Shown here: positions 1 through 64,000 of the stretch, piece by piece
Position numbering within the stretch: position 1 is the stretch's first letter
Layout: every line of letters starts with the position of its first letter
Source: Macrostomum lignano
Taxonomy: Eukaryota
Assembly: GCA_002269645.1 (NCBI GenBank)
Contig: NIVC01000514.1
Coordinates: forward strand, 434,001-498,000
Direction of reading: 5' to 3'
DNA: 64,000 bases
Translations under genes and position numbers: made by a program
Notes under the pieces: model-generated
The model's input: only the letters and a program-made list of their open reading frames with translations
The model's database searches: none
What the model was told of the DNA's origin: nothing

Positions 1-354
1 CTGACAGTGTAGAATGTTACTGACAGTGTCAAATGTTACTGACAGTGTCGAATGTTACTGACAGTGTCGAATGTTACTAACAGTGTCAGATGCTACTGAC
101 AGTGTAGAATGTTACTGACAGTGTCAAATGTTACTGACAGTGTCAAATGTTACTGACAGTGTCGAATGTTACTAACAGTGTCAGATGCTACTGACAGTGT
201 AGAATGTTACTGACAGTGTCAAATGTTACTGACAGTGTCGAATGTTACTGACAGTGTCGAATGTTACTAACAGTGTCAGATGCTACTGACAGTGTAGAAT
301 GTTACTGACAGTGTCAAATGTTACTGACAGTGTAGAATGTTACTGACAGTGTCA
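1..354. repeat. ~19-bp minisatellite (actgacagtgtcgaatgtt), continuing beyond the left edge
   Basis: Direct tandem periodicity. Confidence 0.95.
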
Positions 355-1484
355 GATGCAGGCGGCCTGAGCCATGCCAGATCTGAGTGTGTCGGGCATC
401 GCGGCGGTTCCAAAGCTTCAAAGCAACCGGATGCCAGGGGCGGAGACGGCTGACGCACCGGGGGCTGGGGCTCATTCAGCTCAATAATTCCGCCATCACA
501 ATGCCAATTGAGCTCGCACAATTCACCAGCGACATCAATAACAACAGCAGCGGCAGCGGCTTGAATTGGCGAGGCTGACCGGAAGCGACGCGGCCCGCGC
601 TGTCCGCTGCGCTGCAGCCGCCGCCTTCGAGCTCAGGAAGCCGCCCGCCTGTGAGGCGGCCCGGCGCAGCGGAGAAGCTGGAAAAGGGGGGGGAGAGGAA
701 GGGAGAAATCAAGATTCATGACTTGATGAAGCTGCTTCTCAAAGTAATGGAGGAATCTGGTCTCCGGGCCTTCTTCCTCTTCACTCTGCGGCCTGCGTGT
801 CAGCGCGAATGGCATTAAAAATGCTGACGGGCCCGGCGGGAGGAGGCGCTGGGGAGAGAAGCGAAGCCGAGGCGCCTCCGCCAACTTCTTTGGCCCGAAG
901 GCTTCGGATTCAGAGGGAAAATTTCTGCTTTCGCTTCGGAGCTCGGAGCTGATCGAGTCCCCCCCCCCCAATCACGCTTGACACTCCGGGCGGATTGGGA
1001 GAATTGGGAGAGGGGATTTGTCAAAAAAACGACAACATGCCGAGAGTCGAGGCTTGCCGCGCTCTCCGCAGTCTCCTAGTAGCAGAGTTGAGCAGCAGAG
1101 TTGAGCAAATATTTGCTAACGGGCCGAGCTGTTGGGAGCGCGGATGCGGGGGATCGGAGTCATTAACTGATAAGGTGAAAAGCTCAGCGGCGGCCTTCAC
1201 AGGTTCCGAAATCCCTCCGCTGCAAGCAATGACCCTTATCAGCTGATCCGGTGATTAGCCGCAGTGCAAAAGCTGACTGCAGTTTCTGTGTTAGCAAAAC
1301 TGCGACACCGAGCACTGCGAGGGCTGCGGCTCTCCTGCCGCCGACAAGCCAATCTGCCTGTGCGAGTTAATTAATCCGCCTGAGCCGCTGCTGTGTTTGC
1401 TTGACCCCCGCTGTGTGACATTGCACCAGGGCTGTTGCCGGGCTGGGGCAATCGGGGAATTCTTAGGGGTGCGATTTCAAGAAT

Positions 1485-1882
1485 CTGGGGGAATTCTGGG
1501 AATTCGGTAGGCTTTTTGGGGAATTCGGTAGGGTTTTGGGGAATTCGGTAGGCTTTTTGGGGAATTCGGTAGGGTTTTGGGGTAATTCGGTAGAGTTTTG
1601 TGGGAATTCGGTCGGGTTTTGTGGGAATTCGGTAGGCTTTTGTGGGAATTCGGTAGGCTTTTGTGGGAATTCGGTAGGCTTTTGTGGGAATTCGGTCGGG
1701 TTTTGTGGGAATTCGGTAGGGTTTTTTGGGAATTCGGTAGAGTTTTGTGGGAATTCGGTTGGGTTTTGTGGGAATTCGGTAGGCTTTTGTGGGAATTCGG
1801 TTGGGTTTTGTGGGAATTCGGTAGGGTTTTGTGGGAATTCGGTAGGGTTTTGTGGGAATTCGGTAGGGTTTTGTGGGAATTG
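1485..1882. repeat. 21-bp minisatellite (gggaattcggtagggttttgt)
   Basis: Direct tandem periodicity. Confidence 0.95.
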
Positions 1883-2395
1883 GGTCGTGTCTGACAGAAT
1901 TCAGCAGGATTTTGGGGATTCGGTTGGTTTTAAGGGACTCGAGTGGGATGAGAAGAGATGCCTGGCTTCACAGTCAACCAGATGTGGGAAAATTGCAGCA
2001 GCTGAACGACAGGCAGCAAGCGGCACCGGACACCCGAAAAGCGCGAGCGGGAAGAGGCTGTCTGCAGAGACGGCGGACAGGAGGGGATAATATCCCGAGA
2101 ATATCCGCAGGCTCCGTGTCGTGTTTCGCTCCTTCTTTCATCGCCTCCAGGGACTTGAAAAGAAGCTGGGCGGGGCAAAGCCGGCCATTCATCTCCCAGG
2201 CGATCCCCATTGAATTCTCCCAGCTCACACGGCTTGGCGGGGATCAGAATGCGAGCGGCGGGGATTTGGCCAGTCGCCAAATGTCTCGCGCGGGGCTGCT
2301 GGGATCTGGGATGGAGCTCAGCAGCTGAGCTGGCGTTTCTAGGCCTGTAAGATGAGCGCCGAGTCAGGGGGCAGCTGATTTTTTGGCGAGGGGAT

Positions 2396-2898
2396 CTCAA
2401 CTCAGCTCAGCTCAGCTCAGCTCAACTCAGCTCAACTCAGCTCAGCTCAACTCAGCTCAGCTCAACTCAGATCAGCTCAACTCAGCTCAGCTCAACTCAG
2501 CTCAGCTCAACTCAGCTCAGCTCAACTCAGATCAGCTCAACTCAGCTCAGCTCAACTCAGCTCAGCTCAACTCAGCTCAGCTCAACTCAGCTCAGCTCAA
2601 CTCAGCTCAGCTCAACTCAGCTCAGCTCAACTCAGATCAGCTCAGCTCAGCTCAGCTCAACTCAGCTCAGCTCAGCTCAGCTCAACTCAGCTCAACTCAG
2701 CTCAGCTCAACTCAGCTCAGCTCAACTCAGCTCAGCTCAACTCAGCTCAGCTCAACTCAGATCAGATCAACTCAGCTCAGCTCAGCTCAGCTCAACTCAA
2801 CTCAGATCAACTCAGATCAACTCAGCTCAACTCAGCTCAGCTCAACTCAACTCAGCTAAACTCAACTCAACTCAGCTGAACTCAACTCAGCTCAGCTG
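2396..2898. repeat. Pentanucleotide array (CTCAG/CTCAA)n
   Basis: Direct tandem periodicity. Confidence 0.95.
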
Positions 2899-4475
2899 AA
2901 AAGTATCAATTTTCAATCAGATCAGCCAATCTGTCAATCAGGCAGCAGAAGTGAGCCACCGTCGCGTATCGCGGGGGAGCTGAGACTTCTGTGTGGCCCC
3001 CGCATGTCGAGCGCACACCGGAAATTCAAGTCGAAGCCGCAGATTGCTGCTGAGATTGTGACGGAGAGGGAGGCAGGGAGAGTGAGACAGAGATCTCGCT
3101 GACTTTGATGAAGCAATAACGAGGCTGAGCAAAAAAAGTGACTGCTCAAGTTGATAGGGGTTCTAAGTTTCTCAGAAAGGCATTGCCTCATCAACACAAT
3201 GCCTGGCCGAGGCAGCTGGAAATGCGATACTCCTGACTTGCCAGCCTTATTGAGCGGTACAAAAACTGCGGCCCGCCGGCACCCATCGATCCTCCACCCC
3301 CCCCCCCCCCCGAAAAAAAGCTCGGCGGCTGCGGCATAAAAATCTCGGGCACGGGAGACGGATCTTTAATTCGATGCGGGAAACTCGAAATCGCGTCTTC
3401 AGCCTCCGCCGGCTCTCCTGGGAGCCTCTGCCGGAGTAGCAAAAGTCGTTACGCTGCCCCCGACCTCTTTGTCGGGGCTATCGGGGAACAAAGTCGGGGA
3501 AGCCACCGGGGATAACCAGGGCCGCATTAGCTGGGGCAGCTTTTTACTCCCCGTGTTTATTTGATCCTCGAGCGGGGGGAGGCGAGTTGACAAAACCGGG
3601 GGCGCTGAGCCGCAATGGCCGCTGGAATTGCGGGAATCGGCCCGCCGAGACGCAGGCGCTGAATTAATCATGAGCCGCGGCGGTGCGCGAGTGGCTTCTG
3701 AGGTTTCCGCGCTGCGCATGATGAGGGAATAAAATTTCAGCGGAAAGGGAGAGTGACTGAGGGGGGAATCACAGGGCCTCACCAGTGAGCCACCATAACA
3801 GCCCCGTTTTGATGCGGACAGGCAGTTAATGCGCTGTGGGATTAACCTGGCCGGCCGATTATCTCACCGCCCCTCCCCCCATAGGCATGTTAGCGGCCGG
3901 CTGCCCGCCCACTGCGGCATCCCAAATCCCAGACCAGCTTGTTAATCCGGAGGGCAGCGGCCCCACACGCTCGGCGCAAATGGCTCATATCCACAGCATC
4001 GCAGATTAGGGGCGGGGATTAGCTGAGGAGGGGGTGGCAGCTTAATGTCCAGAGACTCTGAACTCTCAGCGGCTCTCAACTTCGGCTGCTCAGCGAACAA
4101 AGGCGGGCAGGACAATGGCCAGTTTCCCCGGGTTTGCCTGTCCACAGTAAAACATGTTGATGGGGCATTTAAGTGGGGCGCCTTTTAATTGCCCCCGCGC
4201 TGCCGCTTGTGCGGGCATAAAAATGTCGGTACGAGTAAATGCCGCGACTGCCGGCTCCACCCACCGAGGGTGCCTTCAATATTTCAGCAGCAGCTAAGAA
4301 AGCCATTGATTGTCTTTAAATAGCGCTTCACTGCCGGCGTGGGGGCCACAAAGTTCCTGCATTTGCGCACCATAAGAGTCAGTTGCTGGGTGCTAGCTCG
4401 TAAATATTGGCCATTTGCAGTCTTTTCTGGAATTAAGAGCTTCAGCAACTGCTTGAGACAGATAACAGACTGCAG

Positions 4476-5718
4476 ACCCATAGACAGTAGACTGTGTGAC
4501 TCATAGAGAGTAGACTGTGTGACCCATAGACAGTAGACTGTGTGACACATAGACAGTAGACTGTGTGACCCATAGACAGTAGACTGTGTGACTCATAGAC
4601 AGTAGACTGTGTGACACATAGACAGTAGACTGTGTGACCCATAGACAGTAGACTGTGTGACTCATAGACAGTAGACTGTGTGACACATAGACAGTAGACT
4701 GTGTGACCCATCTACAGCAGACTGTGTAAACCATAGACAGCAGACTGTGTGACACATAGAGAGTAGACTGTGTGACCCATAGACAGCAGACTGTGTGACA
4801 CATAGAGAGTAGACTGTGTGACCCATAGACAGCAGACTGTGTGACACATAGAGAGTAGACTGTGTGACCCATAGACAGCAGACTGTGTGACCCATAGACA
4901 GTAGACTGTGTGACCCATAGACAGTAGACTGTGTGACCCATCTACAGCAGACTGTGTGAACCATAGACAGTAGACTGTGTGACCCATCTACAGCAGACTG
5001 TGTGAACCATAGACAGCAGACTGTGTGACACATAGCTTAGACTGTGTGACTCATAGACAGTAGACTGTGTGACCCATAGACAGTAGACTGTGTGACACAT
5101 AGACAGTAGACTGTGTGACCCATAGACAGCAGACTGTGTGACACATAGAGAGTAGACTGTGTGACCCATAGACAGCAGACTGTGTGACACATAGAGAGTA
5201 GACTGTGTGACCCATAGACAGCAGACTGTGTGACTCATAGACAGTAGACTGTGTGACCCATAGACAGTAGACTGTGTGACACATAGACAGTAGACTGTGT
5301 GACCCATAGACAGCAGACTGTGTGACACATAGAGAGTAGACTGTGTGACCCATAGACAGCAGACTGTGTGACACATAGAGAGTAGACTGTGTGACCCATA
5401 GACAGCAGACTGTGTGACCCATAGACAGTAGACTGTGTGACCCATAGACAGTAGACTGTGTGACCCATCTACAGCAGACTGTGTGAACCATAGACAGCAG
5501 ACTGTGTGACCCATAGACAGCAGACTGTGTGACCCATAGACAGCAGACTGTGTGACGACACATAGACAGCAGACTGTGTGACCCATAGACAGCAGACTGT
5601 GTGAACCATAGACAGCAGACTGTGTGACGACACATAGACAGCAGACTGTGTGACCCATAGACAGCAGACTGTGTGAACCATAGACAGCAGACTGTGTGAC
5701 CCATAGACAGCAGACTGT
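4476..5718. repeat. ~23-bp minisatellite (catagacagtagactgtgtgacc and variants)
   Basis: Direct tandem periodicity. Confidence 0.95.
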
Positions 5719-6396
5719 TGAATAACAGAAGAGCTAAAAATTCAGATCGTGGGGATGCGTTATAATTCTACATCCGGGTTGGGGAATTTCGAAAAAAAAC
5801 TCAATGCTTGTTCCCCCTACCGCTGCTTGAACTGAGAGTCCCAATCGAGTCTAATTTGCCCGCCGCGTTCTGTCTGGTCGCAGCTGGGCAATAATAATAC
5901 AGTAATTGCAGTGCACTTGGGGGTCAGGCCTGCTGTCACAAAGTGTGACTTCGAACCCCCAGCAGCTGAGTTGTGTTTGCCGTGTTCTCCCAGCAGCCCG
6001 AGCCCGGAATGACTCCATCAATTAGCTGGCGCAATTATCACGTGACTGTCAGCAGCTCGCGTGCAGAGTGCCGAGCGATCCGGGCTGCGGAAGGGCAGGG
6101 ACCAGCAGCCCCCCGTAGATCCCCTTCAACAACTTTCGTGCTAAATTCGAATTTCCTGCGCGAACTGTCATCGAGGCGGCGGCGAGCAGTTGCTCATCAG
6201 CGCCTCGGCAGCTCTTAATTCGCTTGTCCGGTCCGTCTGTGCTGGCGGACAAATTAGCTGTTGCATTCGGTTATCTGACGGCTGATACTCATGATGCTAC
6301 TGCCAGTAGGAGCAATGTACAATGGATGGCATGAGGACACGCATCTGTGTCTGTACGACAGGCGCTACATGTGTATTTTAACGTGTCTGTACATCT

Positions 6397-6397
6397 C

Positions 6398-6454
<57 letters not shown>

Positions 6455-6455
6455 C

Positions 6456-6545
<90 letters not shown>
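6397..6545. repeat. (GACA)n microsatellite
   Basis: Direct. Confidence 0.97.
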
Positions 6546-8149
6546 TGTACCGGGTACACGTGCACTTTGCGGGAGTGCACAGTGCTTGCCTACGTTGAAT
6601 TGTGCTCAGGGATCACATGGAATAGGAATTTAAAGTCAACTATAGTTCCTCCTCGTTTGTTGCGAGTTGCCCGCTACTGCAGCAACAAGTCATGCGCCTC
6701 GATAGTAGCGGATTTAGTGAGGGGGCGCAAAGGACGCGCGTTTGTTGTTTTAAACTTTTTATAGCTATGGGCAATACATTATCGAATACATAAATAATCA
6801 AAGGAAAAGTAACCTTAGTAATCTGCCCCTCCCTTCAAAATTTTCCTCGTGAACTCCCGTAAATCTAGCCGCATGCCATCCTCATAAAAAATTGCCAAAA
6901 GACTATTTTTGCTGCACTGACGCCGTCGGCATACTTGCATGCATCTTCAAGATTCAATCTGAATTAACAGCACATTTGGCCGGAAATAAAAAACAGCCAT
7001 GCATCTAACTAGTAAATTTCATCGATTTAAAAATGAAAAATTTAAATTAAAAATTATGTCGAGGTGGTTTCTGACCGGGGCGAGCAACAGTGAACCGGTA
7101 CATGTACTGTACATGTATACTAGATTTCTTGACTCAAAAGTTTCACAGGGCCGACGCGAGAAATGATCGAATCGATGATGAATGCTGTTTTCTTTTAAAG
7201 AAGTTCTAAAATTAATTTGACGCTACTTGACTTATTTGACTTAGCCGCAGGGCGCGGTCAAAAGACGCAAACGGGGAGGTGAGCGTCGCCCATTCCGCTA
7301 ATCAATGGAAGTGCATATTCTTGTGCGCGGGGCCGGTCAGGGTTGTCTCTGCGCCAGACCTGTCTGCAGCGTGGTCCTAGGTAGTGAAGACAGAGGTTTA
7401 GTAGCCTGAAGGAACCGCGGATGATGAGCCATGGGGATGTTCTTCGGGCCCGCAAGCGTCGTCGTGTCCAGGCCCGCGGGAGGGCCGTTGGGTCCGCGAG
7501 GTATAGTAGTGGAGCCGGTCTCGGTTAAAGCTGGCCGCGGGCGACGGCCAACTATCGCTTAAAAAGGTGAAATGCAAGAAAGTAATTCCCATGCAGTTAT
7601 TTCTCAAATTTGACCTCTGAACTTCCGCAGATAATATGAAGCTACGGTCTGTAGCTACGCTAAAGATCCTGTAAATAAGGACTAAAAAAGACCAAGGTCG
7701 ACTTGAACAATCACCTTACATGGAAGTAGAAACGATTTGATAAGCTTGGGGCCAGAAGCATTCGTGTAATAAATGAAAGACAAAATAAAGCTTCCAAGCA
7801 TAGACTGGTGAAGTGAAAATATAGGATTTTTTAATAAACGTGCATGGGTGCATGTCTAGCCCCAACATCAAAAGGCATTGCTCCACTAGCCCCCCGTTTC
7901 TTACTTGACATCTATGACTCTGTCAGTCCTATTAAGATATCACGATTTCAGGATATCTGTTTTAAATTTCACATTCTTAGAAATCGACCTAGAACGGGAA
8001 GTGAGACCTAATATTATAAATTTAATTAACATTTATTTACAGTATAGTACAAGCAAGAAAGCATGCAAACCTTAGATATGAAGTATATTTAGAAGTATAG
8101 TTAGATTATAGGGCAATCTATATCGATATCAATCTATCAATCTATACCG

Positions 8150-8272
8150 ATAATCGGCTATCTTCAAGTTTCGTTCGTTTAATTATTTCCGGAATTATTT
8201 CGCCCTCTATTCAAGGGTGGTGGGGGGTGGGTGTTAGAATTAAACGAACGAAACTTGAAGAAAGCCGATTAT
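8150..8272. repeat. 35-bp inverted repeat with 53-bp spacer (mini-MITE / cruciform)
   Basis: ataatcggctatcttcaagtttcgttcgtttaatt (8150-8184) pairs with aattaaacgaacgaaacttgaagaaagccgattat (8238-8272), with one mismatch. Confidence 0.85.
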
Positions 8273-9323
8273 AGCTGGACAAGGCTAGGTTTAGGCCTAA
8301 ATATATGAAAACTAAATGAATTTGGGCTAGGCAACAATTATATTGCTAGCTAGCCTAGCCCAGCAGGTAGTAAGTAGGCCTACTTTTTCAATCTATTAAG
8401 TCTTTAATAAAATTTTATTTCAATCTTTATATCACTAACTTTTTATACAATTAGCAACCTTTGTAGGCTTAATAAATGAATTATATTTAGAATTTTTTTA
8501 GAAATATTTAGAAAAGATAAAATATTCTTTTTTAAATAATTTATTATTCATTAATAAAAAATAAAAATATCTAGCCTCTCTCTCTATCTCTCTCCCCTCA
8601 TTGCACTTTGTGAGTGCTCTGCTGGATTGTGCAATCTACTGTTAATCTATATATACATTTCTAACTTTTACCAACCCATTTTTGTCTAAATTGTTAAATA
8701 TAAATAAATAAACAAATAAATTGTAACTAAATTTTAAGAGCCTGACAATGCCTGATGCAAGGCAAAACATTTGCATAACAAAAAGTGATACTGATCGTCT
8801 GATAGTGCTCATGTTCTTAATTAGACTAAGATATTTGTCTCTACCTTTGTGTTTGTCTCTGTCTTTGTCTTTGTCTTATCTGTGTCCCTATCCCTATGCT
8901 TATCTTTGTCTTATCTGTGTCCCTATCCTTATGCTTGTCTTTATTTCTTTCCTTGCCCTTGTCTAGTGTTCTGCCATAAAGAGGGTCCATGTGCCATAGC
9001 CATAGCCATAAGCAAAACTATGGCTTATTCCGATTTTCTATATTCCATAGTTGTAGAAACCTCAATATTATTATATTCTTATAGTTCCCATAGCCTTAGC
9101 TATAGTTTTAAGAAAAGTCTAAGAAACAAATATTTTGAACCACGAAGATAACCTAGAACTTAAACAACTGCAAATTAAGGTAGAAAATAAAACAAACACT
9201 CAGTTGCCTTTATAAGATTATAACTCATCTTTATACAAAGAGTAATGATACTTAATCACTATTAAAAGTACTACTGCTGAACTTTTTGACATTAATAAAA
9301 GTTAGAGTTTGCTAATGTTTTAT

Positions 9324-10109
9324 GGCTCATTCCATATAAGCATGGTCGTAACATGACAGGTTATTTTTACTTATAAAATGAAATCTAATAATAGAATATA
9401 CTAAACCAATATTTTAAATGAAAGATTATTTTGTCTAGAATATATTTATAGAGTTTCATATAGATATCATCATTAGTATAGATGCTATTAAACCTTAAAT
9501 GACACTTATGGTCGTAACGACAGGATTTTTGACATATAGAAACTAAAAGGTAAAAGTCTTATAACATTTTTCATTTTTGATATTTTGCAATACATTTTTA
9601 AAATTTGACTAAGAACATCTTTAGAAATCATACTCTTTTATTAGAATATATAAACTCAAAAGGCAACAAAGATACAAAATAAAAGGCAGCCTTATGGTCA
9701 TAACATTATGGTCGTAACATATTTTTTTCTGTCAATTCAGTAACTTTGAGGTACTAATACATTAAAAATATAATAGATTATTTGGTCACCAATGCTTTTA
9801 TCTGATGATGCAAGTACTATACTTTTATCTATAGTTTGTTTCAACCTTCAAAAGCTTTCTATTTGTTTTTAAAAGGTATAGAATCTTAATGATGTCTTTT
9901 GCTTCGAAAAATGTCCAAATTTTTACAAAAATGACTTTTTGCCAATTGATAACATACTAATCCAACATTTTACCATTCTTTTATTCTTAGATTGTATATA
10001 TTGCATAATATAAACATTTGGTAAAAAAATAGGCTAATTAGGCAATGGCAAGCAAAAATATTGACTTTTTTCTATTTTCCAAATATGTCCATCTTATATG
10101 GAATGAGCC
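9324..10109. mobile_element. Non-autonomous TIR DNA element with GG...CC termini and 4-bp TSD (Kolobok-like)
   Basis: Perfect 17-bp TIR ggctcattccatataag (9324-9340) / cttatatggaatgagcc (10093-10109), flanked by ttat on both sides (9320-9323, 10110-10113). AT-rich non-coding interior with repeated tatggtcgtaac. Confidence 0.7.
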
Positions 10110-10404
10110 TTATTGTACTTTATTAGATATAATTTATAAGTTTTTAAGTCTATAATATAGTTTACCAAAGTATCTTTGTTTTACTCTACCTATTTGTGTT
10201 TTTAATATTTTTTAATTTTTTTAAATTAATAACTATAGCTATGGGAATCTACAGAATATGACAGCAACTATCATATTTCTATAGTCATAGCCATAAGAGC
10301 AGCTAGCTACTGTAGGTGTATCCATAGTTGCCGTAGGCACCTTTTTTACTATATTTTCTGTAGGATCCCATAGCCATAGTCATAGCTACGGCAAAACAAT
10401 ACCC

Positions 10405-10895
10405 TTGTCCCTATCCCTGTCCTTGTTTCTATCATATCCCTGTCCTTGTTTTTATCATATCCCTGTCCTTGTTTCTATCATATCTCTGTCCTTATCCCTG
10501 TCCTTGTCCACCTTGTCTCTGTTCCTGCACCCATCCTTGTCCCCACCTTGTTCTTATCCCTGTCCCTGTAACTCTCATTGCTCCTATTCTTGTCTCTGTC
10601 CCCATCATTGCTTCTATTCCTGTCCCTGTCACTGTCATTGCTTATATCTCCATCCCTATCCCTATCATTGCTTCTATCCCTGTCCCTGTCCCTGTCACTG
10701 TCATTGCTTATATCTCCATCCCTATCCCTATCATTGCTTCTATCCCTGTCCCTGTCCCTGTCACGGTCATTGCTTCTATTCCTGTCCCTGTCACTGTTAT
10801 TGCTCCTATTCCTGTCCCTGTCCCTGTCACTGTTATTGCTCCTATTCCTGTCCCTGTCCCTGTCACTGTTATTGCTCCTATTCCTGTCCCTGTTG
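10405..10895. repeat. Degenerate pyrimidine-rich hexamer-based repeat (CCTGTC/CCTATC); related tract at ~8836-8965
   Basis: Direct; abuts the first visible TYW2 exon. Confidence 0.85.
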
Positions 10896-10908
10896 CCTGA
10901 CAACCAAG

Positions 10909-12810
10909 CAGCCACTCAAAGGTCCAAATCCCCGCTGCAGTCCTGGCGTGAGCAGCTCGCCCACAGCTTGCTGGCGGCAGCAGCTGAGGCCACTGGCTGC
11001 GCGGCCCCCCAGCCGGCTTGGCTGGCGCAGCTGCCCCGCAGCTACAGCCGCTACGGCGACCTGGCGCTGTTCCCAGAGGGCACCCTGGACCACCCCAGCT
11101 TCGCCGAGCTGGCCGCCTCGGGCCGGCTGTGGCCGACCGTCTGCGGCTTACTGAAAGTTCGCCGGCTGGCCGTCGTTCGCCGCGTCGCCCGCGATGGAGT
11201 CCGGAGCTCGCGCAGCCGCTTGCTGTACACCGAGCCCGGCTGCGACCCCGCCAGCGCCACCGTGGCCACCTGCGTTGAGCACGGAGTCTCGTTATCCTGG
11301 GACATTGCCGACTGCATGTTCAGCCGGGGCAACGCGGCCGAGAGGCATCGCCTGGTGCCGCTGGTGGCAGCGGCCGCTGCTGATGGCAGCGAGTCCTGCA
11401 TTGTTGATCTGTTTGCCGGTGAGATCAGGGCGTTCCTGACTTCAGTTATGCTATAACTTTAGGTTGCCCCGATCCCCGCAGCCTTAACTAGGTTATCCCC
11501 ATTCCCATTGCCTCAGGTTATCCCCATTCCCACAGCCTCAGGTTATCCCCATTCCCACAGCCTCAGGTTATCCCCATTCCCACAGCCTCAGGTTATCCCC
11601 ATTCCCACAGCCTCAGGTTATCCCCATTCCCACAGCCTCAGGTTATCCCCATTCCCACAGCCTCAGGTTATCCCCATTCCCACAGCCTCAGGTTATCCCC
11701 ATTCCCACAGCCTCAGGTTATCCCCATTCCCACAGCCTCAGGTTATCCCCATTCCCACAGCCTCAGTTTATCCCCATTCCCACAGCCTCAGGTTATCCCC
11801 ATTCCCACAGCCTCAGGTTATCCCCATTCCCACAGCCTCAGGTTATCCCCATTCCCACAGCCTCAGGTTATCCCCATTCCCACAGCCTCAGGTTATCCCC
11901 ATTCCCACAGCCTCAGGTTATCCCCATTCCCACAGCCTCAGGTTATCCCCATTCCCACAGCCTCAGGTTATCCCCATTCCCACAGCCTCAGGTTATCCCT
12001 CCATTTGTATCCGCACCACCTGCGCACCCTGGCTCCCTGGCAGGCATCGGTTACTTCACGCTGCCGCTGCTGGCCCGCACCGGGATCGCCCAGGTGATCG
12101 CCATCGACTGGAACCCGGCTGCCCTGCGCTGGCTGCGCCGCAACCTGCAGAACAATCGCATCGGCGAGTCGCGCTGCCGCGTCCTGCAGGGCGACAACCG
12201 GCTGGTGGCGCCCGCCGGCCTGGCGGACCGAGTGCTCCTGGGCCTCGTGCCCAGCTCCCGCCTGTCCTGGCCAGCCGCCTGCCGCTGCCTGCGGCCCGCC
12301 GGCGGCTGGCTGCACGTGCACGAGAACTGCGACTCGCCCAGGGAGGCGACCGGCTGCAACAAAGACCATCCGAATGCTGATGGAAGCGACAAAGACTCCG
12401 AGGATGCTTCTAGAACTGACAAAGACCTGTCTGTTCGCGGGAGCAGCGATGGCGCCTTTGGCGGCTTAGCAATCACCTCTAATTGCTTCTACAAAGACCG
12501 CGCCGCAACAGCCGCTGCACACGCGGCCTTCCTGAACTCTCCGCATGCGCCTGCAGCGGAGCTGCCGCCACCAGACGCCGCTGACTGCGACGAGGACCCG
12601 CTGGCGGAAGCGGCCGAGACGCCACCAGTCTGCAGCCGGTCGCGCCCGCACCCGGCCTGGCTGTCCATGGCCGCCTCGATGGCGCGCGAACTTCGGCGCC
12701 ACCTGCCGCCTGGCTGGCGCGTCAGAGTGGCGCGCATCCAGTTCGTGAAATGGTACGCTCCCCGCGTGGCGCATCTCGTGTTTGATGTGGAATGCCGACC
12801 GGCCGGCTGA
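10909..12810 (+). CDS. TRMT12: tRNA wybutosine-synthesizing protein 2 (TYW2/TRMT12, Met-10+/Trm5-like SAM-dependent transferase); 5' exon not located
   Basis: Exon ~10909-11418 (LPRSYSRYGDLALF...DIADCMFSRGNAAERHRL...IVDLFAG) joins via GT 11419 / AG 12043 to exon 12044-12810 (IGYFTLPLL...IDWNP...GDNR...ADRVLLGLVPSS...GGWLHVHEN...VKWYAPRVAHLVFDVEC). Splicing rebuilds the DLFAGIGYF SAM-binding motif typical of TYW2. Confidence 0.9.
11483..12000. repeat. 25-bp minisatellite (ttatccccattcccacagcctcagg) filling the TYW2 intron
   Basis: Direct tandem periodicity between donor 11419 and acceptor 12043. Confidence 0.95.
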
Positions 12811-13198
12811 CCCGACCGGCTTTGCCTACTGTCAGTAGCGTAGCAGGTGTTTTGAGTTTTAATAGTAGATTGATTAGTGCCTGGGTTTTCTAATTATGCT
12901 CGAATTTTTGCAATTGTTTGCATTTTTATTGAAATATATGCTTCATGCATCCGTAAATATTTTACACTATGAAATAATGCTTTCATTTGTTTTTTTTTAT
13001 TTTAAACTGCCACTCAATCCCTGGTCAGTCCCAGAGTCTGTCTGTCCACTCAATCCCTGATCAGTCCCTGAGTCTGCCTGTCCAGTGTCCACTCAATCCC
13101 TGATCAGTCCCTGAGTCTGCCTGTCCACTCAATCCCTGATCAGTCCCAGATTCTACCTCAGAAGCCGTCAACCTGAAGCTCACCCCTCACTCTTGCAG

Positions 13199-15774
13199 CG
13201 GCAATCCCTTCAACAGCAGCAGCTGGCCGCTGCTCTCCGCCAGCTGGCTTTCCTTCTTCCACGGCGCCGACTTGCTGGCAGCTCTTCGTCATCCTCATCC
13301 GCGCCCGCTGCCACCCCCGCCCCGGCCGAGCCTCAGCGCCGCCCCCGCCGACAGTCGCCGGCGGCCGCCGCAGCCGCCGCCTCGGACGCAGCAGCCGCAG
13401 CGGTCGGCGCTGCCGCCTCGCCTGACGGCGTCCGGTCGACTCGGCTGCTCACCAACTCGCTGATGGGGCTGGGCAGCTGGAAGACGCGGATCAACTATCC
13501 CATCCTGGAGCAGCAGAGCATGCGGCAGGGCAAGCTGGTGCCGCGCATCACCTGCCAGTATGTCGGCAGCTGCACCTCCTAGGGCCGGCGCCAGTACCAG
13601 GAGGACCGGCTGGTGTACAAAGACCTGCAGGTGCGCTGTTCTATTCGGGTCTTTCAGCTTCCCGTAACCTCCCTGTCTTCAGGTTCCCCCAGCCCGTAAC
13701 CTCCCTGTCTTCAGGTTCCCCCAGCCCGTAACCACCCTGTCTTCAGGTTCCCCCAGCCCGTAACCTCCCTGTCTTCAGGTTCCCCCAACCCGTTACCTCC
13801 CTTTCTTCAGGTCCCCCCAGCCCGTAACCTCCCTGTCTTCAGGTTCCCCCATCCCGTTACCTCCCTTTCTTCAGGTCCCCCCAGCCCGTAACCTCCCTGT
13901 CTTGAGGTCCCTCAGCCCGTATTGAAGTGTTCGGATACTTCAGCTTGCAATGTGGGAGATCGCTACAGATAATCTCCCTGCCGCACCCAGGAGAACCTGC
14001 TGTTCATCGGGATATTCGACGGTCACGGCGACGCTGCGGCCGCCGACTTCCTGGTGGAGCGCCTGCCGGACCTCGCGCACTTCTGGTGCCGCCAGCAGCC
14101 GCGCTTGGACGTGGCGCTCCGCCGCTCCTTCGTGGAGGCCAACAACCTGTTCCAGCGTCACCTGCAGCGGCTCAGCAGCGGCCAGGCCGGTCGTTTCGCC
14201 AGCGGCTCCACCGCCACCGTCTGCCTGCTGCGCAACTCCACCGAACTGGCTGTGGCCAACGTCGGCGACTCCAAAGCGGTGCTGTGCCGCTCCGGCCGGC
14301 CTGAGCTGCTGTCGGTGGACCACGACCCCGCCCTGGAGGAGGAGCAGGCCCGCATTCACGCCCGCGGCGGGGTCGTCACCTCCAACAGTCTAGGCAACCC
14401 CGTGGTCAACGGCCGCCTTAGCATGACCAGGTGAGGTTGGGGCATTCTGATTCGCCTTTGACCATGTCTGATCTCCTGTGTCTGATCCGCCTCTCCCTGT
14501 GTCTGATCCGCCTCTCCCTGTGTCTGATCCACCTCTCCCCGTGTCTGATCCTGTGTCTGATCCGCCTCTCCCTGTGTCTGATCCACCTCTCCCCGTGTCT
14601 GATCCTGTGTCTGATCCGCCTCTCCCTGTGTCTGATCCACCTCTCCCCGTGTCTGATCCTGTGTCTGATCCGCCTCTCCCTGTGTCTGATCCGCCTCTAC
14701 CTGTGTCTGATCCGCCTCTACCTGTGTCTGATCCGCCTCTCCCTGTGTCTGATCCGCCTTTCCTGTGTCTGATCCGCCTCTCCCTGTGTCTGATCCGCCT
14801 TTCCTGTGTCTGATCCGCCTCTCCCTGTGTCTGATCCGCCTCTACCTGTGTCTGATCCGCCTTTCCTGTGTCTGATCCGCCTCTCCCTGTCTGATCCGCC
14901 TCTACCTGTGTCTGATCCGCCTCTCACTGTCTGATCCGCCTCTCACTGTCTGATCCGCCTCTACCTGTGTCTGATCCGCCTCTCACTGTCTGATCCGCCT
15001 CTCACTGTGTCTGATCCGCCTCTCACTGTGTCTGATCCGCCTCTCCCTGTGTCTGATCCGCCTCTCCCTGTGTCTGATCCGCCTCTCCCTGTGTCTGATC
15101 CGCCTCTCACTGTGTCTGATCCGCATCTCACTGTGTCTGATCCGCCTTTCTATGTGTCTGATCCACCTCTCACTGTGTCTGATCCGCCTCTCACTGTCTG
15201 ATCCGCCTCTCACTGTGTCTGATCCGCCTCTACCTGTGTCTGATCCGCCTCTCCCTGTGTCTGATCCGCCTCTCCCTGTGTCTGATCCGCCTCTCCCTGT
15301 GTCTGATCCGCCTCTCACTGTGTCTGATCCGCCTTTCCTGTGTCTGATCCGCCCCCATTTACATGTAGATCTGATCCGCCCCCATTTACATGTTGATCTG
15401 ATCCGCCCCTCCGACTTTGCTCCATCCGCAGGTCCATCGGAGACTGCGAGATGAAGCCCTTCGGCGTGACGGCGCAGCCCCACCTGCGCTGTCTGGAGGT
15501 TCGGCACGGCCGCGACGCCTTCCTGCTGCTGGTGACAGACGGAGTGGCCTTCGTGATGAGCGTCAAGGAGATGGTGGACATCGCGTCGACCTGCGCCACG
15601 CCGCAGGAGGCCGCCGAGATCATCGTTGACCAGGCGATGCAGTTCGGCAGCGAGGACAACACCACGGCGGTGATCCTGCCGTTCGGCTCCTGGGGCAAGT
15701 ACGCCAAGCAGATGAGCTGCATGCCCTACTCCATGGGCCGCAACTTCCTGGCTAACCGCTTCACTTCCAGCTGA
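13199..15774 (+). CDS. PPM1K: PP2C-family phosphatase, PPM1K (PP2Cm) orthologue; in-frame TAG at 13580-13582 as assembled; start codon not located
   Basis: Exons ~13199-13630, 13991-14430 and 15432-15774 have phase-consistent GT/AG junctions. Motifs: W.TRINYPIL...GKLVPRI...GRRQYQEDR, IFDGHG, SGSTATVCLL, VANVGDSKAVLCR, NGRLSMTRSIGD, LVTDGV, GSEDNTT, FGSWGKY, as in animal PPM1K. Confidence 0.9.
13661..13922. repeat. 32-bp minisatellite in a PPM1K intron
   Basis: Unit cccgtaacctccctgtcttcaggttcccccag. Confidence 0.93.
14462..15410. repeat. ~21-bp minisatellite (tctgatccgcctctccctgtg) filling a PPM1K intron
   Basis: Direct tandem periodicity. Confidence 0.95.
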
Positions 15775-16448
15775 ACTGCCCCTGCTTGCCGGCTCTGCTT
15801 GCTTCTGCTGCTCTGAACAATTGCTTACTTCTAGGGGCTGGTCCGTTGCCCTGAGAGGGATCATGGGGTTGGTGGTGAGGGTGCGGCTCAGGGAGTAAAG
15901 GACCATGGGGTTGGTGGTGAGGGTGCGGCTCAGGGAGTGAAGGACCATGAAGTCAAGTTGAAGCGACGCGAATCGCTCAGATCTAAATTTTTTCGTAAAA
16001 AATTCAGTTGTTTCTGTCGTATATTATTGTTAAAATGCGACGCGTCTACTGTCAGTAGTTTACCAATTTTTACACTACGGTGTCATTAGCAGCTGTCGCG
16101 TCAGTAGTTTTGCATTCTTGCGGCATTCAATACTGACAATAGTATAAATTCGCTAAAACTACCTGTGAACAAGACTGACTGTGCGTGAGTCTTTGTACTT
16201 ATACAATATACTTATCTCATTCATAATGTACTTTGCACTATCAGACATTAGCAGCCAGACAGATTCAAGGCACTGTGTGATTCCCAGCCTACAGTGTATT
16301 TTTATTTTTGCCTTTTACTCGTATACACAGGTCGGCAAGAATCTCAAATAAACGGATCCACGATGTGGCGTCTCGCGCCGACTCCAGCATCGCTTCCTTA
16401 TCGGATTTCGCCACCTTATCTGTGTTGCTTTTATTCTGCCAGTCCGAT

Positions 16449-16650
16449 CCACTCAGCCCCTCCCCCAATGTACACTCGCCACTATCAGCCACTCAGCCCC
16501 TCCCCCAATGTACACTCGCCACTATCAGCCACTCAGCCCCTCCCCCAATGTACACTCGCCACTATCAGCCACTCAGCCCCTCCCCCAATGTACACTCGCC
16601 ACTATCAGCCACTCAGCCCCTCTCCCAATGTACACTCGCCACTGTCAGCC
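16449..16650. repeat. 40-bp minisatellite x5 upstream of the DUF1295 gene
   Basis: Unit ccactcagcccctcccccaatgtacactcgccactatcag. Confidence 0.93.
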
Positions 16651-16697
16651 ATAAAACTTTCCCTTCCCACCTCCAGCTGTCCCACCTGAGCTCCGCA

Positions 16698-18191
16698 ATG
16701 GGTAACGCAGTTATCAAGCTGACAGGCCTCAGCATGGGCATCCAGTGGGCCTGCTTTCCCGTGGCCTACTACCTGGGCACCGAGAAATTCTACGACATCG
16801 CCGGAGCTGTCACCCACCTGGCCCTGCTGGGATTCGCCACCAAGCGGCTGTTCCCTCCAGTTGGGCTGCGCGGCTGGGCGCCCGTCTGCATGGCCGGCCT
16901 GTGGACCCTGCGGCTGGGATGCTTCCTGGGCTACCGGGGCCTGCGCTCCGGTGACCGCCGATTCAACCGGATCAAGGTGAGGGCATAGTTCAGGTGGTGT
17001 ATATTAACTACCTGTTTCCTAATTTCGCTTAAACGTAATATTATCTACCTGAATTCCAATGATCTCAAACTAATCAAATCAAGCCCCAGCTTAATTGGGT
17101 TCCTAATCATCCCCAACCCTAATTATCCCTAACCCTAATCTCCCCAACCCTAATTATCCCTAACCCTAATCTCCCCAACCCTAATTATCCCTAACCCTAA
17201 TCTCCCCAACCCTAATTATCCCTAACCCTAATCTCCCCAACCCTAATTATCCCTAACCCTAATCATCCCCAACCCTAATTATCCCTAACCCTAATCTCCC
17301 CAACCCTAATTATCCCTAACCCTAATCTCCCGAACTCTAATCATCCCCAGCCCTAATCCCTTCCTTAATTATCCCCAACTCTAATCATCTCGAACTCTAT
17401 TCCCATCCTTAATTATCCTCATTCTAATCATCTCGAACCCTAATCCTATCCTTAATTATCCCCAAATCTAATGATCCCAAACCCTAATCCCATCCTTAAT
17501 TATCCTCAACTCTAATCATCTCGAACCCTAATCCCATCCTTAATTATCCCCAAATCTAATTATCCCAAACCCTAATCCTATCCTTAATTATCCCCAAATC
17601 TAATCATCCCGAACCCTAATCCCATCCTTAATTATCCCCAGCTCTAATTATCCCCAACCGGCATCTCCCCATCGCCAGACTCAGCCGGGCGCCTTCCTAG
17701 CCGCCTGGACCATGCAGGGCGCGTGGGCGCTGGGCAACCTGGCGCCAACCCTCACCGCTCTGGCCTGCATGTCGGCCGCCGGTGCCGCAGCGGCCCGCCG
17801 TCCGGTGTGCCTGCGCGAGCAGCTGGGCTGGGCGCTGTTCTGCTTCGGCCTGACCATCGAGGCCGTGGCCGACTGGCAGAAGCTGGCGTTCAGGTCCGAC
17901 CCGGACAACGCCAGGCGCTTCATCTCCAGCGGGCTGTGGGCTTGCAGCCGGCACCCCAACTACTTTGGCGAGCTGTGCCTGTGGGCGGGCCTCGCCATCG
18001 CCGCCTCCGCAAGCTTCAGCCGGCCGCTGCACTGGGCGAGCCTGGCCGGGCCGGTGCTGAACTCCTGCCTGGTGCTGTTCGTGTCCGGCCTGCCGCTGCT
18101 GGAGGCCGCGGCCAGGAAGCGATGGGGCTCCGACCCCGCCTACCAGGAGTACGAGAGCCGGACTCCCCTGCTGGTGCCGCGCCTGTTCTAG
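16698..18191 (+). CDS. DUF1295 / steroid 5-alpha-reductase-like membrane protein
   Basis: Exon 16698-16976 (ATG...TEKFYDIAG...LWTLRLG.FL..R...GDRRFNRIK) joins in phase 0 to exon 17679-18191 (EAVADWQKLAF...FISSGLWACSRHPNYFGELCLW...SGLPLLE...WGSDPAYQEY), which are the DUF1295 signatures. Confidence 0.88.
17110..17657. repeat. CCCTAA-rich degenerate minisatellite filling the DUF1295 intron
   Basis: Units such as ccctaattatccctaaccctaatctccccaa. Confidence 0.9.
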
Positions 18192-18826
18192 GCTGCCGAC
18201 CTTCCACTGACAAGACTTCTGTGTCCGCGTAGATTTACACGATTCTTATCCTGATCGGGCTTTGATTTTGATGCTTGATTTATCTGGGGATGGAGATTTT
18301 GATGAGATCTTCAAGTCAACTCTCTTAAAAGGGTGAGATTTTGAAGTTCCCATCTGATTGGGGTGAGATTTTGAAGTTCCCATCCGATTGGGGTGAGATT
18401 TTGAAGTTACCATCTAATTAGGGTGAGATTTTGAAGTTCCCATCTGATTGGGGTGAGATCTGGCAGTTTGGAGTTTCTATATCGTCAGGATGATTCCATT
18501 TAAGTTTTTGACGTTTTCTTTAAAATTGTGTTCTGAGAAATGCTTTAGAATGATTGGCCCAATGCGCACTGCTTAAATTCACTCGGAGATTTGATATTAA
18601 ATTTGAGTCCTGTCTCCTACATGGCTTCTTTGTGAGTTGAGTTTTCTGGACTGTTTAATATCGATAAGACCGGAGCTGGTTCCAATTTTTATAAATGCGG
18701 TTCACCTTCAATTTTTCATTTTCACCTTCTTAATTTTAGTAGAAAAAATATACCATCAACTTAGACCAACTTGTTCAATTTAGTTTTTCAATCCAATTCT
18801 AATCAGTTGCTTATTCAGTAAGTCCT

Positions 18827-19279
18827 CCAGAACAAAGACCGCAGTGCACCAGTCACTTATTCACCAGTGCCCAGGCTCACACCAGAACAAAGACCGCAGT
18901 GCACCAGTCACTTATTCACCAGTGCCCAGGCTCACACCAGAACAAAGACCGCAGTGCACCAGTCACATATTCACCAGTGCCCAGGCTCACACCAGAACAA
19001 AGACCGCAGTGCACCAGTCACATATTCACCTGTGCCCAGGCTCACACCAGAACAAAGACCGCAGTGCACCAGTCACATATTCACCAGTGCCCAAGATTAC
19101 ACCAGAACAAAGACCACAGTGCACCAGTCACTTATTCACCAGTGCCCAGGCTCACACCAGAACAAAGACCGCAGTGCACCAGTCACATATTCACCAGTGC
19201 CCAGGCTCACACCAGAACAAAGACCGCAGTGCACCAGTCACATATTCACCAGTGCCCAGGCCCAAACCAGAACAAAGAC
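18827..19279. repeat. 55-bp minisatellite upstream of the ankyrin gene (plus a 30-bp array at ~18330-18460)
   Basis: Unit cagaacaaagaccgcagtgcaccagtcacttattcaccagtgcccaggctcacac. Confidence 0.93.
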
Positions 19280-19292
19280 TCCGCCGCTCTCT

Positions 19293-20615
19293 CCGCAGTC
19301 CCAGTCACCCGCCGACGAGTCTGTCGATGACGCCAGCCGGGCCTGCTGCTGCGCCGACGTTCTGCGGCGCGCCGGGACGTCGCCAATGGCGGTCTCCGTC
19401 GAGGGCCTCTGCGAGTGGGCGGTGGCCGACCTGCACTGCCGCACCTGGCCGGGTGCCTGCCGCCAACTGCCACCACCGCCGCTGCCGCCAACGACGTCGC
19501 AGTCGATTAAGTCGCTGTCGGAGGCCGTTGCCGCCGATGATGCGGCGCTACTCAGCCGCCTTCTGCTGGAAGGCGCGGTCGCAGCCGACTCGAAGGAGGC
19601 GGACGCCCTGCTGGCTGAGGCGGCCGGCCGCGGCCTGGCCGGAGTCTGCCACCAGCTGCTGCTGTCGCTGACGCCGCCGCCCACCGAGGAGGGGCGCGAA
19701 GCTGCGCTGATGGCGGCTGCGGAGGCCGGCGCCGTCGTGAGCTGCGCCGTCTTGCTGGGCCACGGCGTTCGTCCGCGTCAGCCTGCGCTGCGTCTGGCGC
19801 TGGCGTCCGGTTGCCAAGCAACCGTCCTGCTGCTGCTGCGCGCAGGGGCGCCTTTCAGCGCATCTGGACTGGTGAGGATTCTGAAAGGCTGCGAGTGGGT
19901 TGCGTTGGAAATGGCCTTCCATTGAGCTCGTAACTGCAGTGACAGTCTGGTTGCCCGAGTGACAGTCTGATTGGCGGAGTGACAGTCTGATATTTGCCGA
20001 GTGACAGTCTGGTTGCCCGAGTGACAGTCTGATTGGCGGAGTGACAATCCCTGCCGCCCAATTTCGAATTTCCAGTCGCCCAGCTTCGGCCTGAGCTGCC
20101 CTACCTGGCCGCAGCCGCAGGCGCTACTGGACTGGTCAGCGCAGCACCTGGCCGCCTGCGTCGCCGAGCTCAGGCGCGCAATTCCCCGTCTGCGCGTCCT
20201 CCGCTACCTGCTGTCCGGCCAGCACCCGCGCGGTCCCGTGCTAGTGGAGCCCGACCGCGTCGCAGTGGACCTCTGCCTGGATGCCGTTCCGGCCGCAGAC
20301 GGGGCTCCGGGCGGCTCCCAGCAGCTGCTGGTGCTGGCGACTTGCCTGGTGGGTTACACTGGCTACCCCGCACCGCTGATCCGCCTGTGGCCCTGCGTCG
20401 CCTTCGCCGAGCTCAACAGCAGCGGCGTCGACGCGCTGACGCCGATGCCGAAGTGGCCGGGCGGCGGCCGGGCCGGCAGCGTCCACCGGCTGTCGGGCCT
20501 GCAGCCGGAGCGCGGCTGCCTGCTGCGGGTGGCGATGGCGCCGGAGAGGCTGCGGCTGCCGCGCTACCGCTTCCTGCTGGCCGCCTTCCAGGTCGAGCTG
20601 CCCGCGTCCGGCTGA
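19293..20615 (+). CDS. Ankyrin-repeat-like protein with an unassigned C-terminal domain
   Basis: Exon ~19293-19871 has degenerate ankyrin motifs (ALMAAAEAGAVVSCAVLLGHG; ALRLALASGCQATVLLLLRAGA). It joins via GT 19872 / AG 20075 in phase 0 to exon 20076-20615, which ends in TGA. GC-rich codon pattern as in neighbouring genes; 5' end uncertain (possible ATG at ~19386). Confidence 0.65.
19936..20047. repeat. 20-bp minisatellite in the ankyrin-gene intron
   Basis: Unit gtgacagtctggttgcccga and variants. Confidence 0.9.
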
Positions 20616-20719
20616 CGGCCCGGCGAGCGTTGCTGTCTCACCTGCTGCTATCAGAGCTCATTATGACCAGAATTCATCAGTTCATCTTAATGTAACCGGA
20701 GTTTGTGATTCACTCCCAT

Positions 20720-20898
20720 TATGACCAGAATTTGTGATTTAGTTCCGCTATGACCGGAATTCCTGATATGACCGCTATGACCGGAATTCCTGATATGACC
20801 GCTATGACCGGAATTCCTGATATGACCGCTATGACCAGAATTCCTGATATCATGATATGACCGCTTTGACTAGAATTCCTAATACGGCCGCTATGACC
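20720..20898. repeat. 27-bp minisatellite
   Basis: Unit atgaccggaattcctgatatgaccgct. Confidence 0.88.
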
Positions 20899-21649
20899 AG
20901 AAAAAATTATAAAGCACGCTGGCAATAATGCCCTTATTCGAGTATGCCCAGATTGGATTATAATATTCCTATATTGATCCGAATATGCATGTATATTGTA
21001 TAAGTATCACTGTGATCGCAATTTATTGTTCAAGTCCTTAATGAGCAGAATTTTTATGTAATATCACTATAACCAGACTTAATAGTCAATCCAAATCTAA
21101 ATTACGCTTGCCAGATTCACAGCTGTGAATGCAATGCCGCGTGCTCCTGATTTGCTTTATTCATCTGGCTATTATTCGCTGCATTTTCCATATAATATAA
21201 TAATAATAGTCACTGCTCCAAGTGCCTCATTGATTTGATGCACATGATGATGATAACAGATTCCAAATACACTGCTGTGAGCAGCTGCTCTCTCGTGTTT
21301 ACTGCTTGAAATTCAACCGAGCCCTCCGGCCAGCACCGGCCCGAGCACTCGGTTCGGACTTGGCTGTTTTATGACGAATCAAACCAAAATTTGCATAGCC
21401 TGATTGATGAGGTCAGCGCGGCTTTTCAAGAATTATAAAGGAGTTAAGCCAGACGGGCATTTGCTTATCACTCAAAACAGCGATGGAGCGAAGGGGGATG
21501 CAGGGCAGCATGAGGCGGACAGCATCGTGTATATTTGCTGTGTAGCGATATTCATACATATTTGCACTGAACCGCACCGCAGCAGGGTGCAGCTTTGCAC
21601 ACAGACTGGTAGACTCAGTCTGTATTAGTCTGTGCATAGGCTGTACTCG

Positions 21650-21842
21650 TAATCTGTACACAGGCTGCACTTCAGTCTGTACACACAGGCTGCATGTACT
21701 TCAGTCTGTACACACAGGCTGCATGCACTTCAGTCTGTACACACAGGCTGCACTTCAGTCTGTACACACAGGCTGCACTTCAGTCTGTACACACAGGCTG
21801 CACTTCAGTCTGTACACACAGGCTGCACTTCGGACTGTACAC
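21650..21842. repeat. 25-bp minisatellite
   Basis: Unit cacaggctgcacttcagtctgtaca. Confidence 0.9.
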
Positions 21843-22606
21843 AGGGGTAAAATTTGCAGGAAAACACAGGTAAAGTATTGACTCTTCAAAGATAAAAAGC
21901 TGCAAAACTGGGGCCGAGCTGAGACCAAAAGCGAACAGAAGTGTTAAGTTAAAAACCTGAAAGAAATCTCATCAAATCTGATCTCAGTGGGTGGCGGATG
22001 ATGAGCGGAGACAGATGAGTGCCATAAAAACATCCGGGTCACAGGCGGGCGACTAGGACGCGATAAAACAGACAAGCGAATAAAACAGCTGCTGAGGTAG
22101 GAGATGACAGGAGGTCATGACTGACTAATTAATAAAGCGTCACAATGTACACACTAATAGCCAGGTGCTGCATAGACAAAGCGAAGGCACTGCGCGGCTG
22201 GCCCGAACGCCTTCGCTTGCAATTAAATAGTGGGTAAGAGTGCCTACACAGTTGAATTTGTCATAGCAGAGTGCAGTTAGTTCGCATCCCATGGGGATAA
22301 AATGAACTCTCTATATAAAAACAGTATCACAAGCTTTGCTAAAAATGATTGTTCGACAGTTGGGGGGGGACTGTTTTACACTGCGGGGGGGGGGCAATTA
22401 TATCAAGTCCGGGACTCGAACGCCGCAAACTAAGGAGGCACGCATATAATTTATTCATAGAGCTACATTTATCTGACAGCAGGGCACATGTGCAGAGTAC
22501 AGTCGGTGCTGATAAATTTACAGTTCAATAAATATGCATAAATAGCCGTGTTCCGCATCATCCATGCACTGCAGCTGGGCAATTCTGGCCGCTTTTGACC
22601 GCCCGC

Positions 22607-25600
22607 TCAGACCCGGTCGATGCCGCCTGCCGCCTCCGCCTCCCCGGCCGTCTCCTCCTCCAGCGGCTCGCCACCGAAGCCGCCGCCGCAGGTTCCGACA
22701 ACCGGGTTGACTTCACCGTCGTCCTCGGCTTCGAAGTCGCCGTTCTCCAGCAGGTTCAGCGTGCTCTCCGTCTGGGCGCTCATCGTTAGCAGCTGCGGCT
22801 GATGGAGCAGCAGGTGCTGCTGGCGGCGCTGCTTGTACTGCCGGGCCATGCCAAAGAACTTGCGAGCCATCTCGGCGAACCGGCGGCCCGACACTGCGGT
22901 GGGGGATGGCGAGAATTCGATGGCCGCCTCTGCAAACCACTGCCCGCCTCCACACTCACCACTGCCCGCTTCCACACTCACCACTGCCCGCTTCCACACT
23001 CACCACTGCCCGCTTCCACACTCACCACTGCCCGCTTCCACTCGCCACTGCCCGCTTCCACACTCGCCACTGCCCGCTTCCACACTCACCACTGCCCGCT
23101 TCCACACTCACCCCTGCCCGCTTCCACACTCGCCACTGCCCGCTTCCACACTCACCACTGCCCGCTTCCACACTCACAATTATATTGCTTGCTTCCACAC
23201 TCGCCACTGCCCGCTTCCACACTCACAATTATATTGCTTGCTTCCACACTCGCCACTGCCCGCTTCCACACTCACCACTGCCCGCTTCCACACTCACCAC
23301 TGCCCGCTTCCACACTCACCAATGCCCGCCTCCACACTCACCACTGCCCGCTTCCACACTCACCACTGCTTGCTTCCACACTCACCACTGCCCGCTTCCA
23401 CACTCACCACTGCCCGCTTCCACACTCACCACTGCCCATTTCCACACTCGCCACTGCCCGCTTCCACACTCGCCACTGCCCGCTTCCACACTCGCCACTG
23501 CCCGCTTCCACACTCACAATTATATTGCTTGCTTCCACACTCGCCACTGCCCGCTTCCACACTCACCACTGCCCGCTTCCACACAAACTACTGCCCGCTT
23601 CCACACTCACAATCATATTGCTCGCTTCCACACTCGCCACTGCCCGCTTCCACACTCACCACTGCCCGCTTCCACACTCGCCACTGCCCGCTTCCACACT
23701 CGCCACTGCCCGCTTCCACACTCACCAATGCCCGCCTCCACACAAACTACTGCCCGCTTCCACACTCACCAATGCCCGCCTCCACACTCACAATCATATT
23801 GCTTGCTTCCACACTCACCAATGCCCGCCTCCACACTAACTACTGCCCGCTTCCACACTCACAATCATATTGCTCGCTTCCACACTCGCCACTGCCCGCT
23901 TCCACACTCGCCACTGCCCGCTTCCATACTCGCCACTGCCCGCTTCCATACTCGCCACTGCCCGCTTCCATACTCGCCACTGCCCGCTTCCACACTCACC
24001 AATGCCCGCCTCCACACTCACCAATGCCCGCTTCCACACTCGCCACTGCCCGCTTCCACACTCGCCACTGCCCGCTTCCATACTCGCCACTGCCCGCTTC
24101 CACACTCACCAATGCCCGCCTCCACACTAACTACTGCCCGCTTCCACACTCTAAATAAAGCTTCTACACCCGCAATACCAGCTTCCGACCTTGGAACCCG
24201 ATTCCAGCCCGCACACGCTACCAAAATTCACGCATCGAGCTCGCCCAACTCACTTTTCCCCATGTGCCGCAGCTGGCTATTGAGGTCGTCGCCGCCAGCA
24301 GCTCCTGTCTGGGAGGCAGCGCCGCCGACATCTGACTTGCCCGACGACTCCATGGGCGACTGGTCGGCGCCGCAGCCATCTGCGCGGCAAAGAGGGTGAG
24401 ATTAGAGATTTTCACTGAGACAAGGAAAGCTCTCTGCCCGAGATGAGATTTCGGTCTCTGACTGCTTACCCGTTGGCGCCAGGCCGCCCGGCACCAGCTG
24501 GCCAGTTTCAACTATGGAGGTCACCGGCATCGACGGTCGAGGCGGCGGCGGCAGGAACGGCGGCGGTGGGAAGGCCGGCTGCGGCGGCGGCTGCATCGGG
24601 TAGGCCGGAGGTGACGGCACCGCGGCGGCGGGGGCGGGCTGCGAGTAGGAGCGTGCATGCGGCTGCGGCTGCTGCTGCCAGTGCCCGGCCGGCTGCGTCA
24701 GCATGAGGCGGCGGGTGCGGCGGCTGCTGTCCCGCTGCAGGGTGCGCATGAAGTCGCTGTCGTTGCGCAGCAGGGACAGAAACTCTTCGTTCTGCAGGGC
24801 GATGGCCAGCCGCTCGTCTGCCAGAATCTGATTGTACACCGCGCTGTGGCTCTGCGGCTGCTGGTGCGAGAGTCCGTTGCTATGGTAACTAGATGATGGA
24901 GAAATCGCCTGCGGCTGCTGAAGAAGCTGCTGCTGCTGCCAGGAGACTCCGCTCGGCCTTTGACGCGGAAGCTGCTGAGGCGGCGTCTCCGGCAGCTGGT
25001 CGGTGGGGTCGCGGGGCCTCCCGCTGCCGCTGCCAGCGCTTCTGTGGCCTCCGCCGCTGCCCCCGCCGCCGGTCCTGTGGTGATGATGGTAGCGGCCGCA
25101 GTTGCTGCACTTGTGGTGGTGGCTGCGACTGCGACCGGAGGCGCCGCCGCTACGCCCGCCGCCCTGCCGTCCGGCGGAGCCCGCGGTGGCGGCGACAGAC
25201 GCGGCCGAAGAGGCGGTGGAGGCGGTGGCGCCGGCCGAGCCGCTGGCGGGCGTCGAGATGCGCAGGAAATCGTCGGGCAGGGCGCCAAGCAGCGGGGGGT
25301 TCCAGCGCCGGTAGCCGGAGGAGCCGCCGGATGAGGCAGCCGCTGGAACTGCGGCAGCGGACGAGGCGCAGGCAGCGGAGGCTCGGAAGTTGTAGCTGCT
25401 GAATGTTGTCGCCGAAGGCTGCGAGTGCGACCGGTGATGCCCGCCTGCTGCTGGCGCTGCCGCTGTTATTGGCGCTGCCGCTGAGGCTGGCGGAGGCGGC
25501 GGTGAAGGCGGCGGAGGCGCCTGCTGTTGCGGCTGCAGTGACGACAGGCCGTGACGAATTCCGCCGCCATGCCTGCCGCTGCCGCCCTGCCTGGAGTGCT

Positions 25601-26217
25601 TGGGCGGGTGCGTGTGGTGCCTGTCCGGCCGGTCCTGTTTGTCCGGCCTGTCCTGCTGGCCGCTGCCGGCAGGCCGCTGACTCGCTCGCAGAGCCTGGCG
25701 GAGGGATCAGAGAAGACGGACATGAATGCAGCAGTGAGGCGTTGAGTATTCAGCCTCTAGCTGGCGATCCAAATTAGGACAAACTTTACTGAGCAATAAA
25801 AACAGTCTATTAATAAATAAAACTCAACCAATTTTATACCGACAGCAGCTCTATGAATTGTGCAAAAAATACAACAGACAGGCAGACGCTTGCCAAACAG
25901 CGAGGCTCACCTGCTCATAGGACGGCGGCAGGTCGTCCGGCTTGGCGGCAGCCGCCACCGGGGAGCCGACGATGGCGGGCTCCGCCTTGCTGTCCACGGC
26001 CGCCTGGCGCCTCTTGGACATCGCCAGGGCCGCGGAGCCGGGCGCGGACTCGCTGAGGCGCAGCAGGCTGTCCACGGTGGTGTGCACCACGCCGTTGTTG
26101 TCGCGAAGCACGCACTCGATGAGCTGCGGGTCCAGGCTGGGGAACATCGTCTGGAAGTCCGACATCGCCTCGTAGAAGTCCAGCTGGCGGGGCCCGCTGG
26201 AGGCGGCGGCTGTGGCT
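22607..26217 (-). CDS. CUEDC1: CUE domain-containing protein 1 orthologue; first exon/start not located
   Basis: Phase-consistent exons 26217-25911 (RQLDFYEAMSDFQTMFPSLDPQLIECVLRDNNGVVHTTVDSLL, the CUE domain), 25694-24470 (RWNPPLLGALPDDFLRI; DERLAIALQNEEFL...DFMRTLQRD), 24379-24254 (QLRHMGK) and 22893-22607. These blocks match the conserved CUEDC1 motifs. Confidence 0.88.
22941..24148. repeat. 22-bp minisatellite (ccactgcccgcttccacactca) filling a CUEDC1 intron
   Basis: Direct tandem periodicity between exon boundaries 24254 and 22893. Confidence 0.95.
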
Positions 26218-28584
26218 CTGCGAAATCGGGGGCGGCAATTTCTAGCTTTTTGTGAGGATATCGATTGCTAGAAATAACCTCACCGATTCTTGGAAATGAG
26301 GATTATAATTCTCAGAAAATTGGTGTAAATTCTAGGAAATGGGGATGCAAATCCTTGAAAATGAGGATAATAGTTCTTGGACACGAGGGTTAGAAATTCT
26401 TAGAAATGAAATAGAAACAAGAATACTGATTCTTAGAAACGAACACATTGATTATTAGAAATAAGGATATTGGTTCTTGGAAACAAGGCTATTAATTATT
26501 GGAAATAAGGTTACTCAGTCTATTCTATGAGTCATGATATCAATTCATTAAATCTATTTACCCCCTACTATTTAAAAGATTGTTTGACCTTTCTTTTGCA
26601 CAAGATTCTTGACAACAGAACACACAAAGCAAAGCATGGGCTGCTTACCGAGAGTCAGTCCGTGACCTCTGCCCAAGTGAGGTCATGGTTTGGCAAATCA
26701 GCAAATGCAGGCCAGCAAAATTCAAATATTTTCTTTTATAGGTCCCCAAGCAGCAAAACAAAAGAGCAATTTTTTATCCTTAAAAGCAGTCCAGTCTTGG
26801 ATTTAATCTGCAATGAATTTTTTATCAAATTATTAATAACATAACACCTTTGTGTTTAAGATATAACCTAAACAATGACAATGACAAGGACTGAAACACC
26901 AACATCTTTACCCAACTCTTTATAGTGCTAAGCCTCTCTGACCAACAGACATAGAAATTCAATAGTCAATAGAAGTCTTGAAAATCCCAAGAACCCCAAC
27001 AATTTTATAATGATTTTTACTTCAAATTCAATATGAATTACAATTTTTTTAAGTTTAGAAAAACAAGGTGCCAAATTAGCATTTGGGTCTGAATTGAAGA
27101 TGCCAAAATGATATTTGATGTGTTATGACATGTGCTATGACATAAAAATATAATATTTTTGCTTTAATATCATAATTAGCACAATACATGCCCAACTTTG
27201 AAAGTTCACCTGGCTGTGCAACTTACTTTTTAACCAAAAATGTGACTTATTTATGAAAGAAACCCTATAGCAAAATTAATATAATTTTGGGTAAATGGCA
27301 AAAGTTATGACTGTATTACTAAGGCTAAATATCTTATCATCTAAGTAGTACTATATATAGATTTTTAAGTCAGCATGTTGCAAATAACTTTGGCCAGACC
27401 TCTTATCACATGGAAAAATTAGCTAGGTGTTGGGCATGTATAATTAGCACAATATTTTGCTAAACTTATCAATTGATAAACATTGTGATATGACATGACT
27501 TTAATATAGATATTATTTATAATTGTTCAAATATACAGTTTGACACATTTTGTTTTATCTATGGACTAAATGAAGCTGCAAAACAGGCTTGGGTAAAAGC
27601 CCACTGTGAGAACTATGAAATAAAAAGAAATAAGAGCAAGACTAAGAACCTTGGAGCAGCATAAAAGTCTACTATGATATCAGAAGTAATAATTAACGCC
27701 TTAAGCATATTGAAATAACCTGAAAACATAATAATGGCATTGCTGTCTTGAGAACCTGCAAGAGCTTCCCTGGACAGAAGACAAATTTGAGGCCTGGATC
27801 AAATGGTTTGAAGCTGTTGTGACAGGGGTGTTTCCTGTTCAATATGAAATCCCACTATTAAGCTACTAGCTGTGACAGGCCTTTTCGCTCTGTCTTTCTA
27901 AACTCCTAACTATTGATGCTAGTGTTTATTAAATATCCTACGAGCTGCCACCAAAGTTAGTTTTATAATTTCCTCTATTATATTTCTACTGCTGACACTA
28001 AATCGTGCCTATTGTTTCAAACTGTTTCTTAGAATTTCATTAGAATATTTCTGGGTAGCGTTCTTAGTAGCATTTCTGGTAGTGTTCTGGTAGCTTATGG
28101 CCTTTCTGGTAACGTTCTAGTAGCTTATGGCCTAAGCAGTCTAGTACTAGTCCTTGTATTAGTAAATAGTCCTAATTGAGCGTTTACCGAGACTAGAGGG
28201 TCACGGCGCTTCTCTTAGTATATCTCCAAGAATTAGTCCCAATTCCCTCTCTTAGCAAGTTTCTTGGTACTGCTCTCAGCTTTTGTAAATGAATAAGTCG
28301 CTATTAAACTCAAAAGACTTTGAAATGTATAGGTTGAACTGCTATTTTGTTTGCAATGTTTTGCTCACAAGTCAGAGACAGTTGGTTATATTTCAACTCA
28401 AATGGCTCCTATATATAGTGGTCCCCTCATATAATTAAAACAAAAGAATTCCCCAATTTATTTTGTGCAGTAAAACAAAATATTTAGTACAGTAAAACAA
28501 ATACATTCAATGCATTAAAACAAAATATTTATCTAGTATTTCGCACAAGTTTGGTTTCTAAGAAATCATACCTTTATTGCTAAA

Positions 28585-29880
28585 AATTTGTAAAGTATTG
28601 AAGCACTACTACACTGTCTATAAGAGATCCAGCATGAAGGCAGGTTTTTTTAGATTGGAAATCCAGTTGCCAACTAGCCCTTAAGGCCAAAATCTAGTTG
28701 CCAATGGCTATTTTTGGTTGCCCATTGGCAACTAGCCAAATTTTCAAGGATGGATATTTCCAAGGCTAAGTTTGAAAAGCAGAAATTTGTTCTCTCAACT
28801 CTAGATTGCTATTTATTTATATGGCACTTTTGTTATATTTACAAAATCATTTTTTGGAATTGGCAACTGGCAAGGAAAAATGAAGTTGCCAGATTGGCTT
28901 CTGATACCAAAAATCCAGTTGCCAATAAGATTTTCAAGGGGCCAAAAAACCTTGTATGGCCAAAAAAGCCCAGCATGAAGGATGAGAAGGAGGAAGGATT
29001 TTTGCCCAAGACTGACTTCTTCATAAGCCTTATAGGGAAACTGTCTATGACAAGCTGTGGAACCTGGTTGCTCCGGTGAAGCCAGAGAACAAGACCTTCA
29101 AGGAATTGAAGGATGAAATTGAGAAGCATGTCGTGCCATAGAAGAAACTGGTTGTAGCTAAGTGCTACAAGTTTAACTTACTAAAGCAAGATGAAAATGA
29201 ATCAGAGGCAGATTTCGAGAACAGGTTATAATATTCAAGCAGACCAATGTTAATTTGGAAATTTCCTACAAGAAGCTTTGCAAGACAGATTTGTGGCAGG
29301 ACTATGCAGTGAGTGTAATGAAAGAGCTGCTTATCAAAGGCTTGCTGAGCTAACCCTGGAGCTAGCAGTAGAGACTGCCATGGCAAAAGAGCAAATAAGC
29401 AAAAATGCTTTAAGTGCTAATAGAAAGGTAGAAACAGTCAGTGCAATTAAGGGCAGAGTACAACAAAATAGGGCCTAAGCTCATGGATGCACATTCAGCA
29501 AAGCTTGCAATTTCTATATAAAGAGACACTTGCCAAAGGCATGCCCTATTTTTGGAGCAAAATGTCAAAAATATAGAAAAATGAACCATTTTAGAGCTGC
29601 ATATAAGCTTAACAAGCTAGCTAGCTCATATGGAAGGATGTCATCAAGTTCCATTAAAAGAAAGCTGTCAATGTGAGAGTGTGCAAGAATTGAGGAGGAT
29701 GAACCAGCCAAGGACAATGAGCTTTTTAGCCTATGCGATGACTAGGACTGATCAAGCATCTGGATCAATGTAAAACTAAACAATAAGGGTATTGCTATAA
29801 TGGTGGACTCTGGTATATCAATGACCTGCAATTCTAAAATTTTGGCTCAAAAACTAGGACTGCATTGGATAGACACTAAT
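28585..29880 (+). mobile_element. Degenerate Ty3/Gypsy gag-protease relic
   Basis: Gag-like FFISLIGK...LWNLVAPVKPENKTFKELKDEIEKHVVP*KKLVVAKCYKF..LKQ...LQDRFVAGL...LTLELAVETAMAKE, and a retropepsin-like IMVDSG at ~29800. Interrupted by stops and frameshifts. Confidence 0.75.
28641..28973. mobile_element. hAT-like non-autonomous element (MITE) nested in the Gypsy gag relic
   Basis: 8-bp direct repeat catgaagg at 28633-28640 and 28974-28981. Imperfect termini caggttttttt ... aaaaaagcccag. Repeated internal gttgccaa/ttggcaac motifs. Removing it restores a continuous gag-like frame. Confidence 0.65.
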
Positions 29881-31199
29881 AAATTGAACTAGCATATTGA
29901 TTATATTGAAGTAACCTAAAAACATAATATAGCAAATTAATAATATACAGTTAATAAATTCTTCTTATAGTAGGCCTATAAAATAATTAGGCAGTGCTAT
30001 TACTTTACTCATATTATAAAAATCAAATTTGTGCAAGATGCCAAAACTAAGTTTTTTTTATTATATGATTGAATGAATTGATAAATTTTAATTTAATATA
30101 TGTAAATACCCAAGTCACCATTTGAAATACAAGTGACAAAGTTGTGCAGGCAATTCTTGCCAGCTATGCTCACTTAGCCGAGGGGAGAAAGTCTTAAAGA
30201 TTCCTGCTCAAACCATAACTTTATTTATAAATTATAACCATTGGCGATGTTTTGCAGACAGCGTGCAAGGCTTAAAAGCGTAATTCACACGCGGGAATAA
30301 AATCAATTCCAGAATACATTCACATATATGGAAACTAAGCGAGTCGGAGAAAAGAATGCGACTGCGCAAAAAATTAAGTCAGCAGGGTGCACAGTGCAGA
30401 GGGTAAGTATGTACGGTATGGGAACGGGGGAAATGAGTCAGGACAACTTGTTACATATACATAAGAAAGTGACTATATAAAAATATCTGCCCTGTCCACA
30501 TCCCATGTTAGAACGGCGGATCTCTGGTTTATTTTCTTCAGGCAAATAGCTTTGTACAAGAGTAGCCTGTTCATCAGACAGATAATGTATTGATTGAAGT
30601 TAAATATCCCTCTTTTAACTAAAATCTTTAATTACTAGAAAATGAAACAGAAACGGGTACTGGTATGTGGTATTAAGCACGATCGAAAATGCAAAAATTA
30701 TTATTATGAATACAGTCGGCAACCCTGTTGTATCTTGTTTTTAAAACTATAGAATTTTATTATATAAAAATTTTTAATTAATTTTTGTTATTTAAAAATC
30801 CTGCAAGTTCTAATTTTAAATTATTGTGCGCCAAAAAAGCAAATTTAAAACAAAAAATGTGACTTTATTGACGCCATTTTTACTTAAAGCTACTCTGAAT
30901 ATGGATAAAGTTATAGCAACGAGTCGATTTGTTAAATTTTACAAATACATATAATTTTTTTTATTTTTTAAAACATCATCCCGGGATGCAGAGGCATTGA
31001 ATATTGAATATTGTCAGTCAGTCAGATCAGGAACGACACTCAGGAAGAGAACGACACATCCGAAATCGTTACCTTCAAGGTAAGAGAAAACTCGAGTTGA
31101 TTACTGGGTTGCCTAGCAGTAGCTAAAAGTGATTGTTCCTTGATTACTAAGAAATTCTTGGTAGTAAGGAACAGATCAAGTGGCATCTTTGAGTTCATC

Positions 31200-31690
31200 C
31201 AGCGTCACCAGTCGTCCATCAGCTACCAAGCCAAAATTATAAACTTCCACAGTGTCGGATTGAATGATTTCAGTAGCGTTATTGTCCTTGATTCCATAGC
31301 TCCTCCTTGGCAAGCTGGCATCCACATCCAGCATCAATTCTTCCCAGTACTGCACTTTTTAATTGAATTCTGTCAGTTTTAGCGCTCACCGGGTCAGCCT
31401 ATGGCTAAGACCGTCTTCGGTAGATTCTTCATAGAATTAATTATATGACCGAACTTCAAATTGAGGTGCTTGGTCAGTCTACAGTGTGCATCTCTTGCCG
31501 AGAAGCATTTTCCTAGCTCTTTCAACCGCCCAGACGTTCGCCAAGCGAAGGCTTCTCTCTCGATATTTGAATAGTTTGATTCAGCCTCAGTGAGCGCTCT
31601 CGACATGTACATGCCCGGGTGCTCCGCCTGCACCAACACCGCACCAAGAGACCGCTCACTGGCGTATACTCCGGCACTTCTCAGCAAAGC
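31200..31690 (-). mobile_element. Degenerate Ty3/Gypsy pol (RNase H region) relic
   Basis: ASERSLGAVLVQ.EHP.MYMSRALTEAESNYSNIEREA, then LLGKRCTL*TDQAP and RLTR*ALKLTEFN*KVQY, matching Gypsy RNase H consensus motifs with inactivating stops. Confidence 0.8.
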
Positions 31691-31910
31691 CACTGGGATT
31701 AAAGCGACTGGGATTAAAGCGACTGGGATTAAAGCAACTGGGATTAAAGCGACTGGGATTAAAGCAACTGGGATTAAAGCAACTGGGATTAAAGCAACTG
31801 GGATTAAAGCAACTGGGATTAAAGCAACTGGGATTAAAGAAACTGGGATTACAGCAACTGGGATTACAGCAACTGGGATTAAATCAACGATGATGAGAGC
31901 AACTGGGATT
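31690..31910. repeat. 15-bp minisatellite (actgggattaaagca)
   Basis: Direct. Confidence 0.93.
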
Positions 31911-32567
31911 TATCTATAGCCTTCATAGTTCAGAGTCAGGTACCAATTTTCACCAGAATTTTAGCGCACCAGATCAAAGAAGCTGCGGATCTCAGCCTCG
32001 GTCATTGTGCCGTTTTTGACGGGCACCGCCTGCATCGGGCCGTTCAGCATTCGTGAGTCGCCTGATCTAAATCATGTGCTGTTGGGAATGCTTTATGCAG
32101 AAAATGAGCCTATTTGAGTCAACTGCTCTGGCGGCACGAAGCCTCCGTTGGAGAAAAATTTTCGGCTCAAGAAAGACGCCGATGTCAGGCCTCATTCTGG
32201 TAGCACTGCTCCCCGGCCTGCAGGTGGCCGAGTTCGACTCGGACACTCGCCAGTGCTCGCTGTTCCCATACACCACAGTGTGCCACCTCATCGATGAACT
32301 CGCTGCTGCAGAGAGCTCGCAATCCCAGAGCCGTCAATCTCCTCACATTGAGCAGTGAACTCATGCTGGGCGCGGGCTAGAAGCTGAGAGCCATAAGCGA
32401 CGTTGCTCTCTCAAGAACGACTTGCTCTCTGGCTCTTATTCTTCGCCTAGCCTAGTCAGGCACCTGGGATCTCGATCGCCTTGCTTAGTAGTCATGTATC
32501 GCGAAGTTTTTCATTGATTTTCTTCATTCATTTTCGCGATGCGCATGCAGAATCGAGAAAATGTGCC

Positions 32568-32825
32568 CATGTTACGAGACTCTGTGTACATGTTATGAAC
32601 CTCTGTGTACATGTTATGAACCTTTGTGTACATGTTATGAACCTCTGTGTACATGTTATGAACCTTTGTGTACATGTTATGAACCTCTGTGTGCTATGAA
32701 CCTCTGTGTACATGTTTTGAGCTTCTGTGTACATGCTATGAACCTCTGTGTACATGCTATGAACCTCTGTGTACATGTTTTGAGCTTCTGTGTACATGTT
32801 ATGAACCTCTGTGTACATGTTATGC
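32568..32825. repeat. 21-bp minisatellite (tgtacatgttatgaacctctg)
   Basis: Direct. Confidence 0.92.
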
Positions 32826-32924
32826 GTGCATGCAACACCATTCATTTGCATGCAGGTGTCCCCGGGTCCCTTGGCTTGGTGTTTCTAGAAGAGTATCCAG
32901 AGGACTTTTAGTAGGTTAGATAAG

Positions 32925-33180
32925 TTAGTTAGGGCTAGGTTTTAGGTTGGAGTTAGATTTTAGGTTAGGGCTAGGTTTTAAGTTGGAGTTAGATTTTAGG
33001 TTAGGGCTAGGTTTTAAGTTGGAGTTAGATTTTAGGTTAGGGCTAGGTTTTAGGTTGGAGTTATATTTTAGGTTAGGGCTAGGTTTTAGGTTGGAGTTAG
33101 ATTATGGGTTAGGGTTAGGGTTAGAGCTTAGGGATTTGAGTTTAGGATACGGTCTAGGTTAGTTTTAGGTAGGGTTAGGT
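32925..33180. repeat. TTAGG(G)-like degenerate array (36-bp higher-order unit)
   Basis: Unit ttggagttagattttaggttagggctaggttttaag. Confidence 0.85.
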
Positions 33181-36100
33181 TCGGCTGTCAAATGTCGTAT
33201 GCCCAGCAAATTTGTTTCTGCGTTGGCGGCTTCCGGAAATGGGAAAAGAAAGAAGCAGGCGATCGGGTATTGAGCTGAGATCCCTACGGTTAAAGTGCAA
33301 AAAAGCTTTCGGCTGACGGAACTCCGCGGTGCGCTTGTGCTGGTGAACGGAAGCCATCAACTCCGTGTATTTGAGCACCGGGGGCGAGCATGAGCTGACT
33401 ACAGTCTGTCTGTAGGGTTTGATTCGATCGCTACTCTTTGCAGGCCTTCAAACATGAGCAGTGAACTATTTTGATTGAATTTGGTGCTAAAGGTAAATAA
33501 AATCTAGACAAATGACCTCAAGTGACCCTCGAGGATCAGTTCGGGGAGCGGCTTCTGGACCGCTTAGTCTCAAGCGCGCATTCACAGCAGTGCTTAATTA
33601 TAATCTTAAAGAATATTGCGGCATGACGTGAACTAAGTCAATGATTGCAGAGGGAATGGGGCTGCAGGCTAACGAGCTCTGCCTCAAGCCCGCTATTCAC
33701 AGCGGGCCTCTCAGCTGCTGCAGCAAAAGTAACACGCAGACTATAAGGAATATCATAAGAATTAGCTTTGCTCGTACCGAGGTTGGGAAAGCAATGAGTG
33801 TTGAGCAGAAATTAAAAACTCCACTTAAGCATAGAGATTAAAATGGTGAGAGAAGTTTGCCCATTGCTGCGCTGTCTAGCTTGTCCCACGGTTTTCAGTT
33901 AAGTTACTTCAGCAGATTCGAATTCTCAGCTGCGTCCACTTTGTTCTCAGCTGTTGAGACAAGCTGAAATTTGAAGTTTCGACTTATTTTTTTCTTTCTT
34001 TCAACAGCTTTTGGTCACGAAGGGAAAGGGAGCCCGCAGTTGGGGTGGCTGAGGGCAATTTCAGGGACAAGATTTAGAGCGCCAATGTACGCAGAAGGGA
34101 GCCAGCAGTTGGGGAGGGTGAGGGCAATCACGGGGACGAGATTTAGACCGCCAATGTACTCGGAGGAAGGAAGCCAGCAGTTGGGGTGGGTGAGGGCAAT
34201 CACGGGGACGAGATTTAGACCGCCAATGTACTCGGAGGAAGGAAGCCAGCAGTTGGGGTGGGTGAGGGCAATCACTTAAGAGTGCACAGTTAAGATAAGT
34301 GGCTGGAGTAAAAGCAAAACTTACCCACCTGCGCAGCGATCACCTGACGTGATACATGGATGTCGGGGGCAGGAAGTTGGAGCAGCTCCGCAGCAGGCGG
34401 TTGTAGTTGTCCAGAATTATATTCTCCCGATGCAGGTTGATGTCAACTTGCGGATCAAACAGATGCGAGTTGCCGTGCTGCAGTTCCCGGAACTCCTCGT
34501 ACTCGTACACATTCCAATAGGGCACGCCGCAGTTCTTCATCAGCTCCTGGCCGCCACCGCCACTACCGCCGCCCCCGCTGCTCGCAGGAACGTCGCACGG
34601 GTTGTTTGAAGTCTGCTGCGTCTTCGGAGTCGCTGACTCGGTCTGGGTGCTCAGCTGCAGGTTCGGTGGGGGGAGGCAGTGTTGCAGAGCAGCTACTTTG
34701 CCAGCAGTACTTTGAGCTGCCCAGTCTCATTCATCATCACTGAGAGACTCACCTGCGCGTTGCTGGCTGACCAGCAGCCGGGCAGCGGGTGGCGCTTGTT
34801 GGACTGGTTGCTGCAGGACAGCGGCACCAGCAAGGCCGACAGTGACAGCGGCTGCGCTGGCTGCTTCAGCTGACCGCGGCTGCCGCGGCTCCGCCTTGAT
34901 TGGCTGCGGGCCGCAGCCCCTGTCAGGTGAGCGGCATTTTGGGGTGCGCGATTTTGAATTTTTGTCCATGAAGGAGTATGTGCGTACATTTCTACTATTA
35001 GTAGATAAACAAAGATTTGCAGTAGGTTTTGAGCACCCCCTTGCACTGACTCCTGCTGACAAGGATAATGTCAGGGGACACCTAAGGACAAGGCACACGT
35101 CCCAAATGAAGTTCAGGCAAGCAACACGGGAAAAGCATAAAGTAATTAAGCCAAAAAATTATTCTTAGAAAAACCTAAGGGTAGCATGCAGACTTTCTGT
35201 GTCTTAAGCGCTGCTTCATGAGGAGGGGAAGCGAGTCGATGACGCGCGTCTTTTTTTGACCAATGTACCGGTTTGAAAGTTCTAGAATTCTATAACTCCC
35301 ACGAGGTGGTCGCTAGTGAAGCTTCTGGTGAAGAAAGTCTGGGAGCCTCAGAACAGACGATTTAAAAAATAAACATTTGACCCGATTATATTTTGGTTTC
35401 CCCGCGTTCCCGTCCCCTCTCTTCATTTCTCCGATTTTGCAGCACCCCAAGCGCAGAATCCCTCTTCCTCACCTGAAGCGAACTCGACCCGCCTCCCGCC
35501 GCCGCCCCCGCCGGCGCCGTCAGTTCCAGCTGTGCGCTCCGAGCGCGCGGCATAGTGCGAACTGCGCTGGTCCTTCTCACTGGCCGGCTGCAAGGTGAGG
35601 GGTGAGAGAGTGCGGAGTGAGTGGTGCGGGGTGAGGGGTGAGAGAGTGCGGAGTGAAGGGTGCGGGGAGGGAACGGGATGAGGGGTACAGAGTGAGGGGT
35701 GAGGAGTGAGGGGTGCAGAGTGAGGAGTGCGGAGTGAGGGGTCCGGTTGCTACCTAACCCCTAGCCGCTACCCAACCCCAATCTCTAAAGCCGCTACCCC
35801 AACCCCAATCTCCAAAGCCGCTACCCCAACCCCAATCTCCAAAGCCGCTACCCCAACCCCAATCTCCAAAGCCGCTAGCCCAACCCCAATCTCCAAAGCC
35901 GCTACCCCAACCCCAATCTCCAAAGCCGCTACCCAACCCCAATCTCCAAAGCCGCTAGCCCAACCCCAATCTCCAAAGCCGCTAGCCCAACCCCAATCTC
36001 CAAAGCCGCTACCCCAACCCCAATCTCCAAAGCCGCTAGCCCATCTCTCAATCCTCCCAGAGTCGCACCAGCTGGCTGTCTCCGCAGTAGTCCTGCAGGT

Positions 36101-39100
36101 GGAGGTCCGTGGCGTTGCAGTTTCTCTGTACGCTCGGCCCGCTGAGGCAGAAGCGGGACTGGGAGGCCAGCGGACAGGCGAAGGTGGGCTGCATGTTGGG
36201 CTGCTGCTGACTGAGGAGCTCGCTGACTGCGGTGAGGAGTTCGGCCTTTGGAGAGCAGGGCTTGCGGCTGAGACTGAAATCATCTTAAAGACTTTTGAGG
36301 AATGAGATTCAGAGTGTGAGGCATGAGAATCAGAGAGTGTGTGAGGCATGAGCATCAGAGAGTGTGAGGCATGAGAATCAGAGAGTGTGAGGCATGAGAA
36401 TCAGAGAGTGTGAGGCATGAGCATCAGAGAGTGTGAGGCATGAGAATCAGAGAGTGTGAGGCATGAGAATCAGAGAGTGTGAGGCATGAGCATCAGAGAG
36501 TGTGAGGCATGAGAATCAGAGAGTGTGAGGCATGAGCATCAGAGAGTGTGAGGCATGAGAATCAGAGAGTGTGAGGCATGAGAATCAGAGAGTGTGAGGC
36601 ATGAGCATCAGAGAGTGTGAGGCATGAGAATCAGAGAGTGTGAGGCATGAGAATCAGAGAGTGTGAGGCATGAGAATCAGAGAGTGTGAGGCATGAGAAT
36701 CAGAGAGTGTGAGGCATGAGAATCAGAGAGTGTGGGGCATAAGAATCAGAGAGTGTGGGGCATAAGAATCAGAGAGTGTGAGGCATGAGAATCAGAGAGT
36801 GTGAGGCATGAGAATCAGAGAGTGTGAGGCATGAGAATCAGAGAGTGTGAGGCATGAGAATTAGAGAGTGTGAGGCATGAGAATCAGAGAGTGTGAAGCA
36901 TGAGAATCAGAGAGTGTGAGTCATGAGAATCAGAGAGTGTGAGGCATGAGAATCAGAAGCAGTTAAACATGAGAATCCGAGTTACAGATAGACATGTATG
37001 AGAATCGGAGAGTGAGACATGAGAACATCTGTGTAACAGATGAGACTGTGGGGCAGCGACTGAGATGTGAGCCAGTAAGGTGGTGCAAAAAACAATTATA
37101 AAATACCGAATTTCGGCTAAAACAGCATCAAAGATGACTCACACACTTCAGATGCCGAATGCTGATCCTCAAAGTGAGCTCCCGCGGGCAAATTCTCAGT
37201 GCAGCTGCTGTGTTTGACAAGCGGTAGCCATGGGGGCGGGGGTCCCAATATGAAAGACGAAGGGGCAGTCAGGCACTGCAGCTATTGGTCTATGGCCCGG
37301 CCTGGCAGCCATGCAGATCAGAGGCTTTCCTCCATTATATAATATAGTAGAGAAAGGCAGCCGAGTGCAGACGGTATGAAATCAACCCAGTGCCAGGGAC
37401 TACTAAATACTACGAGCGTATGTAGTATTTAGTAGTCCCTGATCACTGCCTTCGCCGGGAAAATCACAGAGGAAAATGCTAATATATTTTGAACGGGAGC
37501 CTTGAAATCGAACCGGCAGCAAATCGAATTTGGTTACGGTTTAGGTTAGGATTTAGGTTAGGGTTTTCGGTTAGGACTTTGGTTTGGTTTTTTGGTCACT
37601 TAGGTTTGGGTTTTAGGTTAGAATTTAGGTTAGGTTTTTAGGTTAGACTTAGGTATGGATTTTAGGAAAGCATTTAGGTTAGGTTAGGATAAACGGTTAG
37701 GATTTAGGTTAGGGTTTTCGGTTAGGATATATGTTAGGGTTTAGGTTAGGACTTAGGTTAGGGTTTTTGGTTAGGATTTAGGTTAGGGTTTTTGGTTAGG
37801 ATATATGTTAGGGTTTAGGTTAGGACTTAGGTTAGGGTTTTTGGTTAGGATTTAGGTTAGGGTTTAAGGTTAGGAATTTTTAGCGTATGGATTTAGGTTT
37901 GGGTTTAAGGTTTGGATTTAGGGTAGGGTTTGAGTTGACAGTCAATGTGTGGCAGTCAAATGTCGCGGACCTGTCAACTGAGACGAGAACACTCGCTATC
38001 AAAAAGTGCATCTGACAGAATTCTGTAACCCTGCTGTCAGCTCATATAGAAATTTGCATTTTACCTAAATTAAAGCTGATAGATGTGCAACTATGGACAG
38101 CTGAAGTGGAAGGATGCACTCTTGATTTTCTTCGAAAACTTCGAAAACTCAAGCTGTACATTCAAAGCGGCCTACTAGAATTCTGCCAATATTTGCAAGT
38201 GTAACGTCCTGTGTTGTTAAGTAGTCCTTGGCCTGGAACACGCGTGAGTTCACAGGCGAAGTCCTGGCAATGACCAGCTGACAGCCAGTGAAGCTCGTCA
38301 CGGGTCGCTTTTGAGCGCGCATGCAGAGGCCGGCACCCGATTGACATGCCGGCAAACAACTGGAAACAGAAGATCCAAGCCATTGCTCTGCAGGCCATGC
38401 AGCCGCAGCAGGCGCTCTGAGCACTGGGATGGCATTTTGTATTTAAAGTCGTCCTTTAGTGCCCCCGTTCAGTCTTACAAATAAATGAGCAGTGTTGGGG
38501 ATTACTTCATTGGTAAACTAAATACATGTATGAGCATTTTGGTAGGCAGGTAAGCTAAGTGGGTGACTGCAAGCCCTACTGTCTGTAAAACTCAGCATTG
38601 CACGGACTGAGCTGCAGTTTGTTCAAGATGGGCGAGAAAGCTTCAGTCTTTCGAGGGCTTCAGCAAGCCCTGCAGGCAGCAGTCTCTACATCATGTGCGT
38701 ATCACCGTCTGAGCCGTCAGCAGAGGCGGCGCCAGCGTTCTCGGAGCCGCTGCTGCTGCCCACGCGGTCAGAGAAAGAGATGCCGTCGTCAGAATAGTCG
38801 TCATCGTGATGGTTGTTCAGCTGGTAGCCGTTGTCGCCAGCCGGAGGAAAATCGTGTCCGAGCTTTCGGCCAGCGGCTGAAGAGCCCGGCGTTGCGCGCC
38901 TCGCATCGAACGGACCGCTGCGAAGTCGCTGCGGCTGCTGCCTCGCCGGGAAGCCTCCGGTGGGTGCGCCGCCGGCAAACTGCAGACTGAACTCTGCGTC
39001 CTCCGCCTCTACAGAGTTGCCGCCGCGGTCCTGCTGCACGCTGGGGCGCACAACCAGCGAGCCGTTCTCGGCGATCCAGGAATCGAGCTGCAGGACGAGT

Positions 39101-39341
39101 CGCAGCTCGCTCGGCTCGGTGACGACACGTCGCCCGCTGCCGGCCAGGTTGCTGGCGTTGGTGGCCACCGGCTGCGGCTCAAGCGAGCGCTGAAGCATTT
39201 GAAGCTTTTCCCGCTTTTGCTGCGGCGGCTGCTGCTGTTGCTGTTGTTCCTGCTGCTGCTGCGGCGGCTGCTGAAGCTGCTGGCAGTTCTTCATGTACAT
39301 TGCAATCTGGTTGAAGAGCTGCTGCACTTCCTGCTGCTGCA

Positions 39342-39386
<45 letters not shown>

Positions 39387-39594
39387 GCTTGTGGTGTCTT
39401 TCCGCTTTTTGTGTTTTCCTCTTTCGCTGCTGCTGCTGCCCGCCAGCCTTGCCGCTGGCTGCTCCCGCTGTCACCGCAGGTGCGGGGCTGGGCTCTTGCT
39501 CTTTTATCTTGTTAATGACCTTCTCGAACTGCGCTGCCAGCTGAGCAGCCGTTTGAAAGAGTTGCTGCTCCGTGCTGTCGCCGCTTTCTGCCAT
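33175..39594 (-). CDS. Hypothetical multi-exon protein (Gln-rich N-terminus, no recognised domain)
   Basis: Exons 39594-38706, 36283-36069, 35587-35473, 34919-34753, 34654-34344 and 33394-(33175) all have canonical GT/AG and consistent phases (1,0,1,0,2), giving one open frame of ~640 aa. The 3' end is uncertain. Confidence 0.6.
34025..34276. repeat. 72-bp minisatellite x~3.5 (intronic)
   Basis: gccagcagttggg recurs at 34101, 34173 and 34245. Confidence 0.88.
35755..36041. repeat. 27-bp minisatellite (ccaaccccaatctccaaagccgctacc), preceded by a purine-rich tract at ~35595-35740
   Basis: Direct; intronic. Confidence 0.92.
36310..36957. repeat. 23-bp minisatellite (gagaatcagagagtgtgaggcat)
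   Basis: Direct; intronic. Confidence 0.95.
37394..37441. other. Perfect 20-bp hairpin with 8-nt loop
   Basis: cagggactactaaatactac-gagcgtat-gtagtatttagtagtccctg. Confidence 0.85.
37535..37930. repeat. TTAGG/TTAGGG-like degenerate interstitial array
   Basis: Runs of ttaggttagggttt(t)ggttaggatttagg. Confidence 0.85.
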
Positions 39595-40499
39595 CGTTCT
39601 GCTTGACTACTAGAATAGAATCAGCCTGCTTTCTGTGCGCATTTCTAAAGGCTTTTTTCTGCTTTTGGTTCGGCAGCGCCTCGTGACCCTGTTTGGCGCT
39701 TTTAGGCCATAGACGCGCGTGTTGATGACTCAACTTTCGACATTCGAGCTATAAAGGTGCAATGATTGATCGCTCGAGTGCCATGTAGAGGATTTGTAAG
39801 AAGATTTAGCCAGTCCTTCAGTTTTCAATAGGTGCATGGTGTTCGGATGCTAAACGCTCTAGGAGATTACCAAGATGAGTCGACAGACACTCAAAGTCTC
39901 TCCGTTCGAAACACATGGTATCAGTAAACTTTTTCCTAGCTGCTACCGGTTAAAAGTACTTACTGATGAAGTCCCGGTTCTGTGAGATCAGTTCCCTGTT
40001 CTCATCAGTATAGCAAGAATAAAGTTTCTTCACGCAGAAACTTAAAACTTTTCTGTCACACAAACGTCACCAGCGTCTTTTAACACCACGGCAAATATAT
40101 ACATATGTTTGTAGAAAATACATTGTATATTACTTAATGTATAAAGAACAGCGGGTACTAAGTCCAGAGTAGGGTCGATTCAGTCCGGTAGAGATTCAAA
40201 CGTACAGAAAGAAAGAGAGGAACGTAGAAAGGAAGATAGAAGCTAGGCACTGTGTGAGACGGAACGCGTTGGCAAAACAAAATTCTGTTTCTGTTAGGAT
40301 TGGTTTTCTTAGTATTTTATTACTGCACAGAATCCACACAGAAGGCTGACGGATTGGCTCGAACAGAAGGTTGAAGCGTTGAAGCTACGAGCAGTTCAAG
40401 AATGCAGAACTCCGTCGCGACTCCAGCTGGCAATGCCACAGCATCCGAGCGAGCCGCACTGCTCACAGCCGGTGCAGGAGGCGCTGCTGCTGACGCTGT

Positions 40500-42697
40500 G
40501 TGTGTGTGTGCTGCTCAACTCATGCGCTTCCATCTTTCTTTGATCCAGTTCCAGAACCTGTAGGCGGCGTCTGGTTGGTTCCACAGATCGCACAGGCCGG
40601 TGATGTTGTACTCCTGCCTCCTTTTCCACGTAGCCGGGCAATCCATTAAGTGCGAGTTGGATTCTTCGCCATCTCCACATAGCCTGCAGCTGTCACTGTC
40701 CTGGTTGCCAAGTCTCTTGCGGAACTGGTTCAGTTCGAGAGAGTGTCCGGTACGGAAGCGTCTGAAGCTCACTGCTTCGCTGCGGTCTGCATAGTCCTTC
40801 TTCCAGTTGCTTTTGGGGCCTTTGCTGTAGGTCTCTTTGCTGCGTTGGTGGCTCCATTCCTTCGCTCTGGTCAGGTCTCGGTAGATGGATCTCTTAACCG
40901 GGTTGGCAAGCACACCGGCTCCTCCAGCTGGTCTGCCGGCTGCGGCCTTGGCCGTGGTGTCGGCCTCTTCGTTCCCGCTGAGGCCACAGTGGGCCGGGAC
41001 CCAGCAAATGATGAGCCGGCCGTTGGTCTCACTGGCTGCCTGCAAGTTGTTGGTGATTCTGTTGGCTATCGGATTACTTCTTCTGCTGTGGAGGAGCTGG
41101 AGGCTGCTGAGGCTGTCCGTGGCAATGCAAATGCTTTTTCCCCGGCCATGGTGACGGATCCAATCAGTGGCTGCTTGCAGTGCGTGCAGCTCGGCCTGGA
41201 GTGAGCTGCAGGGCTTGCCAGCGTCGACCTCAATACGGGTTTGTGTGTCCCAGCCGTCGATCCCTTTGGCTGTCACAACGACTCCGCCACCACCTTTACC
41301 GTCACTGCTGACTGATCCGTCCGTGTAGAGGATGAGGTCTGCGTCGGCTGCGCAGCTTTGGATGATGTTCTCGGCCAGGTTCCTGTTGTCAGCTTCGCAA
41401 AGCTTGCGCCGGCCTTCCGTGTGAATCGTGAATTTCCTTTCCTCCCATGGGGCCAGCGTGGCAGGTTGTTCATCCTTCTCCACTGTGATGTTGAGCAGAC
41501 CATGGTCATCAAGCAACTCTTTAGCTCGGGCTCTCCAGCCTTTTCTTTTAAGCCTCTGCTTTGGCCCTTCGCCAACCAGCTCTCTTCTGATGCTACCGGG
41601 GGCTGTCGTCTGAGGCGGTCGAATTTCTCGGCCCATCTGGCCTTGCTGCACACTTTGAGGGGCTCAAGGCCGCTTTCCATACTGAGCGCTTCAACCGGGG
41701 TAGTAGCCATGAGTCCAGTCATGATCCTTTCAGCTGAGCGCTGTATCACTTCGAGCTTGTGCCAGCTGCTTTCGCTGATCCAAGGCATCCATGCTGGAGC
41801 GCCGTACAGGATCTTGCTCTTAATAAGAGCTTCGTACGTGATCTTAATTAGCTCCAGGCTCCAGCCCCAGTCACTGCCAGCCAGTTTCCTTAATATTTTA
41901 ACTTTTTTAAGGCATGCCTCTTTGATGTTGTTAACGTGCGTCTCGAACTTCAGCGTTCTGTCGAAGGTGAGCCCCAGGAACTTCGCGGTTGGGGCCCAGC
42001 TGATAGTGCTGCCGTACATCGTGAAGGTGGTGTCTTCTAGGCTGGTTCTAGTGCTAGTCGTGGACAGAAGCGTGAGGGAACACTTGCTTACTGCAATCGG
42101 CATAAGCCAGTTATTGCTCCAAGTCTCCGTGAGCTGGATGGCTTTATCCATACTCGCACGCATCTGGTCTTGCCTGCCAGAGGTCCAGATGGCGAGGTCA
42201 TCAGCGAAGCCGCTAACTTTGACCCCCTCGACCGCGCTGAGACCTTCTAGGAGGTCGTCAATGTAGACCAGGAACAGCAGCGGCGACAGGACGGAGCCTT
42301 GCGGCAGGCCTTGCTCGAGCACTTTAAGCTTGCTGTCCTTGCCATTGAAGTTGACTTTAGCTAATCTGTGACTCAGCCACGCTTGTATCCATCTGATCGA
42401 GAGCCTGCCCACTCCTTTGTTGATCAGTTTCCAGATGAGGCCGGTGCGGAGCACTTTGTCGAACGCTCGCTCGAAATCCACCAGCAGCAAAAGCGTACAG
42501 ATTTTCTTCTGAAAGCCGTCATCGGCGTCCTGCGCGAGCCTGAGCAGTTTGTCCTCCGTGGATCTGCCAGCCCTAAACCCAGCCTGGCAGTCGCTAAGGA
42601 GCCCTTTGCTCTCGAGGTGGTAACTAATTCTGTTGGTGATAACTCTTTCAAGCCATTTGCCTAGGCAGGATGTGAGGCTGATTGGCCTGTATGAGGG
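40500..42697 (-). mobile_element. 5'-truncated non-LTR retrotransposon (RT + RNase H + C-terminal Cys/His knuckle; I/Jockey-group-like)
   Basis: RT motifs SYRPISLTSCLGKWLERVI, QAGFR, DFERAFD, GLPQGSVLSPLLF, GFADD, AKFLGLTFD. RNase H motifs LILYTDGS, SSLQAEL, IATDSLS, CWVPAHCGLSGNEEADTTAK; then CRLCGDGEESNSHLMDC. A (CA)n tail follows the stop. A 12-bp TSD tgctgacgctgt lies at 40488-40499 and 42698-42709. Confidence 0.93.
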
Positions 42698-43611
42698 TGC
42701 TGACGCTGTAGTCTCCCTACCGACAAGGAAAGGCGCTTTGTTGCTGACCAGTTTTGTCAGTGGTGTCCGCACAAAAGCCCTTCGTCGCACACGGTGATGC
42801 TGTTCTCAAGCTATTTAAGACCTAAAAAACAGAGCATTTTCACCGTAAATTTCTCCACTTCGGTAAACCATGCAATAAAAATGGAAGCCGACAGCAGATG
42901 GGTGTGCATGCAAATAGACGCTTTTCAAAACTGCCTTTAACAAAAAGGCAGTCAGCCTTCATTCCTCCAACAGTTGTCATAATTCAGGCGACTGGCAACT
43001 GTGGCCCAGTTGTGCGATCCGATAAAGAAACCGGCTCGATCGGCCGCCGCTGCCATTTAAGAGCCCTAAGTTAAAATGGAATCCTCATTTTCCCATTCAT
43101 CCCTTCTGTAGAAGCTGTTTGGAGGAGGATCAATAAGGGTTTTCTCTTCTTTTTTAGGGTCTAAGCAGCATGCTTTAGCGTTGTTTTTGTTGTTTGTTGT
43201 CTTTTCGCTTAATATTACAACCTCTTTGATGGTTGAATGATGTTTTCAATACACAAACATGCTGGTAAGTATCTGTAGAGCCTATTGTTTTTCAGTTTAT
43301 TCACGATGAGCGTCAAGTTATATTTTTTAAATCGTAATATTTTTTAAATAAAATTTCACAAAATAAATTCCTCTGAAAGTTACACATGTTAAAAATTAAA
43401 TTCTTTCCTTACAATCATTCAACATTACGCGGTAAGTTGGTTCAGTTATAACACTTCACAACAGAGAACATAAACAAAATGAGTAAAAAAGCATCCAGGC
43501 TGTAAGCATATCCCGGGTGCCAAAAAAATCTTGAGGCTCATGTCGACTTGTTAAGGCTTTATTAAGTATTGAAGTATTGAACCTGTGGAGTACATCCCGC
43601 AAATAGCCAGT

Positions 43612-44356
43612 TACGAGGCCAAAAAGTAGCGAGAATTGCTGTTTAACTCTGGAAATTCGAGCTTTTACTAAAATTAATCGATGTCTCTTGCAGCTCAGCT
43701 TCTCAGCTTTTATAGGAAGCAGTATTGTGTCGAAGCGTTTTGGTTTTAATGATTTTTTAATTATTTTTCTAAATAGCTGTCATATGTCACAAATTGAACA
43801 ATGAGCAACTAATCAACATCAAGTTTTTGATGAAACTCGGCAAGAAGCTATGGGAATGCCTCCAGCTGCTTCACGAGGTGTATAGAGATGATGCTAAGTC
43901 TCAGGCAAGGGTGCATGAGTGGCACAAGCGATTCCGGGATGGATAGGAGAGTGTCAAAGATGGGGCCAAAGTTCCTCACTGACGATCAAAAACTGCAATT
44001 GAACATCGAGACATTGAGACAGCTTTTGGCCAAAAGATAGGTCACAGAGTTGAGCCACCCACCTTATTCACCAGATATAGCGCTGTGTGATTCCTGGCTC
44101 TTTAACAAGGGGAAGCAGGTCCTCAAAGGATCCAGATTTCAAAACTAGGATGCCATCAAGGAGAGTGTGACAAGGGTGCTGAGGGGCGTCATGAAGGAGG
44201 GCTTCCAGGGCTGGATCAGGAGCTGGCACCAGCGATTGAGGCGATGGGTTGAAAGTGGCCGCAATTAATTTGAAGGCTGCAGTTGACTGAATTTGCATAA
44301 TTTGTTCTGAAATTTTTTCTAGCTAAATTCTCGTTCCATTTTGGCCGGACCTCATG
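43612..44356 (+). mobile_element. Internally deleted, degenerate mariner (Tc1/mariner) element
   Basis: N-terminal HTH-like EQLINIKFLMKLGK...LHEVYRDD...RVHEWHKRFRDG and C-terminal HHPYSPDIALCDSWLF...LKGSRF...WHQRLRRWVE...FEG, with stops and a missing DDD core. Degenerate TIRs: tacgagg..ccaaaaagtagcgagaatt and aattctcgttccattttggccggacctcat. Confidence 0.85.
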
Positions 44357-44663
44357 CATGTCAGATTGACCGTAAATCTCTTCATAAGTAACTAGCACAT
44401 GACTTATCTATTTCACAGAAACCCCGACTACAAGCTTGTTAACTTCCAAAAAACTCCACCTACGATTAAAACACAATTTTTAAAAACAATGCAATTGCTT
44501 ACTTAATACCCCAGGTAAAAACATAATAGAAGTCTTAAAAAACACTAATAAACGTATTGTACCGAAAAAAACCCAAATCCATCACCGAAATAACTTGACA
44601 AACGGGTCTAGGACAGTTCACCGAAATACATTGAACGACCTTATAATCAATGGAAAAAGGGCC

Positions 44664-47600
44664 TCAACGAGATTCGCCGAAGTAGCCGTCATTACTTGAC
44701 TCGGCCTGTCGTTTCTCGTCCGACTGCGCGAGCTCGACACTGGCGCCAGCTTGTCCAAGACCGAGCTTGGCGCTAGATTCTTGCTTACTCGAGCGCTCTT
44801 TGCTGTCGCCGTCTTTAGTTGACTCGGCCTGTCGCTTCTCGTCCGACTGCGCGAGCTCGACACTGGCGCCAGCTTGTCCAAGACCGAGCTTGGCGCTAGA
44901 TTCTTGCTTACTCGAGCGCTCTTTGCTGTCGCCGTCTTTAGTTGACTCGGCCTGTCGCTTCTCGTCCGACTGCGCGAGCTCGACACTGGCGCCAGCTTGT
45001 CCAAGACCGAGCTTGGCGCTAGATTCTTGCTTACTCGAGTGCTCTTTGCTGTCGCCGTCTTTAGTTGACTCGGCCTGTCGCTTCTCGTCCGACTGCGCGA
45101 GCTCGACACTGGCGCCAGCTTGTCCAAGACCGAGCTTGGCGCTAGATTCTTGCTTACTCGAGCGCTCTTTGCTGTCGCCGTCTTTAGTGACTCGGCTGTC
45201 GCTTCTCGTCCGACTGCGCGAGCTCGACACTGGCGCCAGCTTGTCCAAGACCGAGCTTGGCGCTAGATTCTTGCTTACTCGAGCGCTCTTTGCTGTCGCC
45301 GTCTTTAGTTGACTCGGCCTGTCGCTTCTCGTCCGACTGCGCGAGCTCGACACTGGCGCCAGCTTGTCCAAGACCGAGCTTGGCGCTAGATTCTTGCTTA
45401 CTCGAGCGCTCTTTGCTGTCGCCGTCTTTAGTTGACTCGGCCTGTCGCTTCTCGTCCGACTGCGCGAGCTCGACACTGGCGCCAGCTTGTCCAAGACCGA
45501 GCTTGGCGCTAGATTCTTGCTTACTCGAGCGCTCTTTGCTGTCGCCGTCTTTAGTTGACTCGGCCTGTCGCTTCTCGTCCGACTGCGCGAGCTCGACACT
45601 GGCGCCAGCTTGTCCAAGACCGAGCTTGGCGCTAGATTCTTGCTTACTCGAGCGCTCTTTGCTGTCGCCGTCTTTAGTTGACTCGGCCTGTCGCTTCTCG
45701 TCCGACTGCGCGAGCTCGACACTGGCGCCAGCTTGTCCAAGACCGAGCTTGGCGCTAGATTCTTGCTTACTCGAGCGCTCTTTGCTGTCGCCGTCTTTAG
45801 TTGACTCGGCCTGTCGCTTCTCGTCCGACTGCGCGAGCTCGACACTGGCGCCAGCTTGTCCAAGACCGAGCTTGGCGCTAGATTCTTGCTTACTCGAGCG
45901 CTCTTTGCTGTCGCCGTCTTTAGTTGACTCGGCCTGTCGCTTCTCGTCCGACTGCGCGAGCTCGACACTGGCGCCAGCTTGTCCAAGACCGAGCTTGGCG
46001 CTAGATTCTTGCTTACTCGAGCGCTCTTTGCTGTCGCCGTCTTTAGTTGACTCGGCCTGTCGCTTCTCGTCCGACTGCGCGAGCTCGACACTGGCGCCAG
46101 CTTTCCAAGACCGAGCTTGGCGCTAGATTCTTGCTTACTCGAGCGCTCTTTGCTGTCGCCGTCTTTAGTTGACTCGGCCTGTCGCTTCTCGTCCGACTGC
46201 GCGAGCTCGACACTGGCGCCAGCTTGTCCAAGACCGAGCTTGGCGCTAGATTCTTGCTTACTCGAGCGCTCTCTGCGGTCGCCGTCTTTAGTTGACTCGG
46301 CCTGTCGCTTCTCGTCCGACTGCGCGAGCTCGACACTGGCGCCAGCTTGTCCAAGACCGAGCTTGGCGCTAGATTCTTGCTTACTCGAGCGCTCTCTGCG
46401 GTCGCCGTCTTTAGTTGACTCGGCCTGTCGCTTCTCGTCCGACTGCGCGAGCTCGACACTGGCGCCAGCTTGTCCAAGACCGAGCTTGGCGCTAGATTCT
46501 TGCTTACTCGAGCGCTCTTTGCGTCGCCGTCTTTAGTTGACTCGGCCTGTCGCTTCTCGTCCGACTGCGCGAGCTCGACACTGGCGCCAGCTTGTCCAAG
46601 ACCGAGCTTGGCGCTAGATTCTTGCTTACTCGAGCGCTCTTTGCTGTCGCCGTCTTTAGTTGACTCGGCCTGTCGCTTCTCGTCCGACTGCGCGAGCTCG
46701 ACACTGGCGCCAGCTTGTCCAAGACCGAGCTTGGCGCTAGATTCTTGCTTACTCGAGCGCTCTTTGCTGTCGCCGTCTTTAGTTGACTCGGCCTGTCGCT
46801 TCTCGTCCGACTGCGCGAGCTCGACACTGGCGCCAGCTTTCCAAGACCGAGCTTGGCGCTAGATTCTTGCTTACTCGAGCGCTCTTTGCTGTCGCCGTCT
46901 TTAGTTGACTCGGCCTGTCGCTTCTCGTCCGACTGCGCGAGCTCGACACTGGCGCCAGCTTTCCAAGACCGAGCTTGGCGCTAGATTCTTGCTTACTCGA
47001 GCGCTCTTTGCTGTCGCCGTCTTTAGTTGACTCGGCCTGTCGCTTCTCGTCCGACTGCGCGAGCTCGACACTGGCGCCAGCTTTCCAAGACCGAGCTTGG
47101 CGCTAGATTCTTGCTTACTCGAGCGCTCTTTGCTGTCGCCGTCTTTAGTTGACTCGGCCTGTCGCTTCTCGTCCGACTGCGCGAGCTCGACACTGGCGCC
47201 AGCTTGTCCAAGACCGAGCTTGGCGCTAGATTCTTGCTTACTCGAGCGCTCTTTGCTGTCGCCGTCTTTAGTTGACTCGGCCTGTCGCTTCTCGTCCGAC
47301 TGCGCGAGCTCGACACTGGCGCCAGCTTGTCCAAGACCGAGCTTGGCGCTAGATTCTTGCTTACTCGAGCGCTCTTTGCTGTCGCCGTCTTTAGTTGACT
47401 CGGCCTGTCGCTTCTCGTCCGACTGCGCGAGCTCGACACTGGCGCCAGCTTGTCCAAGACCGAGCTTGGCGCTAGATTCTTGCTTACTCGAGCGCTCTTT
47501 GCTGTCGCCGTCTTTAGTTGACTCGGCCTGTCGCTTCTCGTCCGACTGCGCGAGCTCGACACTGGCGCCAGCTTTCCAAGACCGAGCTTGGCGCTAGATT

Positions 47601-50600
47601 CTTGCTTACTCGAGCGCTCTTTGCTGTCGCCGTCTTTAGTTGACTCGGCCTGTCGCTTCTCGTCCGACTGCGCGAGCTCGACACTGGCGCCAGCTTGTCC
47701 AAGACCGAGCTTGGCGCTAGATTCTTGCTTACTCGAGCGCTCTTTGCTGTCGCCGTCTTTAGTTGACTCGGCCTGTCGCTTCTCGTCCGACTGCGCGAGC
47801 TCGACACTGGCGCCAGCTTGTCCAAGACCGAGCTTGGCGCTAGATTCTTGCTTACTCGAGCGCTCTTTGCTGTCGCCGTCTTTAGTTGACTCGGCCTGTC
47901 GCTTCTCGTCCGACTGCGCGAGCTCGACACTGGCGCCAGCTTTCCAAGACCGAGCTTGGCGCTAGATTCTTGCTTACTCGAGCGCTCTTTGCTGTCGCCG
48001 TCTTTAGTTGACTCGGCCTGTCGCTTCTCGTCCGACTGCGCGAGCTCGACACTGGCGCCAGCTTGTCCAAGACCGAGCTTGGCGCTAGATTCTTGCTTAC
48101 TCGAGCGCTCTTTGCTGTCGCCGTCTTTAGTTGACTCGGCCTGTCGCTTCTCGTCCGACTGCGCGAGCTCGACACTGGCGCCAGCTTGTCCAAGACCGAG
48201 CTTGGCGCTAGATTCTTGCTTACTCGAGCGCTCTTTGCTGTCGCCGTCTTTAGTTGACTCGGCCTGTCGCTTCTCGTCCGACTGCGCGAGCTCGACACTG
48301 GCGCCAGCTTGTCCAAGACCGAGCTTGGCGCTAGATTCTTGCTTACTCGAGCGCTCTTTGCTGTCGCCGTCTTTAGTTGACTCGGCCTGTCGCTTCTCGT
48401 CCGACTGCGCGAGCTCGACACTGGCGCCAGCTTGTCCAAGACCGAGCTTGGCGCTAGATTCTTGCTTACTCGAGCGCTCTTTGCTGTCGCCGTCTTTAGT
48501 TGACTCGGCCTGTCGCTTCTCGTCCGACTGCGCGAGCTCGACACTGGCGCCAGCTTGTCCAAGACCGAGCTTGGCGCTAGATTCTTGCTTACTCGAGCGC
48601 TCTTTGCTGTCGCCGTCTTTAGTTGACTCGGCCTGTCGCTTCTCGTCCGACTGCGCGAGCTCGACACTGGCGCCAGCTTGTCCAAGACCGAGCTTGGCGC
48701 TAGATTCTTGCTTACTCGAGCGCTCTTTGCTGTCGCCGTCTTTAGTTGACTCGGCCTGTCGCTTCTCGTCCGACTGCGCGAGCTCGACACTGGCGCCAGC
48801 TTGTCCAAGACCGAGCTTGGCGCTAGATTCTTGCTTACTCGAGCGCTCTTTGCTGTCGCCGTCTTTAGTTGACTCGGCCTGTCGCTTCTCGTCCGACTGC
48901 GCGAGCTCGACACTGGCGCCAGCTTGTCCAAGACCGAGCTTGGCGCTAGATTCTTGCTTACTCGAGCGCTCTTTGCTGTCGCCGTCTTTAGTTGACTCGG
49001 CCTGTCGCTTCTCGTCCGACTGCGCGAGCTCGACACTGGCGCCAGCTTGTCCAAGACCGAGCTTGGCGCTAGATTCTTGCTTACTCGAGCGCTCTTTGCT
49101 GTCGCCGTCTTTAGTTGACTCGGCCTGTCGCTTCTCGTCCGACTGCGCGAGCTCGACACTGGCGCCAGCTTGTCCAAGACCGAGCTTGGCGCTAGATTCT
49201 TGCTTACTCGAGCGCTCTTTGCTGTCGCCGTCTTTAGTTGACTCGGCCTGTCGCTTCTCGTCCGACTGCGCGAGCTCGACACTGGCGCCAGCTTTCCAAG
49301 ACCGAGCTTGGCGCTAGATTCTTGCTTACTCGAGCGCTCTTTGCTGTCGCCGTCTTTAGTTGACTCGGCCTGTCGCTTCTCGTCCGACTGCGCGAGCTCG
49401 ACACTGGCGCCAGCTTGTCCAAGACCGAGCTTGGCGCTAGATTCTTGCTTACTCGAGCGCTCTTTGCTGTCGCCGTCTTTAGTTGACTCGGCCTGTCGCT
49501 TCTCGTCCGACTGCGCGAGCTCGACACTGGCGCCAGCTTGTCCAAGACCGAGCTTGGCGCTAGATTCTTGCTTACTCGAGCGCTCTTTGCTGTCGCCGTC
49601 TTTAGTTGACTCGGCCTGTCGCTTCTCGTCCGACTGCGCGAGCTCGACACTGGCGCCAGCTTGTCCAAGACCGAGCTTGGCGCTAGATTCTTGCTTACTC
49701 GAGCGCTCTTTGCTGTCGCCGTCTTTAGTTGACTCGGCCTGTCGCTTCTCGTCCGACTGCGCGAGCTCGACACTGGCGCCAGCTTTCCAAGACCGAGCTT
49801 GGCGCTAGATTCTTGCTTACTCGAGCGCTCTTTGCTGTCGCCGTCTTTAGTTGACTCGGCCTGTCGCTTCTCGTCCGACTGCGCGAGCTCGACACTGGCG
49901 CCAGCTTGTCCAAGACCGAGCTTGGCGCTAGATTCTTGCTTACTCGAGCGCTCTTTGCTGTCGCCGTCTTTAGTTGACTCGGCCTGTCGCTTCTCGTCCG
50001 ACTGCGCGAGCTCGACACTGGCGCCAGCTTGTCCAAGACCGAGCTTGGCGCTAGATTCTTGCTTACTCGAGCGCTCTTTGCTGTCGCCGTCTTTAGTTGA
50101 CTCGGCCTGTCGCTTCTCGTCCGACTGCGCGAGCTCGACACTGGCGCCAGCTTGTCCAAGACCGAGCTTGGCGCTAGATTCTTGCTTACTCGAGCGCTCT
50201 TTGCTGTCGCCGTCTTTAGTTGACTCGGCCTGTCGCTTCTCGTCCGACTGCGCGAGCTCGACACTGGCGCCAGCTTGTCCAAGACCGAGCTTGGCGCTAG
50301 ATTCTTGCTTACTCGAGCGCTCTTTGCTGTCGCCGTCTTTAGTTGACTCGGCCTGTCGCTTCTCGTCCGACTGCGCGAGCTCGACACTGGCGCCAGCTTG
50401 TCCAAGACCGAGCTTGGCGCTAGATTCTTGCTTACTCGAGCGCTCTTTGCTGTCGCCGTCTTTAGTTGACTCGGCCTGTCGCTTCTCGTCCGACTGCGCG
50501 AGCTCGACACTGGCGCCAGCTTGTCCAAGACCGAGCTTGGCGCTAGATTCTTGCTTACTCGAGCGCTCTTTGCTGTCGCCGTCTTTAGTTGACTCGGCCT

Positions 50601-53600
50601 GTCGCTTCTCGTCCGACTGCGCGAGCTCGACACTGGCGCCAGCTTGTCCAAGACCGAGCTTGGCGCTAGATTCTTGCTTACTCGAGCGCTCTTTGCTGTC
50701 GCCGTCTTTAGTTGACTCGGCCTGTCGCTTCTCGTCCGACTGCGCGAGCTCGACACTGGCGCCAGCTTGTCCAAGACCGAGCTTGGCGCTAGATTCTTGC
50801 TTACTCGAGCGCTCTTTGCTGTCGCCGTCTTTAGTTGACTCGGCCTGTCGCTTCTCGTCCGACTGCGCGAGCTCGACACTGGCGCCAGCTTGTCCAAGAC
50901 CGAGCTTGGCGCTAGATTCTTGCTTACTCGAGCGCTCTTTGCTGTCGCCGTCTTTAGTTGACTCGGCCTGTCGCTTCTCGTCCGACTGCGCGAGCTCGAC
51001 ACTGGCGCCAGCTTGTCCAAGACCGAGCTTGGCGCTAGATTCTTGCTTACTCGAGCGCTCTTTGCTGTCGCCGTCTTTAGTTGACTCGGCCTGTCGCTTC
51101 TCGTCCGACTGCGCGAGCTCGACACTGGCGCCAGCTTGTCCAAGACCGAGCTTGGCGCTAGATTCTTGCTTACTCGAGCGCTCTTTGCTGTCGCCGTCTT
51201 TAGTTGACTCGGCCTGTCGCTTCTCGTCCGACTGCGCGAGCTCGACACTGGCGCCAGCTTGTCCAAGACCGAGCTTGGCGCTAGATTCTTGCTTACTCGA
51301 GCGCTCTTTGCTGTCGCCGTCTTTAGTTGACTCGGCCTGTCGCTTCTCGTCCGACTGCGCGAGCTCGACACTGGCGCCAGCTTGTCCAAGACCGAGCTTG
51401 GCGCTAGATTCTTGCTTACTCGAGCGCTCTTTGCTGTCGCCGTCTTTAGTTGACTCGGCCTGTCGCTTCTCGTCCGACTGCGCGAGCTCGACACTGGCGC
51501 CAGCTTGTCCAAGACCGAGCTTGGCGCTAGATTCTTGCTTACTCGAGCGCTCTTTGCTGTCGCCGTCTTTAGTTGACTCGGCCTGTCGCTTCTCGTCCGA
51601 CTGCGCGAGCTCGACACTGGCGCCAGCTTGTCCAAGACCGAGCTTGGCGCTAGATTCTTGCTTACTCGAGCGCTCTTTGCTGTCGCCGTCTTTAGTTGAC
51701 TCGGCCTGTCGCTTCTCGTCCGACTGCGCGAGCTCGACACTGGCGCCAGCTTGTCCAAGACCGAGCTTGGCGCTAGATTCTTGCTTACTCGAGCGCTCTT
51801 TGCTGTCGCCGTCTTTAGTTGACTCGGCCTGTCGCTTCTCGTCCGACTGCGCGAGCTCGACACTGGCGCCAGCTTGTCCAAGACCGAGCTTGGCGCTAGA
51901 TTCTTGCTTACTCGAGCGCTCTTTGCTGTCGCCGTCTTTAGTTGACTCGGCCTGTCGCTTCTCGTCCGACTGCGCGAGCTCGACACTGGCGCCAGCTTGT
52001 CCAAGACCGAGCTTGGCGCTAGATTCTTGCTTACTCGAGCGCTCTTTGCTGTCGCCGTCTTTAGTTGACTCGGCCTGTCGCTTCTCGTCCGACTGCGCGA
52101 GCTCGACACTGGCGCCAGCTTGTCCAAGACCGAGCTTGGCGCTAGATTCTTGCTTACTCGAGCGCTCTTTGCTGTCGCCGTCTTTAGTTGACTCGGCCTG
52201 TCGCTTCTCGTCCGACTGCGCGAGCTCGACACTGGCGCCAGCTTGTCCAAGACCGAGCTTGGCGCTAGATTCTTGCTTACTCGAGCGCTCTTTGCTGTCG
52301 CCGTCTTTAGTTGACTCGGCCTGTCGCTTCTCGTCCGACTGCGCGAGCTCGACACTGGCGCCAGCTTGTCCAAGACCGAGCTTGGCGCTAGATTCTTGCT
52401 TACTCGAGCGCTCTTTGCTGTCGCCGTCTTTAGTTGACTCGGCCTGTCGCTTCTCGTCCGACTGCGCGAGCTCGACACTGGCGCCAGCTTGTCCAAGACC
52501 GAGCTTGGCGCTAGATTCTTGCTTACTCGAGCGCTCTTTGCTGTCGCCGTCTTTAGTTGACTCGGCCTGTCGCTTCTCGTCCGACTGCGCGAGCTCGACA
52601 CTGGCGCCAGCTTGTCCAAGACCGAGCTTGGCGCTAGATTCTTGCTTACTCGAGCGCTCTTTGCTGTCGCCGTCTTTAGTTGACTCGGCCTGTCGCTTCT
52701 CGTCCGACTGCGCGAGCTCGACACTGGCGCCAGCTTGTCCAAGACCGAGCTTGGCGCTAGATTCTTGCTTACTCGAGCGCTCTTTGCTGTCGCCGTCTTT
52801 AGTTGACTCGGCCTGTCGCTTCTCGTCCGACTGCGCGAGCTCGACACTGGCGCCAGCTTGTCCAAGACCGAGCTTGGCGCTAGATTCTTGCTTACTCGAG
52901 CGCTCTTTGCTGTCGCCGTCTTTAGTTGACTCGGCCTGTCGCTTCTCGTCCGACTGCGCGAGCTCGACACTGGCGCCAGCTTGTCCAAGACCGAGCTTGG
53001 CGCTAGATTCTTGCTTACTCGAGCGCTCTTTGCTGTCGCCGTCTTTAGTTGACTCGGCCTGTCGCTTCTCGTCCGACTGCGCGAGCTCGACACTGGCGCC
53101 AGCTTGTCCAAGACCGAGCTTGGCGCTAGATTCTTGCTTACTCGAGCGCTCTTTGCTGTCGCCGTCTTTAGTTGACTCGGCCTGTCGCTTCTCGTCCGAC
53201 TGCGCGAGCTCGACACTGGCGCCAGCTTGTCCAAGACCGAGCTTGGCGCTAGATTCTTGCTTACTCGAGCGCTCTTTGCTGTCGCCGTCTTTAGTTGACT
53301 CGGCCTGTCGCTTCTCGTCCGACTGCGCGAGCTCGACACTGGCGCCAGCTTGTCCAAGACCGAGCTTGGCGCTAGATTCTTGCTTACTCGAGCGCTCTTT
53401 GCTGTCGCCGTCTTTAGTTGACTCGGCCTGTCGCTTCTCGTCCGACTGCGCGAGCTCGACACTGGCGCCAGCTTGTCCAAGACCGAGCTTGGCGCTAGAT
53501 TCTTGCTTACTCGAGCGCTCTTTGCTGTCGCCGTCTTTAGTTGACTCGGCCTGTCGCTTCTCGTCCGACTGCGCGAGCTCGACACTGGCGCCAGCTTGTC

Positions 53601-56600
53601 CAAGACCGAGCTTGGCGCTAGATTCTTGCTTACTCGAGCGCTCTTTGCTGTCGCCGTCTTTAGTTGACTCGGCCTGTCGCTTCTCGTCCGACTGCGCGAG
53701 CTCGACACTGGCGCCAGCTTGTCCAAGACCGAGCTTGGCGCTAGATTCTTGCTTACTCGAGCGCTCTTTGCTGTCGCCGTCTTTAGTTGACTCGGCCTGT
53801 CGCTTCTCGTCCGACTGCGCGAGCTCGACACTGGCGCCAGCTTGTCCAAGACCGAGCTTGGCGCTAGATTCTTGCTTACTCGAGCGCTCTTTGCTGTCGC
53901 CGTCTTTAGTTGACTCGGCCTGTCGCTTCTCGTCCGACTGCGCGAGCTCGACACTGGCGCCAGCTTGTCCAAGACCGAGCTTGGCGCTAGATTCTTGCTT
54001 ACTCGAGCGCTCTTTGCTGTCGCCGTCTTTAGTTGACTCGGCCTGTCGCTTCTCGTCCGACTGCGCGAGCTCGACACTGGCGCCAGCTTGTCCAAGACCG
54101 AGCTTGGCGCTAGATTCTTGCTTACTCGAGCGCTCTTTGCTGTCGCCGTCTTTAGTTGACTCGGCCTGTCGCTTCTCGTCCGACTGCGCGAGCTCGACAC
54201 TGGCGCCAGCTTGTCCAAGACCGAGCTTGGCGCTAGATTCTTGCTTACTCGAGCGCTCTTTGCTGTCGCCGTCTTTAGTTGACTCGGCCTGTCGCTTCTC
54301 GTCCGACTGCGCGAGCTCGACACTGGCGCCAGCTTGTCCAAGACCGAGCTTGGCGCTAGATTCTTGCTTACTCGAGCGCTCTTTGCTGTCGCCGTCTTTA
54401 GTTGACTCGGCCTGTCGCTTCTCGTCCGACTGCGCGAGCTCGACACTGGCGCCAGCTTGTCCAAGACCGAGCTTGGCGCTAGATTCTTGCTTACTCGAGC
54501 GCTCTTTGCTGTCGCCGTCTTTAGTTGACTCGGCCTGTCGCTTCTCGTCCGACTGCGCGAGCTCGACACTGGCGCCAGCTTGTCCAAGACCGAGCTTGGC
54601 GCTAGATTCTTGCTTACTCGAGCGCTCTTTGCTGTCGCCGTCTTTAGTTGACTCGGCCTGTCGCTTCTCGTCCGACTGCGCGAGCTCGACACTGGCGCCA
54701 GCTTGTCCAAGACCGAGCTTGGCGCTAGATTCTTGCTTACTCGAGCGCTCTTTGCTGTCGCCGTCTTTAGTTGACTCGGCCTGTCGCTTCTCGTCCGACT
54801 GCGCGAGCTCGACACTGGCGCCAGCTTGTCCAAGACCGAGCTTGGCGCTAGATTCTTGCTTACTCGAGCGCTCTTTGCTGTCGCCGTCTTTAGTTGACTC
54901 GGCCTGTCGCTTCTCGTCCGACTGCGCGAGCTCGACACTGGCGCCAGCTTGTCCAAGACCGAGCTTGGCGCTAGATTCTTGCTTACTCGAGCGCTCTTTG
55001 CGTCGCCGTCTTTAGTTGACTCGGCCTGTCGCTTCTCGTCCGACTGCGCGAGCTCGACACTGGCGCCAGCTTGTCCAAGACCGAGCTTGGCGCTAGATTC
55101 TTGCTTACTCGAGCGCTCTTTGCTGTCGCCGTCTTTAGTTGACTCGGCCTGTCGCTTCTCGTCCGACTGCGCGAGCTCGACACTGGCGCCAGCTTGTCCA
55201 AGACCGAGCTTGGCGCTAGATTCTTGCTTACTCGAGCGCTCTTTGCTGTCGCCGTCTTTAGTTGACTCGGCCTGTCGCTTCTCGTCCGACTGCGCGAGCT
55301 CGACACTGGCGCCAGCTTGTCCAAGACCGAGCTTGGCGCTAGATTCTTGCTTACTCGAGCGCTCTTTGCTGTCGCCGTCTTTAGTTGACTCGGCCTGTCG
55401 CTTCTCGTCCGACTGCGCGAGCTCGACACTGGCGCCAGCTTGTCCAAGACCGAGCTTGGCGCTAGATTCTTGCTTACTCGAGCGCTCTTTGCTGTCGCCG
55501 TCTTTAGTTGACTCGGCCTGTCGCTTCTCGTCCGACTGCGCGAGCTCGACACTGGCGCCAGCTTGTCCAAGACCGAGCTTGGCGCTAGATTCTTGCTTAC
55601 TCGAGCGCTCTTTGCTGTCGCCGTCTTTAGTTGACTCGGCCTGTCGCTTCTCGTCCGACTGCGCGAGCTCGACACTGGCGCCAGCTTGTCCAAGACCGAG
55701 CTTGGCGCTAGATTCTTGCTTACTCGAGCGCTCTTTGCTGTCGCCGTCTTTAGTTGACTCGGCCTGTCGCTTCTCGTCCGACTGCGCGAGCTCGACACTG
55801 GCGCCAGCTTGTCCAAGACCGAGCTTGGCGCTAGATTCTTGCTTACTCGAGCGCTCTTTGCTGTCGCCGTCTTTAGTTGACTCGGCCTGTCGCTTCTCGT
55901 CCGACTGCGCGAGCTCGACACTGGCGCCAGCTTGTCCAAGACCGAGCTTGGCGCTAGATTCTTGCTTACTCGAGCGCTCTTTGCTGTCGCCGTCTTTAGT
56001 TGACTCGGCCTGTCGCTTCTCGTCCGACTGCGCGAGCTCGACACTGGCGCCAGCTTGTCCAAGACCGAGCTTGGCGCTAGATTCTTGCTTACTCGAGCGC
56101 TCTTTGCTGTCGCCGTCTTTAGTTGACTCGGCCTGTCGCTTCTCGTCCGACTGCGCGAGCTCGACACTGGCGCCAGCTTGTCCAAGACCGAGCTTGGCGC
56201 TAGATTCTTGCTTACTCGAGCGCTCTTTGCGTCGCCGTCTTTAGTTGACTCGGCCTGTCGCTTCTCGTCCGACTGCGCGAGCTCGACACTGGCGCCAGCT
56301 TGTCCAAGACCGAGCTTGGCGCTAGATTCTTGCTTACTCGAGCGCTCTTTGCTGTCGCCGTCTTTAGTTGACTCGGCCTGTCGCTTCTCGTCCGACTGCG
56401 CGAGCTCGACACTGGCGCCAGCTTGTCCAAGACCGAGCTTGGCGCTAGATTCTTGCTTACTCGAGCGCTCTTTGCTGTCGCCGTCTTTAGTTGACTCGGC
56501 CTGTCGCTTCTCGTCCGACTGCGCGAGCTCGACACTGGCGCCAGCTTGTCCAAGACCGAGCTTGGCGCTAGATTCTTGCTTACTCGAGCGCTCTTTGCGT

Positions 56601-59600
56601 CGCCGTCTTTAGTTGACTCGGCCTGTCGCTTCTCGTCCGACTGCGCGAGCTCGACACTGGCGCCAGCTTGTCCAAGACCGAGCTTGGCGCTAGATTCTTG
56701 CTTACTCGAGCGCTCTTTGCTGTCGCCGTCTTTAGTTGACTCGGCCTGTCGCTTCTCGTCCGACTGCGCGAGCTCGACACTGGCGCCAGCTTTTCCAAGA
56801 CCGAGCTTGGCGCTAGATTCTTGCTTACTCGAGCGCTCTCTGCGGTCGCCGTCTTTAGTTGACTCGGCCTGTCGCTTCTCGTCCGACTGCGCGAGCTCGA
56901 CACTGGCGCCAGCTTTCCAAGACCGAGCTTGGCGCTAGATTCTTGCTTACTCGAGCGCTCTTTGCTGTCGCCGTCTTTAGTTGACTCGGCCTGTCGCTTC
57001 TCGTCCGACTGCGCGAGCTCGACACTGGCGCCAGCTTGTCCAAGACCGAGCTTGGCGCTAGATTCTTGCTTACTCGAGCGCTCTTTGCTGTCGCCGTCTT
57101 TAGTTGACTCGGCCTGTCGCTTCTCGTCCGACTGCGCGAGCTCGACACTGGCGCCAGCTTGTCCAAGACCGAGCTTGGCGCTAGATTCTTGCTTACTCGA
57201 GCGCTCTTTGCTGTCGCCGTCTTTAGTTGACTCGGCCTGTCGCTTCTCGTCCGACTGCGCGAGCTCGACACTGGCGCCAGCTTTTCCAAGACCGAGCTTG
57301 GCGCTAGATTCTTGCTTACTCGAGCGCTCTTTGCTGTCGCCGTCTTTAGTTGACTCGGCCTGTCGCTTCTCGTCCGACTGCGCGAGCTCGACACTGGCGC
57401 CAGCTTTTCCAAGACCGAGCTTGGCGCTAGATTCTTGCTTACTCGAGCGCTCTTTGCTGTCGCCGTCTTTAGTTGACTCGGCCTGTCGCTTCTCGTCCGA
57501 CTGCGCGAGCTCGACACTGGCGCCAGCTTTTCCAAGACCGAGCTTGGCGCTAGATTCTTGCTTACTCGAGCGCTCTTTGCTGTCGCCGTCTTTAGTTGAC
57601 TCGGCCTGTCGCTTCTCGTCCGACTGCGCGAGCTCGACACTGGCGCCAGCTTGTTCGCCTGTGACGCATAGTTTTTCTGATGTAGTTTGATTATCTTTTT
57701 TAAAGGCGAAACTCGTTTTTGATTCGTCCTTAGATAGGTGTATTCCTTGTCTTGAGGTGGACTTTGTTTTAGTTAGAGCTCCTTCTTTGGTTTCTTTTTC
57801 CTTTTTGTATATCCCGATTTGCTTTGTTTGATCGCCTGCGCCGGCCTCGACCTCGTATTGTCCGTGGCCTAGGGTTAATGCAACTTCTTGTTCATTGGTT
57901 CTTGCTGCTATTTTATGTTTTCCCTTTTTTACTTTGGCTTCCGTTCCCATGGATCCGTGCGTGATGCCTAATTGAGTGTCGTTGCGTTGTACCGATAAAC
58001 CGAAGTCATCATCTGCTGTTTTAACTTTTAGCTGATACTGCTTTCTTTTTAATTTGATGCCATCTCCAGACAACTCCACTTTGGTATCCTTTGGTGCGTT
58101 AGGCTTCTTCGGTTTTTTTACTTGCTGTTTGTATTTTCTTGGCATGGAGGAATGATTCATCTTGTTTTGCTTATTAGCAGTTGATAATGTTTTCGAGAGA
58201 GTTCTCTTGGCTTGATCTACGGCTTGGCTTGTCATGTCTCCTATGCTCTTTCTTAAATAATCCTCTAGTATAGCACTGACTACTTCGCTGGTTTGCGACC
58301 GCATTTGCTGCCCGACTTTGCTTGTCAGTTGGCTGAGATGCTCCTTATTTCTCATGTTTTTTTCCTTTAGCTTGAGATTAGGGTTGTACTCGATTTCCCA
58401 ATCGTCGCTTCCGTCAATTAAAATGCCATCTATATTTTTTACAATGTTCCCAACGACAGTTCTCAAGTTCTCAACGTGCACTCCGATGGCTGCTGCATCC
58501 ACCGCCACGGCTGCCAGCCTGAGGAAAACTAGGAGCCCTTTAAAGTGTTCTGCTAATTCAGAGTTTAAATTGCTCAGATATGACTTTATTGTATCCATGA
58601 CCTTTTCCATCGCTTCTGCATCGTGCAGAACTTGGTGTGCTGCCTCTTCCGTGGCTTCTTTAAGTGCCTTCAATACACTGGTTTGCAGCTCCGGAGTAAG
58701 CATGGAGAAATCGAATACATTCATTTTTTCCGTCTCTTGATTTTTCTGCACGCACATGGGAGCTGCTATTCGAACAACAATGTCGTACAGCCTTCCTCGC
58801 TGGGCTTCTTCCTCGCATTTTCCCTCGATATCGGCTTCAACATTCTTCTTCAACTTAGAAATTAAACTGTCAATGAGCCGTCTTTGAGCATCAGTTACAG
58901 CAAAGTCTGCTAAAAACTTAAACACGGGATTGTCTACTATACCTTTGAGCACTTTTACTGTATTTTCTCCAACCAACTTTGTGACCACAGATCCAGCTTT
59001 GGAATAGTATTTACTTCCGACTGAACTCATATTTTTCGCCACTGCTCCGAACTTTGTCGATAATTTTAAGTACCCAATAACTTTACTAAAGCCGAAAGTA
59101 AGTAGGGATAAGCCAATGTTTAGAGCCTTGCTTTTCAACCAAGACGTAGAATCAAATTCTCCTTTAAGTAAACCCATGGTACCGGCCAATATGTCACTGA
59201 AGCCTTCGAAGACTAAGTTAACACCGCCAACAGAACTCATAACGCAGCCAATGGCGATCTCGATTAGACCTAAAATTATTACCGCGATCGCGAATCGATA
59301 CTGGGGTTTCTTCATCACACTGAATAGCCTCACGTGACCCAATAAATAGAGTGACCTCAGCTCATCAAGTGTAATTCTGTCTGGGTCTTTCTCGATGTCC
59401 TTTATACAAGTGCTGATAGCGACGATTTGGCAATCTTTTAATTCTTCAAGCTTTTTTAAACTTTGTTCAATTCCAGCTTTGTACTTGAGGATAATATCAA
59501 TCCTAGTAGTACATTGGCCGAATAGTGCACTTTTATCAGACTTTTCATCCAATTTGAATGCTTGATCGGATGTAACCTCTTGATCAGCCTGATCCACTTG

Positions 59601-62600
59601 ATCTGTTTGATCGGATGTAACCTCTTGATCAGCCTGATCCACTTGATCTGTTTGATCGGATGTAACCTTTTGATCAGCCTGATCCACTTGATCTGTTTGA
59701 TCGGATGTAACCTTTTGATCAGCCTGATCCACTTGATCTGTTTGATCGGATGTAACCTTTTGATCAGCCTGATCCACTTGATCTGTTTGATCGGATGTAA
59801 CCTCTTGATCAGCCTGATCCACTTGATCAGCTTGATCCACTTGATCTGTTTCATCCGCTTTTAATCTTGCTCCAGAAAAAAACTGAGTCCACAAGGCGTG
59901 GGCTAGCCACGTTTCCTTAATTCTTGTTTTGGCTTCCTGCAAGTCGTTTTTGATATCTTCAATGCCGCTATCACCTTTCATTATCTTCGCATACGCTCTA
60001 TTGTAGTAGGCTATTGAAGACCAGGCGCAATTCATTGCAATAGCTGTAGTATATAAATCAATTGCTTTTTGGAAATCCTCTTGTCGTAAACATTTGTCCG
60101 CAAGTTTTAGAGTTTGAAACGGACTCATTAAACAATCTGATTCAATATTTTTTGTGGCGTCCTTGAAAGTTTCCTTGACTTCTCTAATATACTTGTCTGT
60201 GTTTGGTTTGCTAAAGTCGGCAGTGTGGCACAAAATTGTCTTTAGATGCATTCCCCAGATTTCTTTCAGACAGTTTAATTTGAGCTTTAGGTCTATATCA
60301 TCCTTATTTGCCTGGCGGTACTTTGTTAATGAGCGACTGAAGCGACGAAACAGACTTTCCTTGAATTCTACTTCAGGCATAGAAAATTCCGTATGATTTC
60401 GCAGCTCTTGTAAACTGGCCTCCCGCCTCACTTGCTTCATCTCCTCTACCGAGTCGCAGTCAGCAAAGCAAGCGCTAAGACCCTCCTGGCTTAGAATTAA
60501 TGTCGCAGAACCCCGCTGACCCTTGCGTCCACTGCGACCACACACTTGCTCCTCGACTCGCTGATTCAAGGGGAGAAATGTGACAAGTACGTGCAGACCT
60601 CCAGCTGCCTCTGCTTCATCGTTTACTTTCACGTCCGTGCCTCTGCCTGCCAAATTCGTGGCCACAATCACATCTCCTGGACCAACAATCAGCTCAGACT
60701 TTGTATCTTCGTTCCTGATGTACCTTTTAGGCGTAACCCCGTGACATCGGCGAGTTACCTCGTTGAGAACGAGATCAGCACTGTTTATGTCCTCACAAAC
60801 AATCAGAGTTGGCCGGTGCCTTTCCTTCTTTACTAGCTGGCAAAGCTTTGAGATGCACTCAGATTTGGTTTCGGTGACAATGCCCGGGTTCTCTACTAGC
60901 CGGCGTTCCCTGAACGGAGGAATATAGTTTAGCTGTACTTTGTAGGTTTTGCGCATGAACTCCTTCTCGTGCTCCTCCCCGAGAGTCCCAGAAACGCCGA
61001 ACACCGCGGTGCCATACCGACGGAAAAAATATAAATTTGATAAAAAGTTTGTTTCTAAACCAAGAGGTCTCATTTGTAGACGATGCTTCAGCTGCAGGAA
61101 CTGCTGCAGTCCATCGCTCCATCTCATGTTTTCTTGAACCACACCTGTGTGCTTGAAGTCCACAGGCACAGCATCTCCGTCCTGCAAGAGGTAGTCGCGT
61201 CCGGGCTGCAGAACTCCTGCGGTGAGAGCACTGTTGATCCAGACGTCAAGCATATCGTCGATGAACCCTTTCAGGTGTTTTGGCATCGGCAGTTGCTTTT
61301 CCTTGCTAGTTACTTCCGTTTTAGAGTCGTCAGTTGAATCCTTTAAGGATGTGCTGTAATTAATTTGGGATTGAACATCCTCTCTTTTTTTCGAAATGAA
61401 GTCCTCAATATTGGCGAACAGCAATCTGCAGACACCGCCTTGGTTCACGAGAAGATGCGTGGAACAGTCTTCTGAATGCTCCAGTGGTTCTATTTCCGCA
61501 TTTCTGTAGATGTAGATGTTGCACCTGGGAAACTGGAGCAAGGAATCTGCGGCAGTGGTTAGAATTTCTCTTACTCTGCCGATATCGAATTGAGATAAAT
61601 CAACGGGATCTACAGTCTGATTCAAGAAGTCCTTCTTTTCCTCTGAGTTTATCAGTTCTTTCTGAAGTAGCGTTTCAATTAACTCATTGAATTCCTCATC
61701 GGACGTTAGTTCTTTAAGGAAGTAGAGAAATGTCATTGCCTGCTCTGCAACCATTTCACCTCCATGCACGGTGTTTAGAACCTGACAACCGAATGTGGCT
61801 CTGAAAATCGTCGGAAAAACTGGGTCCAGCATTTTCATGTCTCCCACATCCTGAGAAAGATACGTTAGCTGCACTCCCTGGTCGAGCAGCAGTGAATCGA
61901 CCTCATCCACAATAACTGCGTCGAAGCTTCTTGTGCCACGAATTTCTTTAAACTGGAACTCGTGCCGCAAAACGTCACCTGCAAATGAAGACACCGTGCC
62001 ATACACTATTTTGGACTCATAACACTCTTTTGGTTTTTTATGATTAATGTTGCAGCTAACGGTAACTTTGCATTCTTGATAAAAATCGTGCCATTCTTGG
62101 CAGTCTCTTTCAGCCAGAACTTCAGAGGGTGCAACGACGTCAACTGACGTCCTCCCGAGAAGCAGAAGTCCGACGGCGGTCATTGCCACAATGCACGATT
62201 TTCCTTCGCCAGTCAGAATCTGCAAAATTTGTCCAAATTTCTTGCTAGCAGAGCTTTTGAGCAAGGCAGCAGCACTGAGAAGTTGAGTGTTCCGCGGAAG
62301 ATATCCTTTACATTTTCTCACTGCCTTTGACAGATCAATCAAAATTTTGTGCAATGGTGGTTCCTTTCCACGCTCCCATAGTTTGATTTTGCTAAGCTTT
62401 TCGGTGATAGTTTTTTTTGCTTTGCTAAATCCGGACATATCAAAATATTTCGCGGTTTTACTGACGACATCTTCAAGCTCGGAAAGCTGATCGTCTTCAA
62501 ATCCTCCTGATTCCTTAAGTTCAGCTAGAAGCTCGCCGAGAGTCCTCTGCGCTGCCTGATCCTTTTCAAGTCGCTCAATGGTGGCCTTTGAAATAGTCTC

Positions 62601-64000
62601 GCTGGAATCCAGAAGACCTTTCAAATCGCAGCGGCTCAAAATCATCATCTGGACGACCTGTCTTACTTGATCAGGTGTCGAGTCACTAGAGTGAATGAGC
62701 TCCATTAGCTTGAGCGTGCTTGCCGAATCCCAGTGATGCATTGACAGAATGAGCTCAACCACACATTCGGTGTCCGATTTGTTATCAAGATAGTCGGCGA
62801 TGCCAGCAGTTTTCAGCATTGCTATCAAGACGGATCGGAGTCTCTTCAAGTCGGTGTCTGTATTCTGGGTAGGCCAGAGTCGAGTAATATCTTCAGCCAC
62901 TAAGAGTAGCTTGAGCAGAATTTTTATGACAGGAGTTGTCTCATTCTGCTTTTTTGCCATTAGCAGCTTATCCAGATGCTCTATGGCACAATTTGTGTCA
63001 CGGAACTGACGATAAAGTTCATCCATCTCATCTTCGTTCGAAAGGTCTTCAGCGGGTTCCTCTTTAAATAAAAGCAAAACCAGCAAGCCATAATACACCA
63101 TGTCGATTTCTGTTTTCGGAAAGCAAAATTCTATGAGAACCTTGTTTGCAGCGTCTACCACTTGGCCAGCCGACTCTTCATCTAGCAGCTTCAGAAGCGA
63201 CAAGTGTGTCGCCATTTGATTCTCTTTATTGGGCTGAGGAATTCGTGACTTCCAATGACTATAAAAATGATTCAGGAATTGCGATCTTGAAACGGCTTCT
63301 ACAGTTCTCAAAGCATTTTGACCACTCGCATTCTGACTTGCGTCTTTGAGACGGGTAAAAACATCTCCGACAGCATTTTCAATGCTTTTATCTATTTGGC
63401 TCCTGATATCTGCAACAGTAGCATCGGAAACTCCAAGGCTTGCATAGTCTTTTGCACACTTGCCGCGCACATGCTGTATCGAGACTCTCAAGCCTTTGAA
63501 CAATCTCTGCATTTCTTTTGCTCTATGGTTTTCCCTTGCTGTTGCCACCTGCCGTCCAAATTTCTCTGTTTTCTGTAGGTTCTCAGACGCTTGCTGATTT
63601 CTCCTTATCTTTGCTCGCTGCTCTTCAATTCTTCTTGAGATATCGGCCTCTCTTTCAGCTAGTTCAGCTTCGAACTCTCTTCTTCCTTTTTCAAGCTCCT
63701 CCTGCTGCGACTGCAGTCTCTTCTTCATCTCCAAGCTATGCTCTTCCATCTCAATCTGCTTCTTCTGCATCTCGCTCTGAAAGCGATCTTTCCTTTCTTT
63801 AAACTGCGCTTGCAGACGAGCTCTGTGTTGATCAGCTTCCGCATTGAGGCTGTTAAACCTTGCACTTGTCTCTGACGTAATCCGCTCCTTTTGGTGCCGA
63901 AAGCTTTCCAGTCTTTCCATTCGAATCTTTTCCACCTCTTTTTGTTCCTCCAGCAAATCCTGTTGGCCTTTATATTTCCAGTCTGTCTTTTGCTTCTGCA
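44664..64000 (-). CDS. Giant SecA-like (SecA_DEAD / SF2 helicase-fold ATPase) protein with TPR-like motif, hydrophobic helical segment and C-terminal 41-aa tandem repeats; 5'-incomplete; 1-bp frameshifts inside the repeat array as assembled
   Basis: ORF 56580..63956 is also stop-free from 63956 to the window edge. SecA motifs occur in order: QILTGEGKS (~62196-62222), IVDEVDS (~61896-61910), RDYLLQDGDAVPVDFKHTGVVQENMRWSDGLQQFLQLKH (cf. bacterial SecA DYIV.DG.V.IVD..TGR....RWSDGLHQA.EAKE), FGVSGTLG, VATNLAGRGTDVK, EEQVCGRSGRKGQRG. The reading frame enters the 123-bp array at ~57654, and the last unit ends ...AESSNDGYFGESR-TGA at 44664. Confidence 0.85.
44685..57654 (-). repeat. 123-bp coding tandem repeat, ~105 copies (41-aa unit GQAGASVELAQSDEKRQAESTKDGDSKERSSKQESSAKLGL)
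   Basis: The period of 123 nt is read directly from the sequence. About 12.97 kb / 123 gives ~105 copies. The core (~49.8-54.9 kb) is apparently identical copy to copy; variants cluster towards both ends. Confidence 0.97.
59562..59850 (-). repeat. 45-bp coding repeat x6 (DQTDQVDQADQ[E/K]VTS) inside the SecA-like ORF
   Basis: In-frame 15-aa repeat visible in the translation and in DNA (ttgatcggatgtaacc...tgatcagcctgatccacttgatctgt). Confidence 0.95.

Follow-up and report, generated by a model that had tools for sequence, protein, structure and literature searches.

[quoted passage not shown] The array lies in a 64-kb window (the whole stretch of DNA analyzed) of contig NIVC01000514.1 from assembly Mlig_3_7 (GCA_002269645.1), and its features are collected in Table 1. 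Transcription and translation of the array, its true copy number, and any function are points that we infer.

Table 1. Features of the SecA-like locus and its tandem array (positions within the window)
Feature	Position	Strand	Basis or description
123-bp tandem array	44685-57654	minus	Tandem Repeats Finder and unit walk
Last, diverged unit and terminus	44664-44800	minus	Consensus-perfect to unit position 88; 7 changes in 89-123
Giant SecA-like protein ORF as assembled	56580-63998	minus	First in-frame stop at 56580-56582
SecA-type ATPase motor (NBD1, preprotein-binding-like insert, NBD2)	60483-62366	minus	Pfam and PDB matches
Second, small in-frame minisatellite	59562-59837	minus	45 bp x 6.1, encoding DQTDQVDQADQ(E/K)VTS, inside the SecA-like ORF
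Hydrophobic glycine-rich segment (FAIAVIILGLIEIAIGCVMSSVGGVNLVFEGFSDILAGTMGLL)	59166-59294	minus	Read by eye
First frame-breaking deletion, unit site 48 (GGTCTTGGAAAGCTGG)	56908-56924	minus	Unit walk
Second deletion type, unit site 120 (GACGGCGACGCA)	56596-56607	minus	Unit walk

The host gene

The SecA-like ORF is open for more than 2,472 codons, with its N-terminus beyond the window end, has no introns in 7.4 kb, and shows the codon-position GC typical of coding sequence (GC1 > GC3 > GC2). The sequence-only reading had called the upstream protein SecA-like, and profile and structure searches agree: Pfam returns SecA_DEAD (E value of 8.4e-27, 94.6 bits), P-loop_SecA (35.8), DEAD, Helicase_C, and SecA_PP_bind (23.6, against a cut-off of 23.5), and solved SecA chains in the PDB match at an E value of ~3e-37, spanning only SecA residues ~100 to 545, with matches ending at about residue 590. 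The motor motifs LTGEGKS (62196-62216), VDEVDSLL (61887-61910), ATNLAGRGTD (60633-60662), and GRSGRKGQRG (60510-60539) are intact. Neither the helical scaffold/wing domain (PF07516) nor SEC-C was found by Pfam in this protein at an E value of ≤0.01, whereas PF07516 is present in the bacterial relatives P0007 to P0013.

Downstream of the motor, the glycine-rich segment likely forms a membrane hairpin, judged by eye from its sequence, and a similar hydrophobic segment is visible by eye in distant giant homologues. The presence of a second young minisatellite in frame within the same ORF supports the view that this gene tolerates such expansions. Inside the ORF, both array periods (123 and 45 bp) are multiples of 3, whereas the ~30 other minisatellites in the window, several of them 0.5 to 1.2 kb long and 90 to 99% homogeneous, show no multiple-of-3 bias (19, 21, 23, 25, 22, 32, 40, 55 bp, etc.). 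The gene strand is free of AATAAA and ATTAAA from 57000 to 43761, so a transcript of the gene would be expected to continue through the array. GenBank calls no gene over 44664-49594, the interval checked, which is weak evidence because the M. lignano annotation deliberately excluded repeat-overlapping transcripts.

Structure of the array

Tandem Repeats Finder reports a single array with 105.6 copies and 99% matches (score of 25737), in line with the ~13 kb and ~105 copies noted earlier. Walking the units from the gene side gives a partial first unit (57578-57654, unit positions 46 to 123) and then 105 full units (57577-44678), 91 of which are exactly 123 bp, with 13 of 122 bp and one of 121 bp. 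The core copies had been described as identical; this holds for 82 of the 105, as expected of the recent expansion that had been proposed, and the remainder differ by substitutions of four types and deletions of four types. The longest run of identical units is 43 (5.3 kb), and variants at the array edges occur in a definite order (ddd...; ...cghi...jakal). All four between-unit substitution types change an amino acid and thus give no signal of purifying selection. The GC content of the array is 0.59, versus 0.42 to 0.46 in the rest of the gene, and each unit contains two AAA runs (210 in the whole array). At its 3' end, the array reads ...AESSNDGYFGESR, followed by a TGA stop at 44664-44666; as previously claimed, the last unit runs out into a unique terminus, its divergence beginning at unit position 89. 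The 3' flank of the array consists of transposon debris.

Reading frame and frame-breaking deletions

Read in the gene's frame, the unit encodes KERSSKQESSAKLGLGQAGASVELAQSDEKRQAESTKDGDS. The minus-strand ORF, open from 63998, continues directly into the array as ...KKDNQTTSEKLCVTGEQAGASVELAQSDEK..., and this physical continuity supports the view that the array is not an adjacent satellite. Array entry at 57654 (...SEKLCVTGEQAGASVEL...) and exit (...QAESSNDGYFGESR-stop at 44664) share one unit frame, to which the last 4 units and the terminus have returned; the period, a multiple of 3 as had been stated, and the phase with flanking coding sequence at both ends are what a coding minisatellite should show. 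The unit is open in three of the six frames, however, so an open frame through the array would be weak evidence of coding.

The array had been read as in frame throughout; entry and exit are, but no uninterrupted frame through all copies was found in the assembled sequence, which carries 15 single-base deletions in 14 units and zero insertions. One absolute gene-strand frame is broken into 63998-56580, 56240-49725, 49313-47514, and 46532-44664, with further open pieces in the other two gene-strand frames. As assembled, the protein has ~5.6 units in the KERSS frame, then ~2.6 read in a second open frame, and stops at 56580 (...KTATQRALE-stop). Beyond the first examples in Table 1, the site-48 deletion recurs at 49794, 49303, 47951, 47583, 47092, 46970, 46848, and 46112 (16-mer starts), the site-120 deletion recurs at 56239, 55010, and 46531, and two more single deletions share one unit (~45202 and ~45193). 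The k-mers marking the recurrent deletions are GGTCTTGGAAAGCTGG, in 9 of the 105 units, and GACGGCGACGCAAAG, in 4. Frameshifts number 1.15 per kb in the array versus zero in the 7.4-kb unique ORF, and there are 15 deletions versus 11 unit-sites with substitutions.

The encoded repeat peptide

The 41-residue unit has a high content of Ser, Lys, Glu, and Asp and only one Thr, and Pro, Cys, and aromatic residues are absent from it; the translated repeat would include the peptide LGLGQAGASVELAQSDEK. We found no credible relatives of the repeat peptide in 5.8 billion protein clusters or 1.84 billion representatives, and none in Pfam or the PDB. AlphaFold2, run on the tail with 4.6 units and no alignment, gave a mean pLDDT of 48 and a pTM of 0.27 (single-sequence input makes this a weak test); pLDDT was ~50 to 55 at the hairpins and below 50 across most of the repeat region. 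Each unit is predicted to form a short hairpin (8 + 5 residues; SAKLGLGQ / GASVEL) and then a disordered linker of ~24 residues, without stacking. The rod or beta-solenoid that the sequence-only reading had entertained was not borne out by this single-sequence prediction of several units, in which isolated low-confidence hairpins alternate with disorder and no confident regular fold appears.

Origin of the array and its frameshifts

Mlig_3_7 is a Canu 1.4 assembly of PacBio data from a neopolyploid line with duplicated chromosomes, and its only polishing was by Pilon with short reads (PMC5730564); the PacBio reads are RS II-era PacBio CLR at 130x coverage. In a P. falciparum PacBio assembly, one Pilon run left ~26,000 of 32,702 indels uncorrected (PMC10359078). 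The 15 frame-breaking deletions in the array are probably consensus artifacts, because 13 of them fall exactly at the two sites that also vary by substitution (site 48, C/A; site 120, A/C) and none falls at the unit's AAA runs. By our own estimate, two independent real deletions would both hit 2 of only 4 variable sites among 123 with a probability of ~0.4%, and an excess of indels consisting of deletions only is untypical of real divergence. Against a systematic error, intact units of both the A variant (n = 4) and the C variant (n = 3) exist.

In the explanation that we favor, the minisatellite would have grown out of the final coding stretch of an intronless SecA-like gene by replication slippage or unequal exchange and been strongly homogenized, each 123-bp copy adding 41 residues in the gene's frame. 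CLR reads from slightly different units, or from different copies in the neopolyploid, may then have piled up to leave single-base consensus gaps (in CLR consensus, a mixed column may collapse to a gap) that short-read polishing could not repair in the array interior. The true gene would read through a tail of tens to about a hundred units, up to ~4,300 aa, ending at 44664, and this tail would be a flexible spacer or a tolerated passenger of a membrane-associated ATPase and would not fold into a domain. The ~4,300-aa tail proposed from the sequence is thus plausible if the deletions are assembly errors, and exists only if all 15 are; the ORF as given stops short of it.

The assembled sequence itself, which has no such tail, speaks for an explanation that we consider fairly unlikely, in which the deletions are real: the minisatellite arose at the 3' end of the gene, the frame was then lost, and deletion variants spread among units by unequal exchange. 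The protein would consist at its end of ~5.6 true units plus ~110 out-of-frame residues, and the other 12 kb would either be 3' satellite that is transcribed and left untranslated or lie outside the mRNA. Affected units are indeed clustered like spreading variants (type b at 49832-46150, type c mostly at 56717-55120), a slip in the A4 run created by the site-48 variant is biologically plausible, and the array's departure from the gene in GC content and the orphan status of the peptide fit this account, as they and the missing purifying-selection signal count against the one that we favor. However, the two main substitution sites are also where both recurrent deletion types fall, a run prone to slippage is missing at site 120, only deletions occur, at an indel-to-substitution ratio of at least 1, and the assembly method is known for leaving such errors; the last 4 units and terminus are, moreover, again in the original frame, although this would happen by chance one time in three.

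The copy number and homogeneity could themselves be products of assembly: the true array would be much shorter, longer, or more varied, and the 82 identical copies would be an average over reads placed out of register by whole units. We hold this to be a realistic possibility, if short of an even chance: 43 identical units in a 13-kb array were built from RS II-era CLR reads of a notoriously hard genome, and the mixed columns indicated at sites 48 and 120 themselves imply that unlike units contributed reads to the same pile-up, but the ordered, distinct edge-unit variants suggest anchored reads, and coverage was 130x. Such an error would alter the copy count while leaving the kind of feature unchanged, and is compatible with every other explanation. 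It is improbable, by our assessment, that the locus is inert as a whole, with a SecA-like ORF that is an unexpressed copy, acquired or duplicated recently and descended from a bacterial effector, and an array that is a non-coding minisatellite with incidental phase. That account draws on the abundance of minisatellites in the window and of simple and tandem repeats in the assembly (15%; PMC5730564), on the lack of introns (M. lignano genes have ~5 on average), on a nearest relative (P0001) that sits on a bacterial contig beside toxin-antitoxin, IS, and ankyrin genes, on the protein's absence from the protein database and the lack of a gene call over the array's last 5 kb, and on the debris in the 3' flank. 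Yet a 2,472-codon open frame with intact ATPase motifs and coding-type composition is unexpected for an old dead copy, the repeat filter of the GenBank submission explains the missing annotation, and the periods of both arrays in the ORF are divisible by 3.

Comparison with known systems

Protein-coding minisatellites (VNTRs) include the MUC1 repeat (60 bp, 20 residues) and other mucin tandem-repeat domains. The M. lignano locus is one more case of this known class, although the peptide itself is an orphan. It shares with MUC1-type VNTRs a multiple-of-3 unit, tens to >100 near-identical copies apparently homogenized by unequal exchange, more diverged edge units, and a serine-rich peptide predicted to be disordered. 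Unlike mucins, it has a unit without Pro and with a single Thr, and so is not of the mucin PTS type; its frame is broken as assembled, its host protein is an ATPase and not a glycoprotein, and one assembled copy is known. The non-coding minisatellites of M. lignano have the same genomic habit, but the 123-bp array is tenfold longer than any other in the window, has a longer unit (mostly 15 to 55 bp in the others) that is divisible by 3, and is in phase with a long ORF at both ends.

As in bacterial SecA, NBD1, the preprotein-binding insert, and NBD2 are recognizable and the Walker A/B and arginine-finger-like motifs intact; in contrast to it, the flatworm protein lacks the helical scaffold/wing domain and SEC-C tail, exceeds 2,100 aa even without the repeat, and is encoded on an animal nuclear contig. 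Giant proteins with SecA-like ATPases are effectors of intracellular bacteria of the Amoebophilus type (Zhang et al. 2012, PMC3482391), and sporadic animal relatives of 2,600 to 3,500 aa occur in Clonorchis sinensis, Hyalella azteca, and Stomoxys calcitrans. The giant relatives P0001 to P0006 match the SecA-type motor at E values of 4e-98 to 1.6e-39, and the likeness to the flatworm protein lies in motor matches at 4e-98 to 5e-63 and in a layout of motor, TPR-like stretch, glycine-rich hydrophobic hairpin, and long helical C-terminal half (this family has no curated definition, and the downstream layout was compared by eye only). Identity is, however, just 28 to 37% across 15 to 22% of the query; the relatives carry other, non-repetitive C-terminal modules, such as the YopJ-type acetyltransferase of P0001, and none has the 41-residue repeat.

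Implications

Unusually, the host gene has its relatives among the giant effector-type proteins of intracellular bacteria. We are doubtful that M. lignano produces a SecA-like ATPase that is membrane-anchored, of bacterial-effector ancestry, and longer than 6,400 aa even before the N-terminus beyond the window is counted, with C-terminal ~4,300 residues composed of ~105 near-perfect orphan 41-residue units; if it does, this is among the longest and most homogeneous animal coding tandem arrays reported, and tail length should vary between individuals and between the subgenomes of the neopolyploid. If the frameshifts are real, the locus is instead a minisatellite truncating a gene. For annotation, the locus cautions that CLR assemblies with short-read-only polishing retain indel errors in long arrays, and because repeat-overlapping genes were removed from the public M. 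lignano annotation, genes of this repeat-tailed kind are systematically invisible there. A translated tail would be an extreme case of a minisatellite-rich genome building thousands of new residues in evolutionarily no time, and M. lignano, in which transgenesis and RNAi are possible, would be a workable system for studying its function and rate of change.

Array structure and reading frame

A single tandem array of 123-bp units, each equivalent to 41 residues, occupies the 3' end of a minus-strand gene for a giant SecA-like ATPase. On the gene strand, it resolves into a partial first unit (unit positions 46 to 123, from 57654) followed by 105 full units running from 57577 to 44678. The sequence-only reading had described the array as continuous with the gene and closed by a unique terminus, and both junctions are as described: unique sequence passes into the repeats as ...KKDNQTTSEKLCVTGEQAGASVELAQSDEK..., with a boundary that, at the DNA level on the upstream side, is sharp at unit position 46, and the last unit departs from the consensus at unit position 89, with the array-to-terminus junction at 44712-44664, to end ...AESSNDGYFGESR-stop at 44664. 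The core copies had been said to look identical, which applies to 82 of the 105 full units, but the remainder contain substitutions or deletions.

As assembled, however, the array is not the single in-frame ORF that had been proposed. It contains 15 deleted bases and no insertions (13 units are 122 bp long, and one is 121 bp), so that the gene-strand frame is broken into segments. The assembled protein continues for ~5.6 units in the gene's own (KERSS) frame and then for 2.6 units in another open frame (KLAPVSSSRSRTRSDRPSQLKTATA...), after which a further slip leads to a stop at 56580. Three of the unit's six frames are open, two of them gene-strand frames and the third on the opposite strand, and an open frame is thus in itself poor evidence that the array is coding. 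With 15 bases deleted, the array end returns to the absolute frame in which it started, an outcome with a 1-in-3 chance of occurring that we gave no weight.

Features of the array, its host gene, and the surrounding window
Feature	Coordinates	Strand	Description
123-bp tandem array	44685-57654	minus	period 123 bp, 105.6 copies, 99% matches, score 25737 (Tandem Repeats Finder)
Unique tail segments	57655-58250	minus	VELSGDGIKLK, FGLSVQR, QLGITHG, EVALTLGHG, YEVEAGAG, KQIGIYKK, QGIHLSK, TSFAFKK
Glycine-rich hydrophobic segment, host ORF	59166-59294	minus	FAIAVIILGLIEIAIGCVMSSVGGVNLVFEGFSDILAGTMGLL
Second young minisatellite, host ORF	59562-59837	minus	45 bp x 6.1, 98% identity, cleanly in frame
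Mariner/Mos1-type transposase remnant	43773-43943	plus	HTH_48, E 1.6e-6
Non-LTR retrotransposon fragment	40515-42790	minus	RVT_1 ORF (E 4e-35) and RNase H ORF (E 8e-14)
Annotated gene	38686-39594	minus	302-residue glutamine-rich protein, no Pfam domain
Annotated gene	about 34340-34920	minus	160-residue product, no recognised domain
Long minisatellites (several 0.5-1.2 kb)	4475-5718, 22936-24151, 14475-15353, 36296-36957
Degenerate telomere-like arrays	17102-17659, 32928-33119, 37528-37931		CCCTAA/TTAGGG, TTAGG variants

Origin of the deletions

Four types of deletion occur across the units. Nine copies have GGACAAGC reduced to GGAAAGC at unit site 48 (deletion form GGTCTTGGAAAGCTGGCG; non-deletion forms GGTCTTGGAAAAGCTGGCG and GGTCTTGGACAAGCTGGCG), four have GACAGCA reduced to GACGCA at site 120 (deletion form GGCGACGCAAAGAGC; non-deletion forms GGCGACCGCAAAGAGC and GGCGACAGCAAAGAGC), and two singletons, GG to G and AA to A, lie in one unit. 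The two recurrent sites coincide with sites of substitution: among intact units, site 48, normally C, carries A in four, and site 120, normally A, carries C in three. By our own estimate, the probability that two independent real deletions would both fall on two of the four variable sites among 123 is ~0.4%. Moreover, length changes are exclusively deletions and are as frequent as substitutions (15 versus 11 unit-sites); none falls in the two AAA runs that are the unit's longest homopolymers (~210 occurrences across the array), and the 7.4 kb of unique ORF next to the array contains no frameshift. No indel lies in the outer 520 to 740 bp of the array, a pattern predicted by polishing with paired-end reads, but it has a chance of ~0.2 under a uniform spread and was given no weight.

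In CLR consensus calling, alignment columns with two competing bases tend to become gaps, which would explain why deletions lie exactly at polymorphic sites. Short reads have no unique placement within 13 kb of near-identical 123-bp units. The assembly, Mlig_3_7 (NIVC00000000) of the flatworm Macrostomum lignano, was built with Canu 1.4 from PacBio data, with Pilon, supplied with Illumina and RNA-seq reads, as its sole polisher (PMC5730564). The sequenced line, DV1, has extra copies of the large chromosome, and the duplicated portion of its assembly is 180 to 312 Mb (PMC5730564). In a benchmark on a PacBio assembly of Plasmodium falciparum, ~26,000 of 32,702 indels were still uncorrected after one run of Pilon, and such indels produce false frameshifts (PMC10359078). 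On the basis of the coincidence with polymorphic sites, the deletion-only pattern, the assembly and polishing method, and the behavior of CLR consensus, we consider the deletions more likely to be artefacts, about twice as likely as to be real.

The host gene

The minus-strand frame leading into the array stays open for >2,472 codons from the window end at 63998, and its codon-position composition is that of genuine coding sequence (GC1 > GC3 > GC2). Its motor is recognized by Pfam (SecA_DEAD [E 8.4e-27], P-loop_SecA, SecA_PP_bind, DEAD, and Helicase_C) and matches solved SecA structures over SecA residues ~100 to 545 (E about 3e-37), with the motifs LTGEGKS, VDEVDSLL, ATNLAGRGTD, and GRSGRKGQRG intact. 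Because the protein, in contrast to SecA, is without the scaffold domain, the wing domain, and the SEC-C tail, we class it as SecA-like. Its second minisatellite encodes DQTDQVDQADQ(E/K)VTS, the E/K variant corresponding to CAAGAGG/CAAAAGG. The glycine-rich hydrophobic segment, which has recognizable counterparts beyond the TPR-like region of all of the giant homologues, is probably a conserved membrane hairpin.

All relatives of the host protein are distant (28 to 37% identity over 15 to 22% of the query): giants of 2,600 to 3,500 aa from Clonorchis sinensis (a fluke), Hyalella azteca (an amphipod), and Stomoxys calcitrans (the stable fly), alongside metagenomic proteins. By eye, they have in common the TPR-like stretch, the hydrophobic hairpin rich in glycine, and a C-terminal half that is long and helical, whereas their terminal modules differ from one another. 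The nearest (P0001; 37% identity) lies on a gene-dense bacterial contig together with PIN/MazE toxin-antitoxin, resolvase, IS240, and ankyrin-repeat genes. SecA-like domains are known from Amoebophilus, an amoeba symbiont, where they occur in effectors, and from giant actinobacterial toxins (PMC3482391, PMC8195603). The host gene has no introns over 7.4 kb, where M. lignano genes average about five. Given the relative on a bacterial contig, the effector-type SecA-like proteins, and the absence of introns, horizontal transfer from bacteria is a reasonable hypothesis for its origin; the bacterial neighborhood of P0001 and the scattered animal relatives suggest that an effector-type gene may have moved horizontally into animals.

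The repeat peptide and the tail preceding it

In the gene's frame, the unit reads KERSSKQESSAKLGLGQAGASVELAQSDEKRQAESTKDGDS. Eight of its residues are Ser, 7 are basic, and 8 are acidic; Pro, Cys, and aromatic residues are absent. Its predicted peptides would include LGLGQAGASVELAQSDEK and LGLGK, and frame B would yield LAPVSSSR. An AlphaFold2 model, run on a single sequence comprising the last 249 unique residues and 4.6 units, has a mean pLDDT of 48 and was too poor to take into a fold search. It places one short hairpin in each unit (8 + 5 residues, pLDDT about 50 to 55) followed by a disordered linker, without stacking between units. The model and the searches, which returned no credible relative, leave the suggested rod or beta-solenoid without support; our best guess is a tail that is flexible, charged, and rich in serine.

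For the repeat peptide, searching 5.8 billion protein clusters with a word index returned nothing at E <= 1e-3, three units matched no chain in a sequence search of the PDB, and Rfam had no match anywhere in the window. A full HMMER scan of the tail plus 2.6 units against 1.84 billion representatives gave one match (P0014; E 8.5e-4), which by its sequence appears to be a beta-propeller-type protein with ~40-residue repeats and which we rejected as inflation of a repeat-on-repeat score. Pfam matches to the peptide of the gene's frame, to the other open frame on that strand, and to the unique tail all fall under the cut-offs. CarbpepA_inh reaches 27.4 bits (cut-off, 25) in the plus-strand frame. 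No single stretch of any of these matches passes alone, and we treat all Pfam matches in the unit's three open frames and the tail as additive repeat artefacts.

Immediately ahead of the array, the unique tail alternates short hydrophobic and polar segments that resemble beta-hairpins and could be ancient degenerate units, although the alternating pattern is suggestive only. The best local alignment of tail to unit scores 54, against a mean of 37.5 (standard deviation, 5.7; maximum, 57) for shuffled sequences; this is not significant (z about 2.9), and we rejected older unit copies there.

Coding status and competing accounts

Coding minisatellites as such are well known, and this array stands out because it is large and homogeneous and lies in an unusual host gene. 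Three features argue that it is coding: it is in phase at both ends; both arrays in the host ORF (123 bp; 45 bp x 6) have periods divisible by three, a bias absent from the roughly 30 other minisatellites of the window; and the gene strand lacks a canonical poly(A) signal ahead of 43761. Against coding, or neutral, are its GC content (0.59, versus 0.42 to 0.46 in the gene), the orphan status of its peptide, and substitutions among units that are all non-synonymous (four of four types), which, like the seven changes in the last unit (one synonymous), are too few for a selection test.

The account that we prefer, to which we give about an even chance, is an in-frame expansion of a coding minisatellite into a disordered tail, the assembled copy of which contains consensus errors. 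A C-terminal coding segment would have begun to duplicate in tandem through slippage or unequal exchange, the same process that fills the M. lignano genome with minisatellites; expansion would have stayed in frame because the unit is 123 bp long and would have been tolerated as a disordered tail, homogenization would keep core units identical while edge units retain variants, and consensus errors would have entered the assembled copy. The main rival is that the frameshifts are real, in which case only a handful of units would be part of the protein and the remainder of the array would be satellite that is not translated; the stop in the assembled frame speaks for this alternative and the placement of the deletions against it, and we regard it as rather unlikely. 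That the entire locus is silent seems improbable. GenBank calls no gene across the last 5 kb of the array, but this point against coding has little weight because the M. lignano annotation removed transcripts overlapping annotated repeats. The protein databases contain no M. lignano fragment of the host ORF at all, and absence there thus says nothing about expression; the intact motor motifs and coding composition stand on the other side. Independently of these readings, assembly may have distorted the copy number and homogeneity, a possibility that we put somewhat below even. One draft assembly underlies the claim, and the kind of error to which that assembly is prone bears directly on it.

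Surrounding sequence

The mariner remnant lies ~720 bp past the array's stop, making the 3' flank of the host gene transposon debris. The RT and RNase H ORFs of the retrotransposon fragment overlap in different frames, which reflects either decay of the element or a further indel in the assembly. Public annotation within 28686-49594 calls only two genes; the one for the 302-residue protein is annotated on contig NIVC01000514.1 (557,452 bp) of GCA_002269645.1, which sets the window at about 434001-498000 of that contig. Simple and tandem repeats account for 15% of the M. lignano genome (PMC5730564), and minisatellite density across positions 1 to 38000 is extraordinary (about 30 arrays with periods of 12 to 95 bp), with GC contents of 0.29 to 0.66 across 2-kb windows. 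The telomere-like arrays are far from the contig ends and may be interstitial telomeric relics.

What the first reader, a model, noticed from the sequence alone, without database searches (positions are those of the whole stretch)
57655..64000. SecA-type translocase ATPase embedded in a large animal multidomain protein
Seen: all SecA nucleotide-binding motifs plus the WSDGL segment that closes the preprotein-crosslinking region, in an animal locus. They are preceded by a long coiled coil that runs off the window. They are followed by a TPR-like motif, an acidic repeat, a hydrophobic Gly-rich helical block, a beta-rich block and a giant repeat tail. Known: canonical SecA is the bacterial/plastid SecYEG motor, and animals translocate via Sec61/SRP without it. 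Inference: this is a repurposed polypeptide-threading ATPase fused to membrane-inserting and ligand-binding modules, e.g. an immunity/toxin-like effector or a self-contained secretion/unfolding machine. This is the best candidate for an undescribed system in the window.
Basis: partly seen in the sequence, partly recalled or inferred. Interest (0 to 1): 0.92.

Follow-up and report, generated by a model that had tools for sequence, protein, structure and literature searches.

The report
Flatworm SecA-like membrane-anchored giant ATPase
An intron-less flatworm gene encodes a huge protein built around a divergent but intact copy of the bacterial secretion motor SecA, followed by its own membrane anchor and a giant repeat tail; the same uncharacterised "motor plus anchor plus swappable payload" design occurs in many animals and in toxins and effectors of intracellular bacteria.

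Summary
A minus-strand ORF runs open from the window edge (63998) to 56580, more than 2470 codons with no introns. It carries a complete SecA-type motor: Pfam SecA_DEAD E 1.6e-26, all catalytic residues invariant, and an AlphaFold model whose 36 best PDB matches are all SecA.

It is not a canonical SecA. It scores about 150 bits against curated cut-offs of 800 or more, lacks the wing domain and zinc-finger tail, and forms a clade apart from true SecA.

It belongs to a large uncharacterised family. The conserved chassis is a SecA-like motor, a helical/TPR domain and a Gly-rich hydrophobic block. That block alone finds 1160 cluster representatives.

Members occur in fish, frog, flatworms, insects, Daphnia and a nematode. 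They also occur in intracellular bacteria, on Rickettsiales and Legionella plasmids. One bacterial member is a true polymorphic toxin (Ntox50 followed by MafI2 immunity genes).

The C-terminal payloads vary: deubiquitinases, an APOBEC-like deaminase, ApoL, YopJ. Here the payload is a 41-aa repeat array of 106 units.

The gene lies in eukaryotic DNA (LINE element, minisatellites) and is under purifying selection.

The most likely function is a membrane-anchored, ATP-driven polypeptide-threading chassis that handles or exports its own payload. That step is inferred, not shown. The literature mentions such proteins only in passing.

The parts
63489..63998 (-). W1-170: highly charged alpha-helical (coiled-coil or single-helix-like) segment. 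The ORF is still open at the window edge. About 220 N-terminal residues are missing, judged from the paralogue.
   Evidence: Aligns to P0001 220-390. 54% E/K/R/Q. No formal coiled-coil prediction was run.
62364..63488 (-). W171-545: all-helical pre-core region of unknown function. Its last ~130 residues are shared with fish and frog homologues.
   Evidence: W410-565 aligns to fish P0002/P0004/P0006; helices, pLDDT mostly below 70 before model residue 300. No Pfam hit.
61794..62363 (-). W546-735: SecA-type NBD1, with the Q motif (PRNTQ, 62283-62297), Walker A TGEGKS (62196-62213) and Walker B DEVD (61896-61907).
61089..61793 (-). W736-970: PPXD-like alpha/beta insertion in NBD1, enlarged and divergent, closing with WSDGL (61107-61121).
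   Evidence: SecA_PP_bind 23.6 bits, matching only the last ~50 aa. (confident strands and helices at model 545-795). (W735-900 is the variable part across the family).
60459..61088 (-). W971-1180: end of NBD1 plus NBD2, with GRGTD (60633-60647) and motif VI GRSGRKGQRG (60510-60539).
   Evidence: 87% identity to the paralogue; pN 0.077 against pS 0.65.
60129..60458 (-). W1181-1290: a 47-residue helix plus two shorter helices, a divergent equivalent of the SecA helical scaffold. No wing domain.
   Evidence: helices 1009-1055, 1062-1083, 1089-1111. (alignments span ~940 columns of 750-780-aa SecA chains). (NCBIfam envelope reaches profile position 744 of 789). (hhalign E 0.17, not significant). 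No PF07516 hit.
59874..60128 (-). W1291-1375: TPR-like four-helix module conserved across the family.
59562..59860 (-). Lineage-specific acidic linker: a 15-aa (45-nt) repeat DQTDQVDQADQKVTS, about 6 copies.
   Evidence: absent from the paralogue, which has a non-repetitive linker.
58899..59534 (-). W1489-1700: small alpha/beta element plus the conserved Gly-rich hydrophobic block. Predicted transmembrane helix FAIAVIILGLIEIAIGCVM at 59238-59294; EGFSD at 59193-59207.
   Evidence: Motif: F.V..KP, TM helix, G.GLI.EGISD, GEF.W..W...KAISIGVSL. 1160 representative clusters at E <= 1e-3.
58119..58898 (-). W1701-1960: helical post-block region with a second hydrophobic helix (58479-58535). Partly shared with fish homologues.
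   Evidence: (low-confidence model).
57651..58076 (-). W1975-2116: Lys-rich 'beta-rich block', made of degenerate copies of the family's ancestral 41-aa repeat.
   Evidence: By-eye comparison of W with the M. lignano locus repeat AVKAGDSGVSVAAQHKDIALGVSHGSDSSTEVAASKGDSKL.
44667..57654 (-). 123-nt (41-aa) tandem repeat tail, unit AGASVELAQSDEKRQAESTKDGDSKERSSKQESSAKLGLG[KQ], 106 units. As assembled, the ORF shifts frame after 6 units and stops at 56580. In the sensible frame the array would end ...QAESSNDGYFGESR* near 44667.
   Evidence: The same 123-nt period x57 lies behind the M. lignano paralogue, also with frame switches.

Best explanation
The locus encodes a flatworm (Macrostomum-type) member of a conserved, functionally uncharacterised family of giant proteins.

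The invariant chassis has four parts:
(i) A SecA-derived motor: NBD1, a PPXD-like clamp domain, NBD2 and a long scaffold helix. All ATP-binding and hydrolysis residues are intact.
(ii) A short TPR-like module.
(iii) A linker.
(iv) A Gly-rich hydrophobic block with at least one strong transmembrane helix, preceded by basic residues.

The part C-terminal to the block is a swappable payload. In intracellular bacteria it is a toxin or effector domain. In fish-type members it includes deubiquitinase-like peptidases, an APOBEC-like deaminase or ApoL. Here it is about 4,300 aa of hydrophilic 41-aa repeats.

Proposed mechanism:
1. The protein sits on the cytosolic face of a membrane, held by its own hydrophobic block. 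The paralogue's MGNTGSK start suggests N-terminal myristoylation as a second anchor.
2. The SecA-like clamp uses ATP to thread polypeptide at that membrane.
3. Most likely it acts in cis on its own C-terminal payload, exporting or exposing it. The hydrophobic helix would act as an internal signal-anchor.

Shown: homology, intact catalytic motifs, SecA-like fold, conservation of the block, payload variability, the toxin/immunity context of a bacterial relative, eukaryotic genomic context, and purifying selection.

Inferred: ATPase activity, membrane insertion and topology, threading, action in cis, and any role in conflict or immunity in the worm.

Confidence that it is a functional member of this chassis family is about 0.9. 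Confidence in the self-export mechanism is about 0.4.
For: SecA identity:
- Pfam, PDB sequence search and NCBIfam hit only SecA.
- The AF2 model has pLDDT 79 and pTM 0.74.
- Its top 36 Foldseek matches are SecA or SecA2. The best TM-scores are to SecY-engaged SecA (5eul 0.61, 6itc 0.60). The next folds have E >= 2e-7.
- Catalytic residues are invariant.

Family and chassis:
- The giant family separates from canonical SecA with 95-100% bootstrap.
- Fish, frog and bacterial members share the core, the TPR module and the block.
- Every member checked has one strongly hydrophobic 19-mer 350-450 aa after motif VI.
- The block profile finds 1160 representative clusters, and 30 of 33 tested carry SecA_DEAD.

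Payload and export logic:
- P0023 has the chassis with a C-terminal Ntox50, followed by two MafI2 immunity genes. It carries no other known trafficking domain.
- Other payloads are YopJ, RickCE, UCH, OTU, C48, SseC, an APOBEC-like deaminase of the SNAD4 type (best Pfam match) and ApoL.
- Independent authors proposed a self-secretion role for SecA-like domains in giant bacterial proteins (PMC8195603; bioRxiv 10.1101/2023.11.21.568195).

Functional animal gene:
- pN is 0.077-0.136 in the NBDs against saturated pS.
- A LINE-like element lies in the window.
- The same architecture and the same 123-nt repeat period occur in a second Macrostomum locus.
Against: - There is no experimental datum for any member.
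- The C-terminal half could not be modelled (pLDDT 40.7), so topology is unknown. Only one or two segments reach transmembrane-like hydrophobicity. The conserved second helix of the block carries invariant or near-invariant E and D.
- A two-helix finger could not be demonstrated, and the wing domain is absent.
- Many payloads (DUBs, Ulp1-like, ankyrin) act in eukaryotic cytosol. For eukaryote-encoded members that fits a payload which stays cytosolic rather than being exported.
- Eukaryotes can insert an internal signal-anchor co-translationally through SRP/Sec61 without a motor.
- As assembled, the repeat payload is frameshifted after six units. Either the assembly is wrong or the payload is short.
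Confidence: 0.45

Rival explanations
1. Cytosol-facing membrane-anchored processing machine. The block is a hairpin or monotopic anchor and both ends stay cytosolic. The SecA-like clamp unfolds or extracts other (client) polypeptides at an organelle or vacuole membrane. The payload enzymes act on those clients, much as unfoldase-DUB pairs do. In the worm the repeat tail would be a cytosolic scaffold.
For: Payloads are dominated by ubiquitin- and SUMO-directed peptidases and ankyrin repeats, which work in eukaryotic cytosol. The second helix of the block is amphipathic with conserved E/D/K, which is atypical for a plain membrane span. A myristoylation-type N-terminus in the paralogue keeps the N-terminus at a cytosolic leaflet.
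Against: It does not explain the polymorphic-toxin member, which has immunity genes and must leave the producer cell. It does not explain payload types that elsewhere are secreted (SNAD4-type deaminase, ApoL, PMC5889660). No client-binding adaptor has been identified.
Confidence: 0.3
2. A nucleic-acid-dependent SF2 helicase or sensor. The DEAD-type motor would act on RNA or DNA, like RIG-I or DinG, rather than on polypeptide.
For: Pfam DEAD at 33.6 bits is above its cut-off, with a weak Helicase_C match. Foldseek also lists UvrB, DinG, RIG-I and MDA5 at E 2e-7 to 1e-5. One member carries an APOBEC-like deaminase payload.
Against: SecA matches are 18 or more orders of magnitude better. The PPXD insertion, WSDGL and the scaffold helix are SecA-specific and conserved family-wide. 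No nucleic-acid-binding domain was detected.
Confidence: 0.07
3. A decaying relic of horizontal transfer from an endosymbiont, without function in the worm.
For: The gene is intron-less. Animal members interleave with bacterial ones in the tree. The closest bacterial relatives sit on plasmids of Rickettsiales and Legionella, next to transposases. The repeat tail is frameshifted as assembled.
Against: More than 2,100 codons are uninterrupted. pN is 0.08-0.14 in the motor against saturated pS, compared with a second Macrostomum locus of identical architecture. All catalytic residues are kept. The paralogue array is likewise frameshifted in an independent assembly, which points to assembly error.
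Confidence: 0.05
4. A genuine SecA (bacterial contaminant or organellar translocase) that drives SecYEG.
For: All SecA nucleotide-binding motifs are present and the fold is SecA-like.
Against: Scores are about 150 bits against NCBIfam cut-offs of 725-1493. There is no SecA_SW or SEC-C domain. It forms a separate clade. The protein exceeds 2,400 aa with eukaryotic flanks. tblastn ranks plasmid-borne giant relatives far above secA.
Confidence: 0.02

Closest known systems
Canonical SecA / SecA2 (bacterial and plastid preprotein translocase ATPase; PDB 1tf5, 5eul, 6itc)
   Same: NBD1 with an inserted PPXD, NBD2, every ATPase motif, and a long helix after NBD2. The predicted fold superposes best on SecY-engaged SecA.
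   Different: - About 20% identity, and far below the curated family cut-offs.
- No wing domain, no SEC-C zinc tail, and no detectable two-helix finger.
- Extra modules: about 770 aa of N-terminal helical sequence, a TPR module, its own hydrophobic block and a giant payload.
- Encoded in an animal, which lacks SecYEG (established knowledge).
Giant bacterial proteins with divergent SecA_DEAD + PP_bind domains lacking wing/scaffold, next to transmembrane regions (Omnitrophota, Actinobacteria; bioRxiv 10.1101/2023.11.21.568195; PMC8195603)
   Same: A SecA-like motor embedded in a giant protein, with no detectable wing/scaffold Pfam domain, adjacent hydrophobic segments and varied enzymatic domains. 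The authors proposed a self-export role.
   Different: Those proteins are tens of thousands of residues long, with many transmembrane segments and carbohydrate-active domains. I did not test whether they share the specific Gly-rich block or the TPR module. None is eukaryotic.
SecA-like domains in effectors of intracellular bacteria: Amoebophilus effectors (PMC3482391), phage WO eukaryotic association module genes wHa_3920/3930 (PMC5062602), Legionella fallonii lfa2470 (PMC4256840)
   Same: Same general family by description. The WO paper states that the SecA domain is closer to invertebrate proteins than to bacterial ones. Here the closest bacterial relatives are plasmid genes of Ca. Megaera, Rickettsia, Ca. 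Bandiella and Legionella, and a Rickettsiaceae MAG.
   Different: Those papers only list the domain. None describes the conserved TPR plus hydrophobic block, the payload logic or the animal branch. I did not align those named proteins directly.
Polymorphic toxin systems (N-terminal trafficking module, variable C-terminal toxin, adjacent immunity gene; PMC3482391)
   Same: The bacterial relative P0023 has exactly this layout, with the SecA-like chassis in the trafficking position, Ntox50 at the C-terminus and two MafI2 immunity genes downstream. Family-wide, the payload is variable behind a constant chassis.
   Different: The window protein has no recognisable toxin domain and no immunity gene. 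Its payload is a low-complexity repeat.
Secondary SecA_DEAD proteins linked to type I secretion genes in Planctomycetes and Verrucomicrobia (PMC4452313)
   Same: Non-housekeeping SecA_DEAD paralogues with a presumed specialised export role.
   Different: They are stand-alone proteins defined by a T1SS neighbourhood. No such neighbourhood was seen around the bacterial relatives examined here.

Membership tests
Canonical SecA (TIGR00963 / NF009538 equivalogs) | DEAD-type NBD1 and NBD2 with Walker A, Walker B and the arginine motifs | tested here: met
   TGEGKS, DEVD, GRGTD and GRSGRKGQRG are present and invariant.
Canonical SecA (TIGR00963 / NF009538 equivalogs) | Preprotein cross-linking domain inserted in NBD1 | tested here: met
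   PF01043 at 23.6 bits against a cut-off of 23.5, covering only the last ~50 aa. The model shows a confident alpha/beta insertion. Whole-chain Foldseek matches are to SecA. The domain is enlarged and divergent.
Canonical SecA (TIGR00963 / NF009538 equivalogs) | Helical scaffold with a two-helix finger (PF07516 SecA_SW) | tested here: inconclusive
   No PF07516 hit. hhalign E 0.17, with only the W..HL helix aligned. However, a 47-residue helix plus two helices follow NBD2, and NCBIfam envelopes extend to profile position 744 of 789.
Canonical SecA (TIGR00963 / NF009538 equivalogs) | Helical wing domain and C-terminal SEC-C zinc-binding tail (PF02810) | tested here: not met
   No hit. Only about 110 aa of helices lie between NBD2 and the TPR module. 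All canonical hits carry PF07516, and most also carry PF02810; the giant family does not.
Canonical SecA (TIGR00963 / NF009538 equivalogs) | Whole-protein score above the curated cut-off, and placement inside the SecA clade | tested here: not met
   150 bits against 862, and 128 against 800. Separate clade with 95-100% bootstrap.
Canonical SecA (TIGR00963 / NF009538 equivalogs) | Works with a SecYEG channel encoded in the same genome | not testable with these tools
   Only a 64-kb window is available. Animals have Sec61, not SecYEG (established knowledge).
Giant SecA-like chassis family (unnamed; animals plus intracellular bacteria) | Motor domain groups with the family rather than with canonical SecA | tested here: met
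   Bits of 200-478 to family members against ~100-120 to SecA. W and P0001 are sister to the fish/frog clade (75% bootstrap).
Giant SecA-like chassis family (unnamed; animals plus intracellular bacteria) | Post-motor helical domain plus TPR-like module | tested here: met
   alignments run to W~1360 in fish and bacterial members; TPR in 8 of 14.
Giant SecA-like chassis family (unnamed; animals plus intracellular bacteria) | Conserved Gly-rich hydrophobic block (F.V..KP, TM helix, G.GLI.EGISD, GEF.W..W...KAISIGVSL) | tested here: met
   The W block is in the seed alignment; invariant G, G, G, D, K, K. 1160 representatives, of which 30 of 33 tested carry SecA_DEAD.
Giant SecA-like chassis family (unnamed; animals plus intracellular bacteria) | Variable payload C-terminal to the block | tested here: met
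   W: 41-aa repeats. Others: Ntox50, YopJ, RickCE, UCH, OTU, C48, ApoL, APOBEC-like.
Polymorphic toxin system | Recognisable C-terminal toxin domain with a cognate immunity gene immediately downstream | tested here: not met
   Met for the bacterial relative P0023 but not for the window. There is no toxin Pfam hit. Downstream lie only the repeat array and a LINE-like element.
DEAD-box / SF2 nucleic-acid helicases | Best match to helicase families, with nucleic-acid-binding accessory domains | tested here: not met
   DEAD 33.6 bits against SecA_DEAD 93.7. Foldseek gives SecA E 1e-25 against UvrB, DinG and RIG-I at E >= 2e-7.

The most novel reading that the evidence does not exclude
Animals encode a self-contained, Sec61-independent protein-export or injection device. 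A SecA-derived motor is covalently tied to its own membrane-inserting (possibly channel-forming) block. It moves C-terminal payloads across a membrane. In vertebrate-type members the payloads are immune-type enzymes and pore-formers (APOBEC-like deaminase, ApoL, deubiquitinases). In Macrostomum the payload is a >4,000-aa repeat. The device would have been acquired from, or exchanged with, mobile elements of intracellular bacteria, and would act in host-microbe conflict.
Probability: 0.2. Interest if true: 0.9.

Novelty: new variant of a known kind. Interest (0 to 1): 0.66.

Why it matters
SecA is the textbook example of a translocation motor confined to bacteria and plastids. This locus shows that a SecA-derived motor with every catalytic residue intact is kept under purifying selection in animal genomes. 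It is always coupled to the same TPR module and hydrophobic block, and it carries interchangeable payloads.

The same chassis serves as the only candidate trafficking module of a bacterial polymorphic toxin. It is also carried on plasmids of Rickettsiales and Legionella.

If the chassis really threads its own payload through a membrane, it would be a new secretion or delivery principle shared by endosymbiont effectors and animal proteins. It would also be a clear case of inter-domain exchange of conflict machinery.

Macrostomum lignano is experimentally tractable (in situ hybridisation, RNAi, transgenesis, by my own knowledge), so the hypothesis is directly testable. Even without a mechanism, the analysis defines a conserved membrane block of more than 1,000 representative clusters that, as far as I could find, is unnamed in Pfam and undescribed.

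Tried and rejected
1. The search for homologous proteins with the C-terminal region W1480-1960 returned nothing. With the block profile A4 it returned only two short fragments. The word pre-filter was swamped; the exhaustive HMMER search solved this.

2. The search for related loci on GTDB genomes with alignment A2 chose the motif shared with housekeeping SecA. It returned 80 ordinary secA loci, L005-L084, which are useless for bacterial taxonomy. tblastn against plasmids was used instead.

3. AlphaFold of W1480-2115 with a 14-sequence alignment failed (pLDDT 40.7). There is therefore no fold assignment or topology for the block, the post-block region or the repeats.

4. hhalign of the family's post-motor region against the canonical SecA C-domain was not significant (E 0.17). 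A two-helix finger can be neither claimed nor excluded.

5. A crude heptad score did not distinguish the N-terminal segment from other helical parts. 'Coiled coil' remains a description only.

6. tblastn against the phage collection found only canonical secA-like genes. The phage WO link rests on the literature, not on my own alignment.

7. Literature searches for an animal 'SecA-like' family found no dedicated paper. One query was badly designed. The APOBEC paper (PMC5889660) does not mention SecA.

8. Rejected: bacterial contamination, canonical SecA, and an N-terminal GTPase.

9. The NJ tree has weak deep nodes. I use it only for the family/canonical split, the Macrostomum-vertebrate grouping and the interleaving of animals and bacteria. 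I do not use it for the direction or number of transfers.

Full report
**1. What is in the sequence**

On the minus strand one reading frame is open from the window edge (63998) down to a stop at 56580. That is 2,472 codons with no interruption. I call its translation W, where residue i begins at nt 63998-3(i-1).

- A highly charged helical N-terminal stretch that runs off the window (W1-170).
- The SecA motifs: TGEGKS 596-601, DEVD 698-701, WSDGL 960-964, GRGTD 1118-1122 and GRSGRKGQRG 1154-1163.
- A TPR-like segment (W~1291-1375).
- A 15-aa acidic repeat (45 nt x 6.1 copies at 59562-59837).
- A hydrophobic Gly-rich block. The strongest 19-mer is FAIAVIILGLIEIAIGCVM, with Kyte-Doolittle 2.70.
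- A Lys-rich beta-type block (W1975-2116).
- A 123-nt tandem array of 105.6 copies at 44685-57654.

Pfam gives SecA_DEAD at 93.7 bits (E 1.6e-26), P-loop_SecA at 35.8 bits and SecA_PP_bind at 23.6 bits, just above its cut-off.

**2. The motor is SecA-like and looks catalytically competent**

- A sequence search of the PDB returns only SecA and SecA2 (E 7e-37).
- In alignments with family members and canonical SecAs, the Q motif, the Walker A lysine, D-E-x-D, the GRGTD arginine and the motif VI arginines are invariant.
- An AlphaFold2 model of W176-1375, built on 48 sequences, has mean pLDDT 79 and pTM 0.74. Residues from about model position 300 onward are mostly above 85.
- Its 36 best Foldseek matches in the PDB are all SecA or SecA2 (best E 1e-25). 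The alignments span about 940 columns.
- The highest target-normalised TM-scores are to SecY-engaged SecA: 5eul 0.61, 6itc 0.60, 3dl8 0.59. The next folds (UvrB, DinG, RIG-I) start at E 2e-7.
- The model shows an enlarged alpha/beta insertion where the PPXD sits.
- After NBD2 there is a 47-residue helix, then two shorter helices and four TPR-like helices.

**3. It is not a canonical SecA**

- NCBIfam SecA and SecA2 models score 107-150 bits against curated cut-offs of 725-1493.
- The wing/scaffold Pfam family (PF07516) and the SEC-C zinc tail (PF02810) are present in the canonical hits but are not detected here.
- There is no room for a wing domain between NBD2 and the TPR module.
- A profile-profile comparison of the post-motor region with the SecA C-domain was not significant (E 0.17). 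Its only aligned piece matches the family's L.E.W..WL helix to the W.EHL helix of SecA. A two-helix finger is therefore neither shown nor excluded.
- In a neighbour-joining tree of 437 motor columns, the family is separated from canonical SecA with 95-100% bootstrap.

**4. The family**

The best database hit is a Macrostomum lignano hypothetical protein (P0001, 2,019 aa, 57-58% identity over 90% of the query). The window therefore most likely comes from a macrostomid flatworm.

Next come large proteins annotated 'uncharacterized' or 'SecA-like' from:
- teleosts (Acanthochromis, Danio and others) and a frog;
- a chironomid (Polypedilum), a beetle (Zophobas) and Daphnia;
- the fluke Opisthorchis and a nematode;
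- a Rickettsiaceae MAG and unnamed metagenomic giants.

Pairwise maps show what is shared with fish and frog members. They share the last ~130 aa of the pre-core region, the motor, the post-motor helices, the TPR module and the hydrophobic block with some sequence beyond it. Bacterial-type members share the motor, the TPR module and the block.

A 150-aa alignment of the block from 12 members gives this motif: F.V..KP, a hydrophobic helix (LGL.QIA.G), G.GLI.EGISD.I.G, GEF.W..W...KAISIGVSL. It has invariant Gly, Asp and Lys residues.

Searched exhaustively against 1.84 billion cluster representatives, this block alone finds 1,160 proteins at E <= 1e-3, 747 at <= 1e-10 and 121 at <= 1e-30. Of 33 long hits scanned with Pfam, 30 contain SecA_DEAD. 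The motor and the block are therefore an obligate pair, which I call a chassis. No Pfam model matched the block.

**5. What is attached to the chassis**

The region C-terminal to the block varies:
- Ntox50 (P0023) and YopJ / RickCE-like (P0017).
- RickCE-like (4), UCH (2), Ulp1-type C48 (1) and SseC (1) in a 3-5-kaa subfamily. That subfamily also has ankyrin arrays (4).
- OTU (2), C48 (1), ApoL (1) and an AID/APOBEC-like deaminase in the fish-type set. The deaminase best matches SNAD4 and lies at P0131 residues 2584-2693, downstream of that protein's block at 1641-1784.

P0023 sits on a bacterial contig directly behind another 2,643-aa SecA-like giant. It is followed by two MafI2 immunity genes. 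That is the canonical polymorphic-toxin layout, with the chassis in the position normally held by the trafficking module.

tblastn against plasmids ranks these far above ordinary secA (E 1e-45 to 2e-66 against 1e-20):
- a 15.7-kb 'SecA-like domain protein' gene on a Ca. Megaera polyxenophila plasmid;
- a Legionella geestiana plasmid gene;
- a gene on plasmid pRiCimp001 of the Rickettsia endosymbiont of Culicoides, next to a Tn3 transposase;
- a Ca. Bandiella plasmid gene.

In the tree, animal members are not monophyletic:
- Macrostomum groups with fish and frog (75% bootstrap).
- The insects group near the Rickettsiaceae sequence.
- Opisthorchis and the nematode group with the toxin and ankyrin set (96%).
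- Daphnia groups with other metagenomic giants.

The deep nodes are weak. Still, this pattern suggests repeated exchange between intracellular bacteria and animals. Supporting it, the genes are intron-less in the flatworm and in a fish, where the gene is 7,824 nt for 2,607 aa on a 30.6-Mb chromosome.

**6. It is a real, functional animal gene**

- The window carries a LINE-like reverse transcriptase, RNase H and zf-RVT at 40515-42790. It is packed with minisatellites.
- Compared codon by codon with the M. lignano locus, non-synonymous divergence is 0.077 in NBD2 and 0.136 in NBD1. Elsewhere it is 0.19-0.32. Synonymous sites are saturated at pS 0.65-0.93. The motor is under strong purifying selection.
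- The M. lignano gene model begins MGNTGSK, which fits the N-myristoylation consensus G-{EDRKHPFYW}-x(2)-[STAGCN]-{P} (my reading). A ~110-aa domain without a Pfam match follows, then ~290 aa of charged helix. The missing N-terminus of W is therefore unlikely to be a GTPase.

**7. The tail**

- The array has 106 units. Of the 105 measured unit lengths, 91 are 123 nt, 13 are 122 nt and one is 121 nt.
- Nine of the short units lack one A in an A4 run.
- As assembled, the frame therefore switches after six units from AGASVELAQSDEKRQAESTKDGDSKERSSKQESSAKLGLG[KQ] to a nonsense-looking frame, and stops at 56580.
- Read in the sensible frame, the array would end ...QAESSNDGYFGESR* near 44667.
- The M. 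lignano locus has the same feature. The annotated protein is cut by a frameshift at about 16042 of L001. The next ORF continues the homology and enters a 123-nt x 57 array (AVKAGDSGVSVAAQHKDIALGVSHGSDSSTEVAASKGDSKL), which also has frame switches.
- Two independent assemblies with the same problem suggest consensus errors in a near-perfect array. This is not proven.
- By eye, W's 'beta-rich block' aligns to this older repeat type. For example, D-FGLSVQRNDTQLGITHGSMGTEAKVKKGKHKIAA aligns to DSGVSVAAQHKDIALGVSHGSDSSTEVAASKGDSKLAV. It is therefore the degenerate proximal end of the array, not a separate ligand-binding domain.

**8. How it most likely works**

Established knowledge of SecA: the two NBDs convert ATP hydrolysis into movements of a clamp formed by the PPXD, NBD2 and the scaffold helix. 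That clamp grips and advances an unfolded polypeptide into a membrane channel.

This family keeps exactly those parts. It loses the wing domain and the SecB/ribosome-binding tail. It gains a private hydrophobic block at a fixed distance, 350-450 aa after motif VI. In W the strong hydrophobic helix is preceded by basic residues (..MKKPQYR-FAIAV..), which would favour an N-in orientation.

In the one relative whose biology can be read from context (P0023), a toxin that must leave the producer cell has no other trafficking module. Two independent groups reached a self-export idea for SecA-like domains in giant bacterial proteins (PMC8195603; bioRxiv 10.1101/2023.11.21.568195). Payload types that elsewhere use signal peptides, such as the SNAD4-type deaminase (PMC5889660) and ApoL (my own knowledge), occur here behind the chassis.

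I therefore favour a membrane-anchored motor that threads its own C-terminal payload. In W the payload is a long, hydrophilic and probably unfolded repeat, an easy substrate.

My confidence in that mechanism is only about 0.4, because:
- Topology is unknown; the C-terminal model failed.
- The second block helix carries conserved acidic residues.
- Ubiquitin-directed payloads suit a cytosolic location.
- Eukaryotes do not need a motor to insert an internal signal-anchor.

The main rival (about 0.3) is a cytosol-facing anchored unfoldase that works on other proteins. The helicase, relic and canonical-SecA readings are unlikely, for the reasons given under rival explanations.

**9. Comparison with what is known, and novelty**

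The closest structurally characterised relative is SecA. The closest described kinds are:
- SecA-like domains of giant bacterial toxins and effectors (PMC3482391, PMC8195603, bioRxiv 10.1101/2023.11.21.568195).
- 'SecA' genes of the phage WO eukaryotic association module, reported as closer to invertebrate proteins than to bacterial ones (PMC5062602).
- A Legionella SecA DEAD-like protein listed among eukaryote-like genes (PMC4256840).
- A Daphnia transcript labelled 'SecA DEAD-like domain', which appears in a differential-expression table (PMC5037449).

The existence of such proteins in animals is therefore visible in databases and mentioned in passing. I found no paper that describes the animal family, the obligate TPR plus hydrophobic-block chassis or its payload logic. 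The literature search covers only open-access text.

I rate it a new variant of a known (but uncharacterised) kind. It is interesting because a supposedly bacterial and plastid motor is maintained in animals in a conflict-type architecture.

**10. Verdict**

The SecA-type motor, the membrane module and the toxin/immunity-like family context hold up. The ligand-binding modules, the N-terminal GTPase and the claim of being entirely undescribed do not.
- Interest is 0.66.
- The boldest reading still open is a Sec61-independent, self-contained export or injection device in animals. I give it about 0.2.

Noticed in passing
window 44685-57654 (both strands): The near-perfect 123-nt array has no stop codons in several frames, so the ORF listing reports huge spurious ORFs on both strands (for example + 49799-55015, 1,738 aa). 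The 1-nt-short units fall into a few recurrent types: 9x loss of one A in an A4 run and 4x GACAGC to GACGC. This could be either systematic consensus error or real variants spread by unequal exchange.
   Followed up: partly
window 40515-42790 (-): Fragmented non-LTR retrotransposon: RVT_1 (E 3.7e-35) in one ORF, and RNase H plus zf-RVT in the overlapping next ORF. It lies about 2 kb beyond the end of the repeat array.
   Followed up: partly
window 1-38000: Exceptionally dense minisatellites: 39 TRF rows with score >= 200 and periods of 4-107 nt. They include telomere-like degenerate TTAGG(G)/CCCTAA-type arrays at 17102-17659, 32928-33119 and 37528-37931. GC swings from 0.29 (8-10 kb) and 0.36-0.39 (26-32 kb) up to 0.66 (24-26 kb).
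   Followed up: no
L001 16042-23463 (M. lignano NIVC01002610.1): The GenBank model BOX15_Mlig033771g1 (P0001) appears to be truncated by a frameshift. The next ORF continues the homology to W1850-1990 and runs into a 57-copy 123-nt array, so the real protein is probably more than 4,400 aa.
   Followed up: partly
P0002/P0003/P0004 (fish), residues ~315-830: Fish members contain a second, degenerate NBD1-like segment upstream of the main motor. W552-697 aligns twice, for example to P0003 315-454 and 702 onward. This suggests an internal duplication of the motor's N-terminal half.
   Followed up: no
P0131 residues 2584-2693; alignments A5 and A6: An AID/APOBEC-like deaminase (best Pfam match SNAD4) and, in another member, an ApoL domain sit behind the SecA-like chassis. 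Many fish-type and 3-5-kaa members share a C-terminal GH[YW]-x(~15)-NCLF domain with invariant His and Cys. Pfam sees it as OTU in only 2 of 19 members.
   Followed up: partly
L002 1-16400 (metagenome contig, ERZ23499044): Two SecA-like giant genes lie in tandem. The second carries Ntox50 and is followed by two MafI2 immunity genes and several small ORFs, possibly orphan immunity or toxin cassettes. The 484-aa ORF overlapping the start of P0023 may be its frameshifted N-terminus.
   Followed up: no
L087 (CP113870.1) and L088 (CP084574.1): A 57-kb plasmid of Ca. Megaera polyxenophila devotes 15.7 kb to a single 'SecA-like domain protein' gene. On Rickettsia plasmid pRiCimp001 the SecA-like gene follows a 14.8-kb hypothetical gene and precedes a recombinase and a Tn3 transposase.
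   Followed up: partly
P0280 (Rotaria sp. Silwood1, partial): A bdelloid rotifer protein fragment matches the hydrophobic-block profile (E 4.6e-18). This extends the animal distribution to rotifers, a group known for abundant horizontal gene transfer (my own knowledge).
   Followed up: no
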